Shown: positions 1 to 64,000 of the stretch, piece by piece | Layout: each line of letters begins with the position of its first letter | Position numbering within the stretch: the first letter of the stretch is position 1 | DNA from: Ignavibacteria bacterium | GTDB lineage: Bacteria > Bacteroidota > Ignavibacteria > UBA10030 > F1-140-MAGs086 | Assembly (NCBI GenBank): GCA_016873775.1 | Contig: VGWC01000001.1 | Location: 10,141-74,140 of the forward strand | Length of the DNA stretch: 64,000 nt | Direction: 5' to 3' | Translations under genes and position numbers: made by a program | The notes under the pieces: model-generated | Seen by the model: the letters and a program-made list of their open reading frames with translations, nothing else | Database searches by the model: none | Told to the model about the DNA's origin: nothing

Positions 1-950
1 ACGGCATTGTTGATGGTGCAATGATGAAAGCAAACGTCAGTGAATATTATTCGTTTGCGCTGTACGGTGGTGCAAACGTTCCTTCTTCTCTTTCTTCAAA
101 AACGTTCAGCGATTTGGATAAAAATTTTGTCATCGGCGGTCAAATTGTTTCAACACTCATCGAAGATATGCGCGTGAGCGTAAGTTACGTGAACAAAAAT
201 GTTCAGAGAAAGAATTATACTTCGCAACAAACCGATTCTCTGTACAATCTCGTTAATATTCTTGCGGAACCTTCATTTCGTTATCAGCAAGCGGCAAGTT
301 TTGATATGTCGCATGCAAGCGGTGCATATTCGGAATATCTGCGATATGATTACGATATGAATATGAAACGCACGTTACGATTTCAATATGGAATGCGCTA
401 CGATGCGACAGAGCAACTTTCCGTTACTGCAGAATTCAATTTCAGAAAGCCGCGCATTCCGTACAATTCATTCTTTGCAATGTTTCCCGTCAATACGGTA
501 AGAGAATACGAAGGCGGCGTTGAATACAAACTAACACCCAACCGACGTTTGTACGGGAAATTTGCCTTCGTGAAATTTACTGACGAGAACAGCAACCGCA
601 TTTCCGTTGGATATGTTTGCAATTATGTGAACGCATCGTTTTCCAGCAACGGAGGATATGCGGGAACAAAAAATTCTTTTTCACTACAAGGAACATATTC
701 GATGCTTGAACGAACATTTATTCCATCGCTCGGAATTTCGTACGCGGCATATACACTGGAAGAAAATGGAACGCAAAAAAAAATGTTCGCCGGAATATTC
801 GGCGCGGTGATTCGTCCTTTCCCGTCTCTTTCTTTTGATGCGCAAGTGCAAATACTGAATAATCCCGTTGTGAACAGCGATATTCGATTTCTTTTCAAAA
901 TCAATTATTGGTTTTATGAACATCTCAATTTTTTTTCTGCACAGGAATAA
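1..950 (+). CDS. Partial ORF whose 5' end is outside the window. Putative outer-membrane β-barrel-like protein with alternating hydrophobic/aromatic-rich segments, located immediately upstream of the cytochrome genes.
   Basis: Frame stays open back to nt 3 upstream of the first Met. Amphipathic β-strand-like composition (YSFALYGG, RFQYGMRYD, YGKFAFVKF, ISVGYVCNY, INYWFYEHL). No recognisable catalytic motif. Adjacent to, and overlapping the start region of, the 12-haem cytochrome gene. Confidence 0.3.
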   Translation, partial: GIVDGAMMKANVSEYYSFALYGGANVPSSLSSKTFSDLDKNFVIGGQIVSTLIEDMRVSVSYVNKNVQRKNYTSQQTDSLYNLVNILAEPSFRYQQAASFDMSHASGAYSEYLRYDYDMNMKRTLRFQYGMRYDATEQLSVTAEFNFRKPRIPYNSFFAMFPVNTVREYEGGVEYKLTPNRRLYGKFAFVKFTDENSNRISVGYVCNYVNASFSSNGGYAGTKNSFSLQGTYSMLERTFIPSLGISYAAYTLEENGTQKKMFAGIFGAVIRPFPSLSFDAQVQILNNPVVNSDIRFLFKINYWFYEHLNFFSAQE

Positions 951-955
951 TAATA

Positions 956-1983
956 TGATACAACGATATTTGTACTTTGCTGTTTTACTTGTTGTTACGT
1001 TTGTTATTTCCGTTGCAATGAAAGAACCGGCATCGGGTTTAAATAATGATGACAATTCACAGTATATAAAATTTTCGCATCAGAAACATTTCAGCGAACA
1101 AAATATTGCGTGCGCCGATTGCCACACCATTGCGAAAGAAAGCAAACGTTCTTCCGATAAGTTAATGGCGAATCACGAGAGTTGCACTACTTGTCACGAA
1201 GAACAGATTTCCAATGATTGCGCATTTTGTCATACCAATCCCGAAGAGATTGTTCCGATGCAACCGAAGGAACGTGAAATAATTTTTTCCCACGAACTTC
1301 ATTTTACAAAAAACAGTATTGTGTGCGAAACGTGTCACGAAGGTTTTGAAACAGTGATGTATGCCTCGGGTTCGAATATGCCAGCAATGACATTATGTAT
1401 GAATTGCCACGAGAAGAAAAACGTTTCAAGAAATTGCGAATCGTGTCATACGGATTTTGTGAGTTTGTTTCCGGAAAATCACCGCATCGCAGATTTCAAA
1501 AAAGAGCATAAAAAATATTCTCGAGTCGGCGAAGGTGATGCGCTGTGCGCAACGTGTCACGCGGAAAACTTTTGCGAAGACTGTCACGCAGGAACGGAAT
1601 TGAAATCGTTCGGAACAAAACGCGATTTGATGACGGAACCTTCATCGAAAACCTCTGTGAACGATTCTCCCAAACAATTACGATTGCAAAATGTTCACGA
1701 GTTGAATTATCGTTTTTCGCATGGAATTGACGCGCGTTCACGATTTCTTGATTGTTCTTCGTGTCACGACCAAAAAACATTCTGCAACGAATGCCACGAC
1801 GCGGGGGGTAACGTTACGCTGCAAAAAATTAAACCGGAGTCGCATTTTTCTGCAGGGTTTGCCACGCTTCCGGGCACAGATGGCGGAAGACATAAAGAAC
1901 TTGCGCGCCGCGATATTGAAAGTTGTATGAGTTGCCATGATGTTGACGGCAAAGAACCACTTTGTGCAATGTGTCATCAATAA
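956..1983 (+). CDS. Multihaem cytochrome c with 12 CXXCH motifs and an N-terminal signal-anchor.
   Basis: Twelve canonical CXXCH haem-binding motifs counted in the translation: CADCH, CTTCH, CAFCH, CETCH, CMNCH, CESCH, CATCH, CEDCH, CSSCH, CNECH, CMSCH, CAMCH. Hydrophobic N-terminus MIQRYLYFAVLLVVTFVI. The ORF track starts at 916; the ATG at 956 just before the hydrophobic segment is the more likely start. Confidence 0.85.
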
Positions 1984-1995
1984 GGAGTTAAAAAA

Positions 1996-3108
1996 ATGAT
2001 TGCAAAGAAATTTTCACGTTACAGAAAAGAGATTGTAAGAAGTGCTGGAATTGTTTTGGCAGTTCTTTTTTCGGGATGCACCAAATTGAAAGACGATTTG
2101 CCATCTCAGGTGCAAAGCGGTTCGCAAATTCATTTACCAAGTTGGAACGATACAACGAAAGCGGATTTTCACGGAAAATTTTTGAAGTCGAAACATTGGA
2201 AACTTTCGAGTTGCGAACAATGTCACGCAAAAAATTTTGAAGGTGGAAAGAGTAACGTATCGTGTTACAAATGTCATACATTTCCACATTCGGAAATGTG
2301 GGATACAACATTTGTCGGATTTCGTACGAGTGAAAAATTTCATGGAACATATTTACGAGAAAATAATTGGCAACTGGAAAAATGTCAATCGTGTCATGGC
2401 GTTTCATATATGGGAGGAAGTCGCGCCAATGTGAGTTGTTCAAATGTTGGATGCCACGAAGATTTTATGGGAATGCAAAAAACACCCGAAGCGTGCAACA
2501 CGTGTCATGGTGATTTCCGCGCAATGGAAACTGATATAATTTCCTTTGCGCCTCCGCGGGCAATCAACGGAGATACTTCTACAACAGTTGCTGGAGTTGG
2601 CGCGCATCGTCGTCATCTCCTTGCAGATTCGGTTGCGACGGCGATTCGTTGTTCGGAATGTCATTCAGTTCCTGATGCAGTTTCCAGTCAATATCATCTT
2701 GACGGCGATAATATTGCCGAGGTGAAGTTTCTTGATACGCTTTCAGGAATAGTAACTGCAAACGGATTACATATTCCGAATCCGACGTATGATTCCGCGA
2801 CTAATAAATGTAGCAATGTTTATTGTCACGGCGATTTTGTTGCGCGGAAAGCAACTTCTACATTTCAATTCGGTTATACTGATACGGTAATGTTGGGTAA
2901 TATTTTTTCTCCGAAATGGACGGATGGAAATTCTCAAGCCGCGTGTGGAACATGTCATAATTTACCGCCCGTTGGACATATTCCATCTACGATACAAAAC
3001 TGCGGAAGTTGTCATACCGGAATTGTTGATAATACAGGGAGAATTATTGACAAAGTTAAACACATCAACGGAAAGAAAAATATTTTGGGACAAGAACTGA
3101 ATTTCTAA
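1996..3108 (+). CDS. Multihaem cytochrome c lipoprotein with about 7 CXXCH and 2 CX4CH motifs.
   Basis: Lipobox-like LFSGC after a basic, hydrophobic N-terminus. CXXCH motifs CEQCH, CYKCH, CQSCH, CNTCH, CSECH, CGTCH, CGSCH, plus CSNVGCH and CSNVYCH (CX4CH). RBS-like GGAG is 8 nt upstream of the ATG. Confidence 0.85.
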   Translation: MIAKKFSRYRKEIVRSAGIVLAVLFSGCTKLKDDLPSQVQSGSQIHLPSWNDTTKADFHGKFLKSKHWKLSSCEQCHAKNFEGGKSNVSCYKCHTFPHSEMWDTTFVGFRTSEKFHGTYLRENNWQLEKCQSCHGVSYMGGSRANVSCSNVGCHEDFMGMQKTPEACNTCHGDFRAMETDIISFAPPRAINGDTSTTVAGVGAHRRHLLADSVATAIRCSECHSVPDAVSSQYHLDGDNIAEVKFLDTLSGIVTANGLHIPNPTYDSATNKCSNVYCHGDFVARKATSTFQFGYTDTVMLGNIFSPKWTDGNSQAACGTCHNLPPVGHIPSTIQNCGSCHTGIVDNTGRIIDKVKHINGKKNILGQELNF

Positions 3109-3134
3109 ACTCTTGAAACAGAAATTTTCCAAAA

Positions 3135-3172
3135 GCAAAGGAAGAAAATACGTTTGCTTTTTTTCATTACTG
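3135..3172 (+). terminator. Possible intrinsic terminator after the 9-haem cytochrome gene.
   Basis: 'aagcaaa–13 nt–tttgctt' stem followed by TTTTT. Confidence 0.3.
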
Positions 3173-3390
3173 AAATCAAACGCTTTTTTCTATTGCACGA
3201 ATGAGAATATAAATTCGTAATAATACTTTATCTGTTGAACGCATCTTATATTTCTTGATTATTCAGTGAAGAATTATGAAATTTTACGGTACTTTTTTTG
3301 TTTTTTTTCTTGATGCACACTTTGAACTTGGCATAAAATTTGTTTTGACAATTGAATATCTGATTATTTAAATTATAAACTTCTATACAA

Positions 3391-4803
3391 ATGCGACGTA
3401 CTTCAATTATTCTTTTCATTGTTTTTCTAACAATAACGATTCCATCGTGTAAGAAAGATGATAATAACATAACGCCTCCAATAGATTACGGAAACATTGA
3501 TACGATTAAATACACAAAACATGTGCAGGCGTTGTTCAATGATAAATGCGCTACGTCGGGATGTCATTCTTCGGCGACGAAAAGCGCGGGATTATCACTT
3601 GCATCGTGGAGTGGAGTTGTTCACGGTTCTTCGATTGGCGAAGTAGTAATTCCGTTTCGAGCGGATAAAAGTTTGCTTACGTATTTATTCGATGGAACTT
3701 CATTGAGAAAAAATCATCGAGCAGTAGAAAAGAAATTAACAACAGCAGAAATAAATTTTCTAAAACGTTGGATAAACGAAGGCGCAAGCAACGACGCGAA
3801 CGAAATACCGTTCACTAATTCTACAAACAAACTGTACGTTCCCAATCAAGGCGAAGATAACGTAGCGGTGATTGATTTGGATAGTATGCGCGTTATTCGT
3901 TATGTAAATGTTGGTGAATTGCCGACAAATGAAGGTCCGCATTTTGTAACTGCACGAAGCGATTTTTGGTATGTTTCACTTATAGGAGCCAAACAAGTGT
4001 GGAAATTTGATACGCACAATGATACGCTTGTTGTCGGAAAAGCAAATGTTCCCGGTTCTCCCGCATTGCTTACGCTTACACCCGACGGAAGCAAATTATA
4101 TGTTTCGCAATTTATGACTTCGGCTATCAATAAAGTGTATGTTATCAATACGAGTACTATGACTGTCGTAGATACGTTAACCGTTGGGAAAATGCCGCAT
4201 GGAATACGCATCAATCATTCGGGAACAAGGTTGTATTGCGCCAATATGATGTCGGATAATGTAACCGTTGTTGACGTTGCAACGAATGAAGTGTTGGAAC
4301 ATATTCCGCTTGCGTGGGATGCAAATCCGGTTCAGCCGAATTATTTACCGATTGAAATTGCTATTTCTCCCGATGATAATTTTTTTGCTGTTTCCTGTTC
4401 GAAAGACACCAAGAATGAAGTGCGAATTTTCAACACTTCTGCACACGCGCTTGTGGATTCGTTTCACGTTGGTGTTCAGCCGTGGCATTTACAATATTTG
4501 CGCGATGGAAGTTCTATAGTTGTTACCAATAGAGTTGGAAATTCCGTTTCACAAATTCATATTGCCGCGCGCCATGTGAATACCATACTATCCGCATCCA
4601 ATTTCGATTATCCGCATGGTTGCGTCATTTCGCCGAATGGAGGATATACGATTGTTTCCAATGAAAATGCGTATCATCGTTATCTTCCGCGTTATTTGTC
4701 GGAGTATGTCGGCAACGTATGTATTATAGATAATGCGCTGGCGCAAGTTGTCAAAGTTATTGAAGTCGGGAAAATTCCTACGGGAATTTCGGTGATTGAA
4801 TAA
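3391..4803 (+). CDS. Lipoprotein with an N-terminal PSCyt1-like (planctomycete-type) cytochrome c domain fused to a YVTN-family β-propeller.
   Basis: Signal peptide plus lipobox (TITIPSC). N-terminal domain FNDKCATSGCHSS…SAGLSLASW…VIPFRADKSLL…FLKRWINEGA resembles PSCyt1. It is followed by repeated 'YV.N….V.VID' β-propeller blades (LYVPNQGEDNVAVIDL, LYVSQFMTSAINKVYVIN, LYCANMMSDNVTVVDV, etc.). Confidence 0.65.
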   Translation: MRRTSIILFIVFLTITIPSCKKDDNNITPPIDYGNIDTIKYTKHVQALFNDKCATSGCHSSATKSAGLSLASWSGVVHGSSIGEVVIPFRADKSLLTYLFDGTSLRKNHRAVEKKLTTAEINFLKRWINEGASNDANEIPFTNSTNKLYVPNQGEDNVAVIDLDSMRVIRYVNVGELPTNEGPHFVTARSDFWYVSLIGAKQVWKFDTHNDTLVVGKANVPGSPALLTLTPDGSKLYVSQFMTSAINKVYVINTSTMTVVDTLTVGKMPHGIRINHSGTRLYCANMMSDNVTVVDVATNEVLEHIPLAWDANPVQPNYLPIEIAISPDDNFFAVSCSKDTKNEVRIFNTSAHALVDSFHVGVQPWHLQYLRDGSSIVVTNRVGNSVSQIHIAARHVNTILSASNFDYPHGCVISPNGGYTIVSNENAYHRYLPRYLSEYVGNVCIIDNALAQVVKVIEVGKIPTGISVIE

Positions 4804-4850
4804 ACAATTCTGTTTCGCAGATTTTAAAAAAAATTCAACTATTTGTTTTT

Positions 4851-6155
4851 ATGAAACGTACTATCTTCATCATTTCTGTTGTTATTCTTGCAATTTTTTC
4901 CAGTTGTAGAAAAGACGATAACACACAACAACCGCCGCCGTCCGAATATAAACTCACAGATTTTGAATCCTCGCAATCGTGTTCGACGTGTCATCCACAA
5001 TACTACGAAGAATGGAAAGGTTCGATGCATCGCTATGCAACGAACGACCCGATTTGGATGCTTGCGGCAAATTCACTTCAACAAAGCACGAACGGTAAAT
5101 TGAAAGACTGGTGTTTTCAATGTCATTCACCGATAGCATTTCTTACAAAAACATCGCCAAAAATGATTGATATTTCAAAATTACCGGAAATCGTTCGCGA
5201 AGGAGTGAACTGCGATGTATGTCATACATTGTTACCGCCTCATAAAACCACTGACCAAAATATCTTTTACAACATCAAACCTGGGAAAACAAAATATTCT
5301 ACGCTCAAAAATCCTGTTCCTGCCGGCGCGCACGAAAACGGTTACGACGCATCCCAAGACCGTTCAGAATCGTGTCGTCAATGTCACGATTTGATAGTGA
5401 ATGGTATCCCGTTGGAAATGACATTTACCGAATGGCAAAATAGTCAATGGGCAATGTCGGCGGAATTTGATTGTCAAGATTGTCATATGAAAACCTATAC
5501 AGGTCGCGCAGCAACCGGAGGACCTATTCGTGAAAATTTACATCGTCACGATTTCATCGGCGTAGATGTTGCAATCACCGATTTTCCGAATAAGCCGCAA
5601 CAACGTGCCGCTATTGATTCGCTTTTAAAAAATGCTGCGACGCTTACTGCAAATATTCCTTCTTCTGCCAATCTCAATGATTCCATAAACATCGGAGTTA
5701 CTATTATCAATGACAAAACGGGACATAATTTGCCGACGTCGGTTTTTTTCAACAGACAAATGTGGATAGAAGTAACAGTTTCCAAAGGAAGCGACACGGT
5801 ATATCGTTCCGGTCATTTCGATGCAAACGGCGATTTGATGGATAACAACAGTGCAATTGCTCCAAATGCAGATAAAGATTTGGTCATTTTCAACGGTTCG
5901 CTGTATAAAGATGGACACCCGTCGAATGCATTCGAACTTGATTCTGTTGTGAATAAAACCATTCCTCCGTTTGCTTGGCATACGGCAAATTACAAGTTCA
6001 AAGTTCTCTCTTCCGGAATATGGAATGTAAAAACACGCTTGCTCTTTCGTCCGTTTGGACCGTATTTATTTCGGAGTTTAGGCGCAAGTCAATATGTGTC
6101 CGAACTTCCTGTGTTCGAGATGAACTCGTACGAAACGAATATCAACGTTCAATAA
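4851..6155 (+). CDS. Pentahaem cytochrome c lipoprotein.
   Basis: Signal peptide plus lipobox (IFSSC). Five CXXCH motifs: CSTCH, CFQCH, CDVCH, CRQCH, CQDCH. Confidence 0.8.
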   Translation: MKRTIFIISVVILAIFSSCRKDDNTQQPPPSEYKLTDFESSQSCSTCHPQYYEEWKGSMHRYATNDPIWMLAANSLQQSTNGKLKDWCFQCHSPIAFLTKTSPKMIDISKLPEIVREGVNCDVCHTLLPPHKTTDQNIFYNIKPGKTKYSTLKNPVPAGAHENGYDASQDRSESCRQCHDLIVNGIPLEMTFTEWQNSQWAMSAEFDCQDCHMKTYTGRAATGGPIRENLHRHDFIGVDVAITDFPNKPQQRAAIDSLLKNAATLTANIPSSANLNDSINIGVTIINDKTGHNLPTSVFFNRQMWIEVTVSKGSDTVYRSGHFDANGDLMDNNSAIAPNADKDLVIFNGSLYKDGHPSNAFELDSVVNKTIPPFAWHTANYKFKVLSSGIWNVKTRLLFRPFGPYLFRSLGASQYVSELPVFEMNSYETNINVQ

Positions 6156-6293
6156 CCATACTGTTGCAGAGTATAAGGGTTTCAATTTTGAATTGAAGAT
6201 GCGACACGATTTCTTTTTTTCTTTCAAAATGGGAAAAAAGAAAATGGCATAAATATTGTAATAAGATAATTTGAATAATAATTCGAGGTTTTT

Positions 6294-6746
6294 ATGTCAA
6301 CAATATTTAGTAAATCTTGTGAATATGCACTGCAATCAATGCTGTATATTGCACGCAAAGCAAAAAATCAGCCGATTTTACTCCGCGATATTTCCACTGA
6401 ACTCAACATTCCTTATCATTTTCTCAGTAAAGTATTGCAAAATCTTGTGCGCGACGGTTTAGTCGTTTCGCATAGAGGAATCAACGGCGGATTTTTCTTA
6501 GGGCGCTCTGCGGAAGAAATAACGCTGTTCGATATTATTTGCGCTATTGAAGGAAAAACATTTTTCGATAATTGCATTCTCGGTTTTCCCAAATGCAGCG
6601 ACGAGTATCCATGTCCTGCTCATTTTCAATGGAAGGATGCAAAGTCCATTCTTCTCGAGGTCTTTCAGAGAAAAACCGTTGCAGAATTATCCATAGCACT
6701 TGACCCGAAACTGGAACTTGTTCACAAACTTTCAGGTATGAAGTAG
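6294..6746 (+). CDS. Rrf2-family transcriptional regulator (IscR/NsrR-like) with a 3-Cys cluster.
   Basis: N-terminal wHTH 'SCEYALQSMLYIARK…PILLRDISTELNIPYHFLSKVLQNLVRDGLVVSHRGINGGFFL' is typical Rrf2. Cys cluster CILGFPKCSDEYPC. Confidence 0.85.
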   Translation: MSTIFSKSCEYALQSMLYIARKAKNQPILLRDISTELNIPYHFLSKVLQNLVRDGLVVSHRGINGGFFLGRSAEEITLFDIICAIEGKTFFDNCILGFPKCSDEYPCPAHFQWKDAKSILLEVFQRKTVAELSIALDPKLELVHKLSGMK

Positions 6747-6973
6747 GGGAATTTTCTATTTCGCAATTATAAATAATAGTAAAAAGCAAGTCGGATACTT
6801 CTCATTTCTGATACAAGTATCCGATTTTTGCTTTCAATTGTGAAACCATAAATAAGATGCGTGATTTATTCACATCAAATAAGGAACTCATTTTCTTTTT
6901 TTACATATTTATCATTGGCACATTTTTTGTTTTATGAAATGCACGATGCTACGAAATAATAAAACCCGAAAGA

Positions 6974-8362
6974 ATGGAACAACCTATTACACAAATAGAT
7001 ATTGATTTTCTAAAGAAGTACGACAAAGCAGGGCCGCGCTATACAAGTTATCCTCCTGCTCCTATCTTTACTGTGGAATACAACGAGAAACTTTTTGAAA
7101 TTGACATTATAAAAAATAATGATGAAAATTACGCCCCGTTGTCACTGTATATTCATATTCCTTTTTGCGATACGTTATGTTATTTTTGCGGTTGCACAAC
7201 AGTAATAACAAACAATCGCCAACAGATAACACGCTATATATCAGCATTGAAAAAAGAAATAGAAAACATCGTTCCATATCTCAACAAGCGACGGCGCGTA
7301 GTACAACTCCACTTCGGCGGAGGAACTCCATCGTACCTTGAACCGAAAGAAATCGAAGATGTGTTTTCATTCATCGGTGAAAAATTCCGCTTTGCGCCGA
7401 ACGCGGAAATTAGTGTAGAAATTGACCCGCGAGGATTATCGTACGAACATTTACAGGCGTTTCGCAACGGAGGAGTAAATCGCATCAGTTTAGGAGTGCA
7501 GGATTTTGACGAAAACGTACAACGCACCGTCAACAGAATACAACCAGAAGAAATAACAACGCAAACGATTGCATGGGCGCATCAACTTGGAATAGACAGC
7601 ATCAACATAGATTTGATATACGGATTACCGTTGCAAACAGAGGAACAATTTTTAAGCACATTGAAAAAAATAATTCGCCACGCGCCGAATAGAATTGCCG
7701 TGTTCAATTTTGCGTATGTTCCTTGGATGAAACCACATCAAAAACTCATTCACGCAGAAGATTTACCTTCGGCGGAAACAAAACTTGCGTTGCTGAAAAC
7801 TACGATAGAACAACTAACGGGCGCTGGATACGAATATGTTGGAATGGATCATTTTGCAAAACCCGAAGATGAACTTGCGCGCGCGCGAAACGAACGAACA
7901 CTTCACAGAAATTTTCAGGGATATTCGACTAACGCGTATGCTGATTTGTATGCATTTGGAATGTCTTCCATTTCTCATTTTGGAACTACGTATGCGCAAA
8001 ATTGTAAGACATTGCAAGAATACTTCGATGCAATAGAACGGGGAAAATTTCCTATCAGTGTCGGTTACCGAATGACGCGCGACGACATTGTTCGTAAGTA
8101 CGCTATTATGCGATTAATGTGCGATTTAGTTCTGGATAAACAAGAAATGGAAGAACGATTTGGAATTTCGTTCAACGAATATTTTGCAGAATCGCTTGAA
8201 ATGCTGGAAGAATTTACGGAATCTGAACTTGTGAAAATCAACGAAGAAGAAATTCGCATAATCGGAATGGGACGTTTTATTCTCCGTAATATTGCAATGG
8301 TTTTTGATGCATACTTAAAAAAAGAAACAGAGGGAAAGAAACTCTATTCGCGAACTATTTAA
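6974..8362 (+). CDS. hemN: Oxygen-independent coproporphyrinogen III oxidase-like radical SAM enzyme (HemN family).
   Basis: N-terminal 'KYDKAGPRYTSYPPAP', radical-SAM CxxxCxxC (CDTLCYFC) and the expected length of 462 aa. Matches the established HemN architecture. Confidence 0.88.
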   Translation: MEQPITQIDIDFLKKYDKAGPRYTSYPPAPIFTVEYNEKLFEIDIIKNNDENYAPLSLYIHIPFCDTLCYFCGCTTVITNNRQQITRYISALKKEIENIVPYLNKRRRVVQLHFGGGTPSYLEPKEIEDVFSFIGEKFRFAPNAEISVEIDPRGLSYEHLQAFRNGGVNRISLGVQDFDENVQRTVNRIQPEEITTQTIAWAHQLGIDSINIDLIYGLPLQTEEQFLSTLKKIIRHAPNRIAVFNFAYVPWMKPHQKLIHAEDLPSAETKLALLKTTIEQLTGAGYEYVGMDHFAKPEDELARARNERTLHRNFQGYSTNAYADLYAFGMSSISHFGTTYAQNCKTLQEYFDAIERGKFPISVGYRMTRDDIVRKYAIMRLMCDLVLDKQEMEERFGISFNEYFAESLEMLEEFTESELVKINEEEIRIIGMGRFILRNIAMVFDAYLKKETEGKKLYSRTI

Positions 8363-8495
8363 AATGATGAACCAATGTTGAAGAATTCACAAAAAGCAAA
8401 ATATGTTGTTTTAAAAAAATACAAGCATAACGTATTTTGTCAACAAGATGTTCACTTGGTACACTTTTTGAAGATGCCATTATCATTGAAGATGT

Positions 8496-9041
8496 ATGAA
8501 CACGGCATTTTCAGAGATACAACGAAGCGGAAATTATTATAGCAGTGTGATGAGTTTTCATAGCGATCCGATTGAAACATTAGTCAAAGAACACGATGAC
8601 GCTTTGAAGCAACTGAATATTTTAAACAATGCGGCAATGTCCATTAAAGTGAACGGTTTTTCTGCCGAAGCGTTTGAAAAAATTGCCAAAACGATACGGT
8701 ACATCGGAACTGAAATGCGCAAACACGACGAGAAGGAAGAACGATTTCTTCTTCCATTGTTGGAAAAACATGTAAGCGGACCTTCCTCAGCGATGCGCAA
8801 CGAACACAGGGAGTTATGGGCGGCATTTTCGCAATTGTTGCAATTAGTTCACAATGCCGAAGAAGGAAAAATTACCGGTCGTTCCATTTCCGATTTAGTG
8901 CGTTCATCAATTTTTATCGTCGAACTCTCTACTACGCATATCGCAAAAGAGAATAATGTTCTTTTTCCAATGGTGAAGCAAGTTCTTTCCCAAGAAGAAT
9001 ATGAACAACTGAAACGAGATTTTGCAACAATAGAACAATAG
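8496..9041 (+). CDS. Hemerythrin-like (HHE cation-binding) domain protein.
   Basis: Repeated H/E-containing helices (LVKEHDDA, MRKHDEKEE, MRNEHREL, THIAKE) consistent with a hemerythrin-like di-iron domain. The true start may be an internal Met (MSFHSD…). Confidence 0.5.
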   Translation: MNTAFSEIQRSGNYYSSVMSFHSDPIETLVKEHDDALKQLNILNNAAMSIKVNGFSAEAFEKIAKTIRYIGTEMRKHDEKEERFLLPLLEKHVSGPSSAMRNEHRELWAAFSQLLQLVHNAEEGKITGRSISDLVRSSIFIVELSTTHIAKENNVLFPMVKQVLSQEEYEQLKRDFATIEQ

Positions 9042-9114
9042 AATGCTTTGTTAAGAGTAATGAACGGCATGAGTCAATACGCGGAGGCGCTCCGTGTAAC
9101 AGTTTGCGTGCAAT

Positions 9115-9363
9115 GTGTTTTTCGAAAGTCGAAACTTACGATGTGAAAGAGAAATCGAATGTCCGATGTTTTGCTACTTACCGGAAATGGTAAAAATTGT
9201 CAACGTTATGGAATGTGATGCATTAAGTGAGTATCTTGATGTATTGCGTCCGATTATCTGTGAAAATTGTAATGAAAGTACCGAAGGTTTTTGTTTTAAG
9301 CGCAGTGAAGATGAATGTCCTTTCGAAATGTATTTCTCGTTATTGAAGTTGTTACATTCATAA
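9115..9363 (+). CDS. Small Cys-rich hypothetical protein. Start uncertain; may be a non-coding ORF.
   Basis: ORF with 10 Cys in about 80 aa (CEREIEC, CENC, CFKRSEDEC). No recognisable family. Confidence 0.25.
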   Translation: MFFESRNLRCEREIECPMFCYLPEMVKIVNVMECDALSEYLDVLRPIICENCNESTEGFCFKRSEDECPFEMYFSLLKLLHS

Positions 9364-9470
9364 ATTTTCCGTAAATCTTATCGAGTTTTTTTTAAGTTAA
9401 GGGAATATATTTTTATTACCGAACCAATTGAAAATCACTTACATCAAATTTCATAGATAATCATACGCCG

Positions 9471-9791
9471 ATGAGCAACATTCCAAAACAATACAAAAAA
9501 TTTTCTAAAGATTTTCCTGAGGTAATCCACGCATACGAAGCATTAGGAAAAGCAGTTCATTCTGCAGGTCCGTTAAATGAGAAAACACGTGCGCTTATCA
9601 AACTCGCTATTTCCGTTGGCGGGAAATTGGAAGGCGCAGTTCACTCGCATACGCGCAAAGCGCTCAATGCCGGCGCATCTCCCGATGAAATTCGACACGT
9701 TGCTTTGCTTGCGCTTCCTACCATTGGTTTACCTTCGATGATGGCGGCAATGAGTTGGGTAAACGATATTCTCGACGAACGAAAAAAATAA
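9471..9791 (+). CDS. Carboxymuconolactone decarboxylase (CMD/AhpD-like) family protein.
   Basis: CMD-family signature 'ALIKLAISVGGKLEGAVHSHTRKALNAGASPDEIRHVALLA' and the expected size of about 106 aa. Confidence 0.7.
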   Translation: MSNIPKQYKKFSKDFPEVIHAYEALGKAVHSAGPLNEKTRALIKLAISVGGKLEGAVHSHTRKALNAGASPDEIRHVALLALPTIGLPSMMAAMSWVNDILDERKK

Positions 9792-10777
9792 TGCCGCTGG
9801 TAGATTTATTCGGAAGAAATCACGAGTATTTACGCGTCTCTGTTACTGACCGTTGCAATCTTCATTGCCGATATTGTGTTCCTTCCGAAGGAATAAAAGT
9901 TCAGCGACGCGAAGAAATTCTTTCCTTTGAAGAAATAGAATTGCTTGCGCGCATTTTTGTTACATTGGGAATAAAAAAAATACGGATTACCGGAGGCGAA
10001 CCGTTATTGCGCGATGGCTTAGAAACATTATGCGCTTCTCTCTCTTCCATTGTCGGACTTCGTTCGCTTGCACTTACAACGAACGGCGTTTTGCTTACAG
10101 AAAAAAGTTCTGCACTGAAACACAGCGGAATTCAACAACTCAATATTTCACTTGATACACTTCAGCAACGGCGGTTTGAACACGTTACGAAACGAGCATC
10201 GTTCAACGAAGTTCTGCGAGGTATTGAATCAGCAATTCTTGCCGGATTTGAAGAAGTAAAAATCAATACTGTCGTAATGCGCAATTTCAACGATGATGAA
10301 TTACTGGATTTTGTAGCGTTTGCGAAATCGCTTTCGCTCAATGTTCGCTTTATCGAATTTATGCCTTTTTTAGGAAATGGTTGGAACCACGGAAGATTTG
10401 TTTCATTTCTCGAAATGAAACAAATCATTGAAACACAATTTACCTTAGTTCCAAAATGGAACGAACAAATTCTTCCAGGACCGGCAAAAGAATTTTCGGT
10501 GGATAATAGCAATGCGACGATTGGATTTATTACAACCATGAGCGACCATTTTTGCAGCGATTGTAATCGCTTGCGAATTTCTGCAATGGGAATCATTCGA
10601 AACTGTTTATTTGCCCAAAGCGGTATTGATGTAAAAACTCCATTGCGCAATGGTGCGACAATGAATGAACTGGAAATGCTGATTCGTTCTTCCGTGCTTT
10701 CTAAATGGGAAAAACATCCCGAAGAACATGAACTCGTGCAACTTCAGCAACAATCTATGATAGGAATTGGCGGATAA
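9791..10777 (+). CDS. moaA: GTP 3',8-cyclase MoaA (molybdenum cofactor biosynthesis, radical SAM).
   Basis: 'YLRVSVTDRCNLHCRYCVP' radical-SAM motif and the C-terminal Cys motif CSDCNRLRISAMG. The ATG at 9791 overlaps the stop of the upstream gene; the track ORF begins earlier at 9755. Confidence 0.9.
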   Translation: MPLVDLFGRNHEYLRVSVTDRCNLHCRYCVPSEGIKVQRREEILSFEEIELLARIFVTLGIKKIRITGGEPLLRDGLETLCASLSSIVGLRSLALTTNGVLLTEKSSALKHSGIQQLNISLDTLQQRRFEHVTKRASFNEVLRGIESAILAGFEEVKINTVVMRNFNDDELLDFVAFAKSLSLNVRFIEFMPFLGNGWNHGRFVSFLEMKQIIETQFTLVPKWNEQILPGPAKEFSVDNSNATIGFITTMSDHFCSDCNRLRISAMGIIRNCLFAQSGIDVKTPLRNGATMNELEMLIRSSVLSKWEKHPEEHELVQLQQQSMIGIGG

Positions 10778-11387
10778 TATTTTTTCGATGCAACAGCGAA
10801 CAGACATAACAGGGATTATACTTGCCGGCGGAAAAAGTTTGCGAATGGGTAGTGACAAAGCGCTTCTTTCCTTAGGAAATAGAACGTTATTGCAATGTGT
10901 TGCAGATGCGATGAAACAGGTTTTTCACAATGTGATAATTATTTCTGACAATGGTGAGTGTTATACGGAATTACAATTGCCCGTATTTCCCGATGTGTAT
11001 AAATGTTGCGGACCGTTAGGGGGAATTCATTCGGCGTTTGCTCATTCGTCGTCGGAAAATATTTTTGTTGTATCGTGCGATTTGCCATACATTACTCCCG
11101 AAGTAATTCAATACATCACGAATATTCATTCAAACGGTGATGTCATCATTGTATCACAAGGAAGAATTATTCAACCACTTTGCGGATTATATCAACGAAC
11201 TTGTGTTGCTACGCTCGAACAATGTCTTTTCAAGAGCGAATTTTCTGTGCTGAGATTCTTGCGAAAACTCAATACGTATGTGCTTTCGCTTAATACTCTA
11301 TTCCCTTCTGTAGCAGAACATACGCTAATGAATATCAACACTCCGATAGAATACCGCAGGAGTGTAAATTATTGGTATGGGAATTAA
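10767..11387 (+). CDS. mobA: Molybdenum cofactor guanylyltransferase MobA.
   Basis: 'ITGIILAGGKSLRMGSDKALL' nucleotidyltransferase motif, the expected size, and position directly downstream of moaA. Confidence 0.8.
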   Translation: MADNIFSMQQRTDITGIILAGGKSLRMGSDKALLSLGNRTLLQCVADAMKQVFHNVIIISDNGECYTELQLPVFPDVYKCCGPLGGIHSAFAHSSSENIFVVSCDLPYITPEVIQYITNIHSNGDVIIVSQGRIIQPLCGLYQRTCVATLEQCLFKSEFSVLRFLRKLNTYVLSLNTLFPSVAEHTLMNINTPIEYRRSVNYWYGN

Positions 11388-11467
11388 TAAAAATTTTTTT
11401 TTCATCAATTCGCGAGTATTTTTCTCTCGCTTCTCTTTTACATTTTCAACAACAAGAATTAAATAAT

Positions 11468-11941
11468 ATGTTTCAATTAAGCCGCAGCGGTGAATATGCA
11501 ATTCAAACAATGATAAATTTAGTATCGCAGAAAGATGAATTATCAACAATCGCTCAAATCGTCCAGGAAGAAAGAATTCCGGAGTCATTTGTTCGGAAAA
11601 TCATTCAGCAATTGATTCGCGGAAAACTTCTGAAATCGAAACGTGGAATTCGTGGAGGAATTGCATTGGCAAAACCCCCCTCTTCAATAACCGTATACGA
11701 TATTATTGAAATTACTGAAGGTCCTATCTATTTTAACAAATGCATCATCGGACCACGCGAATGTTCCATAACGTCTTGGTGTTCCGTGCATCCTGTTTGG
11801 CAAGAAGCGCAAAATAAATTTGTAGAAGTTCTGCAAAAAAAAACGATTGAAGATTTATCAAACGAGCGAAAGGTATTGTTTCGGGATTTTACAACGAAAG
11901 TAAATATGAATAAGGAAAAAAGCGACGCGCTTCAAGAATAA
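11468..11941 (+). CDS. Rrf2-family transcriptional regulator, second paralog.
   Basis: 'MFQLSRSGEYAIQTMINL…GIRGGIALAKPP…ITVYDIIEITEG' wHTH plus Cys cluster CIIGPRECSITSWC. The internal ATG at 11468 gives the canonical Rrf2 N-terminus; the track ORF starts at 11372. Confidence 0.8.
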   Translation: MFQLSRSGEYAIQTMINLVSQKDELSTIAQIVQEERIPESFVRKIIQQLIRGKLLKSKRGIRGGIALAKPPSSITVYDIIEITEGPIYFNKCIIGPRECSITSWCSVHPVWQEAQNKFVEVLQKKTIEDLSNERKVLFRDFTTKVNMNKEKSDALQE

Positions 11942-12099
11942 CCTTCAAGGTTTTTTTGATTTTAAAGGCGGTGTTTCACATGAGTTGATGGCTTTCTTAC
12001 AAGACCGTAAACGGTCTTGCTGGACGAAAAAAGAATCATCAATGATTCTTTGGTTTTATTCCGATTTATCGGATTTTTTTGTTTCAGCATAACCATGAA

Positions 12100-12722
12100 A
12101 TGCAATCTGAAAGATTTTTTCCTCGACAAGAAACAACGCGAAAGCATCCTGGACATCATTCGAAAAGAAAAGAAAATAGAAAATACAAAACTGGAACTGA
12201 TACGATGCGACGGGAACAATATTCACGTTATCGAAAACGAAGTCGGCATATCAATGAGCAAGGAGAATTAATTCAAACGCACGGATTCATTATTGACGTA
12301 ACTGGGAAAAAGACACTGGAAAAACAATTCCGACAAGCGCAAAAATTAGAGAGCGTTGGAACGATAGCGGGAGGAATTGCGTACGATTTGAATAATATAC
12401 TTACCATTATTTTTAGGACATTCATCATTACTGAAACGAACAAAAGGAAATCCCGAAAAAATTTATCAAAAGGATGGAGAAGGAGCCGTTTCGATTTATT
12501 GCAAAAATGCTCATACCATTTTGCTTGTGTTGAGCGATTTAGGATTACCAAAACTTGGAGGATGGGAAGCATTCTTGAAAATGAGAGATTTCAATCCGAA
12601 AATTAAAACAATTTTTGCAAGCGGTTACATCGCGCCCATAAGAAATCTGAGTATTTCAAATCAGGCGTAAATGATTTTGTTCAAAAGTCATATTCATCAA
12701 ACGAAATTTTGAAAAAAATTTG
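12100..12722 (+). pseudogene. Decayed hybrid sensor histidine kinase / response regulator remnant, spread over three or more reading frames.
   Basis: Reading frame A carries a PAS-end-like '[19 protein letters not shown]'. Reading frame B carries the HisKA H-box '[32 protein letters not shown]', in which the phospho-accepting His is replaced by Tyr. Reading frames C and D carry receiver-domain pieces '[37 protein letters not shown]' and 'SGVNDFVQKSYSSNEILKKI'. No HATPase_c domain is present. Confidence 0.55.
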
Positions 12723-12811
12723 TGAAGCCATAGAAATTCCCGAAAGTAAAAAATTTTTTTGAAAACAAAATTTTGTATTTTGAGAGAAATTTTATCACTA
12801 ATTGAAATTCT

Positions 12812-13243
12812 ATGAGTCTTCTCTTTAGCCGCCAATGTGAATATGCATTACAAGCCATTCTTTTTCTTGCTACAAAACCGCCAAAAGAAATGGTACCAGC
12901 AAAAGAATTAGCAGAAAAATTGAATATCCCGTATCATTTTTTGGCAAAAATATTTCAAGATTTATCCAGAAAAGGAATATTGGTTTCCTTAAAAGGACCA
13001 ACCGGTGGGTTCACTCTTGGAAAAGCCGCCAAAGAAATTACGCTTTTTCATATTATTGAGGCAATTGATGGAGCAAATTTCATGGAAAATTGCGTTTTAG
13101 GATTTTCTCAATGTGGGGGAGAGAATCCTTGTGCTGTGCATAATAAGTGGGGAGATTTGCGCGATGAAATACATAGGATGCTCACATCAAAAAATATTAT
13201 GCAGTTGTCGAAAGAAATGAAGAAACCTGTATTTCAAGAATAA
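12812..13243 (+). CDS. Rrf2-family transcriptional regulator, third paralog. Closest to the 6294 copy.
   Basis: 'RQCEYALQAILFLATK…ELAEKLNIPYHFLAKIFQDLSRKGILVSLKGPTGGFTL' plus Cys cluster CVLGFSQCGGENPC. Confidence 0.85.
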   Translation: MSLLFSRQCEYALQAILFLATKPPKEMVPAKELAEKLNIPYHFLAKIFQDLSRKGILVSLKGPTGGFTLGKAAKEITLFHIIEAIDGANFMENCVLGFSQCGGENPCAVHNKWGDLRDEIHRMLTSKNIMQLSKEMKKPVFQE

Positions 13244-13394
13244 AGTGGGAGTTTCTTAGTAATAGGATAAAATACTCTTCAATGGTATAGTTTTTGCATA
13301 TAGTTACTCGTGAAGAATTTCATCATACAAAATGTGATGGATTCAACTCAAATTTCTCAAAGCAAACAGATATTTATTTTCACGAATAACAAAT

Positions 13395-14636
13395 ATGCGT
13401 CAAAGCGATAATGTAGGGGAAAATAATGATGCATTTTCAAAAATATTTCCAACGATATTTACAAAAGAAAATGTATCTCGAAATGTTGCCCAAACTGTAA
13501 TTTCATCGAATCAAAAACGAGGCGTGCGGAAAATTCCCCGAGAACTTCTCCGCAAGAAAATTCAATTATCACAAGAGCAGCATTTTGCAAAACGATGTTT
13601 TGTAAAACTTAGTCAAGATTCTCAATTCCTTCGTTCAACAATTCAATTTGCATTTGCGCTTTTATGCGTGTGGATAGGAATTGAATTTTATTTCTTTATG
13701 CAATGGGGGATGTCAAACGGAATGGAAGGTTCGTCATATCGCCCTCCAGGAGTTGAAGGATTTCTTCCCATCAGCGCATTGATGAGTTTGAAATATTGGT
13801 TTGCCACTGGTAGCATCAACGAAATACACCCCGCATCCATTTTTATTCTCCTTGCAATTCTCGCAGTAAGTTTATTCCTGAAAAAAGCATTTTGCAGTTG
13901 GCTTTGTCCCGTTGGAACATTGAGCGAATCGCTGTGGAGAATCGGTGAGACAATATTCGGGAGAAATGCGCGAGTAACCCGATGGCTCGATTATCCATTG
14001 CGTTCTCTAAAGTATGTATTATTGTTGTTTTTCGTGTATTCGATTTGGCAAATGGATGTTCAAAGTTTAGCCGATTTTATTTATAGTCCATATAACAAAA
14101 TGGCGGACGTGAAAATGTATTTGTTCTTTGCCAACATTACATCGTTTGCATTATGGACAATTGTGGTGCTGATGTTTTTTTCGTTGTTCATAAAAAATTT
14201 TTGGTGCCGCTATTTATGCCCGTACGGCGCATTGTTAGGAATGTTGAGTTGGTTAAGTCCCGTAAAAATTTTCCGCAGCAAATCTTCGTGTATTGATTGT
14301 GAGTTATGCACAAAAGTTTGTCCCGCATCAATAAACGTTCACAAAGGAAATACGGTGTGGAGCGACGAATGTACAAGTTGTCTCGAATGTGTTGAAGTGT
14401 GTCCCGTAAAAAATACGTTGGAAGTGAAAACACATTTTACGAACAACCGTGTTTCGAACGTTCTTTTCGGCGTACTTGTGGTTGGAATATTTGCAGCAAT
14501 GACATTCGCCGCAATGCTCGCGAACCAATGGCAAAACAAGATTTCCCAGGAAGAATATTTACAGCGATTTCCCAATATCGAATCGTCATTGTATCAACAC
14601 AATAGAGGAGAAGCGCCGAAAGAAATCAACAAGTAA
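13395..14636 (+). CDS. NapH/MauN/NosR-family membrane polyferredoxin (two CX3CP + two 4Fe-4S ferredoxin motifs).
   Basis: CSWLCPVG and CRYLCPYG membrane-loop motifs, followed by CIDCELCTKVCP and CTSCLECVEVCP ferredoxin motifs, with several TM helices. There is an extra N-terminal extension of about 90 aa, so the start is uncertain. Confidence 0.7.
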   Translation: MRQSDNVGENNDAFSKIFPTIFTKENVSRNVAQTVISSNQKRGVRKIPRELLRKKIQLSQEQHFAKRCFVKLSQDSQFLRSTIQFAFALLCVWIGIEFYFFMQWGMSNGMEGSSYRPPGVEGFLPISALMSLKYWFATGSINEIHPASIFILLAILAVSLFLKKAFCSWLCPVGTLSESLWRIGETIFGRNARVTRWLDYPLRSLKYVLLLFFVYSIWQMDVQSLADFIYSPYNKMADVKMYLFFANITSFALWTIVVLMFFSLFIKNFWCRYLCPYGALLGMLSWLSPVKIFRSKSSCIDCELCTKVCPASINVHKGNTVWSDECTSCLECVEVCPVKNTLEVKTHFTNNRVSNVLFGVLVVGIFAAMTFAAMLANQWQNKISQEEYLQRFPNIESSLYQHNRGEAPKEINK

Positions 14637-14647
14637 CAACAGCGAAA

Positions 14648-15451
14648 ATGACAGAAACGAAAACCATTGAAGATTTTTATGCGCAACTTGCTTCCGATTA
14701 CAATACATTCACAGAACCAAAAAAACGATGGTCGCGCGAGATAGACATTTTTCGTTCACTCGTCCAACGCTATAATATTACATCAGCCATTGATGCAGGA
14801 TGCGGAACGGGATTTCATTCGTTGGTACTTTCGCAACTTGGAGTGAATGTTATCGCCGCAGATGTTTCTCAAGAAATGCTGCGCATTGCAGAAAACCACG
14901 CGAAGCAATACAAAGTCTCGATAACGTTTATCAAATCTTCATTTCAACAACTTTCGCAAACAATATCCACTCGTGTTGATGCAGTATGTTGCTTAGGAAA
15001 TTCCTTCCCCCATTGTCTAACGGAAAAAGAACAACAACATGCGTTGCAGAATTTTATTTCTCTCTTAAAACCGAATGGCGTACTCATCCTTCACTTATTG
15101 AATTATGACCGCATTCTTGCAAAAAATGAGCGCGTGCAAAACGTGAAAAAATTGAACGGAAAAATATTTGTGCGTTTCTACGACTTTCTTTCTTCCACTG
15201 TACGATTCAATGTTTTAATACTAAAAAAAAACGCAGGCAAAATAATTTCTTCGCTTTCTTCTGTTGAATTATATCCTATCAAAAAAAAAGAAATTCATTC
15301 CTTGCTTTCCGATAGTTCAACTTCCTCCGGCGAAAAATTTTCCGAAATACAATTCTACGGCGGACTTTCACTTGAAAATTATTCCGAATCCGCATCGAAG
15401 GATTTAGTTGTTATTGCCCAAAAACAGCGCGCCATCGAAAACGTTTTATAA
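14648..15451 (+). CDS. Class I SAM-dependent methyltransferase.
   Basis: Motif I '[12 protein letters not shown]' and post-I '[11 protein letters not shown]'. Confidence 0.8.
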
Positions 15452-16537
15452 CGCAATTCTTCGGTACTGAAAATACGCCGCACACGCGCCTTCACTGGAA
15501 ACCATCGGCGCACCAAGCGGATGTTCCGGCGTGCATAATGTTCCGAATACTGAACATTCCTTCGGTTTTTTAATACCTTGCAAAACTAATCCTGCGATGC
15601 AATGTTCACTTTCTTGCACAACAATATTTTCGAGTTCAAATATTTTTTCTGCGTCGAACATTTCATATTCTTTTTTCAATCCTAATCCACTGGAAGGAAT
15701 TTCACCAATGCCGCGCCACTTGCGATGAACAATTTCAAAAACTTCGCGAACTAATTCCTGCGCCGGAATATTTCCTGTTCTTCTCACAGAACGCGCATAT
15801 TGATTTTCCACTTCCGCGCGGCGTTCTTCCAATTGCTTAATGCACAAATAAATTCCTTGAAGAATATCAAGCGGTTCAAATCCCGTTACAACAATTGGAA
15901 CGTGATATTTTTTTGCAAGTGGAATATATTCTTCAAATCCCATCACCGTGCATACGTGTCCCGCCGCAAGAAATCCCTGAACCGTATTCTGCGACGATGA
16001 TAAAATTGCTTCCATCGCAGGAGGAACGAGCACGTGCGAAACCAGCATTGAAAAGTTAGCAACATTCTTCTTTTTCGCGTCAAACACTGCCATCGCATTT
16101 GCGGGAGCGGTTGTTTCAAACCCTACAGCAAAAAAAACTATGTACTGTGCAGGATTTTCCATTGCAATTTTTACAGCATCCATTGGCGAATACACAATGC
16201 GTACATCACCGCCATTCGCTTTCACGGAAAATAAATCCATTTTTTTTCCGGGAACACGCAGCATATCGCCGAAGGAACAAAAGATGACATCGTTTCGCGA
16301 TGCGATGGTGATTGCTTTTTCTATCAATTCAACGGGAGTAACGCATACGGGACAACCGGGACCATGAACGAGAGAAATTTTTTTCGGAAGCAATTCATCA
16401 ATACCGAATTTCACAATCGCGTGTGTTTGACCACCGCAAATTTCCATCAGCGACCATGCGCGCGTTGTTATGTCAAAAATTTTTTGAGAAAATTGTTTCG
16501 CGCATTTTGCGTCGCGGTATTCGTCAATGTATTTCAT
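15446..16537 (-). CDS. hypD: [NiFe]-hydrogenase maturation factor HypD.
   Basis: 'MKYIDEYRD…[18 protein letters not shown]…[13 protein letters not shown]' are conserved HypD motifs. Confidence 0.9.
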
Positions 16538-16788
16538 ATATCTCGTTCATTCAGTTCTTTCAACTCATCTATTTCTTTCAAATATTCGAACACGCGGTTT
16601 GCTTCGTCTTTATCTACTTTGCTGATAGCAAATCCTACGTGAACAATCACAAAATCATCAACCGTTGCATCAGGAACATACGAAAGATTTACTTCTTTTA
16701 TTATTCCGCTGAAATTTACTTTTCCTGTTCGTTGCAACGGTTCGTCGTTCGTGATGCTTTCAATTTTTCCTGGAATTGCGAGACACAT
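16534..16788 (-). CDS. hypC: Hydrogenase maturation factor HypC.
   Basis: N-terminal MCLAIPGKI, size 84 aa, and a start that overlaps the hypD stop. Confidence 0.85.
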
Positions 16789-16808
16789 TTTCGATTTCAG
16801 ATTTCAGA

Positions 16809-19094
16809 TTATTGATTATTCATTGCATAATACATTTGACCGAGCGAAATTCCTCCGTCGTTTGTCGGAATTTTTTGATGCCAATATGGTTCGAAATGTT
16901 CTTCTTGCAAACGATGGATTGCTCGTTCCAATAAAATTGTATTTTGAAAACATCCGCCGCTTAAAACGATTCTCTGTTCGTCGAATCGTTTTGCAAGTTC
17001 AACAATTATCTCTACGAGTGTGTTATGAAATTTTGAAGCAATCATTCCAACGGGAATATTCCTATTCACATCGTCAAGAACAGAAAGAATGATTTGCGAC
17101 CAATCAATAATGATGTGTGATTTGGTATTTGCTGTGAGCGTTTCAACGTTATAGTATTCAACGCAATGCAATGCACAATCAGCAAGACATTCTAATTCCA
17201 TTGCGGCTTGTCCTTCAAAATTTGCGCGTTGTCGAATTCCAAGTATTGATGCAACCGCATCGAATAATCTCCCAACGCTTGTTGTTATCGGCGAGTGTAT
17301 TTTTCGCAAAAGCATATTCTTCAAAAGTTCTTTCTCTATTTCTGTGAACGATGCGACGGAAGAAATTTCCTTCATTGAAAAAACTTTTTCACCGAACAAT
17401 TCTGCCAATACTCCGATTGCTGTTCTTCGCGGTTCTTTTATCGCTTGCTCTCCTCCAGGAAGGCGAAATTGTTTGAATGTTGCAACTCGTGCAAAACTCT
17501 TTTCATTGGCGCATAAAAATTCTCCTCCCCAAATTGTTTCATCAGTTCCGAAACCAGTTCCGTCCCACGCTACGCCGAGAACATTTCCGCGCAAATGATG
17601 TTCTGCCATACACGAAAGAATATGCGCGTAATGATGCTGAATTTTTACTATGTTCGAGTTTTTTTTCACCACAAATTTCGTTGAAAAATAATCGGGATGC
17701 AAATCACAAATATACGTTGTCGGCGATGTTTCGTACAATCTTTGAAAACTTTCAATGACGTTCGCAAATGCTTTTGTTGCCTGCAACGTTTCTAAATCGC
17801 CGATGTGTTGACTGATGAAAATGTTATGCTTCTTTGAAATTGCTACGGTATTTTTCAAATGCGCACCAACAGAAAGAAAAGAATCCTCGCATTGGGTTTC
17901 GATGAATATTGGAAGCGGAGCAAATCCGCGCGAACGTCGAATGAGCATTTCTTTTCCCGCAACAACGCGCACAACGGAATCGTCAACATAGCGAATGATG
18001 GGGCGATTATGTACAAGAAAAACATCGGCAATATTGTTCAAGCGCAACAGCGCTTCATGTTCATCAATGCAAATCGGTTCATCGGAAATATTTCCGCTTG
18101 TTGCAACAACGGGAAATTCTATCTCCCTCATCAAAAGATGATGAAGCGGCGTGTAAGGAAGCATAACACCGAGATACGGATTGTTCGGAGCAACTGCTTT
18201 TGAAATTGTTGATTGCAGTTTGTTGAACGCTACACGCTTCAACAAAACAATCGGTGATTGATGCGACGTAAGAATTTTTTCTTCATATTCAGAAACGACA
18301 CATTCATTTTTTATTTCTTCGAGCGTAGGAAACATCAGCGCCAATGGTTTTTCTTCACGATGTTTTCGTTTTCGTAAACGCTGAACTGCATCGTCATTTC
18401 TTGCGTCAACAATGAGATGAAATCCTCCGAGTCCTTTCAGTGCAACTATTTTTCCATTTCGGATTTCTTCTGCAGTTTGAACAATCGCATCGTGGTGAGA
18501 AGCGACGAGTGTTCCGTTTTCATTCCATACTTCCGTATGCGGTCCACAACGTGCGCACGCATTGGGTTGCGCATGAAATCTTCTGTCGAGAGGATTATGG
18601 TATTCGTTTGCACATTCTCCGCACATCGTAAAAAGTTTCATCGTTGTATTGCTTCTGTCGTACGGAAGCGATTCCATAATAGTAAATCGAGGACCGCAAT
18701 TTGTGCAATTCGTAAAAGGATACAAAAATCTTCTGTTCGTTTCATCGAACATTTCTTTCAGACAATCGTTGCACGTTGCAATATCGGGAAGCATTAGCGC
18801 AGTTTTTTCGTTATCTGTTTCGCTTGAAAGAATTTGAAAATCTGTGAAATTGTTCGGCGCTACAATTGTTGATGAAATATGTTGAATTATTGAAAGCGGT
18901 GGTTTTTCTTCGACAAGTCGCTTCAAGAATAATTCCAACGTTCCACGTGCTTGTTCTGCTTCGATAAGAACACCTTGCGAAGAATTTTTTACCCATCCTT
19001 TGATGTGCATTTCGTTTGCAAGTCGAAAAACGAACGGACGAAAGCCCACTCCTTGCACTGCGCCGTTGATTTCAATATGAATTCGTTGCTTCAT
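16809..19094 (-). CDS. hypF: Carbamoyltransferase HypF.
   Basis: Acylphosphatase-like N-terminus, two CxxC…CxxC zinc-finger pairs (CTNCGPR, CGECANE, CARCGP), YrdC-like and Kae1-like regions, 761 aa. Confidence 0.9.
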   Translation of the reverse strand: MKQRIHIEINGAVQGVGFRPFVFRLANEMHIKGWVKNSSQGVLIEAEQARGTLELFLKRLVEEKPPLSIIQHISSTIVAPNNFTDFQILSSETDNEKTALMLPDIATCNDCLKEMFDETNRRFLYPFTNCTNCGPRFTIMESLPYDRSNTTMKLFTMCGECANEYHNPLDRRFHAQPNACARCGPHTEVWNENGTLVASHHDAIVQTAEEIRNGKIVALKGLGGFHLIVDARNDDAVQRLRKRKHREEKPLALMFPTLEEIKNECVVSEYEEKILTSHQSPIVLLKRVAFNKLQSTISKAVAPNNPYLGVMLPYTPLHHLLMREIEFPVVATSGNISDEPICIDEHEALLRLNNIADVFLVHNRPIIRYVDDSVVRVVAGKEMLIRRSRGFAPLPIFIETQCEDSFLSVGAHLKNTVAISKKHNIFISQHIGDLETLQATKAFANVIESFQRLYETSPTTYICDLHPDYFSTKFVVKKNSNIVKIQHHYAHILSCMAEHHLRGNVLGVAWDGTGFGTDETIWGGEFLCANEKSFARVATFKQFRLPGGEQAIKEPRRTAIGVLAELFGEKVFSMKEISSVASFTEIEKELLKNMLLRKIHSPITTSVGRLFDAVASILGIRQRANFEGQAAMELECLADCALHCVEYYNVETLTANTKSHIIIDWSQIILSVLDDVNRNIPVGMIASKFHNTLVEIIVELAKRFDEQRIVLSGGCFQNTILLERAIHRLQEEHFEPYWHQKIPTNDGGISLGQMYYAMNNQ

Positions 19095-19744
19095 TTCTTA
19101 ACAATCTTTGAACGAAGCCATTCGCACCATTGGGAAATTCCCTTGTTGTTCATGCACGAAATTTCAAACACCAACAGTCTCGGATTGATGCGCAACGCAT
19201 TGTTTTTCAGCAATGTAATATCGAATTGCAAATGCGGAAGCAAATCCGTTTTGTTGATGAGCAAAACCGCTGCGGTACGAAATATTGCAGGATATTTCAA
19301 AGGTTTGTCTTCGCCTTCGGTTACACTGACGACGACGACTTTGAACGTTTCTCCTAAATCGTACGCCGCAGGACAAACAAGATTTCCGACATGTTCGATG
19401 ATAAGCAATTCTGTCGTTTCAAAAGAAATATTTTTCAGCGCATCCTGAATCAATTTCGCATCAAGATGGCACGCGCCGTTGGTGACGATTTGCACAACGG
19501 GAATATGGTGTTTTGCAATTCGTTGCGCATCGAAATCGGTTTGTACATCTCCTTCTATTACACTCACGGAAATACTTCCTTTCCAATATTCCAATGACTT
19601 TTCAAGAATACTTGTTTTTCCCGAACCCGGAGAACTGATGATGTTGATGACAAAAATGTTGTTTGCCTCAAACAACTTGCGGTTTTGTTGTGCAAGTTCA
19701 TCATTTTTTTCAAGAATTTTTCGTTCAATGGTAATAACACTCAT
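19091..19744 (-). CDS. hypB: Hydrogenase nickel-incorporation GTPase HypB.
   Basis: P-loop 'SSPGSGKTS' and the HypB-type GTPase layout. Overlaps the hypF start by 4 nt. Confidence 0.9.
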   Translation of the reverse strand: MSVITIERKILEKNDELAQQNRKLFEANNIFVINIISSPGSGKTSILEKSLEYWKGSISVSVIEGDVQTDFDAQRIAKHHIPVVQIVTNGACHLDAKLIQDALKNISFETTELLIIEHVGNLVCPAAYDLGETFKVVVVSVTEGEDKPLKYPAIFRTAAVLLINKTDLLPHLQFDITLLKNNALRINPRLLVFEISCMNNKGISQWCEWLRSKIVKK

Positions 19745-20103
19745 ACGTTTTTTTTCGTTTGTTCAAACATTTCGATTTCTACAATGTTCATTTCCGTCCC
19801 CGAGAGAATTTCACAATTCGTGCTTGCGCAGAAAGAGCAAACATTCATCCCGAATTCATTGGAAGATTTTTTTTTACACACATTGCAATACACTTCAAAC
19901 GGAATTTTTTGAATGACGAGGTTCGCGTTGTTCAATGGTGTATTATTCACGATGACGGAAAAAGAAAACGCTAATGATTCTGCGGCAACTCCCGAACATT
20001 CGCCAACAACAGTTTTCACATTCGTAACATTATGCAAATCGTTTTCGTGAACGTGTTGATGTATGATTTCTACGATATTCTGTGCAAGCGAAAGTTCGTG
20101 CAT
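19741..20103 (-). CDS. hypA: Hydrogenase nickel-insertion protein HypA.
   Basis: 'MHELSLAQNIVEI' N-terminus with a CxxC…CxxC zinc site (CNVCKKK…CSFCAS). The ATG at 20103 is the likely start; the track ORF begins at 20145. Confidence 0.8.
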   Translation of the reverse strand: MHELSLAQNIVEIIHQHVHENDLHNVTNVKTVVGECSGVAAESLAFSFSVIVNNTPLNNANLVIQKIPFEVYCNVCKKKSSNEFGMNVCSFCASTNCEILSGTEMNIVEIEMFEQTKKNV

Positions 20104-20197
20104 ACGTTGTAATGAACAAGAGTTTCTCTCAAAATTTGCGCTCAATAAAAAAATCTTTTAGCAAAGTAAAAAACGTTTCAATGGTCTCTGTAAAAAA

Positions 20198-20567
20198 TTA
20201 TACGGCAAATTGTTCTTTCCATCGTTGTAACACTCGCTCTGCACGTTCAACAAATTGCTGGAGCGCGTTTACAACAGCATCGCTTAATCCTTCGCCAAAG
20301 TTATACGGGTTTTCGACTTTCATCGCAAGCGCGCAAAAATGTTTTGGAAAAGAAAGTTCGAGAACATCCATCATACGCAATGCTTCGGGAATACCAAGAT
20401 GATGCGGAGAGAGCGAAAATATATTTTGAAAATCTTCTTTTGATAGTTCCTGTTGGATATTTTCCGGTAAAAATACTATCGAGAATAAGAACAGCATCGT
20501 ATGCGCTGAGTATTTCAACCAAATCAAATCCTCCGCCGCTAAATTCCACAACTTCCGCTCCCGTCAA
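20198..20567 (-). pseudogene. [NiFe]-hydrogenase maturation endopeptidase (HyaD/HybD/HycI family) remnant. It is frameshifted and lacks its N-terminus.
   Basis: Reading frame A gives 'AEVVEFSGGGFDLVEILSAYDAVLILDSIFTGKYPTG'. Reading frame B gives 'SLSPHHLGIPEALRMMDVLELSFPK…VENPYNFGEGLSDAVVNAL'. Each matches a conserved protease block, but in different frames. An in-frame stop sits immediately 5' of the first block, and no 'LGIGN…DDG' N-terminal block is present. Confidence 0.55.
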
Positions 20568-21185
20568 TTGTTACACTGTTTCCATTACCATCATTACCTT
20601 CACCCGCACTTTTCGCCCAAATATAATCAGTGGTTTGTGCAAAGATACTATTAGAATAAAATACTATCGCGCATAAAAGCGCGAGTGTATTCATAAATAA
20701 GTTTTGATTCAATATTTTTGTAGTGTACATAATATTAGCATTTCGATAATGATGTTAATAAAATAGATTGTTATTTGAAAATTACTCAAGTAAAAACTAC
20801 TTCAAATAAATTTGTCCGTATGTAAAAAAACTCGAAAAGTTTTTCTGTGACACCCTAAAAAAAACTGTGTTAAGTAAAAGTTATTTGTGTATAAATTCAA
20901 AATACAAATATCAAAAAGGGAAAGAAAAAGCGTGGTGGGAAATTTGATGAGGTTAGTAATTACAACTATAAGTATCTCTTTCTATGTATCAGAATGAAGA
21001 TATATTGACTGATGTTATGCAGAGTTGTTAAAATTCTAAAATCTAAACACGAAATTCTCAACAAATCACAATTTCAAAATTTTGAAATTATTTTTGGGAA
21101 TTTGTTTCATAGTAAGAAATTTTGGAATAGTATTTCCATAGTTGTACTCTAAAGAGGTTTGTTTAACATCAGTTATTCAGATGAA

Positions 21186-22031
21186 TTATTTTTCTTTCCA
21201 TTTTCGGACTTTTTTATAATCAATCGCTCGTTTTTCGTTGAATGCAGAAATTCCTTCTTTAATTTCCGCCGCAGAAGTATGAACCGTTAGCCAATCGCGC
21301 AGATGTCCAACAGTAAGCGACCACGAAAAATTTTTCCAGAAATTCAGTTGCTCTTTTGCGTACCGCGAACATTCGGGAAGTTTGTTGAATAACGTTTTCG
21401 CCATTTCCTTCGTTGCGGCATCAAGTTTTTTTCGAGGAACAATTTGATTCACAAGTCCCCAATCGAACGCTTGTTTTGCCGGAATTTCTTCTCCGAGCAA
21501 AATCATTTGACGCGCACGTCGTTCTCCGATAATAAGCGGAAGCCATTGTGTTGCGCCTGCCGCAGGAACACTTCCTCGCGACGTTCCTACGTGCTTGAAA
21601 AAAATATCATTTGCGGCAATTGCTATATCGCAAGACATTTGCAATTCGTTTCCGCCGCCGACTACAATTCCGTTCAAGCGCGCAATTGTTGGCTTTCCGA
21701 TGTTGCGCAATCGTTCAAACGTTTCGAGAAACACTCCCATCCATTTGTAAAAATCATCGGATGCATCGAGAAAATCTTCGTTCCATTCTTTCATATCGGC
21801 TCCGGTGCAAAATGCTTTTGTTCCTGCGCCTGTGAGAATTGCAACGGCAATATTATTATCCCACGCAACATCTTCAAATGCTTCGGAAAGTTCGCGGAGC
21901 ATTTGCAGATTGATGGCATTGTACACTTCTGGACGATTGAGTGTTATCGTAGCAAGCCAATCATTTTTTTCATAGAGGATAGTTTTAAAATGAAATGCGG
22001 TGAATGATTTTCCGGAATATTTTTTTCCCAT
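21186..22031 (-). CDS. Enoyl-CoA hydratase/isomerase (crotonase-fold) family protein, possibly MenB-like.
   Basis: 'ITLNRPEVYNAINLQMLREL…VAILTGAGTKAFCTGADMKEW…ARLNGIVVGGGNELQMSCDIAIA…FDWGLVNQIVP' crotonase signature. Confidence 0.75.
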   Translation of the reverse strand: MGKKYSGKSFTAFHFKTILYEKNDWLATITLNRPEVYNAINLQMLRELSEAFEDVAWDNNIAVAILTGAGTKAFCTGADMKEWNEDFLDASDDFYKWMGVFLETFERLRNIGKPTIARLNGIVVGGGNELQMSCDIAIAANDIFFKHVGTSRGSVPAAGATQWLPLIIGERRARQMILLGEEIPAKQAFDWGLVNQIVPRKKLDAATKEMAKTLFNKLPECSRYAKEQLNFWKNFSWSLTVGHLRDWLTVHTSAAEIKEGISAFNEKRAIDYKKVRKWKEK

Positions 22032-22121
22032 AATTGCATTGTGATAATTTGTTCTTTAAAAAAATGGAGTTCATGTTTTAAAATGATAAACTCCACAAAA
22101 AAATAAACGTTGCGTCAGAAT

Positions 22122-22427
22122 TTATTTTTCTTCCACTTCTCCGTAGAACAGCGTAACCAAATCTGAGGCAAAACTCATCAAATCTTTTGCTGTGGCGCGT
22201 CCTTCGGGAGATGCGTTAGAAGCGTTCATTGCGTCTATCGAATCGAAATACATTTCGGCGTGAAGATAATATTTGCTATCACCAATCGGCGCACCGCTAA
22301 TGCGCGTGATTTCGAGTTTCCGAAGTCCAGGCATTTTCAGCACTAAGGGTGTGTGGATGGAATCGTAATGTTCGTCGAATTCTTTTACGTTTTGTGGCTT
22401 TCGATAGAGCGCAATAAATTTTACCAT
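22122..22427 (-). CDS. EthD-family small protein (about 101 aa).
   Basis: 'MVKFIALYRKPQNVKEFDEHYDSIHTPLVLKMPGLRKLEITRI…YYLHAEMYFDSIDAMNASNASPEGRA' resembles EthD-family proteins. The internal ATG at 22427 is the likely start; the track ORF begins at 22529. Confidence 0.55.
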   Translation of the reverse strand: MVKFIALYRKPQNVKEFDEHYDSIHTPLVLKMPGLRKLEITRISGAPIGDSKYYLHAEMYFDSIDAMNASNASPEGRATAKDLMSFASDLVTLFYGEVEEK

Positions 22428-22540
22428 AATTTCTTTGAAAATTTGAACGTGAATATACTCCACTTTATGAAGACATAAAAATTTTGTATTCAATTTATTA
22501 ATTCTTTTCTTTTGGAAAGAAAATATCAAGGAATTTTTAT

Positions 22541-23218
22541 ATGAGTACCTTTTACCGACAATTATTTTTCGTACAATTGATTTTCATTGTATGTGTTTCA
22601 CTCCCCTTTGCTCAACCGAAAGCAAAAGCGCCTGTGCCGCAATTCAACGTGAACGCAAGCGATTTTGCGTTTCGTATAGCAGGAACAAATTATGCTTCGT
22701 GGACGGAATACAAAAAAACGAAACGTCACAAAGAATATTTTCAGTTTTTAGACAGCGTCGCTGCACGATTTACCGTTCGCGTTCCGTTAAAAGATTATTC
22801 GTACGACGAGAGAAAAAAACTTTCAACAATACGCACGGAGCCGGCGGAATTTCTTTTTGAAGCAGAAGAAGAAATAAAACTGCGGCTCATCGTGGAACAG
22901 TTCACGATTAAAAGCGATTCCTTGCTGATGAATTTAGTCGTGAAAAAAGACGTTCTGACATATCTCAACGTTAGCGGAATATTTGTCAGCGCCGCAATCA
23001 GCGAAGTGCAAGCAACACCGCGCGAAAAACGAAAAGTTGTTCGTCTTACGCTGAACGAAGTAAAAGTTGAACAATCGCAGAACACCACGGAAGATTTTTA
23101 CGTGTGGAAAACGCAATCGCGATTGTTCAACCGCATCGGCGATATTATCGAGCAAAAACGCTGGAGCGATGGATTTGATTTAGCCGGAATGGGTTTTCGG
23201 TCGGTTACGGAACGATGA
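22541..23218 (+). CDS. Secreted hypothetical protein.
   Basis: N-terminal signal peptide (LFFVQLIFIVCVSLPFAQP), 225 aa, no recognised domain. It is the first gene of a same-strand run that ends with the giant adhesin. Confidence 0.4.
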   Translation: MSTFYRQLFFVQLIFIVCVSLPFAQPKAKAPVPQFNVNASDFAFRIAGTNYASWTEYKKTKRHKEYFQFLDSVAARFTVRVPLKDYSYDERKKLSTIRTEPAEFLFEAEEEIKLRLIVEQFTIKSDSLLMNLVVKKDVLTYLNVSGIFVSAAISEVQATPREKRKVVRLTLNEVKVEQSQNTTEDFYVWKTQSRLFNRIGDIIEQKRWSDGFDLAGMGFRSVTER

Positions 23219-23262
23219 TGCTTTTCATATTGTTCTTCTTCCGTCAATAACATAGTTCACTG

Positions 23263-26200
23263 ATGGATTATTCGCACATACATACAATTTTTCTTCAACG
23301 GATTATTGATGTTCGCAAGAAAGAAAACCAAACTGTTTTTTTGTTCGGTTTGTTCCTCTTGTTAATTACGTCTGTATGTTCGATCGCGGTCGTATCGCTG
23401 CTCGAAGAATTATTTCATTTCGGAACAATCATTCGCGGTATCTTCTTTTTTTCTGCGCTTGTCATTATTCTTGCCATAGCGATAAAATTTTTCTTTCCGC
23501 CACTGCTTCGAATGCTAAACATTGCAGAAAATAAAAATGAAGAACTGCTTGCAGAACAAATCGGAAGTTTTTTCCCGCAAATAAGAGACAAACTTTACAA
23601 TGCGCTGCAATTAATTCAAGAGCGGAAACAAATTTCTGCTCTCTATTCTCCCTTGCTCATTGATGCATCCCTGAACGATTTGTATCAAGAAGTGCAATCG
23701 GTCAATTTTCTTCGGTGTATTGATACAACCAAACTGAAAAAAATCCGCAAACAATTTTATCTCTCGCTTGCGCTTGTTTGCGTACTTTTTCTTTCATCGC
23801 CAACAAGTTTTCTTTCCGCATTTACACGCATCCTACATTTTCAACAAACGTACGATGCGCCGCCCCAATTTGTCATACGCATTGAACCTGGAAATAAAGA
23901 AATCGTGCGCGGCGAAAGTATTCCGATAACTGTTTCCATCGAACAACGGGAAATTTCTTTTACCAGTTTCGAAAGAAAAACACTTACCTTGTTCAAACGT
24001 CTGCAAGGACAGGTGAATTATGAATCACAAATTCTCAGAGCAAATGCCAACGGAATGTTCACTTCCGAATTTTCCGTCGTAAAATCGCCGACGTTTTACT
24101 TTGCAGAATTTCACGATGTGCGAAGCGATGAGTATGTAATTACAGTTGTAGATAAGCCGCTGATTCGTTCGTTTCGGATAAACGTAACACCGCCGCGTTA
24201 TACGAAACTTCCAAAGAAAGAACTGGAAGAAAATGTTGGCGATGTTGCAGAATACAAAGGAACGAACATCTCGTTTGAACTAACATCGAGCAAAGAATTA
24301 CAACACGCAACTCTCCTCTTTTCAGATTCGAGTACGGTTCCTTTGAAAATCAATAGGAAAAAAGCGGAAGTATCATTTCTTTTGTTTGCAACACAAAATT
24401 ATCATTTCCGCATTGAAGATGTGGACAAACTTTTCAATGATAACCCGATTGAATATCGTCTTACGGTGATTCCCGATGAAATTCCAACGGCAGCAATCAT
24501 TGTTCCTGGGAAAAATATAGACGCAGATGAATCAATGCAACTCGAAATGCTTTTTCGGTTGAGCGATGATTTCGGTTTTACGAAATTACACCTTGCGCAA
24601 AAACTTGTTCATTCGAAATATTCTGCGTCGGAGGAAAATTTTCACTTCATTCCAATTCCATTCTCTTCTTCTGTAAAGCAACGGGAATTTCCATATCGTT
24701 GGAATTTTACCGGACGCAACCTTGCGCCGGAAGATGTGCTTATGTATTATATCGAAGTATTCGACAACGATAATGTTTCGGGACCGAAATCGGGAAAGAG
24801 CCAAACGTATTTATTGCGTTTGCCTTCGCTCGATGAAGTATTTGCAGAAGCGGAACAGCAACAGAATGAAACACTCGAATCGCTTTCGAGCGCATCGCAA
24901 CAAGCGCAGCAGTTACGAAAAGAACTGGAGAAACTTCAGCAGGAATTGAAAAAACGTCCCGATAAAGTGGATTGGTTGCAAAAGAAAAAAGCGGAAGAGT
25001 TGGCGAAAAAATATGACGAAGTCAAACAAAAAGTCGCAACCGCCGCGCAACAGATGAAGCAAGCGGAACAGCATCAATTACTCTCGCCACAAACGATGCA
25101 AAAGTATGATGAGTTGCAAAAAATGATGAAAGAACTCGATTCGCCGGAATTTCGTGAGTTACTGAAAAAATTGCAACAGCAGCATCAGCCGCTTTCTCCA
25201 GAGCAAATGAAAGAAGCGATGAAAAATTTTTCGATGAACGAAGAACAATTTCGGAAAGCACTAGAACGAATGTTGGAATTGCTGAAGCGAATGGCGATGG
25301 AGCAAAAATTGGACGAACTCATCAAACGTACAGAAGAGGCAATCAAACAACAAAAAAAATTACAAGAGGAAACGCAAAACAGTTCGAAAGAAAAATTGAA
25401 TGAACTTTCGAAACAGCAAAGCGATTTGGAAAAACAAACGGATAAGTTGGAGCAGGAAGCAAAAGAACTTGCAGAAAAAATGGAAGAACTCGCCGACGAA
25501 ATGCCTGCGGATAAAATGGAACAGGCGAATGAACATTTCGAAAAAAATAATCCGCAACAACAGATGAAGAATGCGCAGCAGCAAATGAAAAGCGGACAAC
25601 AACAGCAAGCGCAACAAAGTCAGCAGCAAGCGCGGCAATCGTTGGAACAATTTCTTTCCGAATTGCAACAGGCGCAAAAAGAAATGCGCTCCAAACAACA
25701 GCAACAAATCGTTCGAGAAATGCAAAAGCAGTTGGAAAATGTTCTGGCAGTTTCCAAAAATCAGGAACAATTGAAAAATGAAACACAGCAATTGGAATAT
25801 AACTCTCCGCGTTTTCGGGAAAATGCGCAGAAACAATATGCGATGAATAATGATGTTCAGAATATTGCCAATGCTCTTTCGGAACTTGGGAAAAAATCGT
25901 TTTCCATTTCACCGGAAATGGGAAAAACACTTGGCGATGCTATGAAACAAATGGAATCGGCAATGAATGGAATGGAAGCGAGAAATGCGCAATCGTCTAC
26001 GCAGCAACAAAACGCCGCAATGGGTTCACTTAATCGCGCCGCGGCGATGATGCAAAAATCGTTACAAGGAATGCAAGGAAGCGGAGGCGGTGGAATGGGA
26101 ATGCAGGGAATGATGCAAGCGATGGGACAAATGGCTTCTCAACAACAGGGAATCAACGAAGGAACGCAAGGAGCGTTGGGACAAGGAAACGGAATGTCAA

Positions 26201-26661
26201 TGGAACAAGCTGCGGCAATGTCGAAACTTGCACAGCAACAATCCGGGTTGCAAAAATCGTTGCAGGAACTTGCGGGAGAATCGAAACGCTCCGATGAAAT
26301 GAGCAGACTTCTTGGCGATTTGGATTATATTGCAAAAGAAATGCAGGAAGTAGTGCGCGATATGGAGCAAGGAACTGTTAATCCCGAAACACTTCGCAAG
26401 CAGGAGAGAATTTTATCGAGACTTTTGGATTCGCAGCGTTCGTTGCGAGAAAAAGATTACGAAAAACGAAGACGCGCGGAACAAAGTAATGTTACTGCAC
26501 GACCTTCGCCGATAGAACTTGATATGCAGTCGCTGGAAGGAAAAAATAAATTGCAGCAGGATTTATTGAAAGCGTTGAATGAAAAGTATACGAAAGACTT
26601 TGAATCGTTAATCCGAAAATATTTTGAGGAGTTGCAGAAACAAGAAAGCAAACCTCAGTGA
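23263..26661 (+). CDS. Large membrane-anchored coiled-coil protein with a Gln/Lys/Glu-rich low-complexity region (DUF4175-like architecture).
   Basis: Three or four N-terminal TM helices, a β-rich region of about 400 aa, then about 600 aa of K/E/Q-rich heptad-like sequence including 'QQQMKNAQQQMKSGQQQQAQQSQQQARQ' and Gly/Met-rich 'MQGSGGGGMGMQGMMQAMGQMASQQQG'. The many antisense ORFs across this stretch are low-complexity artefacts. Confidence 0.5.
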   Translation: MDYSHIHTIFLQRIIDVRKKENQTVFLFGLFLLLITSVCSIAVVSLLEELFHFGTIIRGIFFFSALVIILAIAIKFFFPPLLRMLNIAENKNEELLAEQIGSFFPQIRDKLYNALQLIQERKQISALYSPLLIDASLNDLYQEVQSVNFLRCIDTTKLKKIRKQFYLSLALVCVLFLSSPTSFLSAFTRILHFQQTYDAPPQFVIRIEPGNKEIVRGESIPITVSIEQREISFTSFERKTLTLFKRLQGQVNYESQILRANANGMFTSEFSVVKSPTFYFAEFHDVRSDEYVITVVDKPLIRSFRINVTPPRYTKLPKKELEENVGDVAEYKGTNISFELTSSKELQHATLLFSDSSTVPLKINRKKAEVSFLLFATQNYHFRIEDVDKLFNDNPIEYRLTVIPDEIPTAAIIVPGKNIDADESMQLEMLFRLSDDFGFTKLHLAQKLVHSKYSASEENFHFIPIPFSSSVKQREFPYRWNFTGRNLAPEDVLMYYIEVFDNDNVSGPKSGKSQTYLLRLPSLDEVFAEAEQQQNETLESLSSASQQAQQLRKELEKLQQELKKRPDKVDWLQKKKAEELAKKYDEVKQKVATAAQQMKQAEQHQLLSPQTMQKYDELQKMMKELDSPEFRELLKKLQQQHQPLSPEQMKEAMKNFSMNEEQFRKALERMLELLKRMAMEQKLDELIKRTEEAIKQQKKLQEETQNSSKEKLNELSKQQSDLEKQTDKLEQEAKELAEKMEELADEMPADKMEQANEHFEKNNPQQQMKNAQQQMKSGQQQQAQQSQQQARQSLEQFLSELQQAQKEMRSKQQQQIVREMQKQLENVLAVSKNQEQLKNETQQLEYNSPRFRENAQKQYAMNNDVQNIANALSELGKKSFSISPEMGKTLGDAMKQMESAMNGMEARNAQSSTQQQNAAMGSLNRAAAMMQKSLQGMQGSGGGGMGMQGMMQAMGQMASQQQGINEGTQGALGQGNGMSMEQAAAMSKLAQQQSGLQKSLQELAGESKRSDEMSRLLGDLDYIAKEMQEVVRDMEQGTVNPETLRKQERILSRLLDSQRSLREKDYEKRRRAEQSNVTARPSPIELDMQSLEGKNKLQQDLLKALNEKYTKDFESLIRKYFEELQKQESKPQ

Positions 26662-26802
26662 AATCAAAAAATTCAACGGTAATTTCATTGTTTATGGAAA
26701 AAATATTTTATATAATTCTATAAGTTTTTATTCAATTATATTATTTCAACAAGATATTCTTCATTTTTACTTTTTTCTTCTTTTTCGAAAGGAATCTTTT
26801 TT

Positions 26803-29800
26803 ATGATGCCGATGATACAGCGTTCTCTTCTTATAGATCTTCACTATTCAAAAATTCTCTCAAGACTGATTGTTATTTTCTTCATTTTCCCGATAATTGT
26901 TTTAGCACAATCAACTTCGTGGAAAGGAAACGGAACAACTGCTTGGAATACAGCAAGCAACTGGACCAATGGCGTTCCCAATAGCGGTGTTGATGCTATC
27001 ATTGGAGATGCAAATATGGTGGGAACAACGCAACCAACGATAAATACCACTTCCGCTTCGTGCAACAATCTAACTATTGGAAACGAAACAGTGCCTTCCA
27101 CTCTTACAACCGGAAACAACAATTTTTCGGTTTCAGGTAATGTAACGATAGGCGCAAACGGTACACTTGTTCACAGTGCGACAAGCGGAACCCGAATATT
27201 ATCCGTGAGTGGGAACTGGATTCAAACGGGAGCATATACAGCCGCTAATGCAGTTGCTACTGTTTCATTTGAATTACCAGCAACGATGAGCGGTTCCGGT
27301 CCATTTAAAACAGTTGTAACGAATGATTCCATTGCGTTGCTATCCAATATTACAGTTAATACATCGCTGACAATGAATGGAACATTCGAACCAAATTCGT
27401 TTGCTGTTTTGGGAAGTGGTTCGCTGAATTTATACGGAACGTTATACATCAATGCTTCCACGTTCGCAGGAAATATTTCTTTGAGCGGAACGAAAACTCT
27501 GGAACCGTTGAGTATTGTTCACTATAACGCTTCAACAGCAAATCAAACCATTGATAATTCGTTGAGTTATGCAGTATTAAATCTTGCAGGTGGAATGACA
27601 AAAACAGCAGGAGGAAATCTTACCGTTACAGAAGATTTGTATCTCCTTGAAGGAACTCTTAATTTATCAACGTTCACCGCAAATGGCGGAGGAGGAATAT
27701 TGGACATTGCAGAAAATACTTCTCTGAACATCGGCGGAACAAATTCGTTTCCTTCAGGATATGGAAATATTACCATAGATGTTGCAAGTACTGTTGAATA
27801 CAACGGAACGAATCAAACAGTTGCTGCACAAACGTACGGAAATCTCACTTTGAGCAACGCCGGCGCGACGGTTACAAAAACTCTTCCTTCATCTTCAACT
27901 ACTATTGAAGGAAACTTGATTCTAAACAATGGTTCTGGAACTTCACTAACGGCAAACGCAAATAATGCTCTGAATATTTCCGGAAACGTTACAATTGGAA
28001 ACGGTTGCACTCTGAACGGAAGTAATTATTCTCACAATGTTTATGGTAATTGGACTAACAGCGGCACATATAATTCATCAGCAAATGGTGCAGTAACTTT
28101 CAACGGCTCCAATACAACATTGAGCGGGAACGGAACAAATAATTTTTACGATGTGAATTTTTCCGGAAACGGAATTTCCACTTCTTCTTCTACAAATATT
28201 TCCGTCTCAGGAAATTTCACTTCCAATCCAGGCGCATCTTTCACCCATATAAGCGGAGGAGTCGGAACAGTTTCATTAACCGGAACTTCAAAAAGTATCA
28301 GTGGTTCATTGATTAAATTCAATCATTTATCGCTTTCAAGTTCGTATACCACCTCCAGTTCGTTTTCTATCGCAGGAAATTTAACAGTGAACGGTTCATT
28401 TTCTGCTACAAGCGGCGCAGTTACATTTTCCGGAACATCCATTCTTTCAGGAACAGGAACAATCAATTTCTATGATGTAACGGTAAGCGGAACACTTACA
28501 TTAGCTGCGAATACAACGCTTGGGATTGCGGCGACGCTTTCAACTTCTTCGGAAAATTTTAACGCAACTTCCAATACTCCCAACACGGTAAAATTCAACG
28601 GAACAGGAGCGCAAAACATTCCCGCGCTTACAGTTTACAATTTACAATTTGAAGGCGGTGGAACAAAAACCGTAACAGGAAATCTTTCTCTTCACAATGA
28701 TTTTACAATTGGAAATTCCGTGAGTTTCGACGTGGCTTCCTACGCACATTCCATTGCAGGAAGTATTTCCAATTCGGGAACAATGTTAGAAAATACGTCC
28801 ACGATGACAATGACAGGTGCAGGAAAAACAATTTCCGGAAGCGGAGTAACTTCGTTTCATTCGTTCATTATCAGTGTTACGGGAAATATTACTGCAACGC
28901 AAAATTTTAGTATTACAGGTAATTTGACGAATAACGGAACATTTTCCAATTCTGCAAATACCGTTACTTTCAGCGGTTCTGAAAATGCAAATATCAACGG
29001 AACAACTTCGCCGACTTCGTTTAATGCGATAGCAATTTCAAAAATCGGCGGCGCTTCCGTTGCACTGGGAATGAACATTTCCGATTTAAGTTCACTCAAT
29101 ATTTCCAGCGGAATTTTAAAACTTTCATCGTTTTCTGTTTCACAAGCAGGCGGTGGCGGAATACTCACAATCGGAAGCGGAGCAACGTTAACGATTGGCG
29201 GTTCCAATTCCTTTCCAACATTTAATGCGTACAGTATTTCAACTTCCAGCACTGTTGAATATAATGGAAACGGTACGCAAACAATTTCGGCAAAAAATTA
29301 CGGAAATCTAACCAGTAGCAATTCCGGAAATCGTATTCTTGCTTCCAGCGGAATAATCGGTATTGCAAAAGCGTTTGACCCCGGTTTCAATTCGTTCACT
29401 ATTACCGGAAGCACGATAGAATTTAACGGCTCAGGTACTCAAACAATTCCAGCGTTCAATTATAATAATCTCACAAGCACAGGAATCGGGGAACGCGTGT
29501 TTGCTTCCGGCGGAACAATCGGAATTGCAGGTACCTTTACAAAAGGAACAAATTCGTACTCGACAACAAATAGTACAATAGATTTTAATGGAAGTACACA
29601 AGTAATTCCTTCTCTTACGTATAACAATCTTGCAACAAGCGGAAGCGGCACAAAAACTCTTAGTGGAAATGTAACAGTGAACGGAACGCTTTCTCTTACT
29701 TCCGGAAGTTTCGCTGATGGAGGATTTACGGTAACCGCAAACGGCAATGTTGAAAATGACGATGCGCATACCGGTTCAGGAAAAATTTTGCTTTCGGGAG

Positions 29801-32800
29801 GAACTGCAGAACATGAAATTTCCGGCAATGGCCCGTTCACTAATCTCCACGTCAATGATACCAATGGAGTTCTTGCGGCTTCCGATATTACAGTGAATGG
29901 AACGCTTACTCTCTCAAACGGGAATATTACTACAAATACGAATAAAGTTATTATCAATTCGACCGGTTCTGTTTCGCACACAAGTGGGCACGTCATCGGG
30001 AATTTAGAAAAAGCAATTTCAGCAGGAAACTCTTCAAAGACGTTTGAAATTGGAAAGGGTAGCAATTACTTGCCCGTTTCTCTTTCGTTCAATAATGTTT
30101 CAACTTCCGGAAAACTTACTGTTAGCACAACCAACGGCGACCATCCGAATATTGCAACTTCTAATGTTCGTTCCGATAAAAGCGTGAATCGTTTCTGGAG
30201 TTTGGCAAACAACGGAATTGCACTCACTTCGTACGATGCCGTTTTCAATTTTCTTTCTACGGATGTTGATGCAAGCGCAAACACGAATAGTTTTATTGTT
30301 CAAAGTTACGACGGAAGTTCGTGGAATACGCATACTGTTGGAACAAAAACAGGAATGTCAACGCAAATACTTAGCTCAACGTCGTTCAGCGATTTTCAAA
30401 TCGGCGAACAAGTGGATAATCCAGTTCCATCAACAACAAGTATTTCTCCAACAACAAAAAATGTCGGTGATGCGGAATTTACACTTACGGTAAGTGGAAC
30501 AAATTTCATCAATGTTTCCGTCGTACGATTGAACGGTTCTGATAGAGCAACAACATTTATCAACAATTCGCAACTTGAAGCAACAATTCCCGCAAGCGAC
30601 TTGTTGAATCCAGGAAATTACAGCATCACGGTTTTTAACCCGGCGCCTGCAGGTGGAACTTCCAATGCGCAAACGCTAACGATTATAGGCGGTTCAATCA
30701 GTGGTGTGAAATTTAACGATACAAACGGAAACGGCGCAAAAGATAACGGAGAAGCGCTTCTTGCAAATTGGGTAATCAATCTTTCGGGAAAGTCAACTGC
30801 TTCCGATACAACCGATGGAAGCGGCGCATTTTCTTTCAGCAATCTTTCTGCGGGTTCGTACACTATTAGTGAAGAGTCGCAAAACGGATGGATGCAAACG
30901 CTTCCGCTTTTCGGTGGGAATTACAACATCAATGTTGGCGCTTCTACAATCGTTTTTTCCGACTATAATTTCGGAAATTTTCAATTTGGTAGTATGAGCG
31001 GAACCAAATTCAATGATACAGACGGCGATGGAATGAAAGAAGTCGGAGAAGTTGGTTTAGAAAACTGGAAAATAAAAATCTCAGGTCCAATGAATGATTC
31101 TGTATTTACAGATGCGAACGGAAATTATACGTTTTCAAATTTAATTGCCGGAACATATACTGTGAGTGAAATTGTACAAAGCGGATGGGTGCAAACTTTT
31201 CCTTCATTACCGGGGACTCATTCTGTTCTTATCAACAGCGGAACAAATTACACAGGAAAAAATTTTGGAAACTTTCAACTTGGCTCGATTGCCGGCGTGA
31301 AATTCAATGACACCGATGGTGATGGAATAAAAGATGTTGGCGAACCTTTGCTTGAAAACTGGCGCATTCGTCTTTCGGGAGCAAAAACAGATTCGATGCT
31401 TACGAATGCTTTGGGACAATATTCCTTCACGAGTTTAGGTCCCGGAAATTATACAGTCAGTGAAGCAGTGCAAAACGGTTGGTCGCAAACATCTTCACCA
31501 ACGTCGTTTTCCATTACGATGTTGAGCGGCGATGTGAACATTGATAAGGATTTTGGCAATTTTCAACTCGGAACAATTTCAGGAAATGTTTTCAACGATA
31601 TTGATGGCGATGGCGTTCGGGAATTTGGTGAAAGCGGTTTGCAATCGTGGAAAATAAAAATCACTGGTCCTCGCATTGATTCTGTAACAACAGATGCGAA
31701 CGGAAATTATTTGTTCACAAGTTTATCTGCCGGAAATTATTCTTTATCCGAAGTTGTGCAAAGCGGTTATGTGCAAACAACATCACCGACAACGCTTTCC
31801 GTTACAATTACAAGTGGAACTATTTCAACCAACAGCGATTTTGGGAATTTTCATCTTGGTTCCGTAAGTGGAATAAAATTCAACGACGCAAATGGAAACG
31901 GCGCAAAAGATGGCGGCGAAGTTGGATTGCAGAATTTCAGAATAAAAATTTCCGGCGCAATCAATGATTCTGTTCTTACGGATGCCAATGGAAATTATTC
32001 ATTCACAAATTTAAACGTCGGAACGTACACGCTCAGCGAAGTGCAGCAAAACGGATATATTCAAACGATGCCGCCAAATCCCGGTACGTATTCAGTGAAT
32101 ATTCAAAGTGGAACAAATGCAGTGAATAAAGATTTCGGAAACTTTATGCAAGGAGAAATCAGTGGTTTGAAATTCAATGACGTGAATGGAAACGGCGCTC
32201 AAGATGTTGGTGAAAACGGACTTCAAAACTGGAAAATAAAAATTTCCGGTCCTCAAAATGATTCCGTTCTTACTGATGCAAATGGAAATTATTCGTTTGT
32301 GAATTTATCTGCGGGAACATACACCGTGAGCGAAGTATTGCAAAGCGGATGGATGCAAACGTTTCCAACATCTCCTTCAACGTATTCAGTAAATATAAAC
32401 AGCGGAACCAATGCAGCGAATAAAAACTTCGGCAATTTTCAATACGGAAGTGTGAGCGGTGTTGTGTTCACCGATACTGATGGTGACGGAACCAACGATG
32501 CGGGCGAAAACGGTCTCGAAGGATGGCGCGTTCGTTTGTCAGGAACACGCACGGATTCGACGTTGACAAACGCAAACGGAAATTATTCGTTTGGAAATCT
32601 CACTGCGGGAAATTATACGGTGAGCGTTGTAGTACAAAACGGATATGTGCAAACTGTTCCCGTTTCTCCGTCAACATTTTCCATTTCCGTACAAAGTGGA
32701 AGCAGTTTTTCGAATAAAGATTTCGGAGAATTTCAACTTGCAACTATCAGCGGAATGAAATTTAATGACCTCAACGGCAACGGTACAAAAGACGGAAACG

Positions 32801-35301
32801 AAACAGGAATTTCTAATTGGAAGATTCGACTTTCGGGAGCAACATCTGATTCAACATTTACTAACGCCGGAGGAGATTATTCGTTTGGAAATTTAACTGC
32901 GGGAAATTACACTGTGAGCGAAGCATCGCAAAACGGATGGATGCAAACTGCGCCTTCACCACTGGGAACTTATTCGCTATCTATTTCCAGTGGAAATAAT
33001 TTGAGTGGAAATAATTTTGGGAACTTTCAACTCGGAACCATTGCCGGTTTGAAATATAATGACGTTACCGGAAACGGTGTTCGCGATGCGGGAGATTCCA
33101 ATCTTTCCGGATGGACGGTGTATTTATTCAGTCCCGATACATTGACGCTTATAGATTCCGCCGTAACTGCCGACGACGGATATGTATTCACCGATTTGCC
33201 GAAAGGAACATATTTCGTTCGGGAAAAATTACAAAGTGGATGGATTCGAACAAGCGCAAATCCTTCTGCAATTTCGATGACGAGTGGTTTCAATTCGGGA
33301 AGTGTGAACTTCGGAAATTTTCAACTTGGAAGCATTAGCGGAACAAAATTTAACGACCTTGATGCTGATGGAACGAAAGATAACGGAGAGCCGGGAGTTG
33401 CAAACTGGAAAATTAAAATTTCCGGTATTGTTACCGATTCTGTTCTTTCCAATGCGAATGGAAACTATACATTTGCAAACCTAACATACGGAAATTATAC
33501 CATCAGTGAAGAATTGCAAGGTGGATGGTTTCAAACATATCCGCCGACACCGGGAACATATTCACTTCTTGTTGAAAGCGGAAGCAATTTAACTGGAAAA
33601 GATTTTGGAAATGTAACGCTTGGCTCAATTAGCGGAACGTTATTTAACGACACTGATGGCGATGGAACAAAAGATGGAAACGAAGTCGGTTTGCAGGATT
33701 GGAAAATCAAACTTACCGGCGCTAAAACCGATTCCGTGATAACGGATGCCAACGGATACTATATTTTTACGAACATTACTTCCGGCGGTTATATTGTAAC
33801 GGAAGAATTACAAAACGGATGGACACAAACGCTACCTGCAAATGCTGGAAATTATACATTGAATCTTGCAAGTGGCGAAAATGCAACGGGAAAAGATTTC
33901 GGAAATTTTCAAAACGGTACAATTTCCGGAATGAAATTCCTCGACATCAATGGCAACGGAACGAAAGACGAAAACGATGGTGGGTTGTCGGGATGGAAAA
34001 TTAAAATCAGCGGAGCCAAAGCAGATTCGACAACTACGGATGCAAATGGAAACTATGCGTTCACGAATTTACTTGCAGGAAATTATACCGTGAGCGAAGT
34101 TCAACAAGCAGGATGGGCGCAAACATTACCTGCAAATAACGGTTCGTATCTTGCTTCAATTTCAAGCGGAACATCAGTGAATAATTTAATCTTTGGCAAC
34201 TTTCCCGGATTAGCAAAATACCGAACGTTTAAAGCGACAACGGATATTTCTTCAAAACCGAATAAGATGAAATACAAGGGAGGATTGCTTACGGTAAAAC
34301 CGAATATTGCAACAGCAGTGGAAAATGTTTTCAAGAAAATCGGAAAAGCAGGAACAACATTTCTTGGTGTTCCACAAGTTTTGAAAGATTCGGCGAAAAA
34401 ATACGGATGGATATTTTTCAAAAAAGCAGGTGAATTAGCAAAACTCTATACAAGCGCGCACAACGCAACAACCTATCCGATTGACTATCTTCGTATTCCC
34501 GGAAAATCGAATAAGAAACTTGTAAAAGCAATCAAACCTTCGCGAGTAATTTACGACAATCCCGCGTGGGAACAAGGCGTGCTTTTCCGTTTGAATATTA
34601 TTGCTAGTGACACGGGGATTACCGTTGATACAAACGCTCCCGGTCGCCGTTTCGGAAGTTTGATTTTGGATACGTCGCATACGCTATTCGGAAAACAATT
34701 GCAAGGAATGGCGCTTCGGGATATTGCCAACTATTTTGATACGTTAATGACGTACTGGGATAGATTGAATATCAAATCCACTACGGAATACACGCAAATC
34801 AATAATTGTATTTCAGCAATAATCAAACCGTTAAACGAACGATTTGCAACAACATTCGATAGTACAAATTATATTGTTGATTCTCTCGGTATTGTTGTTA
34901 GCAAAAATCCCTATGCTGTGCGAATGACAGGATATAAAACTGCGTCGGAAATCGGAATGGTTAAGGAATTACCGAGTAGCAAATCGAACGGAAATTTTGT
35001 TCCTACTGTTGGTTATGATGAAATACCATCGGAGTTTTCTCTCCTGCAAAATTATCCGAATCCGTTTAATCCGACAACCACGATAGCGTTCAACATTCCT
35101 GAACAAACACTTATTACGTTGAAAATCTATAATGTAGTTGGCGAAGAAATTGCAATGCTTCTTGATGAAATGGAGTTTGATGCAGGAACGCATGAAATAG
35201 AATTTGACGCTTCATATTTATCCAGCGGCGTGTATTTCTATCGCTTGTATGATGCGAACGGAACATTCGTTGCAACGAAGAAATTACTTTTGTTGAAGTA
35301 A
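26803..35301 (+). CDS. Giant (2832 aa) T9SS-secreted surface protein. It combines PATR-like β-helix repeats, an IPT/TIG domain, 12 tandem SdrD-B/Cna-B-like domains and a type-A T9SS C-terminal sorting domain.
   Basis: Signal peptide. N-rich '…GNLT.S…T.TL.G' passenger-associated repeats. IPT-like 'SISPTTKNVGDAEFTLTVSGTNF…ITVFNPAPAGGTS'. Twelve repeats of about 97 aa with consensus 'GNFQLG.ISG.KFND.DG(D/N)G.KD.GE.GL.NWKIK.SG…DS..TDANGNY.F.NL.AG.YT.SE..Q.GW.QT.P'. C-terminal 'NYPNPFNPTTTIAFN…LKIYNVVGEEIAMLL…GVYFYRL…KKLLLLK'. Confidence 0.85.
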   Translation: MMPMIQRSLLIDLHYSKILSRLIVIFFIFPIIVLAQSTSWKGNGTTAWNTASNWTNGVPNSGVDAIIGDANMVGTTQPTINTTSASCNNLTIGNETVPSTLTTGNNNFSVSGNVTIGANGTLVHSATSGTRILSVSGNWIQTGAYTAANAVATVSFELPATMSGSGPFKTVVTNDSIALLSNITVNTSLTMNGTFEPNSFAVLGSGSLNLYGTLYINASTFAGNISLSGTKTLEPLSIVHYNASTANQTIDNSLSYAVLNLAGGMTKTAGGNLTVTEDLYLLEGTLNLSTFTANGGGGILDIAENTSLNIGGTNSFPSGYGNITIDVASTVEYNGTNQTVAAQTYGNLTLSNAGATVTKTLPSSSTTIEGNLILNNGSGTSLTANANNALNISGNVTIGNGCTLNGSNYSHNVYGNWTNSGTYNSSANGAVTFNGSNTTLSGNGTNNFYDVNFSGNGISTSSSTNISVSGNFTSNPGASFTHISGGVGTVSLTGTSKSISGSLIKFNHLSLSSSYTTSSSFSIAGNLTVNGSFSATSGAVTFSGTSILSGTGTINFYDVTVSGTLTLAANTTLGIAATLSTSSENFNATSNTPNTVKFNGTGAQNIPALTVYNLQFEGGGTKTVTGNLSLHNDFTIGNSVSFDVASYAHSIAGSISNSGTMLENTSTMTMTGAGKTISGSGVTSFHSFIISVTGNITATQNFSITGNLTNNGTFSNSANTVTFSGSENANINGTTSPTSFNAIAISKIGGASVALGMNISDLSSLNISSGILKLSSFSVSQAGGGGILTIGSGATLTIGGSNSFPTFNAYSISTSSTVEYNGNGTQTISAKNYGNLTSSNSGNRILASSGIIGIAKAFDPGFNSFTITGSTIEFNGSGTQTIPAFNYNNLTSTGIGERVFASGGTIGIAGTFTKGTNSYSTTNSTIDFNGSTQVIPSLTYNNLATSGSGTKTLSGNVTVNGTLSLTSGSFADGGFTVTANGNVENDDAHTGSGKILLSGGTAEHEISGNGPFTNLHVNDTNGVLAASDITVNGTLTLSNGNITTNTNKVIINSTGSVSHTSGHVIGNLEKAISAGNSSKTFEIGKGSNYLPVSLSFNNVSTSGKLTVSTTNGDHPNIATSNVRSDKSVNRFWSLANNGIALTSYDAVFNFLSTDVDASANTNSFIVQSYDGSSWNTHTVGTKTGMSTQILSSTSFSDFQIGEQVDNPVPSTTSISPTTKNVGDAEFTLTVSGTNFINVSVVRLNGSDRATTFINNSQLEATIPASDLLNPGNYSITVFNPAPAGGTSNAQTLTIIGGSISGVKFNDTNGNGAKDNGEALLANWVINLSGKSTASDTTDGSGAFSFSNLSAGSYTISEESQNGWMQTLPLFGGNYNINVGASTIVFSDYNFGNFQFGSMSGTKFNDTDGDGMKEVGEVGLENWKIKISGPMNDSVFTDANGNYTFSNLIAGTYTVSEIVQSGWVQTFPSLPGTHSVLINSGTNYTGKNFGNFQLGSIAGVKFNDTDGDGIKDVGEPLLENWRIRLSGAKTDSMLTNALGQYSFTSLGPGNYTVSEAVQNGWSQTSSPTSFSITMLSGDVNIDKDFGNFQLGTISGNVFNDIDGDGVREFGESGLQSWKIKITGPRIDSVTTDANGNYLFTSLSAGNYSLSEVVQSGYVQTTSPTTLSVTITSGTISTNSDFGNFHLGSVSGIKFNDANGNGAKDGGEVGLQNFRIKISGAINDSVLTDANGNYSFTNLNVGTYTLSEVQQNGYIQTMPPNPGTYSVNIQSGTNAVNKDFGNFMQGEISGLKFNDVNGNGAQDVGENGLQNWKIKISGPQNDSVLTDANGNYSFVNLSAGTYTVSEVLQSGWMQTFPTSPSTYSVNINSGTNAANKNFGNFQYGSVSGVVFTDTDGDGTNDAGENGLEGWRVRLSGTRTDSTLTNANGNYSFGNLTAGNYTVSVVVQNGYVQTVPVSPSTFSISVQSGSSFSNKDFGEFQLATISGMKFNDLNGNGTKDGNETGISNWKIRLSGATSDSTFTNAGGDYSFGNLTAGNYTVSEASQNGWMQTAPSPLGTYSLSISSGNNLSGNNFGNFQLGTIAGLKYNDVTGNGVRDAGDSNLSGWTVYLFSPDTLTLIDSAVTADDGYVFTDLPKGTYFVREKLQSGWIRTSANPSAISMTSGFNSGSVNFGNFQLGSISGTKFNDLDADGTKDNGEPGVANWKIKISGIVTDSVLSNANGNYTFANLTYGNYTISEELQGGWFQTYPPTPGTYSLLVESGSNLTGKDFGNVTLGSISGTLFNDTDGDGTKDGNEVGLQDWKIKLTGAKTDSVITDANGYYIFTNITSGGYIVTEELQNGWTQTLPANAGNYTLNLASGENATGKDFGNFQNGTISGMKFLDINGNGTKDENDGGLSGWKIKISGAKADSTTTDANGNYAFTNLLAGNYTVSEVQQAGWAQTLPANNGSYLASISSGTSVNNLIFGNFPGLAKYRTFKATTDISSKPNKMKYKGGLLTVKPNIATAVENVFKKIGKAGTTFLGVPQVLKDSAKKYGWIFFKKAGELAKLYTSAHNATTYPIDYLRIPGKSNKKLVKAIKPSRVIYDNPAWEQGVLFRLNIIASDTGITVDTNAPGRRFGSLILDTSHTLFGKQLQGMALRDIANYFDTLMTYWDRLNIKSTTEYTQINNCISAIIKPLNERFATTFDSTNYIVDSLGIVVSKNPYAVRMTGYKTASEIGMVKELPSSKSNGNFVPTVGYDEIPSEFSLLQNYPNPFNPTTTIAFNIPEQTLITLKIYNVVGEEIAMLLDEMEFDAGTHEIEFDASYLSSGVYFYRLYDANGTFVATKKLLLLK
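30690..34205 (+). repeat. Array of 12 tandem repeats of about 290 bp encoding SdrD-B/Cna-B-like domains inside the giant adhesin. Conserved at protein level, diverged at DNA level.
   Basis: Repeat starts recognised at GSISGVKFND, GSMSGTKFND, GSIAGVKFND, GTISGNVFND, GSVSGIKFND, GEISGLKFND, GSVSGVVFTD, ATISGMKFND, GTIAGLKYND, GSISGTKFND, GSISGTLFND and GTISGMKFLD, spaced about 290–295 nt apart. Confidence 0.75.
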
Positions 35302-35340
35302 ATTTTTACAACGTTGCGTTAAAAAGGGGAGAAGCATTTT

Positions 35341-35391
35341 GCGCAATGATGCGGAGTTTTCAAAAAACAACGTGAACTCCGTATCATTGCG
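35341..35391. terminator. Bidirectional stem-loop between the convergent giant-adhesin and histidine-kinase genes.
   Basis: Inverted repeat 'cgcaatgatgcggagtt' … 'aactccgtatcattgcg' (17-bp stem with 1 mismatch, 16-nt loop) in the 104-bp convergent intergenic gap. Confidence 0.45.
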
Positions 35392-35405
35392 AAATCCGTC
35401 ACCAA

Positions 35406-36656
35406 TTATTTTGGCAATGTAATTCGAAACGTTGTACCTTTTCCGGCTTTGCTTTCAACGAGTTCCAGTTTTCCTTTGTGATACATTTCAATAATTCGCT
35501 TTGAAAGCGTAAGTCCCAATCCCCATCCTCGTTCTTTCGTGCTGTAACCTGGACGAAACACTTCTTTTCTGTGTTGCGCAATAATTCCTTTTCCTGTATC
35601 AGCGACATCAATGCAAAGTACTTTGTTGTTTCCTTCGAGCGAAAATGTGATGCTTCCGTTTTTTGTTTCAATGGCGTCAATAGCGTTCTTTACAAGATTT
35701 TCAAACACCCATTCAAGAAGTTCACGATTGACGCGAGCAAGAGCTTCTCCGCTGTGATGAAGTTGAAACGCAACTTGTTTTCCTGCGCCAAATCGTGTAG
35801 AAGTGTTGATACGTTTCTGAAAATATTCAACAATCGTTTGAATAATTTCGAGAATGTTTTCTTCTTTTAAATTCGGCTTCGAACCGATTTTTGAAAATCG
35901 TTCGGCAACTTTATTGAGCCGCTGAATATCATTTTCCATTTCGGAAATTGTTTCTAACGCTTTTTCCCGCTCATCCGTATCGCGTTGCAACTGCGATTTG
36001 ATGATTTCCAACCATCCCATCATACTCGAAAGCGGCGTTCCGAGTTGATGCGCCGTTTCTTTTGACATTCCCACCCAAATACTGCTTTGTTCATTTCGTT
36101 TTAAATAACTGAACCCGAAATATGCAAGCAAAACAAACATCGCGCCGAGACTTATTTCGACATACGGAAGTTGTTGAAGTTGCACAATCATTTTTCGAAT
36201 ACTGATAATCGTGTGAGATTCGCTGTAATGAATTTCGCTCACGACCAGTGTTTCTTGATAAACAATTTTGATGGGAGGATTCTGTTCGTCCATTTTCTTC
36301 ACCAGTTGACGCAAAAAAAATGTTTGGGCAGAATCCGAAAGAGCGGAATCCAATACTACATTGCGATACGATTTAATAACATTTCCCGAAGCATCAGTTT
36401 CGATAAGCGGAAAATCAATGGCGGAAATTATTTTATCAAACAGAAATTCAAAATCGGTGGGCGTTTCGCTGTTTGCAACGTGTTCAATCGTTTTGGCGTA
36501 GAGATTTGCAACTTTTTGTTCATCGCGCAGAAGTTGGTGAACGATTGTTTGCAAATTTGTTACGATATATTGCGAGTAATAGAGAATGCCAAGCACCAAT
36601 ATAAATGCTACGGCAAGCAAGAAGAATTTGATGTTTGTGGAGCGAAGGCCGCGCAT
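35406..36656 (-). CDS. Sensor histidine kinase (HisKA + HATPase_c) with an N-terminal TM. Orphan: no cognate response regulator is adjacent.
   Basis: H-box 'HQLGTPLSSMMGWLEI', N-box 'LVKNAIDA', G-boxes 'DTGKGI' and 'GWGLGL'. Confidence 0.85.
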   Translation of the reverse strand: MRGLRSTNIKFFLLAVAFILVLGILYYSQYIVTNLQTIVHQLLRDEQKVANLYAKTIEHVANSETPTDFEFLFDKIISAIDFPLIETDASGNVIKSYRNVVLDSALSDSAQTFFLRQLVKKMDEQNPPIKIVYQETLVVSEIHYSESHTIISIRKMIVQLQQLPYVEISLGAMFVLLAYFGFSYLKRNEQSSIWVGMSKETAHQLGTPLSSMMGWLEIIKSQLQRDTDEREKALETISEMENDIQRLNKVAERFSKIGSKPNLKEENILEIIQTIVEYFQKRINTSTRFGAGKQVAFQLHHSGEALARVNRELLEWVFENLVKNAIDAIETKNGSITFSLEGNNKVLCIDVADTGKGIIAQHRKEVFRPGYSTKERGWGLGLTLSKRIIEMYHKGKLELVESKAGKGTTFRITLPK

Positions 36657-36687
36657 TGTTATAGAAAATTATGACGACGGAATTATG

Positions 36688-37551
36688 TTAGTCAATCTCG
36701 ACGACTAAAAATTTTGAACTTTTCCAAAACTCGAGTTCATCAAGGATACGAAGTACGCATTTCTTTTCTTCGGTTTTTTCAATGGTGTACGAAGCGGAAG
36801 AATGTGTTGAAAGAATTTTTACGTCGTTAACGTCATCAGCGTCAATGGAAAATTCTTTTGTTGTGTTGATGTCAATTTCCGTAAATCCCATTTTTTCGAG
36901 ATTTCCTGTTAAAACGGTAGTGCTGCGAATGCCAAGAATTCCACCTTTGCTTTCAATGATTTTTTTCTTCTCCAATTCATCTTCTGTGCCGATTAAATAA
37001 AATGCGGTGTTGATGATTTTATTTTTTTCCGCTAGTAATGTTCGCAGCGAAGCAATGGTATCCTGTTGCAACTGAATGAGCGTTGTCGCACTTGCAAGTT
37101 GAACACGCAGATTATCGTTCTCTTCGCGTAAGTCTGCATTCGCAGCAAGCAACGAATCAAAACTGTTCAGCAGCGAAGAATATTTCCGTTGAATTGTTTT
37201 GATGACTTTTTCAAGACTATCGAGTTTTCGCGACGAGCGGCGAATCAAATCTGTTTGTTGGTCTAATTCGTTGGCAATAATTTGAAGTTTTTGCTGAAAC
37301 GATATCCGTGTTTCGCCGTGTTCGGGTCTAAGTTGCAGCATAATATTTCTCTTTCGCAACAACGCATCGAGATTTTCATTCATATCGTTGATTTCACTCA
37401 ACGCGCGCTGGTATGCGGTATCCGATGAACTTTTTTCAACAAGAACGGAATCAATTTGCGCTCTCGTAGTATCAACTGCTTCTTTGTTTTCGTTCGAACA
37501 AGCAGAAAAGAGGAAAAGTGTCATTGCAAGTATAAGTGTGTTTTTGTACAT
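36688..37551 (-). CDS. Coiled-coil lipoprotein, hypothetical.
   Basis: Signal peptide plus lipobox (LFLFSAC), heptad-rich region of about 180 aa, then a C-terminal globular domain of about 90 aa. It lies 19 nt downstream of the previous coiled-coil gene and 31 nt upstream of the kinase. Confidence 0.5.
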   Translation of the reverse strand: MYKNTLILAMTLFLFSACSNENKEAVDTTRAQIDSVLVEKSSSDTAYQRALSEINDMNENLDALLRKRNIMLQLRPEHGETRISFQQKLQIIANELDQQTDLIRRSSRKLDSLEKVIKTIQRKYSSLLNSFDSLLAANADLREENDNLRVQLASATTLIQLQQDTIASLRTLLAEKNKIINTAFYLIGTEDELEKKKIIESKGGILGIRSTTVLTGNLEKMGFTEIDINTTKEFSIDADDVNDVKILSTHSSASYTIEKTEEKKCVLRILDELEFWKSSKFLVVEID

Positions 37552-37570
37552 AGTGATTGTTTCTGTTCAA

Positions 37571-38194
37571 TTATTTTTGAGGAATAAGCGGCTTAATTTT
37601 GAGAGAGTCCGCTTGTAAATTAAAGAAAATAAAATTTTTCAATGAATCGTATTCGCGTTGCAATGCAGTGTTTTGTTGTCGAAGAATACGTTCTGTTTCT
37701 AAAAAAGATACGCGCAATGATTCGATCGTTTTCTGATGTTCTTCAAGAGTTTTTGTTTGTTGCCGAGACCATTCGTCTTTTTGTTGCGCGAACGCTTCTA
37801 AAGTTCTGTATCTCGTTCCGTAGTTTATCGTATCAGTGCATAATTGTTGAATGGTATCGCGTTTCATTTGAAGATGCGTCGTGAGCATTTGTATGACGGT
37901 TTCTTTAAAATCAATCGTATCATTGCGCGTTTGAATCTCGCTTTCCAACGAATCCTCAATGGAATTTTTTCGCGTCTCCAATGTTTGCAACGATTCTTTC
38001 AAACGCTTAACTTCCCGTTGCAATTTTGTCTTATCTCCTTGCAATTGTTTAATGAGACGCTGACTTAAAGCAACTTCTTCGCGTAAATTTTTTATGAGAA
38101 TCGAATCGCGCATTTGCTTTTGCGAAAAGGAATAGAGCGGCGAATGAACGTATCCTATGAACACGATGAGTAAGGAAATAAGTTTCAATTTCAT
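37571..38194 (-). CDS. Secreted coiled-coil protein, hypothetical.
   Basis: Signal peptide (MKLKLISLLIVFIGYVHSPLYSF) followed by a continuous K/E/Q-rich coiled coil. Confidence 0.45.
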   Translation of the reverse strand: MKLKLISLLIVFIGYVHSPLYSFSQKQMRDSILIKNLREEVALSQRLIKQLQGDKTKLQREVKRLKESLQTLETRKNSIEDSLESEIQTRNDTIDFKETVIQMLTTHLQMKRDTIQQLCTDTINYGTRYRTLEAFAQQKDEWSRQQTKTLEEHQKTIESLRVSFLETERILRQQNTALQREYDSLKNFIFFNLQADSLKIKPLIPQK

Positions 38195-38282
38195 TCTGCG
38201 TGAAAATTTTTTAAAGCAAAAAAGTCGTGAGAAATTTACGACTCACGACTTTCAAATAAAAGATAAAAATGAAATCTGAATT

Positions 38283-39245
38283 TTACTTAACAAGTTCGCC
38301 TGCTTTTTTCACTTTCAGCATTGTTGCTTCTGACGTTTTCGACACTTTGTAGTTCACGTATTCCAGCACTACTGAACTTGCAATATAAATAGACGAATAT
38401 GTACCAGTGATAACGCCAATCGTAAGAGCAAACCCGAGACCGCGATTGACTTCTCCGCCGAAAAAGAAGAGTATTGTCGTAACAAGAAATATCGTTCCGG
38501 AAGTTATGATCGTTCTGCTTAACGTTTCATTCAGACTTTTATTCATTACGTCGAACAAATTCATTGTGCGATGAATTTTTTGATTTTCGCGAATACGGTC
38601 GAAAATTACAACTGTATCATTCACGGAAAGTCCAACAAGTGTAAGAAGCGCCGCAATCATATTCTGGTCAATTTCAAAGTTGGTAAATGGCGTTAATCCA
38701 TCAATGATAGAAAGTAATCCGAGGACAACAAGAACGTCGTGAAATAATGCGGTAACTGCTCCAACACCATAGATAAACTTAAATCGGAAACCGATGTATA
38801 AAAGTATTGCAACAAGAGAAGCAAATATTGCATACATTGCACCACGTCGAAGTTCCGCGCCAATTTTGGGACCAATTTTTTGTTCCTCCAAAACTTGCGG
38901 AATGTCTTGCGGAAACGAAGTCGAAAGAGAAGAAATAATTTTATCTGCGACCGTTGTTCCTTCGCCTTGTTCCGGAGTGCGAATAAGAATACGAGACGCT
39001 TCGCCATATTCTTTTATTTCTGCGCGGGAAAAACCTGCGTTAGACATTACCGTTCGTATCTCGGAAACTTCAACGGTGCGGGAAAATTGTACAACGACTT
39101 CTGTTCCGCCAAGGAAATCAATTCCCCAACCGATTCCTTTAAATACAAGGGAAATCATTCCAAGAATTATAACAGAAAGCGAAATGGCGAACCACATTCG
39201 TCGCTTTCCCATAAAATCAATGTGTGTTTGTTTGAAAAGACGCAT
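38283..39245 (-). CDS. secF: Protein translocase subunit SecF.
   Basis: 'FMGKRRMWFAISLSVIILGMISL…GIDFLGGT' with the SecF 6-TM layout, directly downstream of secD. Confidence 0.9.
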   Translation of the reverse strand: MRLFKQTHIDFMGKRRMWFAISLSVIILGMISLVFKGIGWGIDFLGGTEVVVQFSRTVEVSEIRTVMSNAGFSRAEIKEYGEASRILIRTPEQGEGTTVADKIISSLSTSFPQDIPQVLEEQKIGPKIGAELRRGAMYAIFASLVAILLYIGFRFKFIYGVGAVTALFHDVLVVLGLLSIIDGLTPFTNFEIDQNMIAALLTLVGLSVNDTVVIFDRIRENQKIHRTMNLFDVMNKSLNETLSRTIITSGTIFLVTTILFFFGGEVNRGLGFALTIGVITGTYSSIYIASSVVLEYVNYKVSKTSEATMLKVKKAGELVK

Positions 39246-39270
39246 TTATAAAGAACTCCAAAATATTTTC

Positions 39271-41094
39271 TTATCCGAAATTGACGGTTTTTCCGTTACT
39301 CATAATGTAATTAAACATTATATGCGTAACCCAAATTGCCGTTACCATACTCACAACAATTCCTATCATCAACGTAAGTGCAAAACCTTGAATTGGTCCG
39401 GAACCAAACTGGTATAAAATAACGCCGGTAATAAACGTGGTAATGTTCGAGTCGAAAATTGCAGTGAATGCCTTCTTGTAACCGGCATCAACGGCAGCGC
39501 GTGTTGTTTTTCCCGTCGCTAATTCTTCATGAACACGTTCATTAATCAGTACATTAGCATCAACGGCAACTGCCATCGAAAGAATAATTCCCGCAATTCC
39601 CGGAAGCGTGAGCACTCCTTGAAATCCCGCAAGTATGACAATAAGAAAAATCAGATTGAGAATGATTGCTATATTGGCAACAACTCCCGAAAAATTGTAA
39701 TAGACAATCATAAATAAAATTGTCAGAACAAACGCAAGTAACGACGCAAGTAATCCTTTCTGAATAGAATCTGAACCAAGCGAAGCACCAACGCTTTGTT
39801 GCTCGATAATATCTACAGGTGCAGGAAGCGCTCCTGCTTTCAACACGATTTGTAAAATGTTTGCTTCGGCAACGTCCATTCCTTCGATTTGCGACATTCC
39901 GTTAGGAATTTTTGAACGTACTACAGGCGCCGAATACACTCCTTTATCCAATACAATAGCAATCCGTTTATCGATATTTGCTCCCGTAATTCTTGCCCAT
40001 TCACGCGCTCCTTCGGAATTCATTTCCATATTGACAACTGGTTGATTCAACACAAAATCTACTTTAGCGTTTTCAATTACACCGCCGGTAAGTTCCGGTT
40101 CTTTCCTCGTCATAAACAACGCATAAATTTTCTTTTCATTTTCTGCAATAATCGGTTTTGCTGCCCAATGAAATTGCACATCTGCAGGAATAATTTTTTG
40201 GATTTCTGATAATGATAGAATTTTTATGACCGAATCGCGATGTTCTTCCAACACGTATCCTTCTTGTCCTCCTTGTTGCGGTGGCTGAACGATAGCATAG
40301 AACGGATTTTCTTTTCGTAGTTGTTCGTCGCTTTTGGTTTGAGACGGAGTTATCGAAGATGATGTATCCGTTTTCGTCTCCAACGAATCTTGTTGCTTCA
40401 TTGATGTATCGGAAGTTGCCGTTGTTGTTGAAGTATCTATTCCGTGAAGTTTTGCTAGAGTCCCGTTAATCGCTTCAAACGTTTTGGAAACGATCTCCGG
40501 GTCTTTGAGCAATTTAAATTCCAACAAAGCAGTTCCTTGCAAAAGCGTACGTACCTGCGATTGATTTTTTACCCCCGGAAGTTCTACAATGATGCGAGTG
40601 CTTCCTTGTTTCTGAATAGTTGGTTCCGAAACACCGTATTGGTCAACACGATTGCGAACAATTTCGATGGCGCGGTCAATTGCTGTTGTTGCTTCGGTTT
40701 GCAATTTCGAAATGATAGCGTCGTCGTTTTGTTCTTGCAAATCGCCGTAATACACTGCAAGACGAATATTTTGTTCTGAAAAATTCCTTTGTAAGATGGA
40801 AACTGCATCTTCTGTGCTTGTACGTGCTTCGTTGCGCACCTTTACAAGAGTGTGTTCAAAGTTTTGGTCTTTGTTTTTTGCAAGGTCATCAAACATTTTT
40901 ATGATGTCCACTTCAAGCACAACGCGCATTCCTCCCTGTAAATCGAGACCTAATTTAACGGGAAGAATATTTCCGTAACTTGTTGCGTCATCGCTTAAAC
41001 CCATCGCGCGCGAAATGGGATTCCAAAACAAATAGCCGACTCCCAAAAGAGTACAAGCAAAGATAAATAATACTTTATTTCGATACGGATTCAC
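39271..41094 (-). CDS. secD: Protein translocase subunit SecD.
   Basis: 'LGLDLQGGMRVVLEVD' and the conserved C-terminal TM bundle, 607 aa. Confidence 0.9.
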   Translation of the reverse strand: MNPYRNKVLFIFACTLLGVGYLFWNPISRAMGLSDDATSYGNILPVKLGLDLQGGMRVVLEVDIIKMFDDLAKNKDQNFEHTLVKVRNEARTSTEDAVSILQRNFSEQNIRLAVYYGDLQEQNDDAIISKLQTEATTAIDRAIEIVRNRVDQYGVSEPTIQKQGSTRIIVELPGVKNQSQVRTLLQGTALLEFKLLKDPEIVSKTFEAINGTLAKLHGIDTSTTTATSDTSMKQQDSLETKTDTSSSITPSQTKSDEQLRKENPFYAIVQPPQQGGQEGYVLEEHRDSVIKILSLSEIQKIIPADVQFHWAAKPIIAENEKKIYALFMTRKEPELTGGVIENAKVDFVLNQPVVNMEMNSEGAREWARITGANIDKRIAIVLDKGVYSAPVVRSKIPNGMSQIEGMDVAEANILQIVLKAGALPAPVDIIEQQSVGASLGSDSIQKGLLASLLAFVLTILFMIVYYNFSGVVANIAIILNLIFLIVILAGFQGVLTLPGIAGIILSMAVAVDANVLINERVHEELATGKTTRAAVDAGYKKAFTAIFDSNITTFITGVILYQFGSGPIQGFALTLMIGIVVSMVTAIWVTHIMFNYIMSNGKTVNFG

Positions 41095-41493
41095 GAATAA
41101 TCTCCAGAAATCCTAACTGATGGTAAAATGTGAAAAAATTTGAGGGACAAATATATAGGTTTGAGGGAAAAGAAAAAATATTGTGCGATGAAACCTTTGA
41201 AAAAAATGTCTTTTTGCGTACATCCGCGAATGAAAAATTTTCTACGAAAAAAGGAAGAAGCAACAAGTGCTTTTTCCTTTTCGTTGGGGATTGTTTGTGA
41301 CGGCGCTATGTTTCTTTATTTGAGTACGTTCTCTATTGCCTGCGGTGCTCCAATCACGTCTACAGGAGAGAGAACAATCGTATTACACTTCTACTCAGCA
41401 TTTTCAGTGCCGAAAAGAATCACAACTTCTTCGAGAATGATGACCCCAAGTCTATGAGATGATTCTCGTACACGCTTGCCCCAAATCGTTTTT

Positions 41494-42447
41494 TTATTTC
41501 TCATTATTCACAACGTGCGTTCCTCCCTCACCTTTCACTGCGCGCAATAATTTATCGGGAGAAGTTATGATTGCTTCTATTCCTCCGTTGGAAAGAAAAT
41601 CAATCACTGCTTCAATTTTCGGTCCCATATTCCCCGGCGGAAATTGTCCATCGTTCAAGTATTGTTTTGCTTCTGCAAGAGTGAGATTGTCAAGCATAAT
41701 TTGATTTGGCTCTTTGTAATTCAAACAAACTTTTTCCGCATCGGTGGAAATGATAAAATAATCCGCTTTCAATTTTCTCGCAAGAAATGCCGATGCTCTG
41801 TCTTTATCAATCACTGCTTCCACCCCGACAATGCTTCCGTTCTTTCTGATGACAGGAATTCCACCTCCGCCAACAGAAATCACAATGCAATTTTTTTCCA
41901 CAAGTGAATGAATAATTTCTTCTTCAACGATTTCAATCGGTTTTGGCGATGCAACTACTCTACGATAACCACGTCCTGCATCCTCTTTCATCACCCAGCC
42001 CAATTTCCTTTTCTCTTCAACTTCTTTTTCCTCTTTGTAAAACGGACCAATCGGTTTTGAAGGAAACCAAAAACCAGGGTCATTTTCATCAACAACACAT
42101 TGCGTAACGAGCGTGCAAACATTGAAATGAAGTTTTTTTTTCGCAAGAACATTGTTCATTGATTGTTGCAATAAATATCCCAACATTCCTTGTGTATCTG
42201 CACCACATACATCAAGCGGTTCCGGCGAAACATTGGAAAGTTTTTCTCCCGCTTCCACACGCAGCAATTGATTTCCCACTTGCGGACCGTTTCCGTGCGT
42301 AATCACCAACCGAAAACCGAGTTTCAACAATTCCGCAAGATATTCGCAAGTTTGTTCTACGTTTGCGCGTTGTTCTTCAATTGTTCCTTTTTGTCCGTTG
42401 CGAATAAGTGAATTGCCGCCAATTGCGACAAGGGCAAGTTTGTTCAT
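41494..42447 (-). CDS. arcC: Carbamate kinase.
   Basis: 'MNKLALVAIGGNSL…VITHGNGPQVG' are carbamate kinase motifs. Confidence 0.85.
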   Translation of the reverse strand: MNKLALVAIGGNSLIRNGQKGTIEEQRANVEQTCEYLAELLKLGFRLVITHGNGPQVGNQLLRVEAGEKLSNVSPEPLDVCGADTQGMLGYLLQQSMNNVLAKKKLHFNVCTLVTQCVVDENDPGFWFPSKPIGPFYKEEKEVEEKRKLGWVMKEDAGRGYRRVVASPKPIEIVEEEIIHSLVEKNCIVISVGGGGIPVIRKNGSIVGVEAVIDKDRASAFLARKLKADYFIISTDAEKVCLNYKEPNQIMLDNLTLAEAKQYLNDGQFPPGNMGPKIEAVIDFLSNGGIEAIITSPDKLLRAVKGEGGTHVVNNEK

Positions 42448-42731
42448 AACGTTTAGCATTTCGCGGTTAGCATTCAGCGGTCAGCAAACTACGAACAACT
42501 GTTGGTGATTGCTAAATGCTTATTGCTGGTTCCTACTTCTAATTATATGATTTAATTTTGTTTATCAATGACGAAAGCATCTTTTTAATTTCAACGACAA
42601 CAGTACATAGGTGTAAGTATGTTTCTTCGTTTAGGAATTTCAAATCTCGAAAATCTTTCATTGTAATTATTAAAATGAAGATAACACTAAAGTAAAATTA
42701 TAACTGATTACTGAATGCCGAATGCTAACAA

Positions 42732-43676
42732 CTAATCACGAAGTAATTTATACATAATCGTTTTTTGCACATGCAAACGATTTTCTGCTTCTTGAAACAC
42801 GACAGAATTTTTTGAATCAATAACTTCATCCGTTACTTCATCATTGCGATGAGCGGGAAGACAGTGCATAAAAAGATAATCGCTTTTTGCATTCTTCACC
42901 AATTTCGCATTCACTTGATACGGGAGGAAAATTTTCTTGCGCTGCTCTGATTCACTTTCTTGCCCCATACTCGCCCAAACATCGGTGTAAATTGCGTCAG
43001 CATTTTTTACTGCTTCTATGACATCATTCGTAATAAGAATTTTCGCGCCTGTTTTCATGGCAACTTCTTTTGCTTGTGAAACAATTTCTTCATTGGGTTC
43101 ATATCCTTTCGGAGTAGCAACGGCAAATGTGCAACCAATTCTCGCCGCAAGCAGCATCAAGGAATGTGCAACATTATTTCCATCTCCGACAAATGCGAGT
43201 TTCGTTTTCGATACATCTTTCTTGAATTCTGAAACCGTAAAATAATCCGCCATTGCTTGACACGGATGTTCTACATCGGTTAAGCCGTTGATGACGGGAA
43301 TATTTGCGTGTTCTGCAAGTTGCGTGCAAACAGTATGCGCAAACGTACGAATCATTATTCCGTTCACCATTCGTTCAAGATTTTTTGCAACATCGTAAAA
43401 TGACTCACGCACGCCGATTCTGTTTTTTTCCGATGAAGCATAAAAAAGCGAATCACCGCCGAGTTGTTTTATTCCGACATCGAACGTAACGTGCGTTCGG
43501 AGCGATGGCTTTTCAAAAATGAGCATCAAGATTTTTCCATCCAGTTTTTTTCGATACGCTTTAGGATTTTTCTTCATCGCTTTTGTAAGCGAAAATATTT
43601 TGAAAATTTCTTCAGTCGAGAAATCAAGAACGGAAAGAAAATCCCGTCCTTTCAGTTGTTGTTTTGTTTTTGGCAT
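42732..43676 (-). CDS. argF: Ornithine carbamoyltransferase.
   Basis: 'STRTR' carbamoyl-phosphate motif (FEKPSLRTHV), 'DVWASMGQE' and 'HCLPAHR' ornithine-binding motifs. Confidence 0.88.
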   Translation of the reverse strand: MPKTKQQLKGRDFLSVLDFSTEEIFKIFSLTKAMKKNPKAYRKKLDGKILMLIFEKPSLRTHVTFDVGIKQLGGDSLFYASSEKNRIGVRESFYDVAKNLERMVNGIMIRTFAHTVCTQLAEHANIPVINGLTDVEHPCQAMADYFTVSEFKKDVSKTKLAFVGDGNNVAHSLMLLAARIGCTFAVATPKGYEPNEEIVSQAKEVAMKTGAKILITNDVIEAVKNADAIYTDVWASMGQESESEQRKKIFLPYQVNAKLVKNAKSDYLFMHCLPAHRNDEVTDEVIDSKNSVVFQEAENRLHVQKTIMYKLLRD

Positions 43677-43884
43677 AAAATAATTTGTAGTTTGATTGGG
43701 TTACAAAAAATATGTTAGAGTGTTGTATGCACTTCTTCGCAAAAAATTTGAACGTAATATATAACAGTAGGGAAAACTTTCACGAACACATCCGTATCAA
43801 TCCTAACATCTGTTTTTGTCGCGGCAACGATGAAAAGCGTATCATATTAAAAACTATGATTGCAAATTCGCGATTATGCGTTAT

Positions 43885-44763
43885 TCATACTCGAGAAAAT
43901 TCTCTCAAAAATTGTTTCACTTCATCTTGTTCATTTTCTTTCAGCGGCATCAATGGCGAACGCGGCGCTCCTCCAAAATATCCGATACAATCCATTGCAA
44001 ATTTCAATCCAGCAACGCCATATTTTGATGTAACTGCTTTTGCGAGCGGAATAATTTTCCATTGCAATTGTCTCGCTTCTTCCATCTTTCCTCCGTCGAA
44101 TAATTGTTTAATGTGAATACATTCATTCGGAATTATATTTGCAACGGCAAGAACTCCGCCGCAAGCGCCAAGTGATAACGCTGTAAAGAACGTCGGCGCA
44201 TTTCCGACAAACAAAGAAAAACTTTTTGGCACGGAAGAAATAATCTCAGCAAACTGCAACATATTTCCCGAACTATCTTTCATTCCGATAATGTTCGGAT
44301 GTTCCGCAAGTTTCGCAACTGCATCAACAGAAATATTCACGCCGGTATTTGCTGGAACATTATACAGTAAAATTTTTATGTTTGAATGTTCTGCGATTTC
44401 GAAATAATGTTTGTAAAAAACTTCCGATGTCAATGACGATTTGTAGAACGATGGCGTAATCACGAGCACGTATTCAACATTCATTTCTGCGACCTTATGG
44501 ATAAATAAAATCGTTTCTTTTGTTGATTCACTTCCTGCACCGACAAGAAAAATTTTGTTTGTCGGAACAATTTCTTTCGCCGCTTCAACGAGTTGCAGTT
44601 TTTCTTTTTCATTCAACATCACCGCTTCGCCATTGGAACCAAGAACAAGTATTCCTGCAAGTTCTGTTTGTAACAACTTGTGAATATTGCTTTTCAATTT
44701 ATCAACAGCAATCTCTTGATTAATAAACGGAGTTGCAATGGGAGGAATAATTCCACGTAACAT
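43885..44763 (-). CDS. DapA/DHDPS-NAL family lyase. Either a dihydrodipicolinate synthase or a HOGA-like aldolase/deaminase.
   Basis: 'GIIPPIATPF…GILVLGSNGE' and a Schiff-base Lys context 'GMKDSSGN', 292 aa. Confidence 0.8.
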   Translation of the reverse strand: MLRGIIPPIATPFINQEIAVDKLKSNIHKLLQTELAGILVLGSNGEAVMLNEKEKLQLVEAAKEIVPTNKIFLVGAGSESTKETILFIHKVAEMNVEYVLVITPSFYKSSLTSEVFYKHYFEIAEHSNIKILLYNVPANTGVNISVDAVAKLAEHPNIIGMKDSSGNMLQFAEIISSVPKSFSLFVGNAPTFFTALSLGACGGVLAVANIIPNECIHIKQLFDGGKMEEARQLQWKIIPLAKAVTSKYGVAGLKFAMDCIGYFGGAPRSPLMPLKENEQDEVKQFLREFSRV

Positions 44764-44935
44764 AACTTCTCTTGTACTAATTTAGAAAAATTCAAATTCC
44801 AAATTTCCAATAACAAATAAATCTCAAATTACGAATTCTGTTACTTGTAATATTTTGAATTTTGATTTTGGAATTTATTTGAAATTTGGTTTTTGTTATT
44901 TGTAATTTACTTTCGGAAAAAATTATTCTTCAGAT

Positions 44936-45925
44936 TTAAGAAAACATACTTTTCATTACAAACCACACATTCGCCGGACGTTCTGCAAGACGTCGCATAT
45001 ACCACGGAAACCAATACGAACCGTAACTAATCAACGCGCGAACCTTGTATCCTTCGCTCGCTAATTTCGTTTGCACGGTATTTTTTATTCCGTACAGCAT
45101 TTGAAATTCATACACATCGTTCGGAATATTATTTTTCTCCGCGAACTTTTTTATTTGTTTGTGCATCGTTTCATCGTGCGTTCCAAAACCAATGCGGCGA
45201 ATATTATTCGGAATCGCTTTCAGCAACATTTCCGAAAGGAGCATAAAATTTTTGTCAACATCACTCTTTTTATGAAATGCAACTTCGGAAGATTCTTTGT
45301 ATGCTCCTTTAACTAACCGAATCGAAGGAGAAATGGAAAGAAGTTTTTCCAAATCTTCTTGTGTGCGATAGAGATACGCCTGCAAACACAATCCGACATT
45401 TTCAAATTCGCCGCGAATCGTTTTGTAAAAATCAATTGTGCGAGGTACGTATGGAGAACTTTCAATATCGAGCCATAAAAAGTTGTTGAACTCGTTCGCT
45501 CGTGAACACAAAGCACGAACATTATTCAACGTTGCTTCTTCATCAATATCGAAACCCAGTTGTGTAAGTTTCACAGAAATTTCTGTAGGAAGTTTTTGTA
45601 CTGAAATTTTTTCCAACACGTCAAGATAATGGTTGCGAACATTTTTTCCTTCGTTCAGTTCAGAAATATTTTCTCCCAAACACGTCAATACAGTTGTAAT
45701 GTTATTCAGAGAATATTTTTTTGCTTCCATCAATGCGTATTCAACTTCTTCTCCCGGCATAAATCGCTTTACCGCATTTTGCACAAAACGATATTTCGGT
45801 AACGTATTTTTGAGCCACACATTCGTGGAGCAAAAGAGAAGAAAGTTTTTAAGTACGTTCATTTCAATAAAATGAGATTCAAGTAATAAATGCAACAAAA
45901 TACGGAAGAATGAGAGAACGGTCAT
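44936..45925 (-). CDS. Proline dehydrogenase family protein.
   Basis: 'IRLVKGAYKE' and the surrounding PRODH TIM-barrel motifs. The start may be the internal Met (MNVLKN…). Confidence 0.8.
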   Translation of the reverse strand: MTVLSFFRILLHLLLESHFIEMNVLKNFLLFCSTNVWLKNTLPKYRFVQNAVKRFMPGEEVEYALMEAKKYSLNNITTVLTCLGENISELNEGKNVRNHYLDVLEKISVQKLPTEISVKLTQLGFDIDEEATLNNVRALCSRANEFNNFLWLDIESSPYVPRTIDFYKTIRGEFENVGLCLQAYLYRTQEDLEKLLSISPSIRLVKGAYKESSEVAFHKKSDVDKNFMLLSEMLLKAIPNNIRRIGFGTHDETMHKQIKKFAEKNNIPNDVYEFQMLYGIKNTVQTKLASEGYKVRALISYGSYWFPWYMRRLAERPANVWFVMKSMFS

Positions 45926-46040
45926 AAGTTATTTTCACCATAAAAATGTTGTTTCTCTATGTACTTCTTCGTATGTTTTCAGGGAAAAATAATGAAAGTT
46001 TATTCTTAAAGAAAAACAACACTCACGAACACAAACCTAT

Positions 46041-46556
46041 ATGATGAAGAACATTCTCCTCCTCTTATTTCTCCTACATTTTTCCGTTCATTCATTTTCT
46101 CAGGAATCGCTTACGCGAGGGAAAAATATACTCACGGGAACGTGGCATGGAAATGAAATACGGTACTTTGAACAAATCATTTCTTTTTTTCTGAAGAAAA
46201 AAATTCCCCTTGATTCGGCGCTCACGATTGAAAAAAAATACGGCGGCACACTGAAACAATACGATGCTGACGATGGTTATGTTGTTATCGAAATGCCCAA
46301 AGAGACCGATATTCTTCAACGCATCGCCGAATTGGAACTGGATTCGACATTGCACGGAGTTTCGCCACTCATTCAAATATTTCAGGAACATTATCGTACA
46401 AAAGAACAAGAAAAACAAGCACGAAAAAAAATAGAACAGATACAGAAAAAATTACGAGAGAATCCATCCGCTGTTGATAGCGCAAATAAATCTTCGTTGA
46501 GAACTCCCAAGAAAAAAATGCGCCCATCACAACCAACGACAAAACATAACGACTGA
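46041..46556 (+). CDS. Secreted hypothetical protein with a Lys/Glu-rich tail.
   Basis: Signal peptide (MMKNILLLLFLLHFSVHSFSQ) and no recognised domain. Confidence 0.35.
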   Translation: MMKNILLLLFLLHFSVHSFSQESLTRGKNILTGTWHGNEIRYFEQIISFFLKKKIPLDSALTIEKKYGGTLKQYDADDGYVVIEMPKETDILQRIAELELDSTLHGVSPLIQIFQEHYRTKEQEKQARKKIEQIQKKLRENPSAVDSANKSSLRTPKKKMRPSQPTTKHND

Positions 46557-46571
46557 TAAACGAACAACGGA

Positions 46572-48635
46572 ATGAAAACAGTTTTTCTAGTGTACTGCGT
46601 AATATTTTTTTCTCCGTTGAGTACGAATGCACAGCCGTTTCAGCGAGAAGCACATTCTATCACTTGCACAATCAGCGGAAATGCGCTCGCGCTTCCATTT
46701 ACGGGAGGAATCAATGCGCCGAATCATCAATTTTTCGATGTGGACGGCGACAACGATTTCGATATGTTTATTTTTGATTCCGATTTAACTCTCGATTTTT
46801 ATCGCAATACAGGAACTTCTTCTTTTCCGCAATTTCAATTAGCAACTGGAGAATTTTCGCTTCCTCCGTTTTCTATGTGGTTTCTTTTCCTCGATTTAAA
46901 CGGCGATGGATTGAACGATTTCTGCTGCGACGATTTTCAAAACGGCGTACGTTATTATGTGAACAACGGAAGCGCAACAAATCCGCACTTCATCATCGCT
47001 GATTCTTCGCTTCACGATATCGAAGGGAATATTGTTTTTGGTGGTTTAAACAGTATTCCTGCATTTGCCGATATTGACCACGACAACGATTTGGATTTTT
47101 TTTCCGTGAACAGCGCAAGCGGAACATTGAATTTTTACAGAAACGTCGGAACAATTTCATCTCCAATGTTTCAGTTCATCACTGATTTCTGGCAAGGTAT
47201 TCAAATCATCGGTGGAAAAAACGAAACGCAAAAACACGGCGCTGCTGCATTACGTTTCGGCGATTTGGACAACAACGGTTTTCCCGACTTGCTCTACGGC
47301 GATTTGTTTTCCTTTGGGATGTATTATTTTCATAACGTTGCCGATTCGATGATGCAGATAACGGGATTTTTCCCAGAGAACGACCCCATCACTTCCTTTG
47401 GTTTCAATATGCCGATGCTTGTAGATATTGATTCGGATGCAGATTTGGATTTATTTGTTGGCGGACTTCATCCGGGAACTTCGCAGAACAGTTTTACTTT
47501 TTATCAAAACATCGGTACCGCTTCTTCCTTTCAATACCAACGCATCACGGATAATTTTCTCACGATGATTGACATTGGAAAAAATTCGCATCCTGCATTT
47601 TGCGATATTGACGGAGACAACGACGAAGATTTTTTTATCGGAAGCGTTGACAGAGGAGTTTTCTTTTTCCTAAATACGGGAACACAGACTCAACCGAATT
47701 TTCTTCTCGCCGATTCGCATTTCGCAAACGTAACAGGAAATTACGATTACGACCCAACATTCGTTGATATTGATGACGACAACGATTATGATATGTTTGT
47801 CGGAAATTTTTCCGGAAAATTTTCTTTCTACAAAAATTACGGAACGCCAACGACTCCTTCTCTAACGCTTACTCCGTCTCCAGCAAGCGATACCATTCGT
47901 GTTTCGCAGAGTCTTTCTCCCGCATTTGTTGATATTGACGCTGATAACGATGTTGATCTATTTGTGGGAAAACCAAACGGAACGCTTGCTTTTTATCGCA
48001 ATAGTGGAAATGCAACAATTTTTCTTCCCGTATTGGAAAGTGTTTCGTATCAAAATATTTCCGTTCAACAATTTGCAAAACCGTTCTTCTGCGATTTCGA
48101 TGGCGATGAAGATTATGATTTATTCATAGGCAACAGCATTGGGAGCGTTGCGTATTTTGAGAACATTGGCTCTCCTATGAATCCGCAATTCTTTTTGAAC
48201 ACGAATCAGTTCGCAAATACAGATAAAGCATCGGAAGTTGACCCTACGCTTATTGATATTGACAACGATAATGATTGGGATTTATTCCTCGGAAATTTTC
48301 ACGGAGGAGTACAATTGTACAGAAATAAAAAATTTACCAATGAAGTTCCTTCCAGCAATTATGAAACAACATCATTTGTTCTTACTCAAAATTTTCCGAA
48401 TCCGTTTAATCCGACGACTGCTATACACTTTACATTATCCACTGCTGCACTTACCTCGTTGAAAGTATATGATATTCTTGGAAAGGAAGTTGCAACATTG
48501 ATTAACAGGAGAATAATGAATGAAGGAAAACACGAAATCGAATTTGATGCAACGAATCTTGCAAGCGGAATATATGTTTATCGTTTGCAATCGGGGAACC
48601 GTTCAGAAATAAAGAAAATGGTATTGCTTCGGTAA
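46572..48635 (+). CDS. FG-GAP/VCBS-repeat β-propeller protein with a T9SS C-terminal sorting domain.
   Basis: Signal peptide. About 10 repeats of the form 'F.D.D.D.D.D.F…' (FFDVDGDNDFDMF, FADIDHDNDLDFF, FCDIDGDNDEDFF, FVDIDDDNDYDMF, etc.). C-terminal CTD 'NFPNPFNPTTAIHF…LKVYDILGKEVATL…GIYVYRLQ'. Confidence 0.75.
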   Translation: MKTVFLVYCVIFFSPLSTNAQPFQREAHSITCTISGNALALPFTGGINAPNHQFFDVDGDNDFDMFIFDSDLTLDFYRNTGTSSFPQFQLATGEFSLPPFSMWFLFLDLNGDGLNDFCCDDFQNGVRYYVNNGSATNPHFIIADSSLHDIEGNIVFGGLNSIPAFADIDHDNDLDFFSVNSASGTLNFYRNVGTISSPMFQFITDFWQGIQIIGGKNETQKHGAAALRFGDLDNNGFPDLLYGDLFSFGMYYFHNVADSMMQITGFFPENDPITSFGFNMPMLVDIDSDADLDLFVGGLHPGTSQNSFTFYQNIGTASSFQYQRITDNFLTMIDIGKNSHPAFCDIDGDNDEDFFIGSVDRGVFFFLNTGTQTQPNFLLADSHFANVTGNYDYDPTFVDIDDDNDYDMFVGNFSGKFSFYKNYGTPTTPSLTLTPSPASDTIRVSQSLSPAFVDIDADNDVDLFVGKPNGTLAFYRNSGNATIFLPVLESVSYQNISVQQFAKPFFCDFDGDEDYDLFIGNSIGSVAYFENIGSPMNPQFFLNTNQFANTDKASEVDPTLIDIDNDNDWDLFLGNFHGGVQLYRNKKFTNEVPSSNYETTSFVLTQNFPNPFNPTTAIHFTLSTAALTSLKVYDILGKEVATLINRRIMNEGKHEIEFDATNLASGIYVYRLQSGNRSEIKKMVLLR
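48387..48552 (+). repeat. Copy 1 of a 166-bp exactly duplicated T9SS-CTD-coding segment.
   Basis: By direct comparison, 48387–48552 reads the same as 53970–54135 (caaaattttccgaatccgtttaatccgacgactgctatacac … cgaaatcgaatttgatgcaa). Flanking sequence on both sides is unrelated. Confidence 0.8.
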
Positions 48636-48730
48636 AATTGTTCACACACGAATTTTCTTTGTTATATTTACCACAGATTTTTTACAAATCGCAAGGCAAT
48701 TTTTAAAAAAAGAATTCGGAGGTTTTTTTT

Positions 48731-50305
48731 ATGCCTAAACTTTTTCTCGTTTTCGGAATTTCATTTTCTCTTCTCGTCTTTCCGCATTTACTCATTTCCC
48801 AAATTCAAAATGTTCGCGTAAGCAGTCCATCAAGCACATCACCCGAAGAAGTATCCATTGCTATCAATCCCACAAATCCTGATAATCTCATTGCCGGCGC
48901 CAATATCCGATTCACATATTATTCAACAAATGCGGGACAATCGTGGACACAAGGACAATTGCCGCAAGGAACGTGGGGAGATCCGTGTGTTCTATTTGAC
49001 GTCAACGGAAGAGCATATTATGCGCATCTTTCCAATCCTTCAGGCGGGTATTTTATTGAACGTCTCATCATTCATCGTTCAACAAACGGCGGAATACGTT
49101 GGCACGATTCCGTTGACATTGGTTACAATCCTCCGAAACAACAGGACAAAGAATGGCTTGCTGTTGATAATACAAATTCTCCGTTCAGAAATTCATTGTA
49201 TATGACGTGGACAGAATTTGATGATTACGGAAGTTCCAATCCCCTCGATAGTTCACGAATTTTATTTGCACGCTCGTTGGATTCCGGAACAACGTGGACA
49301 ACGCCGAAAAAAATCTGCGACAAAAGCGGCGATTGTATTGATAGCGATAATACTGTTGAAGGCGCAGTTCCTGCAGTTGGTCCCAACGGCGAAATTTATA
49401 CTTCGTGGTCAGGACCGCTTGGAATAATGTTCGACAAATCTGCCGACGGCGGAAATACGTGGGGAACAGATGTTTTTGTTGCAACACAACCGGGAGGGTG
49501 GGATTTCGATGTTCCGGGAATTTATCGCGCAAACGGATTACCAATTACTGCCTGCGATGTTAGCAATTCACCGTATCGCGGAAATATTTATGTTGCTTGG
49601 AGCGACCAACGCAACGGTGCAAACAATACTGATATTTTTGTAATAAAATCTACGAACGGCGGAAATACGTGGGGGGCAATAAAAAAAGTGAACGATGATA
49701 TAACTGCGTCGCAGCAATTTTTTGTATGGATGACGATTGACCAAACAACCGGAAATGTATATTTTGTTTTTTACGACAGAAGAAATACGACGGGAAATGC
49801 AACAGATGTGTATGTTGCACAATCGAGCGACGGCGGTGAAACATTTGTGAACTTCAAAGTCAGTCAATCGTCGTTTGTTCCGAATTCATCCGTGTTTTTC
49901 GGAGATTACATTTGCATCGCCGCTCACAACAGAAAAATATATCCGCTATGGACACGAATGGATAATTCAAACTTAAGCGTGTGGACTGCGATAATCACTG
50001 ATACAACAAATGTTGGCGTGAATGATGAATCACAACTTCCTTCCGATTTTATCCTCTCGCAAAATTTTCCTAATCCGTTTAATCCGCAAACAACAATCCC
50101 GTTTGCGCTGAACAATGATGGATTTGTGTCACTAAAAATTTTTGACATCTTGGGAAGAGAAGTTGCTTCTCTCGTGAACGCACACATTCAAGCGGGAACG
50201 TATAATATTACGTGGAACGCAACGAATGTTTCGAGCGGGATTTATCTTTGTCGGTTACAATCGAAAGAGTTTTCTACATACAAAAAAATGTTTCTTCACA
50301 AATAA
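48731..50305 (+). CDS. BNR-repeat (sialidase/glycosyl-hydrolase-like) protein with a T9SS CTD.
   Basis: Six Asp-box/BNR motifs (STNAGQSW, STNGGIRW, SLDSGTTW, SADGGNTW, STNGGNTW, SSDGGETF), a signal peptide, and a CTD 'NFPNPFNPQTTIPF…LKIFDILGREVASL'. GGAGG lies 9 nt upstream of the ATG. Confidence 0.75.
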   Translation: MPKLFLVFGISFSLLVFPHLLISQIQNVRVSSPSSTSPEEVSIAINPTNPDNLIAGANIRFTYYSTNAGQSWTQGQLPQGTWGDPCVLFDVNGRAYYAHLSNPSGGYFIERLIIHRSTNGGIRWHDSVDIGYNPPKQQDKEWLAVDNTNSPFRNSLYMTWTEFDDYGSSNPLDSSRILFARSLDSGTTWTTPKKICDKSGDCIDSDNTVEGAVPAVGPNGEIYTSWSGPLGIMFDKSADGGNTWGTDVFVATQPGGWDFDVPGIYRANGLPITACDVSNSPYRGNIYVAWSDQRNGANNTDIFVIKSTNGGNTWGAIKKVNDDITASQQFFVWMTIDQTTGNVYFVFYDRRNTTGNATDVYVAQSSDGGETFVNFKVSQSSFVPNSSVFFGDYICIAAHNRKIYPLWTRMDNSNLSVWTAIITDTTNVGVNDESQLPSDFILSQNFPNPFNPQTTIPFALNNDGFVSLKIFDILGREVASLVNAHIQAGTYNITWNATNVSSGIYLCRLQSKEFSTYKKMFLHK

Positions 50306-50337
50306 TTTTACTGAACAAATTTTCGGAGGTTCTTTTT

Positions 50338-52521
50338 ATGCTGTATAAAATTTTACATCATATTTTATTTTTTGCGGTAATTATTTTTCTAACGGAAATC
50401 ATCGTTGCACAATCGAAAAAAACATTGGTTTCATCGGACGAAAACGAAGCGCTGATTATCCTTTCGCACAATAGTTTTTCTTCGGTGCTGAAAGAAATAC
50501 CCATTTCGCAATTCCATCTTTATCAGAAACTTGCACATTCGTATTTCCTCGGAGCAAGTAATCGAACGCTCGTTCAAATGCATCATTCGCGAATTCCGTT
50601 CACTCGTATTGATGAACATCCGTGGAAAACATCGTATGCAATCGTGGAACAATTTTCTCGTATTGCAGAAAAAAATACCGTGTCAAGATTTGCAGAAGTA
50701 TTATATTCAGAAAATAATATTTCCTTGGTTGCAGGAAACGCATTACAATTCGAACAATTGCGACAACAGGGTTTTACCGTTGTTGAAATTCAGAAAAAAG
50801 AAATTCTTTTTGATTTTTCAAAAACACATCTTCCATCGTTTTCTTTCGAACAAGACGATACCATTACTCAAATCATTGCAAATGTTTCCGACTCGACTAT
50901 TCGCAACTACATTCAATCGTTGCAAAATTTCGGAACACGGTATTATTCCAAGCCAACACACGATACCGTAGTGCGATGGATAAAAAAACAATTTCAAAAT
51001 TCCGGAATTGCAGATGTGGTGCTTGATAGTTTTTCTTACAACAGCACTTCGCAAAAAAACGTAGTCGCAACCATTCACGGAACACTTGAACCATCGGCGG
51101 AAATTATTGTTGGCGGTCATCTCGATTCGTACAGTTCCAATACGAATCAGGCGCCGGGAGCAGATGATAATGCTTCGGGAACTGCAGCAGCAATAGAAAT
51201 GGCTCGCGTTTTACAACTTATCAATTACCAACCACGACACACATTGCGGTTTATCGGATTTGCAGCAGAAGAAGCAGGACTTATCGGAAGCGGGGTGTAT
51301 GCGCAAAAGGCGCACCAGCAAAACCGAAATATAAAAGTTATGATGAATTACGATATGATTGGCAACAGAAATCAATCGCAAAGCGACAGAGATTTTTATA
51401 TAGTATGGTATCCCGGAAGCGAAGCATTTTCCAATTTACACGCAGTAATTGCGGAAACATATACAACATTAAATCCTCTCTTAACTACGTCGTATCGCAG
51501 CGGAAGCGACAGTTGGTCGTTTTATCAGCAAAATTACCGTGCTGTTTTTTGCATCGAGCGCGATTTCAGTCCGTATTATCATTCTCCAAACGATTTGATT
51601 CAGTATCTCGATATTCCGTACACCAATGAAATTATTCGCGCTGGACTTGCGATGTTGCTTACACTTGACCAACTTCCTCCTTATTTAAATAAAGTAGAAG
51701 TTCGCGACCGAGGAAACGGGACATCTCTTTTTGTCCAATGGAATGCAAGCACAGTGCTTGATTTTTCACAATACAAAATTTCTGTCGGTACAACTTCGGG
51801 AGCGTACGACACAAGTTTTTCCACGACGAATACATCATTCACAATACAAAATTTAATTTCGGGAACGCAATATTTTATCGGCGTTTCGATTGTTGATTTA
51901 ACAGGAAGCGAAAGTATTATTGTAGAAAAAAATGCAACGCCATTAGTTATTCCGCGTGCTCCTTCTGGAATTTCTACGGAAGTTTCTGTTGGAAATATAT
52001 TGTTGAAGTGGAATAAAAATTCCGAAATGGATTTACGTGGATATAATTTGTATCGTGCGCAAAATCCATTTTCTCCGTTCACAATTTTAAATTCGTTTCC
52101 GATTTTCGATACACTTTGGAGTGATAGTTCATTTATTTCAGGAACGTATTACTATTTTGCAACCGCGCTCGATTCTTCAGAAAACGAAAGCGTCCATTCC
52201 GATACTGTTTCTGCAACCATTGTCAATGTTTCTGCAACAACAGAAGAACAACTTGGATGTTCTCTTTCACAAAATTATCCCAATCCGTTTAACCCGAAAA
52301 CAGATTTCAGATTTCAGATTGCTGACTTTGGATTTGTAACGCTGAAAATTTATGATGTTTCGGGAAAGGTAGTAGCAACGCTTGTCAATAAGAATGTTGC
52401 TGCGGGCACATATTCAGTTACTTGGGATGCGACTGAATTCCCCAGTGGAATATATTTTTATCAACTGAAAACCAACGATGGAAAACAATCTCTTATGAAA
52501 AAACTTTTGTTGCTCAAATGA
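50338..52521 (+). CDS. M28-family aminopeptidase with fibronectin-III-like domains and a T9SS CTD.
   Basis: M28 zinc-binding blocks 'GGHLDSY…GADDNASGTAA' and 'RFIGFAAEEAGLIGS'. CTD 'NYPNPFNPKTDFRF…LKIYDVSGKVVATL'. The start is taken at the ATG at 50338, which follows GGAGG; the track ORF begins at 50212. Confidence 0.85.
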   Translation: MLYKILHHILFFAVIIFLTEIIVAQSKKTLVSSDENEALIILSHNSFSSVLKEIPISQFHLYQKLAHSYFLGASNRTLVQMHHSRIPFTRIDEHPWKTSYAIVEQFSRIAEKNTVSRFAEVLYSENNISLVAGNALQFEQLRQQGFTVVEIQKKEILFDFSKTHLPSFSFEQDDTITQIIANVSDSTIRNYIQSLQNFGTRYYSKPTHDTVVRWIKKQFQNSGIADVVLDSFSYNSTSQKNVVATIHGTLEPSAEIIVGGHLDSYSSNTNQAPGADDNASGTAAAIEMARVLQLINYQPRHTLRFIGFAAEEAGLIGSGVYAQKAHQQNRNIKVMMNYDMIGNRNQSQSDRDFYIVWYPGSEAFSNLHAVIAETYTTLNPLLTTSYRSGSDSWSFYQQNYRAVFCIERDFSPYYHSPNDLIQYLDIPYTNEIIRAGLAMLLTLDQLPPYLNKVEVRDRGNGTSLFVQWNASTVLDFSQYKISVGTTSGAYDTSFSTTNTSFTIQNLISGTQYFIGVSIVDLTGSESIIVEKNATPLVIPRAPSGISTEVSVGNILLKWNKNSEMDLRGYNLYRAQNPFSPFTILNSFPIFDTLWSDSSFISGTYYYFATALDSSENESVHSDTVSATIVNVSATTEEQLGCSLSQNYPNPFNPKTDFRFQIADFGFVTLKIYDVSGKVVATLVNKNVAAGTYSVTWDATEFPSGIYFYQLKTNDGKQSLMKKLLLLK

Positions 52522-54239
52522 GAAAAATATTTTTACTATGTACGTTTTGTATTCTCGAATTGCACTCTGTACGTTCGCATGAAGATGAAATTTATTTTTC
52601 GTTTCGAATCAAGAACGCATCAGAGTTAACGCAACTCACGCAACTGATTTCGATAGATAACGTGAAATGTGATACGGTTTTTGCATACGCAAATTCAACG
52701 CAGTGGAAAGTTTTTTTACAAAAAAATTATGCAACAAAAAAACTTGTTCATCCCGGAAGTGCATTTCTTCACGAAATGTCTAACGTTCCACTTTCAACAA
52801 CATCGTGGGACAAGTATCCGACGTACGCCGCATATCTTGCAATGATGCGGCAATTCGCTGATAGTTTTCCGAATATTTGTTCGCTTGATACTATTGGTTA
52901 TTCTGTCCAGGGAAGACAAATTCTTGCAGTAAAAATTTCTGATTCCGTTCATCAAAATGAAAGTGAGCCGGAATTTTTTTACACATCAACAATGCATGGC
53001 GATGAAACTGTTGGCTTTGTAATACTTTTGCGATTGATTGATACAATACTGCGGCAGTACGAAAATGATTCGTCGCAAAATTTTCGAATGACCAATCTTG
53101 TGAACAACTTAGAAATCTGGATCAATCCGTTATCGAATCCCGACGGAACATATCGTTTGGGAGGCGATACAACGGTGAACAACGCGCGGCGATTCAATGC
53201 AAACGGAAAAGATTTGAACAGAAATTTTCCCGATAGAATCTTCGATACAACCAGCACAACGAATGGAAGAGAAATAGAAACACGAGCGATGATGCAATTT
53301 ACATCGCAGCATAATTTTATTCTTTCAGCAAATTTTCACGGCGGCGCGCAAGTTGTCAATTATCCATGGGACAACGGGGCAAGCAGCGGAACATATTCTG
53401 CGTGTCCCGAGGATGCGTGGTTTATTGAACTTTCAAAAAAATATTCGTTGCCGAATCCGGATTTGATGAACGGCGGATTTGCAAACGGAATTACCAACGG
53501 TTGCGATTGGTACGCCATTAACGGAGGAAGACAAGATTGGATGTATTGGTGGAAAGGCGGAAGAGAAACTACTATTGAATTGTGGAACGCAAAAAATCCG
53601 CAGGGTTCTGTTCTTCCTCAACGTTGGGTGAATAATCAAGAATCTCTTCTTGCATATATGGAAGAAGCATTGAAAGGAATTCACGGAACAATTTATGATG
53701 CGCAAAACGGAACGCCAGTAAGAGCAAAAATTGTCGTTCAAAATTTTCCTACAATTGCAGTGTATTCCGATTCGCTCGTTGGGGATTTTCATCGTTTGAT
53801 TGCGCCGGGAAATTATTCGATTCTTGTTTCTGCTCCGAACTATATTCCTGATACAATGAACAATATCGTCGTGGTTGATACAATGAGCACAGTATTGCAG
53901 ATTCCGTTACAAAAAATTACCAATGATATTTCTGAAAACGAAAATTTCAGTTCTTCGTTTTTGCTTTTACAAAATTTTCCGAATCCGTTTAATCCGACGA
54001 CTGCTATACACTTTACATTATCCACTGCTGCACTTACCTCGTTGAAAGTATATGATATTCTTGGAAAGGAAGTTGCAACATTGATTAACAGGAGAATAAT
54101 GAATGAAGGAAAACACGAAATCGAATTTGATGCAAGAACTGTAACAAGTGGAATATACTTTTATCGTTTGGATGTTACGCATCCCGATAACGCAGAATTA
54201 CATTTCACAGAAACAAAAAAATTATTGTTACTGAAATAA
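52518..54239 (+). CDS. M14-family zinc carboxypeptidase with a T9SS CTD.
   Basis: 'FFYTSTMHGDETVG' (HxxE zinc motif), 'NRNF' and 'NFHGG' M14 blocks. The CTD has the same 166-nt segment as the FG-GAP gene (coordinates in the repeat features). Confidence 0.85.
   Translation: MRKIFLLCTFCILELHSVRSHEDEIYFSFRIKNASELTQLTQLISIDNVKCDTVFAYANSTQWKVFLQKNYATKKLVHPGSAFLHEMSNVPLSTTSWDKYPTYAAYLAMMRQFADSFPNICSLDTIGYSVQGRQILAVKISDSVHQNESEPEFFYTSTMHGDETVGFVILLRLIDTILRQYENDSSQNFRMTNLVNNLEIWINPLSNPDGTYRLGGDTTVNNARRFNANGKDLNRNFPDRIFDTTSTTNGREIETRAMMQFTSQHNFILSANFHGGAQVVNYPWDNGASSGTYSACPEDAWFIELSKKYSLPNPDLMNGGFANGITNGCDWYAINGGRQDWMYWWKGGRETTIELWNAKNPQGSVLPQRWVNNQESLLAYMEEALKGIHGTIYDAQNGTPVRAKIVVQNFPTIAVYSDSLVGDFHRLIAPGNYSILVSAPNYIPDTMNNIVVVDTMSTVLQIPLQKITNDISENENFSSSFLLLQNFPNPFNPTTAIHFTLSTAALTSLKVYDILGKEVATLINRRIMNEGKHEIEFDARTVTSGIYFYRLDVTHPDNAELHFTETKKLLLLK
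53970..54135 (+). repeat. Copy 2 of the 166-bp duplicated CTD segment.
   Basis: See copy 1. Confidence 0.8.
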
Positions 54240-54258
54240 TTTTTCTTTCACAGGTTGT

Positions 54259-55914
54259 ATGCAACCATTTTTTAATTTACTCGCAGAAAATCCGCTACTA
54301 CTATTATTCACCGTAATCGGATTCGGATTTCTTTTGGGAAATATAAAAATAGGTGGATTCTCACTTGGTGTTGCAGCAGTGTTGTTTGTTGGAATTGCAT
54401 TCAGCGCAATGGATAATCGTTTGCATCTTCCCGAATCCATCTACATCATCGGATTGGTGATGTTCGTGTATGCAATAGGATTGCAATCGGGTCCGGGATT
54501 TTTTGCTTCATTTCAAAAACGCGGCTTTCGAATCAATGCAGTTTCGCTGTTCATTATTTCCGCAGGCGCATTGATAACGTTCGTCGTTGGAACGTTATTT
54601 CAGTTATCGTCGTCGGAAATTGTCGGATTATTTTGCGGCGCGCTCACCAACACTCCCGCTCTTGCCGCTACCGTTGAAACAATCAAACAAATCACTGCGA
54701 ATTCTTCATCAACAACTGCGGAAATAATGAACAATAGTCCCGTTGTTATTTACGGTCTTGTATATCCTTTCGGCGTGTTGGGCGTAATTCTCTGGTGTTT
54801 TATTTTCAACAAATATTTTAAAACGGATTTTGAAAAAGAAACAAAAGAAACTGCGGCAGAAACGATTCTCAGTAAAACGTTTAAAGTTACCAATCCCGCT
54901 ATTGTCGGAAAGACGATAGAGATGGTTTTAAAATTCGTTGAACATGCTGGTTTTACCATCAGCAGAATAAGAAGAGGAGAAATGTTTTTTCTCGTTACGT
55001 CGGAAACAACATTAGAATTCAATGATTATCTCATTATTGTCGGAACGGAATCGTCGTTGGAAAAAGCGTATATTTTATTTGGCGACGTTGCGGAGATAAA
55101 CTTGAATATCGGAGAACAGCCAAGCGAATTCAGTTACCGAAGAATTTTTGTTTCCAATAAATCCGTTGTCGGAAAAACCATTCGCGAACTCAATCTTCAA
55201 CAATTGCTCGGCGCAACCATAACGCGATTATTGCGCGGCGACGTGGAGTTTGTTCCATCATTGGAAACAACGCTTGAATTGGGAGACAGAATCCGCGTTG
55301 TAACAAAAAAAGAAAATATGGAACGCGTTACAAAGTTTTTCGGTGATTCCGTCAAAGCAATTTCGGAAACAGATTTTCTCTCTGTTTCGTTAGGAATAGT
55401 ATTAGGGGTTTTTCTTGGAATGGTTCCGTTTCCACTTCCGAATGGGATGACGTTCAAACTTGGATTTGCAGGAGGTCCATTAATTGTTGCGTTGCTCTTG
55501 GGAAAACTTGAGCGCACGGGACCAATTACGTGGAGTATGCCATTGAACGCAAATTTAGTACTGCGACAACTTGGATTAGTTTTTTTCCTTTCCGGAATTG
55601 GAACAAAAGCAGGAAAAGGATTTGCAGAAATTTTTTTACGAGGAGGAATAGAAATCATTATTGCCGGCGCAATCATTACTTCGCTCGTTACCATTTGTAC
55701 CATTGTTATCGGTTACAAATTTTTGCATCTTCCGATGTCGTCGGTGCTGGGAATACTGTCGGGAGTTCAAACACAACCTGCCGTACTTGCGTATGCAAAT
55801 CAGCAAGCGCAAAACGAACTTCCGAATCTTTGGTACGCAACCGTGTATCCCGCTTCGATGATTGCGAAAATCATTCTTGCGCAGGTTTTAGTTTCTCTTT
55901 TGTTGTTCTCATAG
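54259..55914 (+). CDS. YidE/YbjL/AspT-family transporter (duplicated permease halves flanking two RCK_C/TrkA-C domains).
   Basis: 'MQPFFNLLAENPLLLLFTVIGFGFLLGNIKIGGFSLGVAAVLFVG' N-terminus typical of this family. Central soluble region with two TrkA-C-like segments. A second hydrophobic half. Confidence 0.7.
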   Translation: MQPFFNLLAENPLLLLFTVIGFGFLLGNIKIGGFSLGVAAVLFVGIAFSAMDNRLHLPESIYIIGLVMFVYAIGLQSGPGFFASFQKRGFRINAVSLFIISAGALITFVVGTLFQLSSSEIVGLFCGALTNTPALAATVETIKQITANSSSTTAEIMNNSPVVIYGLVYPFGVLGVILWCFIFNKYFKTDFEKETKETAAETILSKTFKVTNPAIVGKTIEMVLKFVEHAGFTISRIRRGEMFFLVTSETTLEFNDYLIIVGTESSLEKAYILFGDVAEINLNIGEQPSEFSYRRIFVSNKSVVGKTIRELNLQQLLGATITRLLRGDVEFVPSLETTLELGDRIRVVTKKENMERVTKFFGDSVKAISETDFLSVSLGIVLGVFLGMVPFPLPNGMTFKLGFAGGPLIVALLLGKLERTGPITWSMPLNANLVLRQLGLVFFLSGIGTKAGKGFAEIFLRGGIEIIIAGAIITSLVTICTIVIGYKFLHLPMSSVLGILSGVQTQPAVLAYANQQAQNELPNLWYATVYPASMIAKIILAQVLVSLLLFS

Positions 55915-56211
55915 AGAATGCACATTGCTTCTGCAAACATTATTTTTTTTCTTACCACAATTTTTCATCACGAACGAACGAAAGGTATTGCTCTCACTTT
56001 CAATGTTCATTGAAAGTGTGTCGTTCTTCGTGTTTGCAAAATATATCCTATTACAACAGCGCTCGTTTATTCCTAAAAAACGAATTCAAAACGATAATAG
56101 ACTAATACACTATTTGCTTTTGCCGCTTCGTACATTTTCGTTGTACACGTTCCGGACTTTATTCAACTCATATGTTTTCGATGTACTATCGAACACCTTG
56201 ATAAAGCGCTC

Positions 56212-58887
56212 TTAAAACTTATGTCCCATAGAAAAATAAGCAAGCGTTGGTGCAAAAAGCACTTTCGTTTTCGGAAACGATTTGATAAAGACAAAACTTT
56301 TTCCTACAGCAACAGAAGCAGAACCAATCGGCGTATCAAGTGCAAGTTCCAATCCGGCGCCGTGTTGAAAATTCTGCAATGCAATTTCGCGCACTTCTTT
56401 CGAAATCATTCCGACATCGTACCGCGCTTTGAAATACGTTTCGAAAAGAATTTTGAACGGAAGTTTGAAACGGTATTCCATATTCACGACAAATAATTGT
56501 CTCCCGCGCTCGTCATCTTCTCTTCTTCCCAAAAACGATTCGAAACCGCCAAGGGAAAACTGTTCGGAAAGTGGAAGCGTTGCATCGGCAAAACCAAACG
56601 TAATGCGCGGGCGCAATGTGTGCCTTTGAAATATCGTTACATAACTTTCATACAACGAAAATATTTTTGTGAACGAACGCTCGCTTCCGAAAGATTTCGA
56701 CGCAAGTTCGTACGAAGCGATAAAACGAATTCCCGATGTCGGAAAGACAAACTCATTTTCCGAATCTACGAGAATACTTCCTTTCAATGAAGCAAGGATA
56801 AATCGTTCTCCGAAAAATCCCGCAGAATATTTTGACGTTGCGATTTCTTTTGTTTCGTGATTTTCCACGCGCATTTCAACGTTCACATTTCCGAAACGCG
56901 CAACTTGCGAGCCAAAGGAAAATGTTCCACCGTATTTTATTTCGCGGTATTCTCCAATAGCAACGCGGTCCAAATCATTATCCGCTTCCGGATTTTTTTC
57001 AAATAGAAACACATCGCGCAATTTGTAATACGATTTGATGTTTCCCGTAAAATAGGTATTAAAAATTCTGTTCACGTTATATCGCAATCGAAACAAACGA
57101 TTACGAAAACCACCGGCAAAGGTAAATCCCAAATCTTGACCGGCAGAAAGAAAATTTACTTGACGCGCATCAAACAGCAACTGAAAATTTCGCTCGTTAT
57201 CTAAACGGATTCCCGAACGTAATATTTCTGTGCTTTTTTCCAACACACAAATGGTAACGTTGTTTTTCTTTTTTTCATCTTTCACAACATCGAGATACAC
57301 TTGCTCAAAAAGTCCAGTGCTGAGAATATTTTTCACACACTCACGCTCATCTTCTAAAGTAAAAATATCGCCGCGTTCGAAAGGAAGTTCGCGAAGAATG
57401 ACATAGTCCTGCGTATGAAAGTTTCCATTGATGCTGATGGAGTCTATCGTTCCTTCGTCGAGCGAAATGGCAAGCGCGCCGTCATTTGATAACGTAACGG
57501 ATTCTATCTCTGCGATGGAAAAACCGTTTGCGCGATAATACTTGAGTATTTTTTCCCGAAGGATTAGGATATCGTTTGCAGATACTTCTTTTCCGAAATA
57601 GGATTGCGCAAGCGTACGCAACTGCGAATGGGGAATCTGCCAATTGCCGGAAATCCGAAACTCCCGAAGCAATGGATTTTTTTCTGCAACAAACGTTATC
57701 TTTGTATATGGTGAATCATTTTGAATTTCAGCATAAACATTTGCCGTTGGGAATTGCTGTTGCATTTCAAAAAGAAATTGCTGAACAATTTCTTCGCTGA
57801 AATGCAGGTTTTGTTCTTCTTCAATGCGCTGACGAATCGAATCGGGAATATTTCCACGAAAATGAATTGATGCGGTTGAAAAGTGATGCGCTGCTGTTGT
57901 TGTATTTTTTCTTCTGGAAATTAGCAATGCAGTAATTTCGTTCAGTTTCTTTTCCGCCGCTTTTTCTCCTTCGGAAATAAGATACGAAAGTTGTGAAAAG
58001 TCGGAAGAAAGTGTATTACGGATTTCGGGAGTAATAACTACGTCGGCACTTTCCAGTTGTTTGCGATTCGGCATTTCCATCATAATGCTCATAATTTGGT
58101 CTGCCGATTCCCACGGCGCTTTCATTTGTTCGAGCGTTCGCAGATTGCTTGTCGTGTTCACAGCAACAATGATTTCGATGTTGTTTTCGCGTGCAACATC
58201 AACGGGAATATTGGAAACCAAACCGCCATCGAGCAGGAGCATCGAATCTTTTTTAAACGCGGAAAACATCAGTGGCACTGAAATACTTGCGCGTAACGCT
58301 TCGGAAAGAGAACCGTGCGACATTATCATTCGTTTTCCCGAAATCAAATCAGTGGAAACGGAACGAAACGGAATTTTCAGTTCGTCAAAATTTCGTTGCG
58401 GATAGTACAGCGATTGCAAACATAATTCATTAAGAAAGGTTGTCAATCGTTGTCCGCTTGAAACTGATGATGGAAGAATCGGTTGAAATCCTTCCATCCG
58501 CAGTAAGAGAAATCCCTGTTCTTCTTCTTCTTTTTGTCCTATAAAAAGTGATAACCGTTCTGTTTCGCCGGAAAGTGAAAGCAATGTATTCCAATCAGTA
58601 TGCAACGCAATGCTTTCAATTTCTGCAAGCGAATATCCCGAAGCGTACATTCCTCCGATGATGCTTCCCATACTGTTTCCGACAATAACATCAACTGGAA
58701 TAGTATTGCGTTCAAAAACTTTTAATACGCCGAGTTGAGCAATGCTTCGCGCTCCGCCGCCGCTTAATACAACGGCAATACGCGGACGCATTGTATTTTT
58801 CGGAAAGATAATGTTGTTTTCTTTAGCAACAGAAAGACGGAAAAAGAAAACAACGAGTAAAAAGATTTTTACTAATGCAACCTTCAA
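56212..58887 (-). CDS. Patatin-like phospholipase fused to a POTRA + Omp85/surface-antigen β-barrel (PlpD-like, type Vd secretion architecture).
   Basis: Signal peptide. Patatin motifs 'LSGGGARS' (oxyanion), 'GNSMGS' (GxSxG) and 'DGGLVSN' (catalytic Asp). The C-terminal 350 aa are β-barrel-like with alternating aromatics and end in 'F'. Confidence 0.8.
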   Translation of the reverse strand: MKVALVKIFLLVVFFFRLSVAKENNIIFPKNTMRPRIAVVLSGGGARSIAQLGVLKVFERNTIPVDVIVGNSMGSIIGGMYASGYSLAEIESIALHTDWNTLLSLSGETERLSLFIGQKEEEEQGFLLLRMEGFQPILPSSVSSGQRLTTFLNELCLQSLYYPQRNFDELKIPFRSVSTDLISGKRMIMSHGSLSEALRASISVPLMFSAFKKDSMLLLDGGLVSNIPVDVARENNIEIIVAVNTTSNLRTLEQMKAPWESADQIMSIMMEMPNRKQLESADVVITPEIRNTLSSDFSQLSYLISEGEKAAEKKLNEITALLISRRKNTTTAAHHFSTASIHFRGNIPDSIRQRIEEEQNLHFSEEIVQQFLFEMQQQFPTANVYAEIQNDSPYTKITFVAEKNPLLREFRISGNWQIPHSQLRTLAQSYFGKEVSANDILILREKILKYYRANGFSIAEIESVTLSNDGALAISLDEGTIDSISINGNFHTQDYVILRELPFERGDIFTLEDERECVKNILSTGLFEQVYLDVVKDEKKKNNVTICVLEKSTEILRSGIRLDNERNFQLLFDARQVNFLSAGQDLGFTFAGGFRNRLFRLRYNVNRIFNTYFTGNIKSYYKLRDVFLFEKNPEADNDLDRVAIGEYREIKYGGTFSFGSQVARFGNVNVEMRVENHETKEIATSKYSAGFFGERFILASLKGSILVDSENEFVFPTSGIRFIASYELASKSFGSERSFTKIFSLYESYVTIFQRHTLRPRITFGFADATLPLSEQFSLGGFESFLGRREDDERGRQLFVVNMEYRFKLPFKILFETYFKARYDVGMISKEVREIALQNFQHGAGLELALDTPIGSASVAVGKSFVFIKSFPKTKVLFAPTLAYFSMGHKF

Positions 58888-58908
58888 AGGTTATCCTGAA
58901 GCAAAAAA

Positions 58909-59799
58909 TTATTTATCGCCAAGAATTATCGGCAAACCGTCTTTTCCACTTCCGACGATAACTACTTTTGTATTAGGCGATTCAGCAATTTTCATCGTTG
59001 CTTCAATGCCTTTCCATTTTAAGAGTTGGTCGCTGAGACCTGAGGAAATAATTTTTTGAAAATCTGCAATGCCCTGCGCTTCGATGCGTTTTCGTTCTGC
59101 TTCCTGCGATTCTTTCTGAAGAACAAATTGCATTCGCTGGCTTTCCTGTTCCATTCGCAATTTTTCTTCAATGGATGCGGAAAGTTTATCGGGAAGTGTT
59201 AATCGGCGCAGCGGAATTGATTCAACAATAATTCCACGGGGAGCAACTATTTTTGCTACATCGAGAAGTATGACTGCTGAAAGACTTTCTCTCGCTGAAG
59301 TGTACAGTGCTTTGGCTTCGTACATTGCTGTAACGCCGCGTACGACAGAACGAAACTGCGGAAGTAAGATAACTCCGATATAATCTTCGCCAACTGTTTT
59401 GTATACTTCTGCGGCGGTTTCAGGATTTAAATGATACAATACGCTTGCTTCTAATTTAACCGTGAGTCCTTCTTTTGTCGGAACTTCCATTTCTTCTTTG
59501 CCTTCTTGGGTTTTCACGGAAAATTTTATTACACGCGCAAGTGGATTTACAAACCTAATTCCCGCTTTCAACGTGTTCTCCGAAACGTTTCCGAAGAAAT
59601 CTACGACGCCAATATTTCCTGCGGGAACAACGGTGTAGCATTGACTCAACGCAATGACTGCTGCAATGAACGATACAAGCCCAGAAACTGATGCACGGTT
59701 TTTATACGCTTCGTTATGTTCGCGGGAATATTTTCTTCGCGCGTTTGTCCAAGTACCAAGAGAAACAATTGTTACCAACACTAAAATAATAAATAACAT
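58909..59799 (-). CDS. SPFH/band-7 (prohibitin/HflKC-like) membrane protein.
   Basis: N-terminal TM, SPFH core 'PAGNIGVVDFFGNV…', and a C-terminal coiled coil. Confidence 0.8.
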   Translation of the reverse strand: MLFIILVLVTIVSLGTWTNARRKYSREHNEAYKNRASVSGLVSFIAAVIALSQCYTVVPAGNIGVVDFFGNVSENTLKAGIRFVNPLARVIKFSVKTQEGKEEMEVPTKEGLTVKLEASVLYHLNPETAAEVYKTVGEDYIGVILLPQFRSVVRGVTAMYEAKALYTSARESLSAVILLDVAKIVAPRGIIVESIPLRRLTLPDKLSASIEEKLRMEQESQRMQFVLQKESQEAERKRIEAQGIADFQKIISSGLSDQLLKWKGIEATMKIAESPNTKVVIVGSGKDGLPIILGDK

Positions 59800-59896
59800 A
59801 AAAAAATCCTTTTTGATAAGTTAAAAAAATGCGGGGAAAATTACTTAAAGATGAAGGGAAAAAAAAATGAGGTGAAAGAACATCTGCGTTTTATTA

Positions 59897-59930
59897 TCAA
59901 AAACACAAAACCCGTTCAAGAATTTTCTCA
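59897..59930. terminator. Stem-loop flanked by A- and T-runs downstream of the partial giant adhesin gene.
   Basis: 'aaaacccgtt–14 nt–aacgggttatcttttt': 8-bp stem with an A-run 5' and a T-run 3' (bidirectional appearance). Confidence 0.4.
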
Positions 59931-59974
59931 AACGGGTTATCTTTTTCTTTCAATGTGAAAAGTTGCTGAATGTT

Positions 59975-62900
59975 TTATTTCAGTAACAACAATTTTTTCA
60001 TTGCTGTTTTCTTTCCGCTTTCCAAGCGATAGATGTACACACCGCTTCCATATTTTTCGCTATTGAACTGAACGTTGTAACGATTTCCAGGCTCAGCAGT
60101 TTCGCTGAATAAAACCGCAACTTCTTCGCCAAGAATATTGAACAATTTCAGCGTTGTATATCCTTCCGATTCGACTGTAAATGTAATCGTTGTTGAAGGA
60201 TTAAACGGATTTGGATAATTTTGAGAAAGCGAGAATACTTTCGGGATATGTTCTCCTGTGATAACTCCAACTATTGGCTGTATCGCAAAATTGTTGTTAT
60301 CATCGATAAAACCTGAAGTAGAAGTAAAAATGTATGTTCCGGGTGAATCAGGATAAGTTTGAATATAATTTTGTTTTGTTTGCGAACTTAATATGAAAAT
60401 TCCAGAGCGCACTGAATGGAAAAGGAAAGTTCCCTGTTCGTTGGTAAGAACAGAATCAACTTTTTGCAAACCCTGGGAAAGATATAATTTCCAGTTTGCA
60501 ATTCCATTTTCGTTCGGGTCGCGAAATTCATTACCGTTCGAATCAGCAAATACTTCGCCGCTGACTTTTGCATATTTGAAATTGCAAAAATCTTTTTCGG
60601 TAACTGTCGAACCGCTGGTGGCTATTTCAACGGTATATCGAGGCACTGCTGGAGAAGTTTTATACCATTCGGGTTTTACCATTTCGCGAACATAATACGT
60701 TCCAGTATTCAAGTTGATGAACGAATACCATCCAGCAGAATCAGTTACTGTAGAATCCATAAATGCTCCTGAAAGATAAACACGCCATCCTTGCAATGGC
60801 ATATCTTCGGAGTTGATTATTCCATTGCCATTGAAATCATTATAGATTGTTCCGCTAATAATTGCATATTGAAAATTTCCAAAGTTCAAATTTGCCGTGT
60901 CTTGTCCATCTGATAACGAGAGAGAATATGTTCCCGGGAAAGGAGGAAATGTTTGTTTCCAGCCGGAACGTTTTATTTCTGAAACTTGATACGTTCCCGG
61001 AGGATTGTTATTGAATTGATACATTCCATTTCCATCGGTAATCGTCGAATCCGTTTTTCTTCCGGAGAGATACACTTTCCAGTTTGCGATTCCTGGTTCT
61101 CCATTATCGAAAACACCGTTGCTATTCAAGTCGTTAAATGTTTTTCCAATCAATAAACTATTTCTCGAATTGCCGAAATCTTTTCCGACAATGCTATCTC
61201 CGCTTGTGAAAAGTATAGAATGAAATCCGGAAACAGGAAATGTTTGTACCCAATCGGGTTTGAAGATTTCTTTTACGTTGTATATTCCCGGTCGTACTGT
61301 TGTGAAAGCATAGGTTCCATTCGCATTTGTTGATGTCGTTTCCGAAGTTGAACTTCCCATCAAAACTATTTTCCAATTGGAAAGTCCAACTTCATTTCCG
61401 TCATTAATTCCGTTTCCGTTGACATCATAGAATTTCATTCCGGTAACAGTACCAAGTTTGGAATTGCCAAAATTGTTTGCAACAGATTGTGTTCCGCTTG
61501 TAACGGTAATCGAATATACGTTGAAAGCAGGATACGTTTGTATCCAGTTGTTTTGTATTTCTTCGCTCACAGTATAATTTCCCGGAACAAGTGTCGAAAA
61601 CGAATACGAGCCGTCAAGAAAAGTCAACGTTGAATCAATTTTTTTCCCTGAGAGTTTTATTTTCCAATTTGCAAGCGCAGTTTCATTCGAGTCGTGTATT
61701 CCGTTTCCATTTTTGTCGTGAAATTTCATTCCGGAAATTTTTCCATATTTGAAGTTTCCGAAATTTTTTTCTTCTTCTATTTGACCGCCGGAAGAAATTG
61801 TAACGCTGTATGTTCCTTCGGGAGGATATGTTGGCGACCAGTTTGTTTTTGTAACCTGCGAAACGGTGTACGTACCTTGCTCAACGAGCATAAATTCATA
61901 CGCGCCGTTTGCAGAAGTGTACGTCGTTTCTTTTTGACTTCCGACAGAAAGCACGACTTTCCAGTTTTCTATTCCTGTATCGTTTCCGTTATACGTACTA
62001 TCTGCATTCAAATCGTCAAAAACCATTCCTCGTATAATCCCGAGTTCGTATGCTCCGAAATTTTTTCCGGAAAGATGCAAATTACTCGTCAACGTAAATG
62101 AATGATTGTTCTGCGGGAATGTTTGTTTCCAATTCGATTTCGGAATTTGAACGAGAGTGTAATTTCCTCCTCTGAGATTAGGTATCGTAAACTGTCCAAT
62201 GTTATCCGTAACTGTTGAATCAGTGGAAGCGCCGGAAATTTTCAGTTTCCAATTGGCTAAAGGAAGTTCATCGAAATCAAATTGTCCGTTTGCGTTTTCG
62301 TCATTGAAAACAAAACCGGAAACAGAACCGAGAACAAAACTTCCGAAATTCTTTTGCTCAAAAAGAGAGCCGCCGATAATCGAAACGGAATATGCAAAGG
62401 CAGGAATTGTTTGCATCGAACCTTGAGGAACTGCTTGCGTGAGGATGTATTCTCCGACGCGAAGTTTGTTAAATGTAAATTCTCCGTTTGCATTCGTGAA
62501 TGTAGAATCGTTGGCAAATCCCGAAAGTCTGATTTTTCTGTTTGCAAGAAATGGTTCTCCGATATCATACGTGCTATCGCCGTTTGTATCGGTAAATGCA
62601 AATCCGGAAACAACACCAAGTTGATATATTCCAAAATTTTTGTCGGTGAAGATTGTTCCACTGAGTATTGCAACATTGTATTCGCCGGAAGATGTAGGAA
62701 GGGTAACATACATATTTGACGGCTTTTCAATTTTTACGATGTATGTTCCAATTTTTACGTTGTTAAAAATATAGAAACCGTTTGCATTAGTAGTTACCGT
62801 ATCTGTTTTCAATGTTCCAATTAAAAAAATGTTCCAATTTGCAAAAATATTTTCGTCCAAATCGTGCGTGCTGTTCCCATTCATATCATTGAAAACTGTT

Positions 62901-64000
62901 CCCGAAACAATACCGAATTGAGAATTTCCAAAATGGCGATTAGTAACTTGAGAACCGCTTTGCACTTGAACTGAATGGAATCCGTTTTCGGGAAAAGTTC
63001 GGTACCATCCGTTTTGCAATGTTTGCGTAACAATGAATGTGCCGGATTTTAAGCCGGAAAATGTATAGTTACCGTTGTTGTCAGTAAACGTTGAATCATT
63101 TAACGAAGGACCAGAGATTTTGATTATCCAGTTTGTGTCGCCTGGTTCGCCGGGGTCTTTAAGAGAATTACCATTTTTATCTTCAAACAACGTACCGGAA
63201 ATACTTGCTTTTTGGAAGTTTCCGAAATTTCTGTTTGATGCTATTGTTCCGCTGTTGATTAAGACGGAATGACATCCGTCATTAAACGGCTGTGTTTGTG
63301 TCCAACCAGTTTGTAATACATGACAAATAGTATAATTTCCAAGAAGAAGATTGGTGAATGTATAACTTCCGTTGAAATCGGAAACTTTCGAAGCCGTATC
63401 CGTTCCGGAAATTTTTACCGTCCACCCGGATAATCCCGGTTCACCGATATCTTTTGAAGCATTACCATTTAAATCGTTGTACACAAAACCGCTGATTGTT
63501 CCAAGTTGATAATTTCCGAAATCTTTTCCTACACTGTTTGTACCACTGATAACTGAAACAATATGTGTGGTTTCAGGGGGAAACGATTGGATCCATCCGA
63601 GAAGTTGTTTTTCTGAAAGAGTGTATGTTCCTTTTGGAAGTTTTATGAATTGAAAATTGCCGTCGCCATCAGTGAGAACAGAATCTTTTTTCGTACCGTT
63701 GATATAAATTGTCCAATTGGGAATTCCGGATTCTTCAAAATCGCGTTCGCCGTTTCCATCAACGTCGTTAAATTTCGTTCCTGAAATTTTTCCGAATTGA
63801 AAATTGCCAAAATTATTTCCGCTTACTGTTGCTCCGCTCATAACAGTTACCATATAGTTGGAAAGAATCGGATACGTTTGCTCCCAAGCGGATTTGGTTT
63901 CTTCGCGGAGTGTATAGTCACCGGGATACACATTTTTAAACGTAAATACTCCAGTAGAATCGGAAAGGACGGAATCTGTTTTTGAAGTTCCTTGCAAATA
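59975..64000 (-). CDS. Second giant T9SS-secreted protein. Its N-terminus is beyond the window end. It has at least 13 SdrD-B/Cna-B-like repeats plus a T9SS CTD.
   Basis: Repeats 'G.ISG.KFND.(D/N)GNG..D' (GKISGTKFNDVDGNGERD, GTISGFVYNDLNGNASKD, …, AKVSGEVFADSNGNEFRD). C-terminal 'NYPNPFNPSTTITF…LKLFNILGEEVAVLF…GVYIYRLE…KKLLLLK'. The ORF is open to the window edge. Confidence 0.85.
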   Translation of the reverse strand, partial: YLQGTSKTDSVLSDSTGVFTFKNVYPGDYTLREETKSAWEQTYPILSNYMVTVMSGATVSGNNFGNFQFGKISGTKFNDVDGNGERDFEESGIPNWTIYINGTKKDSVLTDGDGNFQFIKLPKGTYTLSEKQLLGWIQSFPPETTHIVSVISGTNSVGKDFGNYQLGTISGFVYNDLNGNASKDIGEPGLSGWTVKISGTDTASKVSDFNGSYTFTNLLLGNYTICHVLQTGWTQTQPFNDGCHSVLINSGTIASNRNFGNFQKASISGTLFEDKNGNSLKDPGEPGDTNWIIKISGPSLNDSTFTDNNGNYTFSGLKSGTFIVTQTLQNGWYRTFPENGFHSVQVQSGSQVTNRHFGNSQFGIVSGTVFNDMNGNSTHDLDENIFANWNIFLIGTLKTDTVTTNANGFYIFNNVKIGTYIVKIEKPSNMYVTLPTSSGEYNVAILSGTIFTDKNFGIYQLGVVSGFAFTDTNGDSTYDIGEPFLANRKIRLSGFANDSTFTNANGEFTFNKLRVGEYILTQAVPQGSMQTIPAFAYSVSIIGGSLFEQKNFGSFVLGSVSGFVFNDENANGQFDFDELPLANWKLKISGASTDSTVTDNIGQFTIPNLRGGNYTLVQIPKSNWKQTFPQNNHSFTLTSNLHLSGKNFGAYELGIIRGMVFDDLNADSTYNGNDTGIENWKVVLSVGSQKETTYTSANGAYEFMLVEQGTYTVSQVTKTNWSPTYPPEGTYSVTISSGGQIEEEKNFGNFKYGKISGMKFHDKNGNGIHDSNETALANWKIKLSGKKIDSTLTFLDGSYSFSTLVPGNYTVSEEIQNNWIQTYPAFNVYSITVTSGTQSVANNFGNSKLGTVTGMKFYDVNGNGINDGNEVGLSNWKIVLMGSSTSETTSTNANGTYAFTTVRPGIYNVKEIFKPDWVQTFPVSGFHSILFTSGDSIVGKDFGNSRNSLLIGKTFNDLNSNGVFDNGEPGIANWKVYLSGRKTDSTITDGNGMYQFNNNPPGTYQVSEIKRSGWKQTFPPFPGTYSLSLSDGQDTANLNFGNFQYAIISGTIYNDFNGNGIINSEDMPLQGWRVYLSGAFMDSTVTDSAGWYSFINLNTGTYYVREMVKPEWYKTSPAVPRYTVEIATSGSTVTEKDFCNFKYAKVSGEVFADSNGNEFRDPNENGIANWKLYLSQGLQKVDSVLTNEQGTFLFHSVRSGIFILSSQTKQNYIQTYPDSPGTYIFTSTSGFIDDNNNFAIQPIVGVITGEHIPKVFSLSQNYPNPFNPSTTITFTVESEGYTTLKLFNILGEEVAVLFSETAEPGNRYNVQFNSEKYGSGVYIYRLESGKKTAMKKLLLLK

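Follow-up and report, generated by a model that had tools for sequence, protein, structure and literature searches.

The 64,000-nt stretch of Ignavibacteria DNA analysed here (the window) opens with five plus-strand genes, O1 to O5. O1 (1..950, ORF 3-950) is open at its left end and comprises the C-terminal 315 codons of a predicted 435-aa outer-membrane β-barrel. It is followed by O2 (955..1983), a 342-aa c-type cytochrome with 12 haem motifs; O3 (1996..3108), a 370-aa lipoprotein cytochrome; O4 (3391..4803), a 470-aa lipoprotein with a PSCyt1-like haem domain and a YVTN propeller; and O5 (4851..6155), a 434-aa pentahaem lipoprotein. The 27 haem-binding motifs in O1 to O5 are far above chance expectation and agree with the roughly 27 sites given in the initial annotation, as do the five genes themselves, with 12, 7 + 2, one and five motifs in O2 to O5, and the three lipoboxes, LFSG-C in O3, IPS-C in O4 and FSS-C in O5. 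The same annotation described the gaps between the genes as short. This holds for the 4 nt between O1 and O2 (with the O2 start at 955, as used by public gene calls; the longest ORF starts at 916), the 12 nt between O2 and O3 and the 47 nt between O4 and O5, but not for O3 and O4, which are separated by an AT-rich spacer of 282 bp (3109..3390).

The full-length O1 gene lies at 6003-7310 of the source contig (L002) and encodes 435 aa with the signal peptide MNSTILSKHLFLYVIAFAFSTSVFSQ|S. No Cys-rich motifs were found in the ORF at 3-950, and O1 had no family match in Pfam and NCBIfam. Its family consists of 102 clusters at 90% identity, every one of which is annotated as 'hypothetical', and has 700 representatives in a library clustered at 50% identity, with a range extending to Fidelibacterota. 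The AlphaFold2 model (pLDDT 86.5) forms an empty barrel of 24 DSSP strands without a plug, and its structural neighbours are 22-24-strand barrels, MtrB among them. From this model, we confidently predict that O1 is a wide, plug-less outer-membrane β-barrel of 22-24 strands, in line with the earlier description of the partial ORF as β-barrel-like.

O2 contains 12 CxxCH motifs and an N-terminal hydrophobic segment, and has no lipobox. It scored above the cut-off for the Pfam family Cytochrome_C7 (62 bits). The N-terminal half of O2 resembles ActA of alternative complex III (8k9e, E-value of 1e-10), with residues 9-170 of O2 aligned to residues 6-173 of ActA, N-terminal helix included, and its best NCBIfam match is QrcA, at a score of 45 that stays below the cut-off of 180. 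O2 homologues have a hydrophobic stretch of 17-20 residues, which in most cases is followed by small residues at -1/-3; a lipobox was found in one of 79 homologues. The 12 haem sites proposed initially were thus recovered; the proposed signal anchor is one option, as the N-terminus is compatible with either an anchor or a cleaved signal peptide.

O3 had been described as a lipoprotein with about nine haems, which is borne out by seven CxxCH and two CxxxxCH motifs and a lipid-bearing Cys at codon 28 (2077-2079). It passed the cut-offs of both GSu_C4xC__C2xCH profiles (Pfam, 34.1 with cut-off 21.7; TIGR01904, 47.5 with cut-off 27). In contrast to the O2 homologues, those of O3 carry a lipobox, and the mature N-terminus of the family is conserved as C-S-[DE]-L-[KR]-x-D-L-P. 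Some O3 homologues are split across two genes.

We surveyed these three genes in 80 species-level genomes of Ignavibacteria and Bacteroidota, a set without I. album itself. A barrel, a 12- or 14-haem cytochrome and a CX4CH-bearing lipoprotein cytochrome occur together in essentially all 80 genomes, and the O1-O2-O3 order is retained. The O2 homologue lies directly behind the barrel gene in 79 of the 80 loci and O3 homologues were found in 73, the absences being due to contigs that end too early. In 42 of 55 loci, the next gene after the triad is ccmF; in one locus (L087), ccmC and ccmE are located upstream of it. More generally, ORFs 3' of the triad in the examined loci encode CcmF, NfnAB-like proteins or metabolic genes, and no quinol-oxidising partner, inner-membrane quinol dehydrogenase or regulator was linked to the triad in these loci.

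Porin-cytochrome (Pcc) clusters of Ignavibacteria have been in the literature since 2013-2014 as predictions known from genomes alone. Those of I. album, Melioribacter and equivalents in MAGs are filed as Geobacter-like or OmbB-like (PMC4245776, PMC7399161, PMC6137239), and ignavibacterial porins score with an OmbB HMM (PMC7399161). Compared by description, these clusters, which are from the same taxon as the window, likewise combine a porin-like barrel and a large periplasmic multihaem cytochrome with an outer lipoprotein cytochrome in which atypical CX>2CH motifs occur (IALB_1839/IALB_1838/IALB_1837 in I. album, Shi et al. 2014, PMC4245776; Melioribacter and Ignavibacteriales MAGs, PMC6137239, PMC7399161). 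IALB_1838, as described there, matches a 14-haem, 400-aa form of O2 seen in many of the 80 loci, whereas the window has the 12-haem, 342-aa variant; likewise, the atypical CX3-15CH outer cytochrome IALB_1837 matches an O3-type protein. Judging from sequence, the triad matches the predicted 'Geobacter-like/OmbB-like' Pcc cluster of Ignavibacteria, a kind that is already known. In the consulted passages of PMC4245776, PMC6137239 and PMC7399161, we found neither the linkage to ccmF nor the conserved mature N-terminus of O3. By its folds, motifs, signal sequences and very strong synteny, the triad is predicted to be an Ignavibacteria-type porin-cytochrome conduit. The earlier suggestion of a Pcc-like outer-membrane conduit therefore stands for O1-O3, given the barrel model, the synteny in about 80 species genomes and the Pcc assignment in the literature.

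In such a conduit, O2, which packs 12 haems into 342 aa, is predicted to be the periplasmic, barrel-inserted component, which would thread into O1 from the periplasmic side. O3, with nine haem motifs including two CX4CH, is predicted to be the outer-face component and would cap the barrel there. The resulting haem chain would pass respiratory electrons across the outer membrane, most likely towards the outside, where Fe(III) and other insoluble or extracellular compounds would accept them. This proposed mechanism, from a barrel-sheathed cytochrome to a surface lipoprotein cytochrome, would be that of Shewanella MtrCAB. However, O1 had no match to the MtrB_PioB Pfam family (MtrB has 26 strands), O2 is not a member of the DmsE/MtrA-family decahaem cytochromes (24 bits, cut-off 192), and matches to MtrC domains were sub-threshold. 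Geobacter sulfurreducens OmbB-OmaB-OmcB follows the same logic of barrel, periplasmic cytochrome and outer-membrane lipoprotein cytochrome encoded by adjacent genes. The outer cytochromes of Geobacter Pcc also have atypical haem motifs, as does O3, which contains the Geobacter CxxxxCH/CxxCH domain (TIGR01904). Differences include the haem numbers (8 + 12 in Geobacter, 12 + 9 here), the strands (18-22 predicted for Pcc porins, 22-24 modelled for O1) and the orfR/orfS regulators, which are absent here; the I. album proteins are described by Shi et al. (PMC4245776) as only distantly related.

A trans-outer-membrane haem wire could also have a housekeeping role, such as reductive iron acquisition or envelope redox balancing, instead of serving mineral or electrode respiration. 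This would be consistent with the presence of the triad in nearly every sampled Ignavibacteria/Bacteroidota MAG lineage and with the reach of the barrel family, with its position in a cytochrome c maturation cluster and with the lack of a linked quinol dehydrogenase or regulator. However, M. roseus, a reported carrier of the Pcc cluster, is Fe(III)-reducing (PMC6137239), Ignavibacteria with such clusters are enriched on anodes (PMC7399161), and the ccm linkage may simply follow from the large number of haems that these proteins carry. We regard a housekeeping role as unlikely. The ActA alignment, the QrcA match and the hydrophobic stretch of the O2 homologues raise the question of whether O2 is an inner-membrane-anchored, ActA/QrcA-like cytochrome that spans the periplasm or belongs to a quinol-oxidising complex, with O1 as an unrelated porin. 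This seems most improbable, since ActB, ActC or QrcBCD-type genes were absent beside the triad at every locus, the QrcA score fell short of its cut-off, the small residues at -1/-3 point to a signal peptide that can be cleaved, and O2 and the barrel, with their invariant synteny, are probably linked in function.

The lipid-bearing residue of O4 is Cys20 (3448-3450), followed by K-K-D-D. Its only haem motif is a CxxxxCH (CATSGCH; C53-x4-C58-H59, 3547-3567) that aligns with the CxxCH of relatives and is invariant in the O4 family, together with a distal His (His109-Pro). Although O4 scored below the Pfam threshold for PSCyt1 (17.4 bits, threshold 22), its homologues do carry PF07635, and the seven-bladed YVTN propeller (about 3808-4800) passed TIGR02276 (repeat score 84 bits, cut-off 27.9), which supports the PSCyt1-like/YVTN lipoprotein of the initial annotation. 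In the propeller, His184, His270 and His409 are invariant and His366 is near-invariant, all at the starts of equivalent strands. Because the three invariant residues are also invariant in distant homologues without a haem site or an O5 partner, these three His residues are not specific to a redox function. The AlphaFold2 model of O4 has a pLDDT of 91. O4 thus joins a small PSCyt1-like c-haem domain at its N-terminus, similar to the haem αII domain of hydrazine synthase α (E-value of 0.004), to a seven-bladed YVTN/lactonase-type propeller, and its close structural neighbours include NosZ and thiocyanate dehydrogenase. Nevertheless, O4 is far below every equivalog cut-off (for example, 72 for hydrazine synthase β, cut-off 560; 64 for L-NosZ, cut-off 700), and it differs from haem-plus-propeller proteins in its CX4CH motif and its obligate pentahaem partner. 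The cd1 proteins NirS/NirN have eight blades instead of seven, and a CuZ-like set of seven His is absent from O4. Bacteroides BtuG (YncE-family; cf. the archaeal S-layer YVTN domain) is a surface-exposed Bacteroidota lipoprotein propeller, as proposed for O4.

O5 is a five-haem lipoprotein, as annotated, with lipid-bearing Cys19 (4905-4907) followed by R-K-D-D, an N-terminal domain with five CxxCH motifs and a C-terminal domain, some 200 aa in length, with a GHxLP motif. It scored 38.8 bits for Cytochrome_C554 (cut-off 20.8) and 39 bits for ExtKL (cut-off 250), and its profile matched the T. tepidum pentahaem c552 (5ze8, E-value of 7.5e-20) and MccSep (E-value of 1.6e-6) in the PDB. The five-haem N-terminal domain is common to O5, c552 and Geobacter ExtHIJKL/ExtKL, which is the selenoenzyme MccSep (bioRxiv 10.1101/2025.11.18.688581), as are a C-terminal domain with a GH(N/S)xP motif and a size of about 435 aa; like the ExtK gene, that of O5 has an outer-membrane barrel gene nearby in some genomes. 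A residue comparison showed that the catalytic Sec/Cys and haem-ligating Cys defining MccSep are absent from O5, where Sec325 is replaced by Val298 and Cys239/Cys240 by Leu188 and the invariant Glu189. Invariant His and Met in the O5 family are sufficient for five bis-ligated (six-coordinate) haems. By these sequence comparisons, O5 is a distant ExtK/MccSep/c552-like pentahaem protein. MccSep is reported to be periplasmic (bioRxiv 10.1101/2025.11.18.688581), whereas O5 combines a lipobox with a signal for surface export. The mature N-termini C-K-K-D-D (O4) and C-R-K-D-D (O5) fit the Bacteroidota export rule C-X-K-(D/E)2-X, a rule established for Capnocytophaga, Bacteroides and Flavobacterium (PMC5080379) and not for Ignavibacteria. 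O4 and O5 are probably surface-exposed haem lipoproteins.

The initial annotation combined all five genes into one module of possibly new architecture. Such a module is not supported by the 80 Pcc loci, where O4 and O5 are missing throughout the surrounding 10 kb, by the closest relative (L094, 78% identical), which keeps the triad and its upstream synteny without O4-O5 and has opposite-strand genes behind O3 as a comparative breakpoint, or by O4-O5 pairs at genomic places far from any barrel. The two genes are neighbours in all close contexts that we inspected (the window, L086, L087, L089, L090 and L092), O5 immediately follows every close O4 homologue examined, and about 37 contigs are apparently common to the two match lists. 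The published Ignavibacteria Pcc clusters do not include O4-O5. Within the 282-bp spacer, a hairpin followed by a T-run (AAAGCAAA-N13-TTTGCTTT, 3132-3164) is terminator-like, and TTGACA-18-TAAATT (3345-3374) is the region's best sigma-70-like match; such motif matches are weak evidence as such. A dedicated five-gene extracellular electron-transfer system with an integral propeller-cytochrome would fit the common strand in the window, the distance of 1-7 kb between the Pcc genes and O4-O5 in L087 and L092, which with the window are the only three lineages where the pair is near the triad, and the presence of both units wherever both could be checked (CAYHPL01: L013, L089; CAUZWP01: P0023, L086). 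Against the observations above, we consider such a system highly unlikely. We favour, with some reserve, a reading in which two independent units adjoin: the O1-O3 conduit and a separately inherited O4-O5 lipoprotein operon, a putative cell-surface redox module.

In this operon, O5 would act as an electron-transfer protein serving O4. Within O4, electrons would then pass, in one direction or the other, between the single CX4CH haem domain and a site lined by His residues where the seven-bladed propeller has its mouth. The module would most likely work at the cell surface and may draw on the conduit as other than a fixed part of it. This uncharacterised accessory pair is the only possibly new element of the locus. 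Alternatively, O4-O5 could face the periplasm and act as an enzyme system on a small inorganic compound (N-oxides, hydroxylamine, sulfur or selenium species), MccSep/ExtKL- or hydrazine-synthase-like and merely juxtaposed with an unrelated conduit. The distant kinship of O5 to c554 and the periplasmic polysulfide reductase MccSep/ExtKL points this way, as do the similarity of the O4 domains to the haem αII domain (α) and propeller (β) of hydrazine synthase, its structural proximity to NosZ and thiocyanate dehydrogenase, and the recurrent neighbours of the pair, namely Rrf2 regulators, a RIC/YtfE-like hemerythrin, an AhpD-like CMD protein, MoaA and MobA. The optimal surface-export signal on both proteins, the missing MccSep-defining residues, the ligands for six-coordinate haems in O5 and the low equivalog scores of O4 make this rather unlikely.

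Downstream of O5, the window encodes three Rrf2 regulators, HemN (601 bits, cut-off 325), a hemerythrin/RIC-like protein, MoaA (356 bits, cut-off 284) and HypF. Rrf2, HemN, MoaA and HypF were thereby confirmed among the downstream genes named initially, together with a MobA-like protein and a NapH/MauN-like polyferredoxin (92 bits, cut-off 213) that stayed below their cut-offs. The Rrf2, hemerythrin and Moco genes co-occur with O4-O5, not with the conduit.

The five consecutive plus-strand ORFs that the initial annotation had placed at positions 1-6155, and had read as a single extracellular electron-transfer module of possibly new architecture, were recovered: a barrel (O1), a 12-haem cytochrome (O2), a lipoprotein cytochrome (O3), a haem-propeller lipoprotein (O4) and a pentahaem lipoprotein (O5). 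Its estimate of about 27 haem sites agreed with the 27 motifs that we counted, namely 12 CxxCH in O2, seven CxxCH and two CxxxxCH in O3, one CxxxxCH (CATSGCH) in O4 and five CxxCH in O5. Lipoboxes were present on O3, O4 and O5, the three proteins proposed as lipoproteins. Searches with Pfam and NCBIfam profiles identified cytochrome c7/c3/c554-type domains in O2, O3 and O5, as well as a Geobacter CxxxxCH/CxxCH domain in O3. O2 starts at position 955, not 916, in public gene calls, 4 nt after O1, and O3 starts 12 nt after O2. However, the short gaps described between all five genes do not extend to O3 and O4, which are 282 nt apart. The same DNA (≥99.9% identical) is found in JGI freshwater-lake metagenome contig Ga0194127_10003772, in a second JGI sample and in two Logan assemblies, and O4 is listed at NCBI as FJ218_00055 from an 'Ignavibacteria bacterium' MAG.

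As had been noted, O1 runs off the left edge of the window. Completed from upstream DNA, it encodes 435 aa with a typical signal peptide and no haem motifs, and AF2 modelled the full-length protein as a 24-strand barrel (pLDDT 86.5), in line with the β-barrel-like composition first seen in the partial ORF. As modelled, the barrel has enough width to enclose a cytochrome. Upstream of O1 lie a gene for a glucose/sorbosone-dehydrogenase protein that bears a type-IX secretion tail and, farther on and on the opposite strand, genes for an M16 peptidase, NuoG and NuoH. Full-length O1 matched no Pfam or NCBIfam family; a weak FilD/FadL-like stretch, the sole hit, was rejected as not meaningful. Its homologues form 102 clusters of 430-440 aa, all named 'hypothetical' and mostly from Ignavibacteria. 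An exhaustive profile search gathered 700 representatives at 50% clustering and extended the range to Fidelibacterota. According to this search and the cluster names, the relatives comprise only MAG proteins and one Fidelibacterota protein, and no I. album or M. roseus protein was found among them.

Scanning one genome per species yielded 80 loci with an O1 relative, all in Ignavibacteria/Bacteroidota-type MAGs. The barrel is followed by an O2 homologue in 79 of these and by an O3 homologue in 73, and every exception falls at a contig end. Two size classes occur among the O2 homologues, one of 340-390 aa with 12 haems and one of 400-420 aa with 14, and a lipobox is missing from both, as it is from O2 itself. 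In the O3 homologues, which are lipoproteins, CxxCH and CX3-4CH motifs occur side by side; in some loci the protein is encoded by two separate genes, and in some an additional 5+1-haem lipoprotein is present. The mature N-terminus of the O3 family is strikingly conserved (C-S-[D/E]-L-[K/R]-x-D-L-P; positions 2077-2105 in the window, homologues in related loci L006-L084), with Leu at +4 in 53 out of 55 sequences. This motif differs from the generic Bacteroidota export signal and may serve to dock the protein onto the barrel. A same-strand ccmF gene (Cytochrom_C_asm and CcmF_C) follows the triad O1-O2-O3 in 42 of the 55 loci that reach far enough downstream (L020, L024, L032-L081 and others; for example L050:13461-15695), while ccmC and ccmE precede it in L087. 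Thus, across much of the class, the conduit genes are embedded among those for cytochrome c maturation. The window contains no ccmF after the triad, and the link is missing in its lineage. The ccmF linkage is possibly tied to the attachment of CX4CH haems. The triad is a near-universal, sharply bounded three-gene unit in Ignavibacteria that is often tied to ccmF. Three more cytochrome genes stand directly 3' of the Pcc (porin-cytochrome) genes at L008:5377-9765 and L009:11518-15866, with 4, 13 and 6+1 haem motifs in 186, ~745 and ~499 aa, which shows that the conduit locus can be expanded.

Shi et al. (2014) define Pcc systems by a haem-less barrel, an adjacent multihaem non-lipoprotein cytochrome and an adjacent lipoprotein multihaem cytochrome, and O1, O2 and O3 have these properties, although the 24 modelled strands of O1 slightly exceed the 18-22 predicted for Pcc porins. 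That study (PMC4245776) gives 5-14 haems for periplasmic Pcc cytochromes and describes a pcc cluster in Ignavibacterium album, consisting of the porin IALB_1839, the periplasmic IALB_1838 (400 aa and 14 haem motifs, the largest known) and the outer IALB_1837. The latter is among the Pcc outer cytochromes with atypical CX3-15CH motifs, and the same authors call the I. album proteins only distantly related to the Geobacter groups. The 400-aa, 14-haem form of O2 that is common among the 80 loci resembles IALB_1838. Geobacter-like or OmbB-like Pcc systems are also reported by Fortney et al. and Arbour et al. for Melioribacter and Ignavibacteriales MAGs (PMC6137239, PMC7399161), while a multi-omics paper on Melioribacter (PMC5492636) does not mention these cytochromes. 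We thus assign the triad to Pcc as a new member of a genomically predicted kind. Its putative kinship to the I. album proteins and to Geobacter OmbB, OmaB and OmcB is one of architecture and literature. Membership of MtrCAB, PioAB or MtoAB was rejected on Pfam and NCBIfam scores: O1 did not match the MtrB/PioB barrel family PF11854, the MtrA/DmsE decahaem profile TIGR03508 scored 23.7 bits against a cut-off of 192, and the MtrC-type PF22113 matches (27.2, 25.9 and 25.6 bits) fell short of their cut-off, 30.

O4 and O5 behave differently from the triad. None of the 80 Pcc loci, taken together with the 10 kb on either side, contained a relative of O4 or O5, so that conservation of the gene neighbourhood extended to O1-O2-O3 but not to O4-O5 as members of the same module. 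The locus of the closest O1 relative (78% identical) has the same NuoH-NuoG-M16-GSDH synteny upstream and, after O1-O2-O3, continues with opposite-strand housekeeping genes. Every close O4 homologue examined (≥55% identical; the window, L086, L087, L089/L090 and L092) is followed after 10-47 nt by an O5 homologue, and some 37 contigs are apparently common to the match lists of the two proteins. Distant O4 relatives (30-33% identical) have no O5 partner. In only two further lineages, L087 and L092, does the pair lie 1-7 kb from a Pcc cluster. The 282-bp spacer between O3 and O4 contains hairpins with T-runs as well as the region's best promoter-like sequence, which is weak evidence. We conclude that O4-O5 is a unit distinct from the conduit. 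The initial reading of an electron conduit is thus partly supported, for a Pcc-like triad, and the apparent novelty of its five-gene architecture is the juxtaposition of two units. A shorter, 330-aa O5 call in L003 and L004 was discarded as a sign of gene disruption; the DNA is identical and the genes are merely called differently.

The genes reported downstream (three Rrf2 regulators, HemN, hemerythrin, MoaA, a MobA-like protein, a NapH-like polyferredoxin and HypF) are present. Genes that recur next to O4-O5 in other loci encode Rrf2 regulators, a hemerythrin/RIC-like protein, an AhpD-like CMD protein, MoaA, MobA, a DUF4920 protein and a PepSY_TM protein. The 'anaerobic respiratory neighbourhood' that was proposed for all five genes hence recurs around the pair and belongs to it, not to the conduit. 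A lone O5 paralogue with no O4 partner was seen at L093:10001-11278 (GCA_963583855.1, CAUZWP010000006.1), flanked by TatA, hemerythrin, CMD protein, MoaA, DUF4920 and PepSY_TM genes; a gene 4 kb downstream encodes a c554-like cytochrome of 621 aa that bears a type-IX secretion tail. The same MAG holds a complete O4-O5 pair on another contig (L086).

All five CxxCH motifs of O5 are invariant in its family, which combines a pentahaem region with a C-terminal domain, as do Thermochromatium tepidum c552 (E-value of 7.5 × 10−20) and MccSep/ExtKL (E-value of 1.6 × 10−6). The defining residues of MccSep, a polysulfide reductase of the periplasm, are Sec325 and Cys239, the latter a haem ligand (bioRxiv 10.1101/2025.11.18.688581). 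In the profile alignment, U325 corresponds to Val298 of O5, and C239/C240 to Leu188 and the invariant Glu189. With both the Sec/Cys and the haem-ligating Cys absent, O5 was rejected as an MccSep-type polysulfide reductase, and the ExtKL profile NF040886 scored 39 bits against a cut-off of 250. The invariant His and Met residues suffice for five six-coordinate haems. Judging from these residues, O5 is more likely to function in electron transfer than in catalysis.

The O4 model (AF2, pLDDT 91) has a helical N-terminal domain and a seven-bladed propeller with 27 strands. Of the two parts of its initial description, the YVTN repeats were borne out by TIGR02276 (84.4 bits, cut-off 27.85), whereas the PSCyt1 match stayed below threshold (PF07635, 17.4 bits, cut-off 22); several homologues do carry PF07635. 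Among solved structures, the N-terminal domain is nearest to the haem αII domain of hydrazine synthase α (E-value of 0.004). C53, C58, H59 and His109-Pro are invariant in the family, and in the alignment the CX4CH motif falls on the CxxCH of distant relatives, with two residues inserted. This fits a real electron-transfer haem, probably bis-His. In the propeller, His184, His270 and His409 are invariant and His366 nearly so; these residues stand at the starts of equivalent strands in four blades, their spatial clustering being read from strand register only. The first three are also invariant in relatives without the haem and without O5.

Sediments, aquifers, anammox reactors and anode biofilms commonly harbour Ignavibacteria, whose supposed mineral respiration is, to our knowledge, based entirely on gene clusters such as these. 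Beyond the folds, motifs, sorting signals and synteny observed for O1-O3, we infer the assembly, topology and direction of electron flow: the three proteins would form a trans-outer-membrane haem wire, with O2 inside O1 and O3 outside. At 28 residues per haem, O2 is close to the 25 of MtrA. An inner-membrane-anchored O2 is most improbable, and the signal anchor of the initial annotation was not established. Nor did O2 qualify as ActA of alternative complex III or as QrcA (44.8 against a cut-off of 180), and ActB/ActC or QrcBCD neighbours were found neither in the window nor among the examined downstream ORFs of related loci. A recurrent 745-aa ORF after the triad was suspected to be an ActB/Qrc-like quinol-oxidising module, as this would have fitted the ActA/QrcA similarity of O2, and was rejected when the ORF turned out to be CcmF. 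A housekeeping role, which the near-universal occurrence of the triad would suit, we regard as unlikely. That all five genes form one system, as their adjacency in the window invites, is very unlikely in view of the 80 loci. The bounded, near-universal triad, its frequent tie to ccmF and its wide barrel make it a clean genetic target in cultured species.

For the pair, the mature N-termini C-K-K-D-D-N (O4) and C-R-K-D-D-N (O5) match the optimal form of the lipoprotein export signal of Bacteroidota, C-X-K-(D/E)2-X (Lauber et al. 2016, PMC5080379), which is a putative signal in Ignavibacteria. In both families, K is over-represented at +3, as are D/E at +4 and +5. The O3 N-terminus, C-T-K-L-K-D-D, lies outside the optimal register. 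O4 and O5 would then lie together on the cell surface, with O5 supplying electrons to the O4 haem domain, and the pair may be coupled to the conduit. The competing view of O4-O5 as a periplasmic enzyme, to which the periplasmic MccSep lends some colour and which the export signals oppose, is rather unlikely. Specific enzyme identities for O4 failed on their scores: L-NosZ reached 63.8 against 700, hydrazine synthase β 72.4 against 560, and Cytochrom_D1 (cd1-type, NirS/NirF), at 30 bits just over its cut-off of 25.5, covers only profile positions 190-356. These identities are also disfavoured by the presence of just three invariant propeller His and one near-invariant, the three being kept in non-redox relatives. 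The O4-O5 pair is the sole element that may be new, and is mildly interesting as such. We consider it a tentative and rather unlikely proposal that the pair is an undescribed two-protein surface redox module of Ignavibacteria, in which an ExtK/c552-like pentahaem lipoprotein and a lipoprotein with a CX4CH haem and a His-lined YVTN propeller are supplied with electrons by the Pcc conduit and serve as terminal oxidoreductase or substrate-binding head for an extracellular substrate. If true, this would be the first extracellular electron-transfer system to end outside in a haem-propeller protein and not in another multihaem wire. A pair on the surface and wired to the conduit would, hypothetically, show a generic electron outlet coupled to a specific catalytic or binding head.

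The three paralogous Rrf2-family regulators (6294-6746, 11372-11941 and 12812-13243) lie within 7 kb, and all score above the superfamily cut-off; none reaches the score of the IscR, NsrR or RirA equivalogs. Interleaved with them are genes for HemN, a RIC/YtfE-like hemerythrin, an AhpD-like CMD protein, MoaA and MobA. Two overlapping ORFs in different frames at 12017-12606 have no Pfam match, and one contains a 21-residue histidine-kinase H-box-like stretch with Tyr replacing the phospho-accepting His. This region resembles what is left of a decayed PAS/sensor-kinase gene; in L089, an intact PAS kinase precedes O4-O5. A hydrogenase maturation block occupies 15446-20145 on the minus strand, with HypF identified by Pfam and HypD-, HypB- and HypA-like ORFs recognised solely from their lengths and locations; the window shows no structural genes for a hydrogenase. 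Several type-IX-secretion substrates are encoded as well, which fits a Bacteroidota-type envelope. Two are giant secreted proteins made up of a dozen SdrD_B/CarboxypepD_reg repeats and a type-IX secretion C-terminal domain, one of 2832 aa (26803-35301, plus strand) and one of at least 1340 aa (59975-63997, minus strand). Others carry FG-GAP repeats (46572-48635) or an M28 peptidase (50212-52521). At 56212-58887, the minus strand encodes an 891-aa protein in which a patatin-like phospholipase is joined to POTRA domains and an Omp85-type barrel.

Follow-up and report, generated by a model that had tools for sequence, protein, structure and literature searches.

Do three Rrf2-family regulator genes lying within 7 kb of one another in an Ignavibacteria genome form a designed, layered switch, in which each regulator heads its own redox-cofactor module? 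We addressed this question, raised by an original prediction made from the DNA alone, in the whole 64,000-nucleotide stretch analyzed (the window), in the corresponding loci of a sister species, and in related loci of other genomes. The three open reading frames begin on the forward strand where the original prediction had placed them:

6294–6746, + strand: R1, Rrf2 regulator, 150 aa (PF02082 103 bits, TIGR00738 110 bits)
11468–11941, + strand: R2, divergent Rrf2 regulator, 157 aa (PF02082 116 bits)
12812–13243, + strand: R3, Rrf2 regulator, 143 aa (PF02082 110 bits)

All three match PF02082 in a Pfam profile search (E 1e-29 to 1e-33) and score above the TIGR00738 cut-off. Each retains the winged helix, a C-x6-C-x5-C-x2-H motif and Glu10; in R1 the ligand set is C94-x6-C101-x5-C107-x2-H110 with Glu10 and Cys9, and Cys94, Cys101, Cys107, His110, Glu10, and Trp113 (R1 numbering) are invariant across the three. 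The cysteine triad predicted for every copy is present, although its spacing is C-x6-C-x5-C throughout rather than C-x5–6-C-x5-C, and it holds up in a wider alignment, the same residues being invariant in 90 related sequences. From the alignment offsets, Glu10 aligns with NsrR Asp8 and RsrR Glu8, for which ligand roles have been described (PMC5411485, PMC11138216). Because the ligand residues are invariant, it is plausible that these proteins are Fe-S cluster regulators, as proposed; cluster binding is inferred, and neither the type of cluster nor the signal can be read from sequence. None of the three reached the NCBIfam cut-offs for IscR, NsrR, RirA, or CymR. The best specific model was IscR for R1 (71.6 bits) and for R3 (78.3 bits), both below the cut-off of 207.55, and RirA for R2 (86.8 bits versus a cut-off of 193); the best PDB match of R1 was also IscR.

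R1 and R3 are closer to each other (43% identity) than to R2 (34% between R1 and R2), as had been noticed, and a neighbor-joining tree groups the R1 and R3 clades as sisters and leaves R2 on a long branch outside them. Homologs number 971 for R3, 9 for R1, and 3 for R2. All three genes are under purifying selection relative to the sister species (dN/dS 0.06 for R1, 0.24 for R2, and 0.10 for R3), which is strong for R1 and R3. We conclude from these sequence comparisons that R1, R2, and R3 are three old, separate lineages and not the outcome of a recent local triplication.

R1 and R2 flank the same string of genes in both species, and in the sister R3 follows R2 at a distance of about 16 kb. 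In the window genome a 7.8-kb block carrying R3 has moved next to R2. Homology to the sister's R3 locus starts at 12769, which sets the breakpoint at 12768/12769, 44 nt upstream of R3, where it removed the apparent native –10 box. Two pseudogenes, of a kinase and of hycI, lie beside R3.

12091–12745, + strand: hybrid sensor kinase, pseudogene remnant (two fragments of sister-species locus L004, 15662–18982, are all that blastn recovers)
12765–12776, no strand assigned: 12-nt palindrome ACAAAATTTTGT, straddling the breakpoint 12768/12769

Judged from this alignment, the rearrangement truncated a kinase gene, hycI, and the promoter region of R3 itself. Misassembly was considered and rejected, in that independent metagenome contigs (L015) span the junction between R2 and R3 and connect the kinase remnant with the flanking DNA on either side. 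The claim of three copies within 7 kb is thus true of the window genome and fails beyond this lineage; the close spacing is a by-product of rearrangement, not a design unit. Since separate lineages were brought close in this way, the trio near haem, molybdenum cofactor (Moco), and electron-transfer genes is an ordinary set of regulators rather than a designed three-layer switch. The perfect palindrome offered as a candidate operator does exist, at 12765–12776 and not at 12762–12773. We rejected it as an operator: it is a by-product of the junction, its left arm has no conserved counterpart in the sister species, and perfect 12-nt palindromes are no commoner in the window than chance predicts (22 versus 28.9 ± 5.1 in Markov simulations).

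R2 does not head a module. It lies at the 3′ end of a CMD–moaA–mobA string and is followed only by the dead sensor-kinase gene, whose sister-species counterpart is intact (1106 aa, dCache-3xPAS-HisKA-HATPase-REC). Its sole ortholog, in the sister species, is 79% identical, and its next-best relatives reach 42 to 48%. This genus-restricted protein keeps the Cys/His/Glu set, but its recognition helix differs (IPESFVRKIIQQL). A role for R2 as a Moco regulator was rejected on the grounds that it trails moaA–mobA, that its orthologs are confined to the genus, and that no target could be identified for it. The idea that different paralogs are tied to different modules accordingly survives for R3 (with the NapH-like and methyltransferase genes) and for R1 (with molybdoenzyme and moaA genes elsewhere), and not for R2.

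In the window, R1 precedes hemN, a hemerythrin gene, and CMD–moaA–mobA.

6788–6832, + strand: intrinsic terminator after R1, hairpin AAGTCGGATACTT / AAGTATCCGATTT plus T-run (inverted repeat I6)
6974–8362, + strand: hemN, oxygen-independent coproporphyrinogen III oxidase (TIGR00538 601 bits, cut-off 325)
8496–9041, + strand: single-domain hemerythrin (HHE), weakly RIC/YtfE/DnrN-like (PF01814 68 bits)
9471–9791, + strand: CMD/AhpD-like protein (PF02627 66 bits)
9791–10777, + strand: moaA, GTP 3′,8-cyclase (TIGR02666 356 bits, cut-off 284)
10788–11387, + strand: mobA-like molybdenum cofactor guanylyltransferase (PF12804 122 bits; L001 gene call)

R1 heads this stretch only loosely, given that it has its own terminator, conserved in the sister species, and that hemN has a separate promoter. 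The hemerythrin falls below the cut-offs of both the YtfE (42 bits) and the DnrN (36 bits) models. CMD had been grouped with hemN; it belongs with the Moco genes because it is translationally coupled to moaA, its stop codon overlapping the moaA start at 9791. Elsewhere, R1-clade genes precede operons of a type-II DMSO-reductase-family molybdoenzyme and moaA, and NosZ adjoins an R1-clade gene: at locus L110, the Rrf2 gene heads a NosZ-containing string.

For R3, the claim that it heads a module (a NapH-like gene and a methyltransferase) stands.

13315–13344, + strand: conserved inverted repeat GAATTTCATCA-N9-TGATGGATTC in the leader of the NapH-like gene (from the sequence and its alignment with the sister)
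13395–14636, + strand: NapH/MauN-like membrane polyferredoxin, 413 aa (Fer4_5 x2 + Fer4)
14648–15451, + strand: class I SAM-dependent methyltransferase, 267 aa (Methyltransf_25)

R3 represents in this genome a large orthogroup widespread in Ignavibacteriota/Bacteroidota, with identities mostly of 62 to 70% among the 120 matches listed of 971. We counted gene context at 79 genome loci with R3 orthologs. The NapH-like gene lies directly 3′ of the regulator in 61 of the 79, a methyltransferase is present in 54, and in seven the operon is prolonged by qNor (quinol NO reductase) and YwiC; at L039 a hemerythrin lies inside it. The polyferredoxin of the window scores 92 bits against TIGR02163 (cut-off 213), and the closest solved relative of the methyltransferase is glycine/sarcosine N-methyltransferase (79 bits). 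Conservation between the two species reaches 87% across the spacer that separates R3 from the NapH-like gene, and the inverted repeat in this spacer is perfect in the sister (AATTCATCA/TGATGAATT). A nitrogen-oxide theme is plausible, because qNor occurs at seven loci, NosZ lies by an R1-clade gene, and the hemerythrin and mobA have a parallel in Neisseria, where a RIC/DnrN-type hemerythrin and mobA are under NsrR regulation (PMC3032703).

Outside this genus, the R3 family has a recognizable operator, a palindrome of roughly 20 bp (TTAAGAC-N6-GTCTGAA) defined from 57 genomes. In 57/79 loci it is found some 25 nt ahead of the R3-ortholog start codon, overlapping a TTGACA-17-TAnnTT promoter, and most of these 57 have a second copy, at about +455, before the NapH-like gene; hemN genes beside R3 orthologs mostly lack it. 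R1-clade genes carry the same type of operator, and the R1 and R3 clades share a recognition helix, which in the window proteins is unchanged from that of their operator-bearing relatives. The shared palindromic operator expected upstream of the modules was searched for and not found: the 64-kb window holds no significant match (best PWM score 10.9, the level of shuffled sequence), and the canonical site is absent upstream of R1 and R3 in both the window genome and the sister species. What we found is one degenerate copy at the canonical relative position, about +450.

13262–13283, + strand: family operator in degenerate form (ATAGGATAAAATACTCTTCAAT), just past the R3 stop codon (PWM 10.1)

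This copy scores 10.1 in the window and 13.1 in the sister species, compared with 16 to 32 at sites in other genomes, and we read the canonical operator as degenerate in this genus. Because it is missing at R1 and R3 and only a weak remnant is left at the NapH-like gene, regulatory links suggested by other genomes may here have grown weaker, been rewired, or disappeared.

The cis-element that the transcription units do share is a –24/–12 promoter of sigma-54 type, whose dependence on sigma-54 is putative.

3329–3343, + strand: sigma-54-type –24/–12 element TGGCATAAAATTTGT, 48 nt before the beta-propeller/cytochrome operon
6245–6259, + strand: sigma-54-type element TGGCATAAATATTGT, 35 nt before R1
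6916–6930, + strand: sigma-54-type element TGGCACATTTTTTGT, 44 nt before hemN
8457–8471, + strand: tentative near-match TGGTACACTTTTTGA, upstream of the hemerythrin gene
13283–13297, + strand: sigma-54-type element TGGTATAGTTTTTGC, preceding the NapH-like gene and directly adjoining the operator remnant

The pattern TGGYAY-N5-TTGY, defined after the first match had been seen, has exactly four matches in 64 kb versus 0.95 expected, all preceding genes of the cluster (the cytochrome operon, R1, hemN, and the NapH-like gene) and all conserved in the sister species (the first at L004 7029). The near-match is a perfectly conserved block within an otherwise diverged spacer. Just after the R1 element lies an operator-like left half-site, TAAGAT, at 6261–6266, and the same arrangement of element and half-site occurs at the R1-clade locus L110. 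Such elements also precede hemN at L041, L046, L094, and L034, an operator followed by TGGCAC recurs at L022, L033, L087, L088, L089, L096, and L099, and sigma-54-type elements recur elsewhere next to NtrC-type regulator genes; the window itself has no rpoN or activator gene. Sigma-54-type promoters had not figured in the original prediction.

The reading we favor, at a probability of roughly 0.55, is that R1, R2, and R3 are three functional, separately transcribed repressors from three lineages, likely with Fe-S clusters, of which R3 and R1 are tied to NapH-like and molybdenum modules. Each protein would most likely hold its cluster on the invariant C-x6-C-x5-C loop, with His110 (as in IscR) or Glu10/Cys9 of the partner subunit (as in NsrR/RsrR) as the fourth ligand. 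In most genomes, R3 orthologs are predicted to bind the palindrome over their own –10 region and again before the NapH-like/methyltransferase operon. With its cluster intact, the dimer would sit on or beside the promoter, which in this genome would be of sigma-54 type; damage to the cluster, or a change in its redox state, by NO, nitrite-derived species, or oxidants would release the dimer and de-repress genes that serve anaerobic respiration linked to nitrogen oxides and the supply of cofactors. R2, confined to the genus, would be evolving quickly; its recognition helix differs, and no target can be assigned to it.

It is unlikely that the three are instead IscR-type sensors of Fe-S homeostasis, in which a [2Fe-2S] cluster on Cys3His reports Fe-S supply, not NO, and tunes Fe-S-rich, cofactor-demanding enzymes such as HemN, MoaA, and the polyferredoxin. 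The C-x2-H after the third cysteine matches IscR Cys104/His107 (PMC5411485), IscR is the top model for R1 and R3 and the top structural match for R1, and the products of the target genes are Fe-S or radical-SAM enzymes. Type-1 sites of IscR have a core, GACT-N5-AGTC, similar to the operator core seen here, GAC(T)-N4-(A)GTC, in which the half-sites lie one base closer. E. coli IscR, the [2Fe-2S] regulator of Fe-S cluster assembly, further shares the winged-helix fold, the three-Cys loop, the His at +3, and control of its own gene by a palindromic operator that overlaps the promoter (predicted for R3/R1 relatives). Against this, R1 and R3 (72–78 bits) score about a third of what the equivalog cut-off requires, the first cysteine spacing is x6 and not x5, an invariant acidic residue occupies the NsrR Asp8 position where IscR has Arg8 in the alignment, no isc/suf genes occur in the window or among the conserved neighbors of the 79 loci, and the neighbors are qNor, NosZ, and Mo-enzyme genes.

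We consider it quite doubtful that R1 and R3 are largely orphaned in this genus, their operators having decayed after sigma-54 promoter replacement and rearrangement, so that a sigma-54 activator mainly controls the nearby genes and the Rrf2 proteins act elsewhere or weakly. The lack of any significant operator in 64 kb, the mere half-site remnants (6261–6266 and 13262–13283), the truncation of the R3 upstream region at –44, the sigma-54-type elements before R1, hemN, and the NapH-like gene, and the decay of the adjacent kinase and hycI genes would all fit; strong purifying selection, the unchanged recognition helix, the conserved spacer, and a remnant exactly at the canonical position, abutting a –24 element like functional-looking sites in seven genomes, do not. 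Very unlikely, in our view, is the layered unit of the original prediction, with functional clustering, different signals, and a shared operator logic. Identical ligand sets inside 7 kb, the gene string kept between R1 and R2, and paired Rrf2 genes near respiration clusters elsewhere in the phylum (L054, L080, L093, L110) speak for it, but it is weakened by the synteny data: R3 is near R2 through the rearrangement, no module lies 3′ of R2, the palindrome spans a junction in a window with no excess of such palindromes, and no operator common to the modules was found.

Among other known systems, NsrR, the NO-sensing [4Fe-4S] repressor of S. coelicolor, E. coli, and Neisseria, shares the three-Cys loop, Glu10 is an invariant carboxylate where NsrR has its inter-subunit ligand Asp8, and the neighboring or co-operonic NO reductase, hemerythrin/DnrN-type protein, and mobA recall its regulons. 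It differs in that NF008240 scores are 42–59 bits (cut-off 182), no gATGyAT-N5-ATrCATc NsrR box is present, no hmp lies nearby, Glu replaces Asp, and His110 and Cys9 are additionally conserved here. RirA/RisR, [4Fe-4S] repressors sensing iron or Fe-S, resemble R2 in its best model, the three-Cys loop, and an undefined fourth ligand; unlike them, R2 stays below the RirA cut-off, has no iron-uptake genes nearby, and has x6/x5 spacing, which in RirA is x7/x5. Finally, Rrf2 genes adjoin clade II nos clusters in Bacteroidetes/Ignavibacteria (Melioribacter roseus Mros1101 and Ushuaia Bay metagenome scaffolds; PMC3534657, PMC6264515). These are annotations, with no described operator, ligand set, or signal, and are likened to our genes by context: they belong to the same phylum-level group and lie beside genes for nitrogen-oxide respiration and 4Fe-4S electron transfer.

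The region from 6.2 to 15.5 kb of the window is one co-directional gene run on the plus strand, in which three Rrf2 regulator genes (R1, R2, and R3) are arranged as follows:

6294–6746, plus strand, R1 (Rrf2), first gene of the string
6974–8362, plus strand, hemN (TIGR00538, 601 bits)
8496–9041, plus strand, single-domain hemerythrin
9471–9791, plus strand, CMD/AhpD-like gene, its stop overlapping the moaA start
9791–10777, plus strand, moaA (TIGR02666, 356 bits)
10788–11387, plus strand, mobA
11468–11941, plus strand, R2 (Rrf2)
R2–R3 interval, about 870 bp without an intact gene
12812–13243, plus strand, R3 (Rrf2)
13395–14636, plus strand, NapH/MauN-like membrane polyferredoxin
14648–15451, plus strand, class I SAM methyltransferase

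Multihaem cytochromes and a beta-propeller protein (916–6155) lie upstream of R1, and hypDCFBA lies downstream of the string on the minus strand. Solved structures gave too little to assign a function to either the NapH-like protein (generic ferredoxin motifs only) or the methyltransferase (a distant match to glycine/sarcosine N-methyltransferase). The long hemerythrin–CMD spacer contains an 82-aa Cys-rich ORF (9115–9363), which is probably not a conserved gene because the sister species has about 100 nt of deletions in this spacer and no gene called there. A GC-rich conserved hairpin, GCGGAGGCGCTCCG (~9082–9095), follows the hemerythrin stop codon.

All three regulators are bona fide Rrf2 proteins, as originally described. 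They score above the cut-offs of PF02082 (103, 116, and 110 bits for R1, R2, and R3; cut-off 30) and TIGR00738 (110, 109, and 115 bits; cut-off 73.3), and a C-x6-C-x5-C-x2-H motif and Glu10 are invariant in them and in all 90 aligned relatives. Cys9 is found in 88 of the 90 aligned sequences; R2 has Gly at that position. R1, R2, and R3 thus have the three conserved loop Cys, past the wing and dimerisation part, that mark the Fe–S-binding subgroup, and are predicted to bind a cluster. Each falls below the cut-offs of the models for IscR (TIGR02010, cut-off 207.55; 71.6, 66.9, and 78.3 bits), NsrR (NF008240, cut-off 182; 42.0, 59.4, and 45.3 bits), RirA (NF008886, cut-off 193; 58.0, 86.8, and 49.1 bits), and CymR (NF047409, cut-off 195; 54, 66, and 48 bits), and no isc or suf genes were found in the window or among the recurrent neighbors of 79 R3 orthologs. 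IscR uses Cys92, Cys98, Cys104, and His107 as ligands; the putative ligands in R1–R3 are three Cys and an invariant His at +3 (His110), which is placed like IscR His107, although the first Cys spacing (x6) differs from that of IscR. By alignment offset to the solved structures (an offset of 2), Glu10 falls on Asp8 of NsrR and Glu8 of RsrR, which are inter-subunit cluster ligands (Asp8 in ScNsrR) (PMC5411485, PMC11138216). With Glu10 on the NsrR/RsrR ligand position and an IscR-like His110, the cluster type is not callable from sequence.

The three genes represent three lineages and are not a local triplication. R1 and R3 are 43% identical, R2 and R1 34%, and R1, R3, and their relatives have IPYHFL(A/S/G)K(I/V)(L/F)Q as recognition helix, where R2 reads IPESFVRKIIQQ. 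A word-indexed search of 5.8 billion proteins returned 971 homologs for R3, nine for R1, and three for R2; the 120 listed of the 971 R3 homologs are mostly 62 to 70% identical and are labeled Bacteroidota, Ignavibacteria, or KSB1. One R2 ortholog, in the sister species (78%), emerged from a full HMMER scan against 1.84 billion cluster representatives; the next best relatives have 42 to 48% identity, and a metagenome scan agrees. In a neighbor-joining tree with four reference sequences and no bootstrap, the R1 clade is sister to a large R3 clade, with R2 as a long-branched outlier to both, and all three are separate from the IscR and NsrR of E. coli, the IscR of T. potens, and the CymR of B. 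subtilis. dN/dS values relative to the sister species (0.06 for R1, 0.24 for R2, and 0.10 for R3) indicate that all three are maintained by selection.

The original prediction saw a layered regulatory design in the grouping of these genes within 7 kb. Comparison with the sister species (~82% DNA identity; 91, 79, and 83% protein identity for R1, R2, and R3) argues against this, because R3 there lies about 16 kb from R2. The sister keeps the R1-to-R2 stretch intact and, next to it, a complete gene for a hybrid sensor kinase of 1106 aa (dCache, three PAS, HisKA, HATPase, and REC domains). Its R3, together with the adjoining NapH-like, methyltransferase, and hyp genes, sits ~16 kb further on, behind a ProDH–DHDPS–OTCase–AA kinase block (L017, the sister locus, 5757–9892). 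In the window, two internal deletions have removed ~2.7 kb of the kinase gene, leaving two fragments (12091–12470 and 12470–12745), so that the former neighbor of R2 is dead. Homology to the sister R3 block spans 12769 to 20547: it sets in 44 nt before the R3 start codon, within the sister's extended −10 box (TGGTATAAT), and ends inside hycI, of which a 117-aa ORF (20198–20551, minus strand, after hypA) is the truncated remnant of the hydrogenase maturation protease gene. In the sister, hycI is followed by genes for both the large and the small subunit of a NiFe hydrogenase; the window lacks them there, which leaves the hyp maturation genes without an adjacent hydrogenase. Misassembly would also bring R2 and R3 together, but the junction is covered, in full or in part, by independent contigs from other samples, so the rearrangement is real. 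Nor does a simple deletion between R2 and R3 account for the arrangement: the ProDH–DHDPS–OTCase–AA kinase genes that separate them in the sister are retained in inverted orientation ~28 kb away (41492–45863, minus strand), which implies a multi-step rearrangement. We conclude that several rearrangements separate the two species and that the three genes came to lie together by accident, through rearrangement. An ECH/EthD/DUF4175 block (21186–26661) is likewise inverted relative to the sister. Downstream of R2, 180 bp that have no equivalent in the sister contain two features, at 12001–12020 and 12060–12080: a perfect hairpin, CAAGACCG-TAAA-CGGTCTTG, at which Logan contigs break, and a hairpin, TCCGATTTATCGGA, that resembles a terminator and leads into a T-run.

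Conserved regulatory context was found for the wider R3 clade. Among 79 genome loci with R3 orthologs, the NapH-like gene directly follows the regulator in 61 (many of the remaining contigs end early) and the methyltransferase is present in 54. A quinol-type NO reductase (qNor; NorB cytochrome-c-like domain plus COX1) extends the same operon in seven loci, usually with a YwiC-like gene next, and in one locus (L039) a hemerythrin gene lies between the R3-type regulator and the NapH-like gene. Alignment of the upstream regions reveals a clear TTGACA-17-TAnnTT promoter, with a palindrome (consensus TTAAGACAAAATAGTCTGAAAT, core TyAGAy-N6-rTCyGA) over −10 to +1 in 57 of the 79; in most loci a second operator copy lies just past the regulator stop, before the NapH-like gene. 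A canonical example is TTAAGACAAAAGAGTCTGAAAT in L050. As read from sequence, this two-operator arrangement is the classical one for a repressor that acts both on its own gene and on the operon next to it. We defined the R3-type orthogroup by more than ~55% identity, a NapH-like gene directly downstream, and TTAAGAC-N6-GTCTGAA before both genes. R3 itself shares 54 to 68% identity and the gene order with this orthogroup; its upstream operator copy is absent and its downstream copy is degenerate. hemN lies immediately 5′ of R3 orthologs in seven loci; because the operator is mostly absent before hemN, as before hemerythrin and CMD genes, in other genomes, this adjacency does not prove co-regulation. 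A subclade of R3-like genes has no operator (L054, L080, L085, L093, L025, L037, and L040). These genes end sigma-54-driven ferredoxin/2-oxoacid:ferredoxin oxidoreductase operons and adjoin genes for histidine kinases and NtrC-type regulators. A second, operator-bearing Rrf2 copy lies ~6 kb downstream in three of the loci, so paired Rrf2 paralogs recur in the phylum; L085 has just an operator-like site at that position.

Distant R1 homologs (53–61% identity) bear the same operator type (TTTGGACAAAAAGGTCTGATTA in L007, with similar sites in L006, L058, L109, and L110). In three cases (L006, L109, and L110) they precede an operon for a type-II DMSO-reductase-family molybdoenzyme, consisting of a 1134 to 1150-aa Mo subunit, a Fer4_11 subunit, a cytochrome c/EB_dh subunit, and a NarJ-like chaperone; in L110 moaA is its first gene, and a further Rrf2 gene there points in the opposite direction, toward a Rieske/cytochrome b–cytochrome c–NosZ string. 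Thus, the conserved tie to Moco genes belongs to the R1 clade and not to R2, for which it had been proposed from the position of R2 after moaA–mobA. The broader proposal that each paralog serves a different module is supported in part by this comparative context, for the R3 clade (NapH-like protein and methyltransferase) and the R1 clade (Moco), but not for R2 as a Moco regulator. It is plausible that R2 has its own promoter, as a candidate read by eye (TTTACA-17-TAAATA) lies past the hairpin at the mobA end.

A 12-nt palindrome, ACAAAATTTTGT (12765–12776), had been put forward as a candidate for a shared operator. Perfect 12-nt palindromes are at chance level in the window (22 observed, 28.9 ± 5.1 in Markov simulations), and the first four bases of this one lie outside the sister-shared block, where the sister reads GTATAATTTTGT. 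Given this chance-level count, an unconserved left arm, and a position across the breakpoint, we discarded it as an operator; it is a by-product of the junction. A scan of the 64-kb window and the sister loci with the family operator PWM, on which true sites score 16 to 32, gave no significant site (window maximum 10.9, the level of shuffled sequence), and the core AGAY-N6-RTCY matched twice against eight expected. The best local candidates are putative remnants at canonical positions: 13262–13283 (ATAGGATAAAATACTCTTCAAT), just past the R3 stop, which scores 10.1 (13.1 in the sister) and retains the AGA...TCT center, and a TAAGAT left half-site (6261–6266) past the R1 promoter. The NsrR box gATGyAT-N5-ATrCATc had 13 matches at three or fewer mismatches against 9.8 expected, all 13 listed having three mismatches, and the search counts as negative. 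Rfam, including the Moco riboswitch, gave no hit at gathering thresholds across the whole window, and at E ≤1 over 6000–15600 (including the long hemerythrin–CMD spacer) only one sub-threshold sRNA match; generic sigma-70 promoter and terminator scans gave counts not above shuffles. The NapH-like leader contains a conserved inverted repeat, GAATTTCATCA-N9-TGATGGATTC (13315–13344; perfect AATTCATCA/TGATGAATT in the sister), which bears no relation to the family operator or the NsrR box and could be the site of a second regulator or an RNA hairpin.

The pattern TGGYAY-N5-TTGY, the form of a sigma-54 −24/−12 promoter, has exactly four matches in the window, all on the plus strand and each 35 to 100 nt upstream of a cluster gene (0.95 expected; two of 100 shuffles reach four; the pattern was picked after the first match was seen):

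3329–3343, plus strand, sigma-54-type element before the beta-propeller/cytochrome operon
6245–6259, plus strand, sigma-54-type element before R1
6916–6930, plus strand, sigma-54-type element before hemN
13283–13297, plus strand, sigma-54-type element before the NapH-like gene

The three with TTGT and the NapH-like one are all conserved in the sister, and a near-match before the hemerythrin gene (8457–8471) is perfectly conserved too. The same element occurs before hemN in I. album-like loci and before 2-oxoacid:ferredoxin oxidoreductase operons that adjoin genes for NtrC-type sigma-54 activators, which supports a genuine RpoN promoter type in the phylum. In seven loci (L022, L033, L087, L088, L089, L096, and L099) such an element directly adjoins the second R3-type operator, just as one adjoins the remnant in the window. 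Because the pattern is post hoc and the window contains no rpoN or activator gene, sigma-54 dependence is something we infer.

The best-supported reading is that R1, R2, and R3 would be three Fe–S-type Rrf2 repressors of separate ancestry. Across many genomes, the R3 clade would regulate itself and the adjacent NapH-like/methyltransferase operon (with qNor where present), and the R1 clade itself and a Mo-enzyme/Moco operon. The gene company (NO reductase, NosZ, RIC-type hemerythrin, hemN, and mobA) points, by association only, to a nitrogen-oxide or redox signal. NsrR is NO-responsive, and R1–R3 may be linked to NO by context, through qNor in the operon (seven loci) and hemerythrin and mobA nearby. 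In Neisseria, dnrN and mobA are NsrR-regulated (PMC3032703), and earlier work has remarked on Rrf2 genes next to clade II nos clusters in the same superphylum (PMC3534657, PMC6264515). Since the operators are degenerate in this genus and the R3 upstream region is cut, regulation at these loci may be weakened or altered here.

Tentatively, at a probability of about 0.35, we propose that R3/R1-type proteins form an Rrf2 subfamily of Ignavibacteriota/Bacteroidota that is analogous in function to NsrR, of separate descent, with its own operator, unusual ligands, and a conserved regulon, and that acts in some genomes as a repressor of sigma-54 promoters. Its ligands would be three Cys, an IscR-like His, and an NsrR-like inter-subunit carboxylate/Cys9; its regulon would be the NapH-like polyferredoxin–methyltransferase pair, co-operonic with qNor in some species; and in a subset of genomes including this one the repressor would be set directly against the sigma-54 −24 element. 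A literature search found no characterized Rrf2/NapH or NsrR/Bacteroidetes/qNor system, only annotation-level remarks. R1, R2, and R3 are new members of a known regulator family, and Rrf2 regulators next to redox genes are common; taken by itself, the window changes little. What is uncharacterized and modestly interesting is the wider group of R3/R1-type proteins, together with its operator and regulon. The usable gain is a well-defined operator and conserved regulon (NapH-like polyferredoxin, methyltransferase, sometimes qNor) in many uncultured Ignavibacteriota/Bacteroidota, together with a sister clade tied to molybdoenzyme/Moco operons. Such bacteria take part in the turnover of nitrogen oxides in sediments and lakes, and to our knowledge their regulation has hardly been described. 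If the NO link is true, the operator and sigma-54 promoters would be handles for predicting genes responsive to NO or N2O-cycle intermediates in metagenomes.

Of the neighboring genes, the beta-propeller protein has Lactonase/YncE/cytochrome d1-like matches and an N-terminal C-x4-CH haem-type motif, and is partnered with a cytochrome c554-like multihaem protein (3391–4803 and 4851–6155). The same pair occurs in L022 (1762–4652), ~1.3 kb upstream of the R3 ortholog with a radical-SAM gene between. Elsewhere in the window, two very large SdrD_B/CarboxypepD_reg repeat proteins (26803–35301, 2832 aa, and 59975–63997, at least 1340 aa) both have Por_Secre_tail (T9SS) sorting domains, and their repeat units are also found in a 1319-aa protein of the sister locus.

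Follow-up and report, generated by a model that had tools for sequence, protein, structure and literature searches.

Very probable remnant of a hybrid histidine kinase gene between two Rrf2 regulator genes of an Ignavibacteria bacterium

The window, by which we mean the whole 64-kb stretch of DNA that was analysed, carries three genes for Rrf2-family regulators. Each of the three has a three-Cys motif, and their NCBIfam matches reach the cut-off of the rrf2 superfamily only. The neighboring genes encode a YtfE/RIC-like hemerythrin, HemN, MoaA, MobA, a NapH/NosR-like ferredoxin, a methyltransferase, HypD, HypC and HypF, family names that seem to be associated with anaerobic respiration and with Fe-S and nitrosative stress. 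A gap of 870 bp lies between the second Rrf2 gene and the third, and the features in and around this gap are as follows.

11468..11941, forward strand: Rrf2-family regulator, second of three; intact, left neighbor of the relic; Pfam Rrf2 1.4e-33
About 12003-12022, 12030-12051 and 12060-12073, forward strand: three hairpins in the spacer between Rrf2 and relic (inverted repeat I15), with a terminator-like site at the last
12092..12249, forward strand: relic segment A, codons 647-699, second half of the last PAS domain; tblastn E 1e-23 and DNA alignment
12249..12250, forward strand: frameshift 1, one base lost; orthologue GGCATCTTCAATGAG, window GGCAT-ATCAATGAG
12250..12411, forward strand: relic segment B, PAS end, linker and H-box; HisKA E 0.003
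12382..12384, forward strand: TAC (Tyr) at the position of the phospho-acceptor His; CAC in the orthologue, and His in the L092, L014 and L053 kinases
12407..12412, forward strand: frameshift 2, one base gained in a T run; orthologue ACCA-TAATTTTAGG, window ACCATTATTTTTAGG
12413..12469, forward strand: relic segment C, rest of the first DHp helix, orthologue codons 754-772
12466..12470, forward strand: junction of a 723-bp in-frame deletion, orthologue codons 773-1013 gone; AAAG microhomology
12470..12636, forward strand: relic segment D, receiver from 'KDGEGAV' to 'ASGYIAP'; tblastn 91% identity, E 4e-36
12636..12637, forward strand: frameshift 3, one base lost; orthologue GCTCCGCATCAA, window GCGCC-CATAAG
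12637..12762, forward strand: relic segment E, receiver C-terminus (HKKSEYFKSGVNDFVQKSYSSNEILKKICEAIEIPES...); homology stops at 12745
12079..12606, forward strand: spurious 175-aa ORF; no Pfam family, sole database relative is itself
12812..13243, forward strand: Rrf2-family regulator, third of three; intact, right neighbor of the relic; Pfam Rrf2 1.6e-31

The first of the spacer hairpins reads caagaccg-taaa-cggtcttg by eye. The third, at 12060-12073, is followed by seven T and has the look of a terminator, with the feature reaching 12083. To the right of the relic, the third Rrf2 gene is the first gene of an Rrf2/NapH-like ferredoxin/methyltransferase module that recurs as a conserved unit in the 80 related Ignavibacteriota/Bacteroidota loci that were fetched. 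In a scan of species-representative genomes with the NapH-like neighbor as query, no locus showed a kinase between two Rrf2 genes. A related hybrid kinase with several PAS domains is present only in L014 and L053, where it lies next to HemN and 0.4-1.7 kb past the end of the methyltransferase gene; these two kinases were used as outgroups and not as orthologues.

An intact counterpart of the relic occurs in the same slot of a relative, locus L092, where an uninterrupted gene of 1106 codons (L092:10566-13886) starts 94 bases past the orthologous Rrf2 gene. Pfam assigns to its product a dCache_1 domain (33-231), three PAS domains, HisKA (736-797), HATPase_c (842-961) and Response_reg (986-1097). 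A search with the second Rrf2 protein of the window returned one orthologue, P0015 (79% identity), whose gene immediately precedes the intact kinase gene in L092-L096. The left flank of these loci repeats the gene order of window 3391-11941, with nine genes that run from a beta-propeller protein (Cytochrom_D1 match) and a multihaem cytochrome through Rrf2, HemN, hemerythrin, a protein of the CMD family, MoaA and MobA to Rrf2. L092 1997-10441 and window 3391-11908 are collinear over about 8.5 kb at approximately 82.7% DNA identity, and none of the nine flanking genes is shortened relative to its orthologue.

Within the gap, blastn aligns window 12091-12470 to L092 12503-12882 (80.3% DNA identity) and window 12470-12745 to L092 13605-13881 (81.2%), and the two aligned segments abut at window 12470. 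The homology ends at 12745, the site of the orthologue's stop codon, and synteny with the relative stops within a few bases of that codon. Next to the orthologue, on its downstream side, come a Por_Secre_tail protein and GlmS, but the relic has Rrf2, the NapH-like ferredoxin and the methyltransferase there; the right-flank genes of the orthologue (GlmS, an N6/N4 methyltransferase and others) have no counterpart in the window, where only paralogous Por_Secre_tail domains match. The same kinase gene is present in L093-L097, the L097 copy being 100% identical on a further contig. A metagenome scan with the intact orthologue yielded no more than one further copy of this gene and a single distant hit, and none of the intermediate stages of decay; the intact orthologue was found in one lineage only.

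The relic holds 217 of the 1106 orthologue codons (20%), at 79% amino-acid identity. Codons 647-772 comprise the second half of the last PAS domain, the H-box and the first DHp helix, and codons 1014-1106 comprise the last three quarters of the receiver. They are laid out as five collinear segments that alternate between two frames, with three 1-bp frameshifts and a single in-frame deletion junction between them; the receiver, for instance, reads 'ASGYIAP' and then, after frameshift 3, 'HKKSEYFKSGVNDFVQKSYSSNEILKKICEAIE'. In tblastn searches of the 64-kb window, the intact orthologue recovered the receiver part at E = 4e-36 and the PAS/H-box part at 1e-23, and the L014 kinase, as a distant intact hybrid kinase, recovered them at 8e-18 and 1e-9, values that would put the homology to hybrid kinases far beyond chance. 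On the stitched translation, Pfam Response_reg scored 39.5 bits (cut-off 30.2) over profile positions 29-110 of 111. The matches to HisKA (profile 5-34 of 66, E 0.003, 17.9 bits, below the cut-off of 26.9) and to PAS_9 (profile 35-102 of 103, E 0.008, sub-threshold) are both truncated. HATPase_c homology was found in the gap (11942-12811) neither by Pfam nor by tblastn, and the sole HATPase_c match in the window falls in an unrelated kinase gene, intact and on the minus strand (35406-36656). As a protein-search query, the stitched PAS/H-box half retrieved nothing but the spurious ORF of the window itself, being too short and too mutated for a word-index search to reach kinases. An Rfam scan of 11800-12900 gave no family at its gathering score; AbsR25 (29.4 bits against 47) and tsr26 (24.4 bits against 141) were dismissed as chance matches.

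A sequence-only reading of this DNA had placed a PAS end, a HisKA H-box and receiver segments in the gap, and translation, tblastn and Pfam recovered all three. It had set the extent at 12100-12722, where the relic does lie, but the homology is slightly wider, 12091-12745. Its count of at least three reading frames was too high, as only two are used and the third has 17 stops and is without homology. Its description of the gap as a decaying two-component gene is borne out by the intact syntenic orthologue, to two parts of which the gap aligns at 80-81% DNA identity. Both comparisons that it had proposed were run: tblastn with an intact homologue, followed by base-level DNA alignment, mapped the three frameshifts and the deletions, and the syntenic comparison located the intact 1106-codon gene of L092 in the same slot.

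The largest loss, which was not part of that first account, is at the 5' end. Orthologue codons 1-646, with the extracellular Cache sensor, the membrane segment, two and a half PAS domains and the start codon, are absent from the relic, a deletion of about 1.9 kb that also took the orthologue's upstream spacer. In its place stands a 149-bp spacer (11942-12090) without a counterpart in the orthologous locus; the L092 spacer after Rrf2 differs from it in sequence. Neither this spacer nor the 66-bp spacer at 12746-12811 has a blastn match in the fetched loci or in the rest of the window. The internal deletion of 723 bp removed 241 codons (773-1013) in frame, and AAAG microhomology is present at both of its breakpoints in the orthologue. 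With these codons went the second DHp helix, the whole of HATPase_c (orthologue residues 842-961) and the first 28 receiver positions, which by the Pfam limits on the orthologue run from strand 1 to helix 2 and include the acidic pocket; the missing ATP-binding domain noted in the sequence-only reading is thus accounted for. The replacement of the H-box His by Tyr, likewise noted there, is a single CAC>TAC change in a motif that reads AGGIAHDLNN in the orthologue, where the His is residue 742. In the receiver, Lys-Pro has become Lys-Ser (Ser codon 12688-12690), at a position that is Pro in 11 of 11 outgroup sequences, while the phospho-acceptor Asp is kept (GAT, 12536-12538).

In order to date the loss, the relic was compared with its surroundings by the Nei-Gojobori method. 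Relic and orthologue differ with dN 0.111 and dS 0.92 (omega 0.12), and the nine intact flanking genes with dN 0.075 and dS 0.78 (omega 0.096; per-gene range 0.06-0.25). The difference in omega is borderline (Fisher p = 0.076), and by dN/dS alone the relic is not distinguishable from constrained sequence. Neutral drift along the whole of its own branch would give an omega near 0.5, and the non-synonymous excess of about 10 changes corresponds to roughly 4% of the branch without constraint. Amino-acid changes were polarised with the L014 and L053 kinases and P0002-P0010 as outgroups. Fifteen fell on the window lineage, including two at invariant residues (H>Y and P>S), and three on the orthologue lineage (binomial p = 0.0075); under stricter polarising the counts are 10 and at most 3 (p = 0.09), and many of the PAS/H-box changes rest on two distant outgroups. 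The gene would have died recently, because the dN/dS of the relic (0.12) is close to that of the intact flanking genes (0.10), and the borderline excess is read as youth and not as function. Constraint thus appears to have been lifted, but not for long, and the description 'recently lost', given in the sequence-only reading, seems a fair one in view of the omega values, the 4% estimate and the 15 changes against 3.

Taken with an intact syntenic gene in a relative and lesions that recur in five assemblies, these findings make it highly probable that window 12091-12745 on the forward strand is a pseudogene, no longer functional and inactivated only recently, that derives from a dCache-PAS-PAS-PAS-HisKA-HATPase_c-REC hybrid histidine kinase.

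That the gene is intact in the organism, and that its frameshifts and deletions stem from homopolymer errors or mis-assembly, is extremely unlikely. One of the three frameshifts does sit in a T run (12407-12412), several assemblies have contigs that stop close to the gap, at 12023 and at 12742-12751, and the length of the T run at 12073 varies. The other two frameshifts are outside homopolymers, however, deletions of 723 bp and about 1.9 kb cannot be base-calling errors, and the nine genes in the adjoining 8.5 kb or so are all of full length. The same region was found on contigs from five different samples, which we take to be Lake Tanganyika water-column metagenomes, and from two assembly pipelines (three JGI, two Logan); the samples are JGI 3300020220, 3300020221 and 3300020603, SRR7985589 and SRR7990334. 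These independent assemblies are 99.92-100% identical to the window and show each of the three frameshifts and the two deletions; in one of them, L004, the gap is covered from end to end by one contig. Their only differences inside the gap, an extra T in the run at 12073 and the substitutions G>A at 12501 and A>C at 12797, leave the frameshifts and deletion junctions untouched; polymorphism among the five is not significantly higher inside the gap than outside (3 events against 1.2 expected, p = 0.12). With at least 99.9% identity throughout and an intact ORF restored in none, the outcome that the sequence-only reading had named as its refutation did not occur. Programmed frameshifting was also rejected, as no reading could give a working kinase from three frame changes in alternating directions combined with two large deletions and missing catalytic residues. 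An origin from two genes, one for a kinase and one next to it for a stand-alone response regulator, deserves practically no weight. With the whole stitched relic as query, the receiver relatives found at 52-55% identity are mostly 131-aa stand-alone proteins, and such proteins (e.g. P0003) are among the best database matches of the receiver part. That part is nevertheless 81% identical to the orthologue, which is a single ORF of 1106 codons with both kept blocks collinear in it, and the internal deletion leaves the frame of this single gene unchanged; the two-gene origin was dropped after this orthologue was found.

It is very unlikely that the gap encodes a real small protein, whether a new gene or a truncated receiver, in the 175/168-aa ORF at 12079-12606 or in a shorter one such as 12521-12670. 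The ORF is open for 175 codons, the receiver phospho-acceptor Asp is kept, and the 168-aa version from the ATG is deposited at NCBI as 'MAG: hypothetical protein FJ218_00100 [Ignavibacteria bacterium]' (P0001). The ancestral frame is kept, however, in no more than 54 of its codons (12250-12411), and the remainder is out of frame, rich in lysine and arginine and without a family match. In a collection of 5.8 billion proteins it has no homologue but itself. A terminator-like hairpin lies just upstream, and three promoter-like sites were found for the region against 3.3 expected from shuffles, none of them convincing. The receiver fragment, for its part, is without strand 1 and the acidic pocket and is split by frameshift 3. 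The view that this ORF is an artefact of decay, taken already in the sequence-only reading, is upheld. Alternatively, the remnant might be kept as the upstream control region, promoter or leader, of the Rrf2/NapH-like/methyltransferase module, which we consider unlikely. In at least half of 61 related genomes, a regular-expression search found a conserved TTGACA-type promoter and an AAGACTA-N3-5-AGTCTGA palindrome before the module's Rrf2 gene, and neither of the two is present in this window. From the relic's end to the start codon of the third Rrf2 gene there are only 66 bp of AT-rich palindromic DNA.

On the preferred reading of a single decayed kinase gene, the parent would have been a membrane-bound protein with dCache_1, a transmembrane segment, three PAS domains, HisKA, HATPase_c and a receiver, encoded directly downstream of the second Rrf2 gene. 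As the alignments show, the lineage lost the 646 N-terminal codons and, by deletion between AAAG microhomologies, the internal block of 241 codons, and gained three single-base frameshifts together with substitutions at two family-invariant residues. The remnant should be unable to bind ATP, to autophosphorylate or to be translated as a single protein. It would also be left without a sensor domain, a promoter region or a start codon of its own, behind a terminator-like hairpin. With all of these missing and the kinase broken, it is presumably inert as a gene, and its DNA is headed for deletion. The signalling input of the kinase would thus be lost in this population, and it was probably linked to the neighboring anaerobic-respiration and nitrosative-stress genes.

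If so, the population has dropped a Cache/PAS-type sensor kinase from an anaerobic-respiration/nitrosative-stress block, which includes three Rrf2 regulators of the Fe-S type and Hyp genes for hydrogenase maturation; this is a small, concrete case of regulatory streamlining and deletional erosion at an early stage. The relic raises no new mechanistic question, and its main use is in correcting annotation. The public annotation of FJ218_00100 as a hypothetical protein is wrong; the entry, now a spurious singleton cluster in protein databases, should become a pseudogene feature.

The parent gene appears to be a general hybrid kinase with an H-box of the GGIAHDxNN type. Its orthologue's best NCBIfam matches, PRK13557 (376 bits) and CckA (367 bits), do not reach their curated cut-offs (631 and 1000 bits), and for this reason it is regarded as a general relative and not as a CckA equivalog. 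The H-box and receiver fragments of the relic align to the L014 and L053 members of the 'GGIAHDFNN' hybrid kinases. This homology, seen with tblastn, is all that the relic has in common with the family, as it shows none of the family's functional features. It is not a single ORF with its own start codon, its H-box has Tyr where the orthologue and the two outgroup kinases have His, its DHp (HisKA) domain lacks the second helix, HATPase_c is gone, and its receiver is incomplete, with strand 1 missing, Lys-Ser in place of Lys-Pro and the domain split. The orthologue and the relic occupy the same slot after Rrf2, with the same H-box context and nine upstream genes common to both; the former is one ORF with a His H-box and complete DHp, HATPase_c and receiver domains, whereas the latter is spread over two frames with Tyr for His and Ser for Pro.

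DivL of Caulobacter crescentus is a histidine-kinase homologue that has Tyr at the phospho-acceptor His position and is intact and essential, with complete DHp and catalytic domains. DivL and the relic thus both have Tyr for the H-box His in a HisKA-type dimerisation helix. DivL is intact, however, whereas the frame of the relic is broken three times and its catalytic domain deleted, and the Tyr of the relic is best read as one more decay mutation. The erosion of bacterial pseudogenes by deletional bias is an established concept. Like other deletionally eroded pseudogenes, the relic combines frameshifts with large deletions in a narrow lineage and has a functional syntenic orthologue in a relative. 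It is of the unitary pseudogene type, a typical example with nothing unusual in kind.

Collinearity between the window and L092, the locus of the closest relative that carries an intact 1106-codon orthologue of the kinase, ends close to the kinase stop codon, at most a few bases away from it (window 12745/12746 against L092 13881-14400). Beyond this stop, L092 encodes a Por_Secre_tail protein, GlmS and an N6/N4 DNA methyltransferase. The 64-kb window contains none of the three. In the window, the end of the kinase relic is separated from the start of Rrf2_3, the third Rrf2 gene and the first gene of the Rrf2/NapH-like ferredoxin/methyltransferase module, by only 66 bp. Of the five independent metagenome assemblies that match the window, four have contigs that begin or stop at the edges of the relic, with L002 and L003 starting at window 12023, L001 ending at 12742 and L005 ending at 12751. 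These breaks possibly reflect AT-rich low-complexity sequence, a T-run polymorphism at 12073, or an alternative allele that was not sampled.

The sequence in front of Rrf2_3 (window 12672-12811) was compared with the 140-bp stretches preceding its orthologues in the related loci carrying the module (L012-L091). Directly 5' of the Rrf2 gene heading the module, most relatives conserve a TTGACA-type promoter and, downstream of it, an AAGACTA-N3-5-AGTCTGA palindrome, which is likely an autoregulatory operator. With a loose regular expression applied to 61 loci, the palindrome was detected in at least 30 and TTGAC in 38. Neither the promoter nor the palindrome occurs at any suitable place in the window. 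Within the module itself, some relatives (L009 and L010, 6102-6892; L025, 11202-11956) have the methyltransferase downstream of the NapH-like gene represented by two ORFs (133 and 144 aa) or by a two-frame match, suggesting frameshifts or pseudogenes in those assemblies.

Further genes or ORFs were noted in the window:

3391-4803, beta-propeller protein of 470 aa
4851-6155, multihaem c-type cytochrome of 434 aa, following the beta-propeller gene
26803-35301, plus strand, very large ORF of 2832 aa
35406-36656, minus strand, apparently intact histidine kinase gene of 416 aa, unrelated to the relic
59975-63997, minus strand, very large ORF of 1340 aa

The histidine kinase gene at 35406-36656 is the sole source of HATPase_c homology within the window. 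The beta-propeller protein has Pfam Cytochrom_D1/Lactonase matches, as seen in the record of its orthologue, and a weak NCBIfam match to lactonase-type clade III N2O reductase (63.8 bits against a cut-off of 700); together with the adjacent cytochrome, it is kept in the relative at 88-90% amino-acid identity. In both very large ORFs, domains are repeated and the C-termini are of the Por_Secre_tail type, cross-matching secreted proteins of the relative.

Stand-alone receiver proteins of 131 aa, encoded in loci L006-L011, share 52-55% identity with the receiver of the relic. They are located directly downstream of a Fer4_5 (NapH-like) protein, and in L009-L011 a methyltransferase lies between the two. 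A related hybrid kinase with multiple PAS domains is found a short distance downstream of the same module, adjoining HemN, in the outgroup loci L014 and L053. Because both the stand-alone receivers and these hybrid kinases occur beside the module, the receiver clade to which the relic belongs seems to be repeatedly linked to it.

Follow-up and report, generated by a model that had tools for sequence, protein, structure and literature searches.

Bacterial group 3c [NiFe]-hydrogenases with Hdr-like partners (MvhADG/HdrABC) have been reported, including examples from Ignavibacteriae Ch128a and Caldithrix abyssi (PMC7509429, PMC5317091). Loci of this type carry genes for MvhA, MvhG, MvhD and an HdrA-like protein. 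Other described systems that resemble parts of the locus presented here are the Hyp system of E. coli and Thermococcus, the HybD/HyaD/HycI maturation endopeptidases (PF01750, TIGR00072; 1CFZ, 2KML, 5IJA), and the SBBP-repeat T9SS cargo proteins (Por_Secre_tail, TIGR04183). A functional endopeptidase of the HybD type has a complete fold of approximately 145-165 amino acids with three metal ligands, and a T9SS cargo protein of the SBBP type has a signal peptide, an SBBP propeller and a C-terminal Por_Secre_tail domain.

The window analysed here is a 64-kb stretch of a Lake Tanganyika metagenome-assembled genome (MAG), M_DeepCast_65m_m1_282, which has the accession VGWC00000000, is 93.6% complete, carries 2,361 genes on 157 contigs, and is filed as Ignavibacteria (GTDB class UBA10030). 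It was compared with its closest relative, a sister lineage whose HypF is 76% identical to that of the window (loci L005-L007, L077 and L078), and with an outgroup locus, L008. The scar described below was also compared among six contigs taken from JGI and Logan assemblies of six Lake Tanganyika runs.

Five hyp genes lie on the minus strand in the order hypA, hypB, hypF, hypC and hypD, and Pfam matches, motifs and comparison with the relative all agree with the initial annotation that each is intact. The hypA gene (19741..20103) encodes 120 amino acids that cover positions 1-112 of the 112-position PF01155 profile, with an MHE nickel site at residue 1 and a zinc site (CNVC...CSFC) at residue 73. 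Its true start is the ATG at 20103 rather than the TTG at 20145, given that the length and the MHELSLAQ start are as in the relative and that independent gene calls also give 120 amino acids. HypB (19091..19744; 217 amino acids; PF02492) is 78% identical to the relative's protein over its full length and carries the G3E GTPase motifs SSPGSGKT (P-loop), EHVGNLVCP and NKTD. HypF (16809..19094; 761 amino acids) has Acylphosphatase, two zf-HYPF, YrdC and Kae1-like domains, all five above the Pfam cut-off, as well as four CxxC fingers, and is 100% identical to MBM4165330.1 at NCBI. HypC (16534..16788; 84 amino acids; PF01455, 85.5 bits) begins with MCLAIP, including Cys2, and is 88% identical to its counterpart in the relative. 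Finally, HypD (15446..16537; 363 amino acids; PF01924, 508 bits, profile positions 3-351 of 351) contains both the GPGCPVC and GFETT motifs and is 86.5% identical to the relative's HypD, with a dN/dS of 0.11.

Overlaps of 4 nt had been described throughout this operon. They are present at three of the four junctions (A/B, B/F and C/D), whereas a 20-nt gap lies between hypF and hypC. Relative to the sister lineage, the hyp genes have dN/dS values of 0.08-0.25 and the flanking genes values of 0.05-0.29, at a dS of about 0.7-0.9. Among the six assemblies, the hyp genes differ by one nonsynonymous SNP (hypA) and one synonymous SNP (hypF), a number too small for a test of selection.

There is no hypE in the window, and hypD ends against a convergent methyltransferase gene (14648-15451) such that the two stop codons overlap by 6 nt. 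Both features had been noticed initially, and the absence of hypE was then counted as part of a loss. This interpretation does not survive comparison with the relative, whose hypD also ends against a convergent methyltransferase, and in both genomes hypE occupies a separate conserved locus with the arrangement hypE-PAP2-SprA-RuvB. The HypE protein of the window organism (P0125; MBM4166589.1) is intact, ends in PRIC, and scores 495 bits against the TIGR02124 equivalog model (cut-off 251.6). It was found in the same five samples as HypD, and its accession lies 1,259 numbers from that of HypF, within the span of the 2,361-gene MAG. On these sequence grounds, we judge that hypE was never part of the hyp operon in this lineage and, because it is intact at a separate conserved locus, that the genome retains the complete six-gene Hyp pathway. 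As with the Hyp system of E. coli and Thermococcus, it specifies all six proteins, each of full length and bearing its defining motifs, and hypABFCD forms a compact, translationally overlapping operon. It differs in that hypE stands apart rather than after hypD, and that the operon no longer adjoins any hydrogenase.

The arrangement in the sister lineage indicates what once preceded these genes. There, genes for HdrC/B-like proteins, citrate synthase, an HdrA-like protein, MvhD, MvhG (small subunit) and MvhA (large subunit) are followed by an intact gene for a 161-amino-acid protease and then by hypABFCD. The best NCBIfam matches of the upstream products are HdrC, HdrB, HdrA2, VhuD, VhuG and VhuA, and the JGI name of the large subunit is 'F420-non-reducing hydrogenase large subunit'. 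On the 3' side of the relative's hypABFCD are the methyltransferase, Fer4_5 and Rrf2 genes, which are the same neighbours as in the window. The relative therefore carries exactly the module of the described group 3c Mvh/Hdr loci upstream of its protease and hyp genes, including all four of the genes named above, whereas the window is without the whole module and retains only the 3' two-thirds of the protease gene. A tblastn search of the 64-kb window for the relative's upstream hydrogenase and Hdr genes (E below 1e-2) found none, chance Fe-S matches aside, and a six-frame motif scan of the window for NiFe large-subunit, HypE and FeFe signatures returned only chance matches outside the hyp genes. 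Because the relative has this hydrogenase upstream of hypABFCD with matching downstream neighbours, we infer that the window lineage has lost a group 3c (Mvh/Hdr-type) [NiFe]-hydrogenase.

What remains of the maturation endopeptidase gene occupies two frames on the minus strand and lacks the N-terminal block, just as the initial annotation had proposed. The 5' segment (20445..20546) reads EFSGGGFDLVEIL...PTGT and corresponds to the relative's codons 44-77. The 3' segment (20198..20449), in the other frame, runs from ELSKEDFQ... to a stop at the same position as in the relative's gene, and is 72% identical to residues 73-158 of the relative's protein. Between them, the two frames cover the relative's protease gene from codon 43-44 onwards as far as the stop, with tblastn E values of 5.6e-40 for the 3' segment and 8e-16. 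They are separated by a frameshift, previously placed near 20430, that is real and is located at about 20445/20446, where 11 nt have been deleted relative to the L005 DNA (ggaac[aattctcgaat]tatc).

When the frameshift is repaired in silico, the stub covers positions 25-128 of the 130-position PF01750 profile and positions 41-144 of the 145-position TIGR00072 profile, scoring 55 bits on the latter (cut-off 47.45). The metal ligands of HybD are E16, D62 and H93 (numbering from the 1CFZ structure). Like the HybD/HyaD/HycI enzymes, the stub retains the conserved Asp (ILDSIF) and His (SPHH) regions. It differs from them in the missing in-frame start, the 11-nt frameshift and the loss of the first ~43 codons, a stretch aligning with HybD residues 2-40 that includes the GNxxxxD(D/E) block (GNxxxxDD) with the equivalent of E16. 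Because the N-terminal strand and an acidic metal ligand are missing, the stub cannot yield a working protease, and we classify it as a pseudogene that is a homologue by descent. Programmed frameshifting or a split functional protease was also considered and is ruled out, since the N-terminal third is gone altogether.

The lesion is recent. In a codon alignment with the relative, the stub shows a dN/dS of 0.167 and no extra stops. Given that this value (0.17) is the same as those of intact genes, the loss of the hydrogenase is likewise recent.

The sequence becomes homologous to the relative's protease DNA at GAATTT (20546), and nothing upstream of this position aligns. Alignment with the relative places the junction zone between T9SS cargo-derived and protease-derived DNA at 20547..20565 on the minus strand. 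The ORF that spans it, orf63 (20539..20730, minus strand), carries a signal peptide on the same strand as the hyp genes, as first noted. On its own orf63 gives no Pfam match. It does match two Por_Secre_tail proteins of L008 at their N-termini (tblastn E 4e-9 and 8e-6), and the better match has SBBP repeats and a T9SS type A sorting domain. Over ~59 codons it resembles these proteins in its signal peptide and in the WAKSxG...D.G.S..ID.SG repeat, of which it has the first copy, whereas the propeller body and the C-terminal sorting domain are absent. Thus, orf63 is a gene fragment, the truncated 5' end of a gene for a T9SS-secreted beta-propeller protein. It had been regarded as a chimeric ORF, but there is no fused reading frame, as orf63 enters the protease-derived DNA out of frame and meets a stop 3-4 codons past the junction.

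Short-read assemblies can misjoin, and the source is a metagenome-assembled genome, such that the scar could in principle be an assembly chimera or contain a sequencing-error frameshift, with the protease, and perhaps the hydrogenase, truly intact. This explanation is effectively refuted and retains almost no probability. A 1,082-nt stretch that includes both the junction and the 11-nt deletion recurs without gaps in six contigs, drawn from six runs, at 99.7-100% identity, and because six assemblies share it in this form, neither the frameshift nor the junction is a sequencing or assembly error. The loss of 11 nt is also atypical of homopolymer errors. An intact protease ORF, which had been named as a possible outcome of resequencing, appears in none of the six.

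We consider it probable that a deletion removed the group 3c hydrogenase while the hyp genes were kept, and that the Hyp proteins now most likely mature a remaining group 3b enzyme encoded elsewhere. In the ancestor, hypABFCD would have been preceded by the gene for a dedicated maturation endopeptidase and, before that, by the cluster for the endopeptidase's client, a cytoplasmic group 3c (Mvh/Hdr-type) [NiFe]-hydrogenase. A recent deletion, presumably a single event, would then have joined an upstream SBBP-repeat T9SS cargo gene, cut at about codon 59, to the endopeptidase gene at about codon 43. Judged by analogy to the sister lineage, MvhD, MvhG and MvhA would have gone as a minimum, probably together with the HdrA-like gene and further sequence, for a total of roughly 3 to over 10 kb. 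The 11-nt deletion would have further damaged the stub, leaving hypABFCD intact. The relative's locus and the lack of any trace in the window support the original suggestion of a deletion scar in which hydrogenase structural genes were removed and the 5' end of another gene was joined to the protease remnant.

The left flank of the scar is less simply explained. The T9SS gene upstream in the relative encodes a 919-amino-acid protein of the BNR/sortilin type that is not orthologous to orf63, and the next gene upstream is another T9SS gene rather than a crotonase gene. The former is therefore ruled out as the parent of orf63, and a simple collinear deletion is not demonstrable. A scan of genome contigs with HypF alone gave no match, and a scan with a three-sequence alignment found only the 67% relative known already and distant phyla, with nothing closer that could serve for the left breakpoint. 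In L008, the interval between the SBBP T9SS gene and hypA holds no protease or hydrogenase remnant.

Because the left flank is unmatched in the relative, a more complex rearrangement is possible. In one such scenario, an inversion or translocation would have broken the protease and T9SS cargo genes and moved the hydrogenase elsewhere without deleting it. The neighbourhood has indeed been rearranged, since comparison with the relative reveals an inversion of ~29 kb, with the block at about 12.8-41.1 kb inverted relative to an argB-argF-dapA-putA-like block. Set against this history, the 64-kb window holds no hydrogenase or Hdr trace, the relative's large subunit has no non-self match above 83% identity in a search of 5.8 billion proteins, and the published per-MAG table lists no group 3c enzyme for M_DeepCast_65m_m1_282. 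Moreover, the only matches from 'Ignavibacteria bacterium' in the same accession series (MBM41xxxxx) lie outside the span of this MAG. We therefore regard relocation without deletion as very improbable. One 3c-like large subunit labelled 'Ignavibacteria bacterium' (P0307) was examined as a relocated copy and rejected, as it comes from different samples, is accompanied by its own hypAB, and has an accession outside the MAG's span. A rearrangement of this kind predicts a reciprocal junction, in which the protease N-terminus is joined to the C-terminal part of a T9SS protein.

Returning to the deletion, two fates for the hyp genes were initially proposed: that they serve a hydrogenase encoded elsewhere, or that they are on their way to loss. 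No client [NiFe] large subunit is present in the 64-kb window. Hydrogenase genes together with hypE just outside this 64-kb portion of the 86-kb contig, an arrangement also raised at the outset, were not encountered, and no 3c ortholog or 3c-type large subunit attributable to this organism was found. The per-MAG table (PMC8245535, supplementary file 27), by column count and that paper's HMM call, apparently gives M_DeepCast_65m_m1_282 one group 3b hydrogenase and no group 3c, and it gives both 3b and 3c to related UBA10030 MAGs. We favour service to another hydrogenase on the basis of this group 3b entry rather than of sequence, although the cluster may be on its way to loss.

The latter fate would follow if the deleted 3c enzyme had been the sole [NiFe]-hydrogenase, with hypABFCD and hypE intact only because they have not yet had time to decay. 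Because the lesion is recent, with a stub that has the dN/dS of an intact gene and no extra stops, intact hyp genes prove little about selection. The sister lineage's hyp genes are physically attached to its 3c cluster, and in at least one Ignavibacteriae genome described so far 3c is the sole [NiFe] enzyme (PMC7509429). We nevertheless consider such an orphaned state unlikely. Apart from the apparent 3b entry, the hyp genes of L008 stand apart from any hydrogenase, and thus a distant client is normal in this clade. In addition, a second lesion is already present in the stub, whereas none is found in about 4.7 kb of hyp sequence and 1 kb of hypE. By our own estimate, equal neutral rates would give a p of roughly 0.07 for a single lesion in the 0.36-kb stub alongside an unbroken hyp sequence of about 4.7 kb.

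Regions that could now drive hyp expression flank orf63 and the stub. Upstream of orf63, positions 20731..21185 (minus strand) are AT-rich and non-coding as first described, with 25.5% GC compared to 39.3% for the window. This stretch presumably lay upstream of the T9SS cargo gene before the truncation, as its native 5' region, and it could possibly now act as a promoter source for the hyp operon. Beyond it lies an enoyl-CoA hydratase (crotonase) gene (21186..22031; PF00378, 192 bits), which was thought to be convergent and is instead an upstream, co-directional neighbour on the same minus strand as the hyp genes. Between the protease stop and hypA is a 94-nt spacer (20104..20197, minus strand) with one SNP among samples, at 20154. 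The stretch AAAAGATTTTTTATTGA within the spacer is also found in the relative, and the spacer could possibly contain an internal regulatory or promoter element. Searching 19900-21400 against Rfam gave no match. Promoter and terminator scans returned generic sigma-70-like matches and no Bacteroidota-type TAnnTTTG motif, and no hyp promoter is assignable from them.

A more ambitious proposal is that a population of the 65-m oxycline lost the Mvh/Hdr-type enzyme through an adaptive niche shift that became fixed recently, rather than through neutral decay, with the hyp genes placed under the T9SS cargo promoter and the 3b enzyme as sole client. We regard this as doubtful. If true, Hyp expression would have been uncoupled from hydrogenase-operon control.

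The case is one of ordinary gene loss, cleanly documented, and involves no new mechanism or system. It provides a nucleotide-resolution view of hydrogenase loss in an uncultured freshwater lineage in which the shared maturation machinery was kept. In this clade, a hypE gene missing beside hypD is no evidence of decay. Furthermore, this genome would be misread by gene-presence surveys that take hyp genes or a protease match as evidence that a given hydrogenase is present.

The five hyp genes of the minus-strand operon, hypD (15446-16537), hypC (16534-16788), hypF (16809-19094), hypB (19091-19744) and hypA (start ATG at 20103), match their Pfam profiles over the full length and carry the signature motifs, in agreement with the initial annotation that all five are intact. 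Both the closest relative and independent gene calls give HypA the same length, 120 aa. The proposed coupling of these genes by 4-nt overlaps holds at three junctions but not between hypF and hypC, which are 20 nt apart. As had also been stated, hypD abuts a convergent methyltransferase gene (14648-15451), reaching 6 nt into its end. Inside this overlap of the two stops, one sample (contig L003) carries a T>C SNP at 15447 that preserves the hypD stop (TAA to TGA) and changes the last methyltransferase codon from Leu to Ser.

Upstream of hypA, a 94-nt spacer leads to the remnant of a maturation endopeptidase gene that occupies two frames, followed by orf63, an ORF of 63 codons on the minus strand (20539-20730), and a spacer of 25.5% GC (20731-21185). 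The enoyl-CoA hydratase (crotonase) gene beyond it (21186-22031, minus strand), originally described as convergent, lies on the hyp strand and is thus a co-directional upstream neighbour. In the closest relative, whose HypF is 76% identical (P0002), a 161-aa protease gene lies directly upstream of hypA. The alignment of the remnant with this gene starts at codon 43/44 (GAATTT at 20546) and runs on to the equivalent stop position, and a single 11-nt gap at ~20445/20446, ggaac[aattctcgaat]tatc, accounts for the frameshift. When repaired, the remnant scores 55 bits on TIGR00072 (cut-off 47.45), covering profile positions 41-144 of 145. The split into two frames and the loss of the N-terminal block were therefore correctly recognized. 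The absent block aligns with HybD residues 2-40, which in the 1CFZ structure include E16, one of three metal ligands. With this portion missing, the stub cannot encode a working protease.

These lesions are properties of the population rather than errors. Exact-protein look-ups in JGI and Logan assemblies recovered contigs encoding identical HypD, HypF and orf63 proteins in six runs or samples (SRR7985589, SRR7990334, SRR16108672, SRR7053050, IMG 3300020220 and IMG 3300020221). In all six assemblies the 1,082-nt stretch between the hydratase stop and the hypA start is ungapped and 99.7-100% identical, and a Logan contig of 14.5 kb aligns to the window without gaps and with five mismatches; neither the junction nor the frameshift is therefore an error. 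Elsewhere, three independent Logan contigs share an end point at 12023, where the assembly graph, and not biology, is the probable cause of the break. At 12001-12045 lie two neighbouring hairpins, AAGACCGTAAACGGTCTT and AAGAATCATCAATGATTCTT, which are probably terminators, and a T-run at 12073 varies in length in one sample.

By sequence, orf63 is the signal peptide and first repeat of an SBBP-type beta-propeller cargo protein of the type IX secretion system (T9SS), consistent with the view that its start is unrelated to hydrogenase biology. Its matches are to the N-terminal ends of two Por_Secre_tail proteins (E 4e-9 and 8e-6) of the 67% outgroup relative GCA_964358705.1 (L008), and the better-matching protein is recognized as one with SBBP repeats and a T9SS sorting domain. 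The frame enters protease-derived DNA for only three to four codons, out of frame, and then stops. The pattern is one that a single event joining the two genes would produce, and it encodes no chimeric fusion protein.

Gene order in the closest relative, assembled from five loci (L005-L007, L077 and L078), indicates what was removed. It reads T9SS gene, rubrerythrin, HdrC-like, HdrB-like, citrate synthase, a 1,136-aa HdrA-like flavoprotein, MvhD, small subunit, large subunit, protease and hypABFCD, followed, as in the window, by the convergent methyltransferase, a Fer4_5 protein and an Rrf2 regulator. The best NCBIfam matches are HdrC, HdrB, HdrA2, VhuD, VhuG and VhuA, all under the methanogen-tuned cut-offs, and the JGI annotation of the large subunit is ‘F420-non-reducing hydrogenase large subunit’. 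The cluster is of the group 3c Mvh/Hdr type of [NiFe]-hydrogenase previously described in Ignavibacteriae and Caldithrix (PMC7509429, PMC5317091). Searching the 64-kb window by tblastn with each protein of the relative's upstream cluster gave no match beyond the protease remnant, and the proposal of a deletion scar is therefore supported. By analogy with the relative, we estimate that the deletion would have taken at least ~3.3 kb, from MvhD to protease codon 43, with 7-10 kb or more being probable. The T9SS gene upstream in the relative is of the BNR/sortilin type, unrelated to orf63, with no hydratase beyond it, and the left end of the deletion is not recoverable; the collections searched hold no relative closer than that with the 76% identical HypF.

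An inversion further distinguishes the two genomes: the Rrf2-to-SecD block (~12.8-41.1 kb) is reversed with respect to an amino-acid-kinase, OTCase, DHDPS and proline-dehydrogenase block (41494-45925, ~41.5-45.9 kb) that directly adjoins Rrf2 in the relative. This rearrangement (12800-45925 against L005/L077) is separate from the hydrogenase deletion. In the outgroup L008 (6420-18990), the hyp genes are scattered, in the order hypABFC, transketolase, a bAvd-like gene, hypD, an M1 peptidase, an SBBP T9SS cargo gene and hypE, with no hydrogenase or protease near them; directly upstream of hypA lies an SBBP-type T9SS cargo gene that has a terminator. Another Ignavibacteria-like population, from Lake Tanganyika (L086-L088, P0307), carries the same large-subunit family (77% identical), paired together with MvhD with NuoF-like and NuoG-like subunits rather than an HdrA-like protein. 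Citrate synthase is close by here too, and in L088 PHP and HATPase genes lie upstream of one for an Fe_hyd_lg_C protein.

The initial annotation considered hypE to be missing as well, but this was not borne out. The relative's hypD likewise adjoins the methyltransferase gene without hypE, and its absence at this position is therefore the ancestral layout. A search with the L008 HypE found P0125, a 344-aa ‘HypE [Ignavibacteria bacterium]’ at a separate locus, in SRR7985589, SRR16108672, SRR7990334, 3300020220 and 3300020221, all samples with the window hypD or the scar. This protein is MBM4166589.1, 1,259 accessions after HypF (MBM4165330.1) in a MAG of 2,361 genes; its score against the HypE equivalog model is 495 bits, its C-terminus is PRIC, and it shares a hypE-PAP2-SprA-RuvB context with the relative, whose HypE is 87.8% identical. 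Given these samples, accession, score and context, the full set of six Hyp proteins is encoded. The SprA gene adjoining hypE is a single 2,465-aa ORF in Logan contigs (L010 2104-9501) but is split into ORFs of 933 and 1,529 aa in the JGI 3300020221 contig (L009 2357-9754); one of the assemblies probably contains a frameshift or a variant.

Synonymous divergence from the relative is ~0.7-0.9, and dN/dS ranges over 0.08-0.25 in the hyp genes and over 0.05-0.29 in the flanking genes. Over its 117 alignable codons, the stub is 76.9% identical, with dN/dS of 0.167 and no internal stops, and on this basis it has been under purifying selection for almost all of that time and the lesion is recent. Given such a recent lesion, intact hyp genes are not strong evidence for continued use. 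The contrast in additional lesions, one in the 0.36-kb stub and none in ~4.7 kb of hyp genes (p ~0.07 by our own estimate), is only suggestive of selection on the latter, and SNPs among the assemblies were too few to help.

Two outcomes had been envisaged, namely that the Hyp proteins serve a hydrogenase encoded elsewhere or that the genes are orphaned and on their way to loss. Searching with the relative's large subunit returned nothing above 83% except the query itself; two same-series ‘Ignavibacteria bacterium’ entries (MBM4161225.1 and MBM4177118.1) fall outside the accession span of this MAG, and the former comes from other samples and is accompanied by its own hypAB. Nothing thus points to relocation rather than loss of the 3c genes. 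The source MAG, M_DeepCast_65m_m1_282 (VGWC00000000; 93.6% complete, 2.2% contamination, 2.54 Mb, 39.1% GC; supplementary file 22), is from a Lake Tanganyika study and is assigned to GTDB class UBA10030 (PMC8245535). By count of tab-separated columns, the per-MAG table (file 27) gives it one Hydrogenase_Group_3b entry and no 3c, 1, 2, 3d, 4 or FeFe entry, and both 3b and 3c occur in related UBA10030 MAGs (PMC8245535). If the column count is right, this table entry would provisionally fit loss of the 3c enzyme, with a 3b enzyme left as the Hyp client. A hydrogenase elsewhere is accordingly the favoured outcome, by a clear but not overwhelming margin, over orphaned hyp genes.

T9SS cargo genes with Por_Secre_tail are unusually dense in the window (26803-35301, 46572-54239 and 59975-63997), including SdrD_B/CarboxypepD_reg-repeat proteins of 2,832 aa and 1,340 aa (the latter cut by the window edge) and four tandem genes (FG-GAP, BNR, M28 peptidase and M14 carboxypeptidase); a T9SS gene adjoining the hyp locus therefore has little meaning on its own. 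Two cargo ORFs on the same strand (48731-50305 and 50212-52521) overlap by 94 nt as listed, and the GTG start listed for the second probably lies too far upstream. A cluster at 916-6155 consists of three multihaem cytochrome c genes (c7, c554 and MtrC-like domains) with a beta-propeller gene; HemN-like, hemerythrin, MoaA and MobA genes come next, and three paralogous Rrf2-family regulators fall within 7 kb (6294-6746, 11372-11941 and 12812-13243).

All of this is within known biology, comprising a standard Hyp system, a pseudogenized accessory protease and a truncated secreted-protein gene. The value of the locus is as a clean, dated case in which a hydrogenase was lost, and as a caution to surveys of gene presence.
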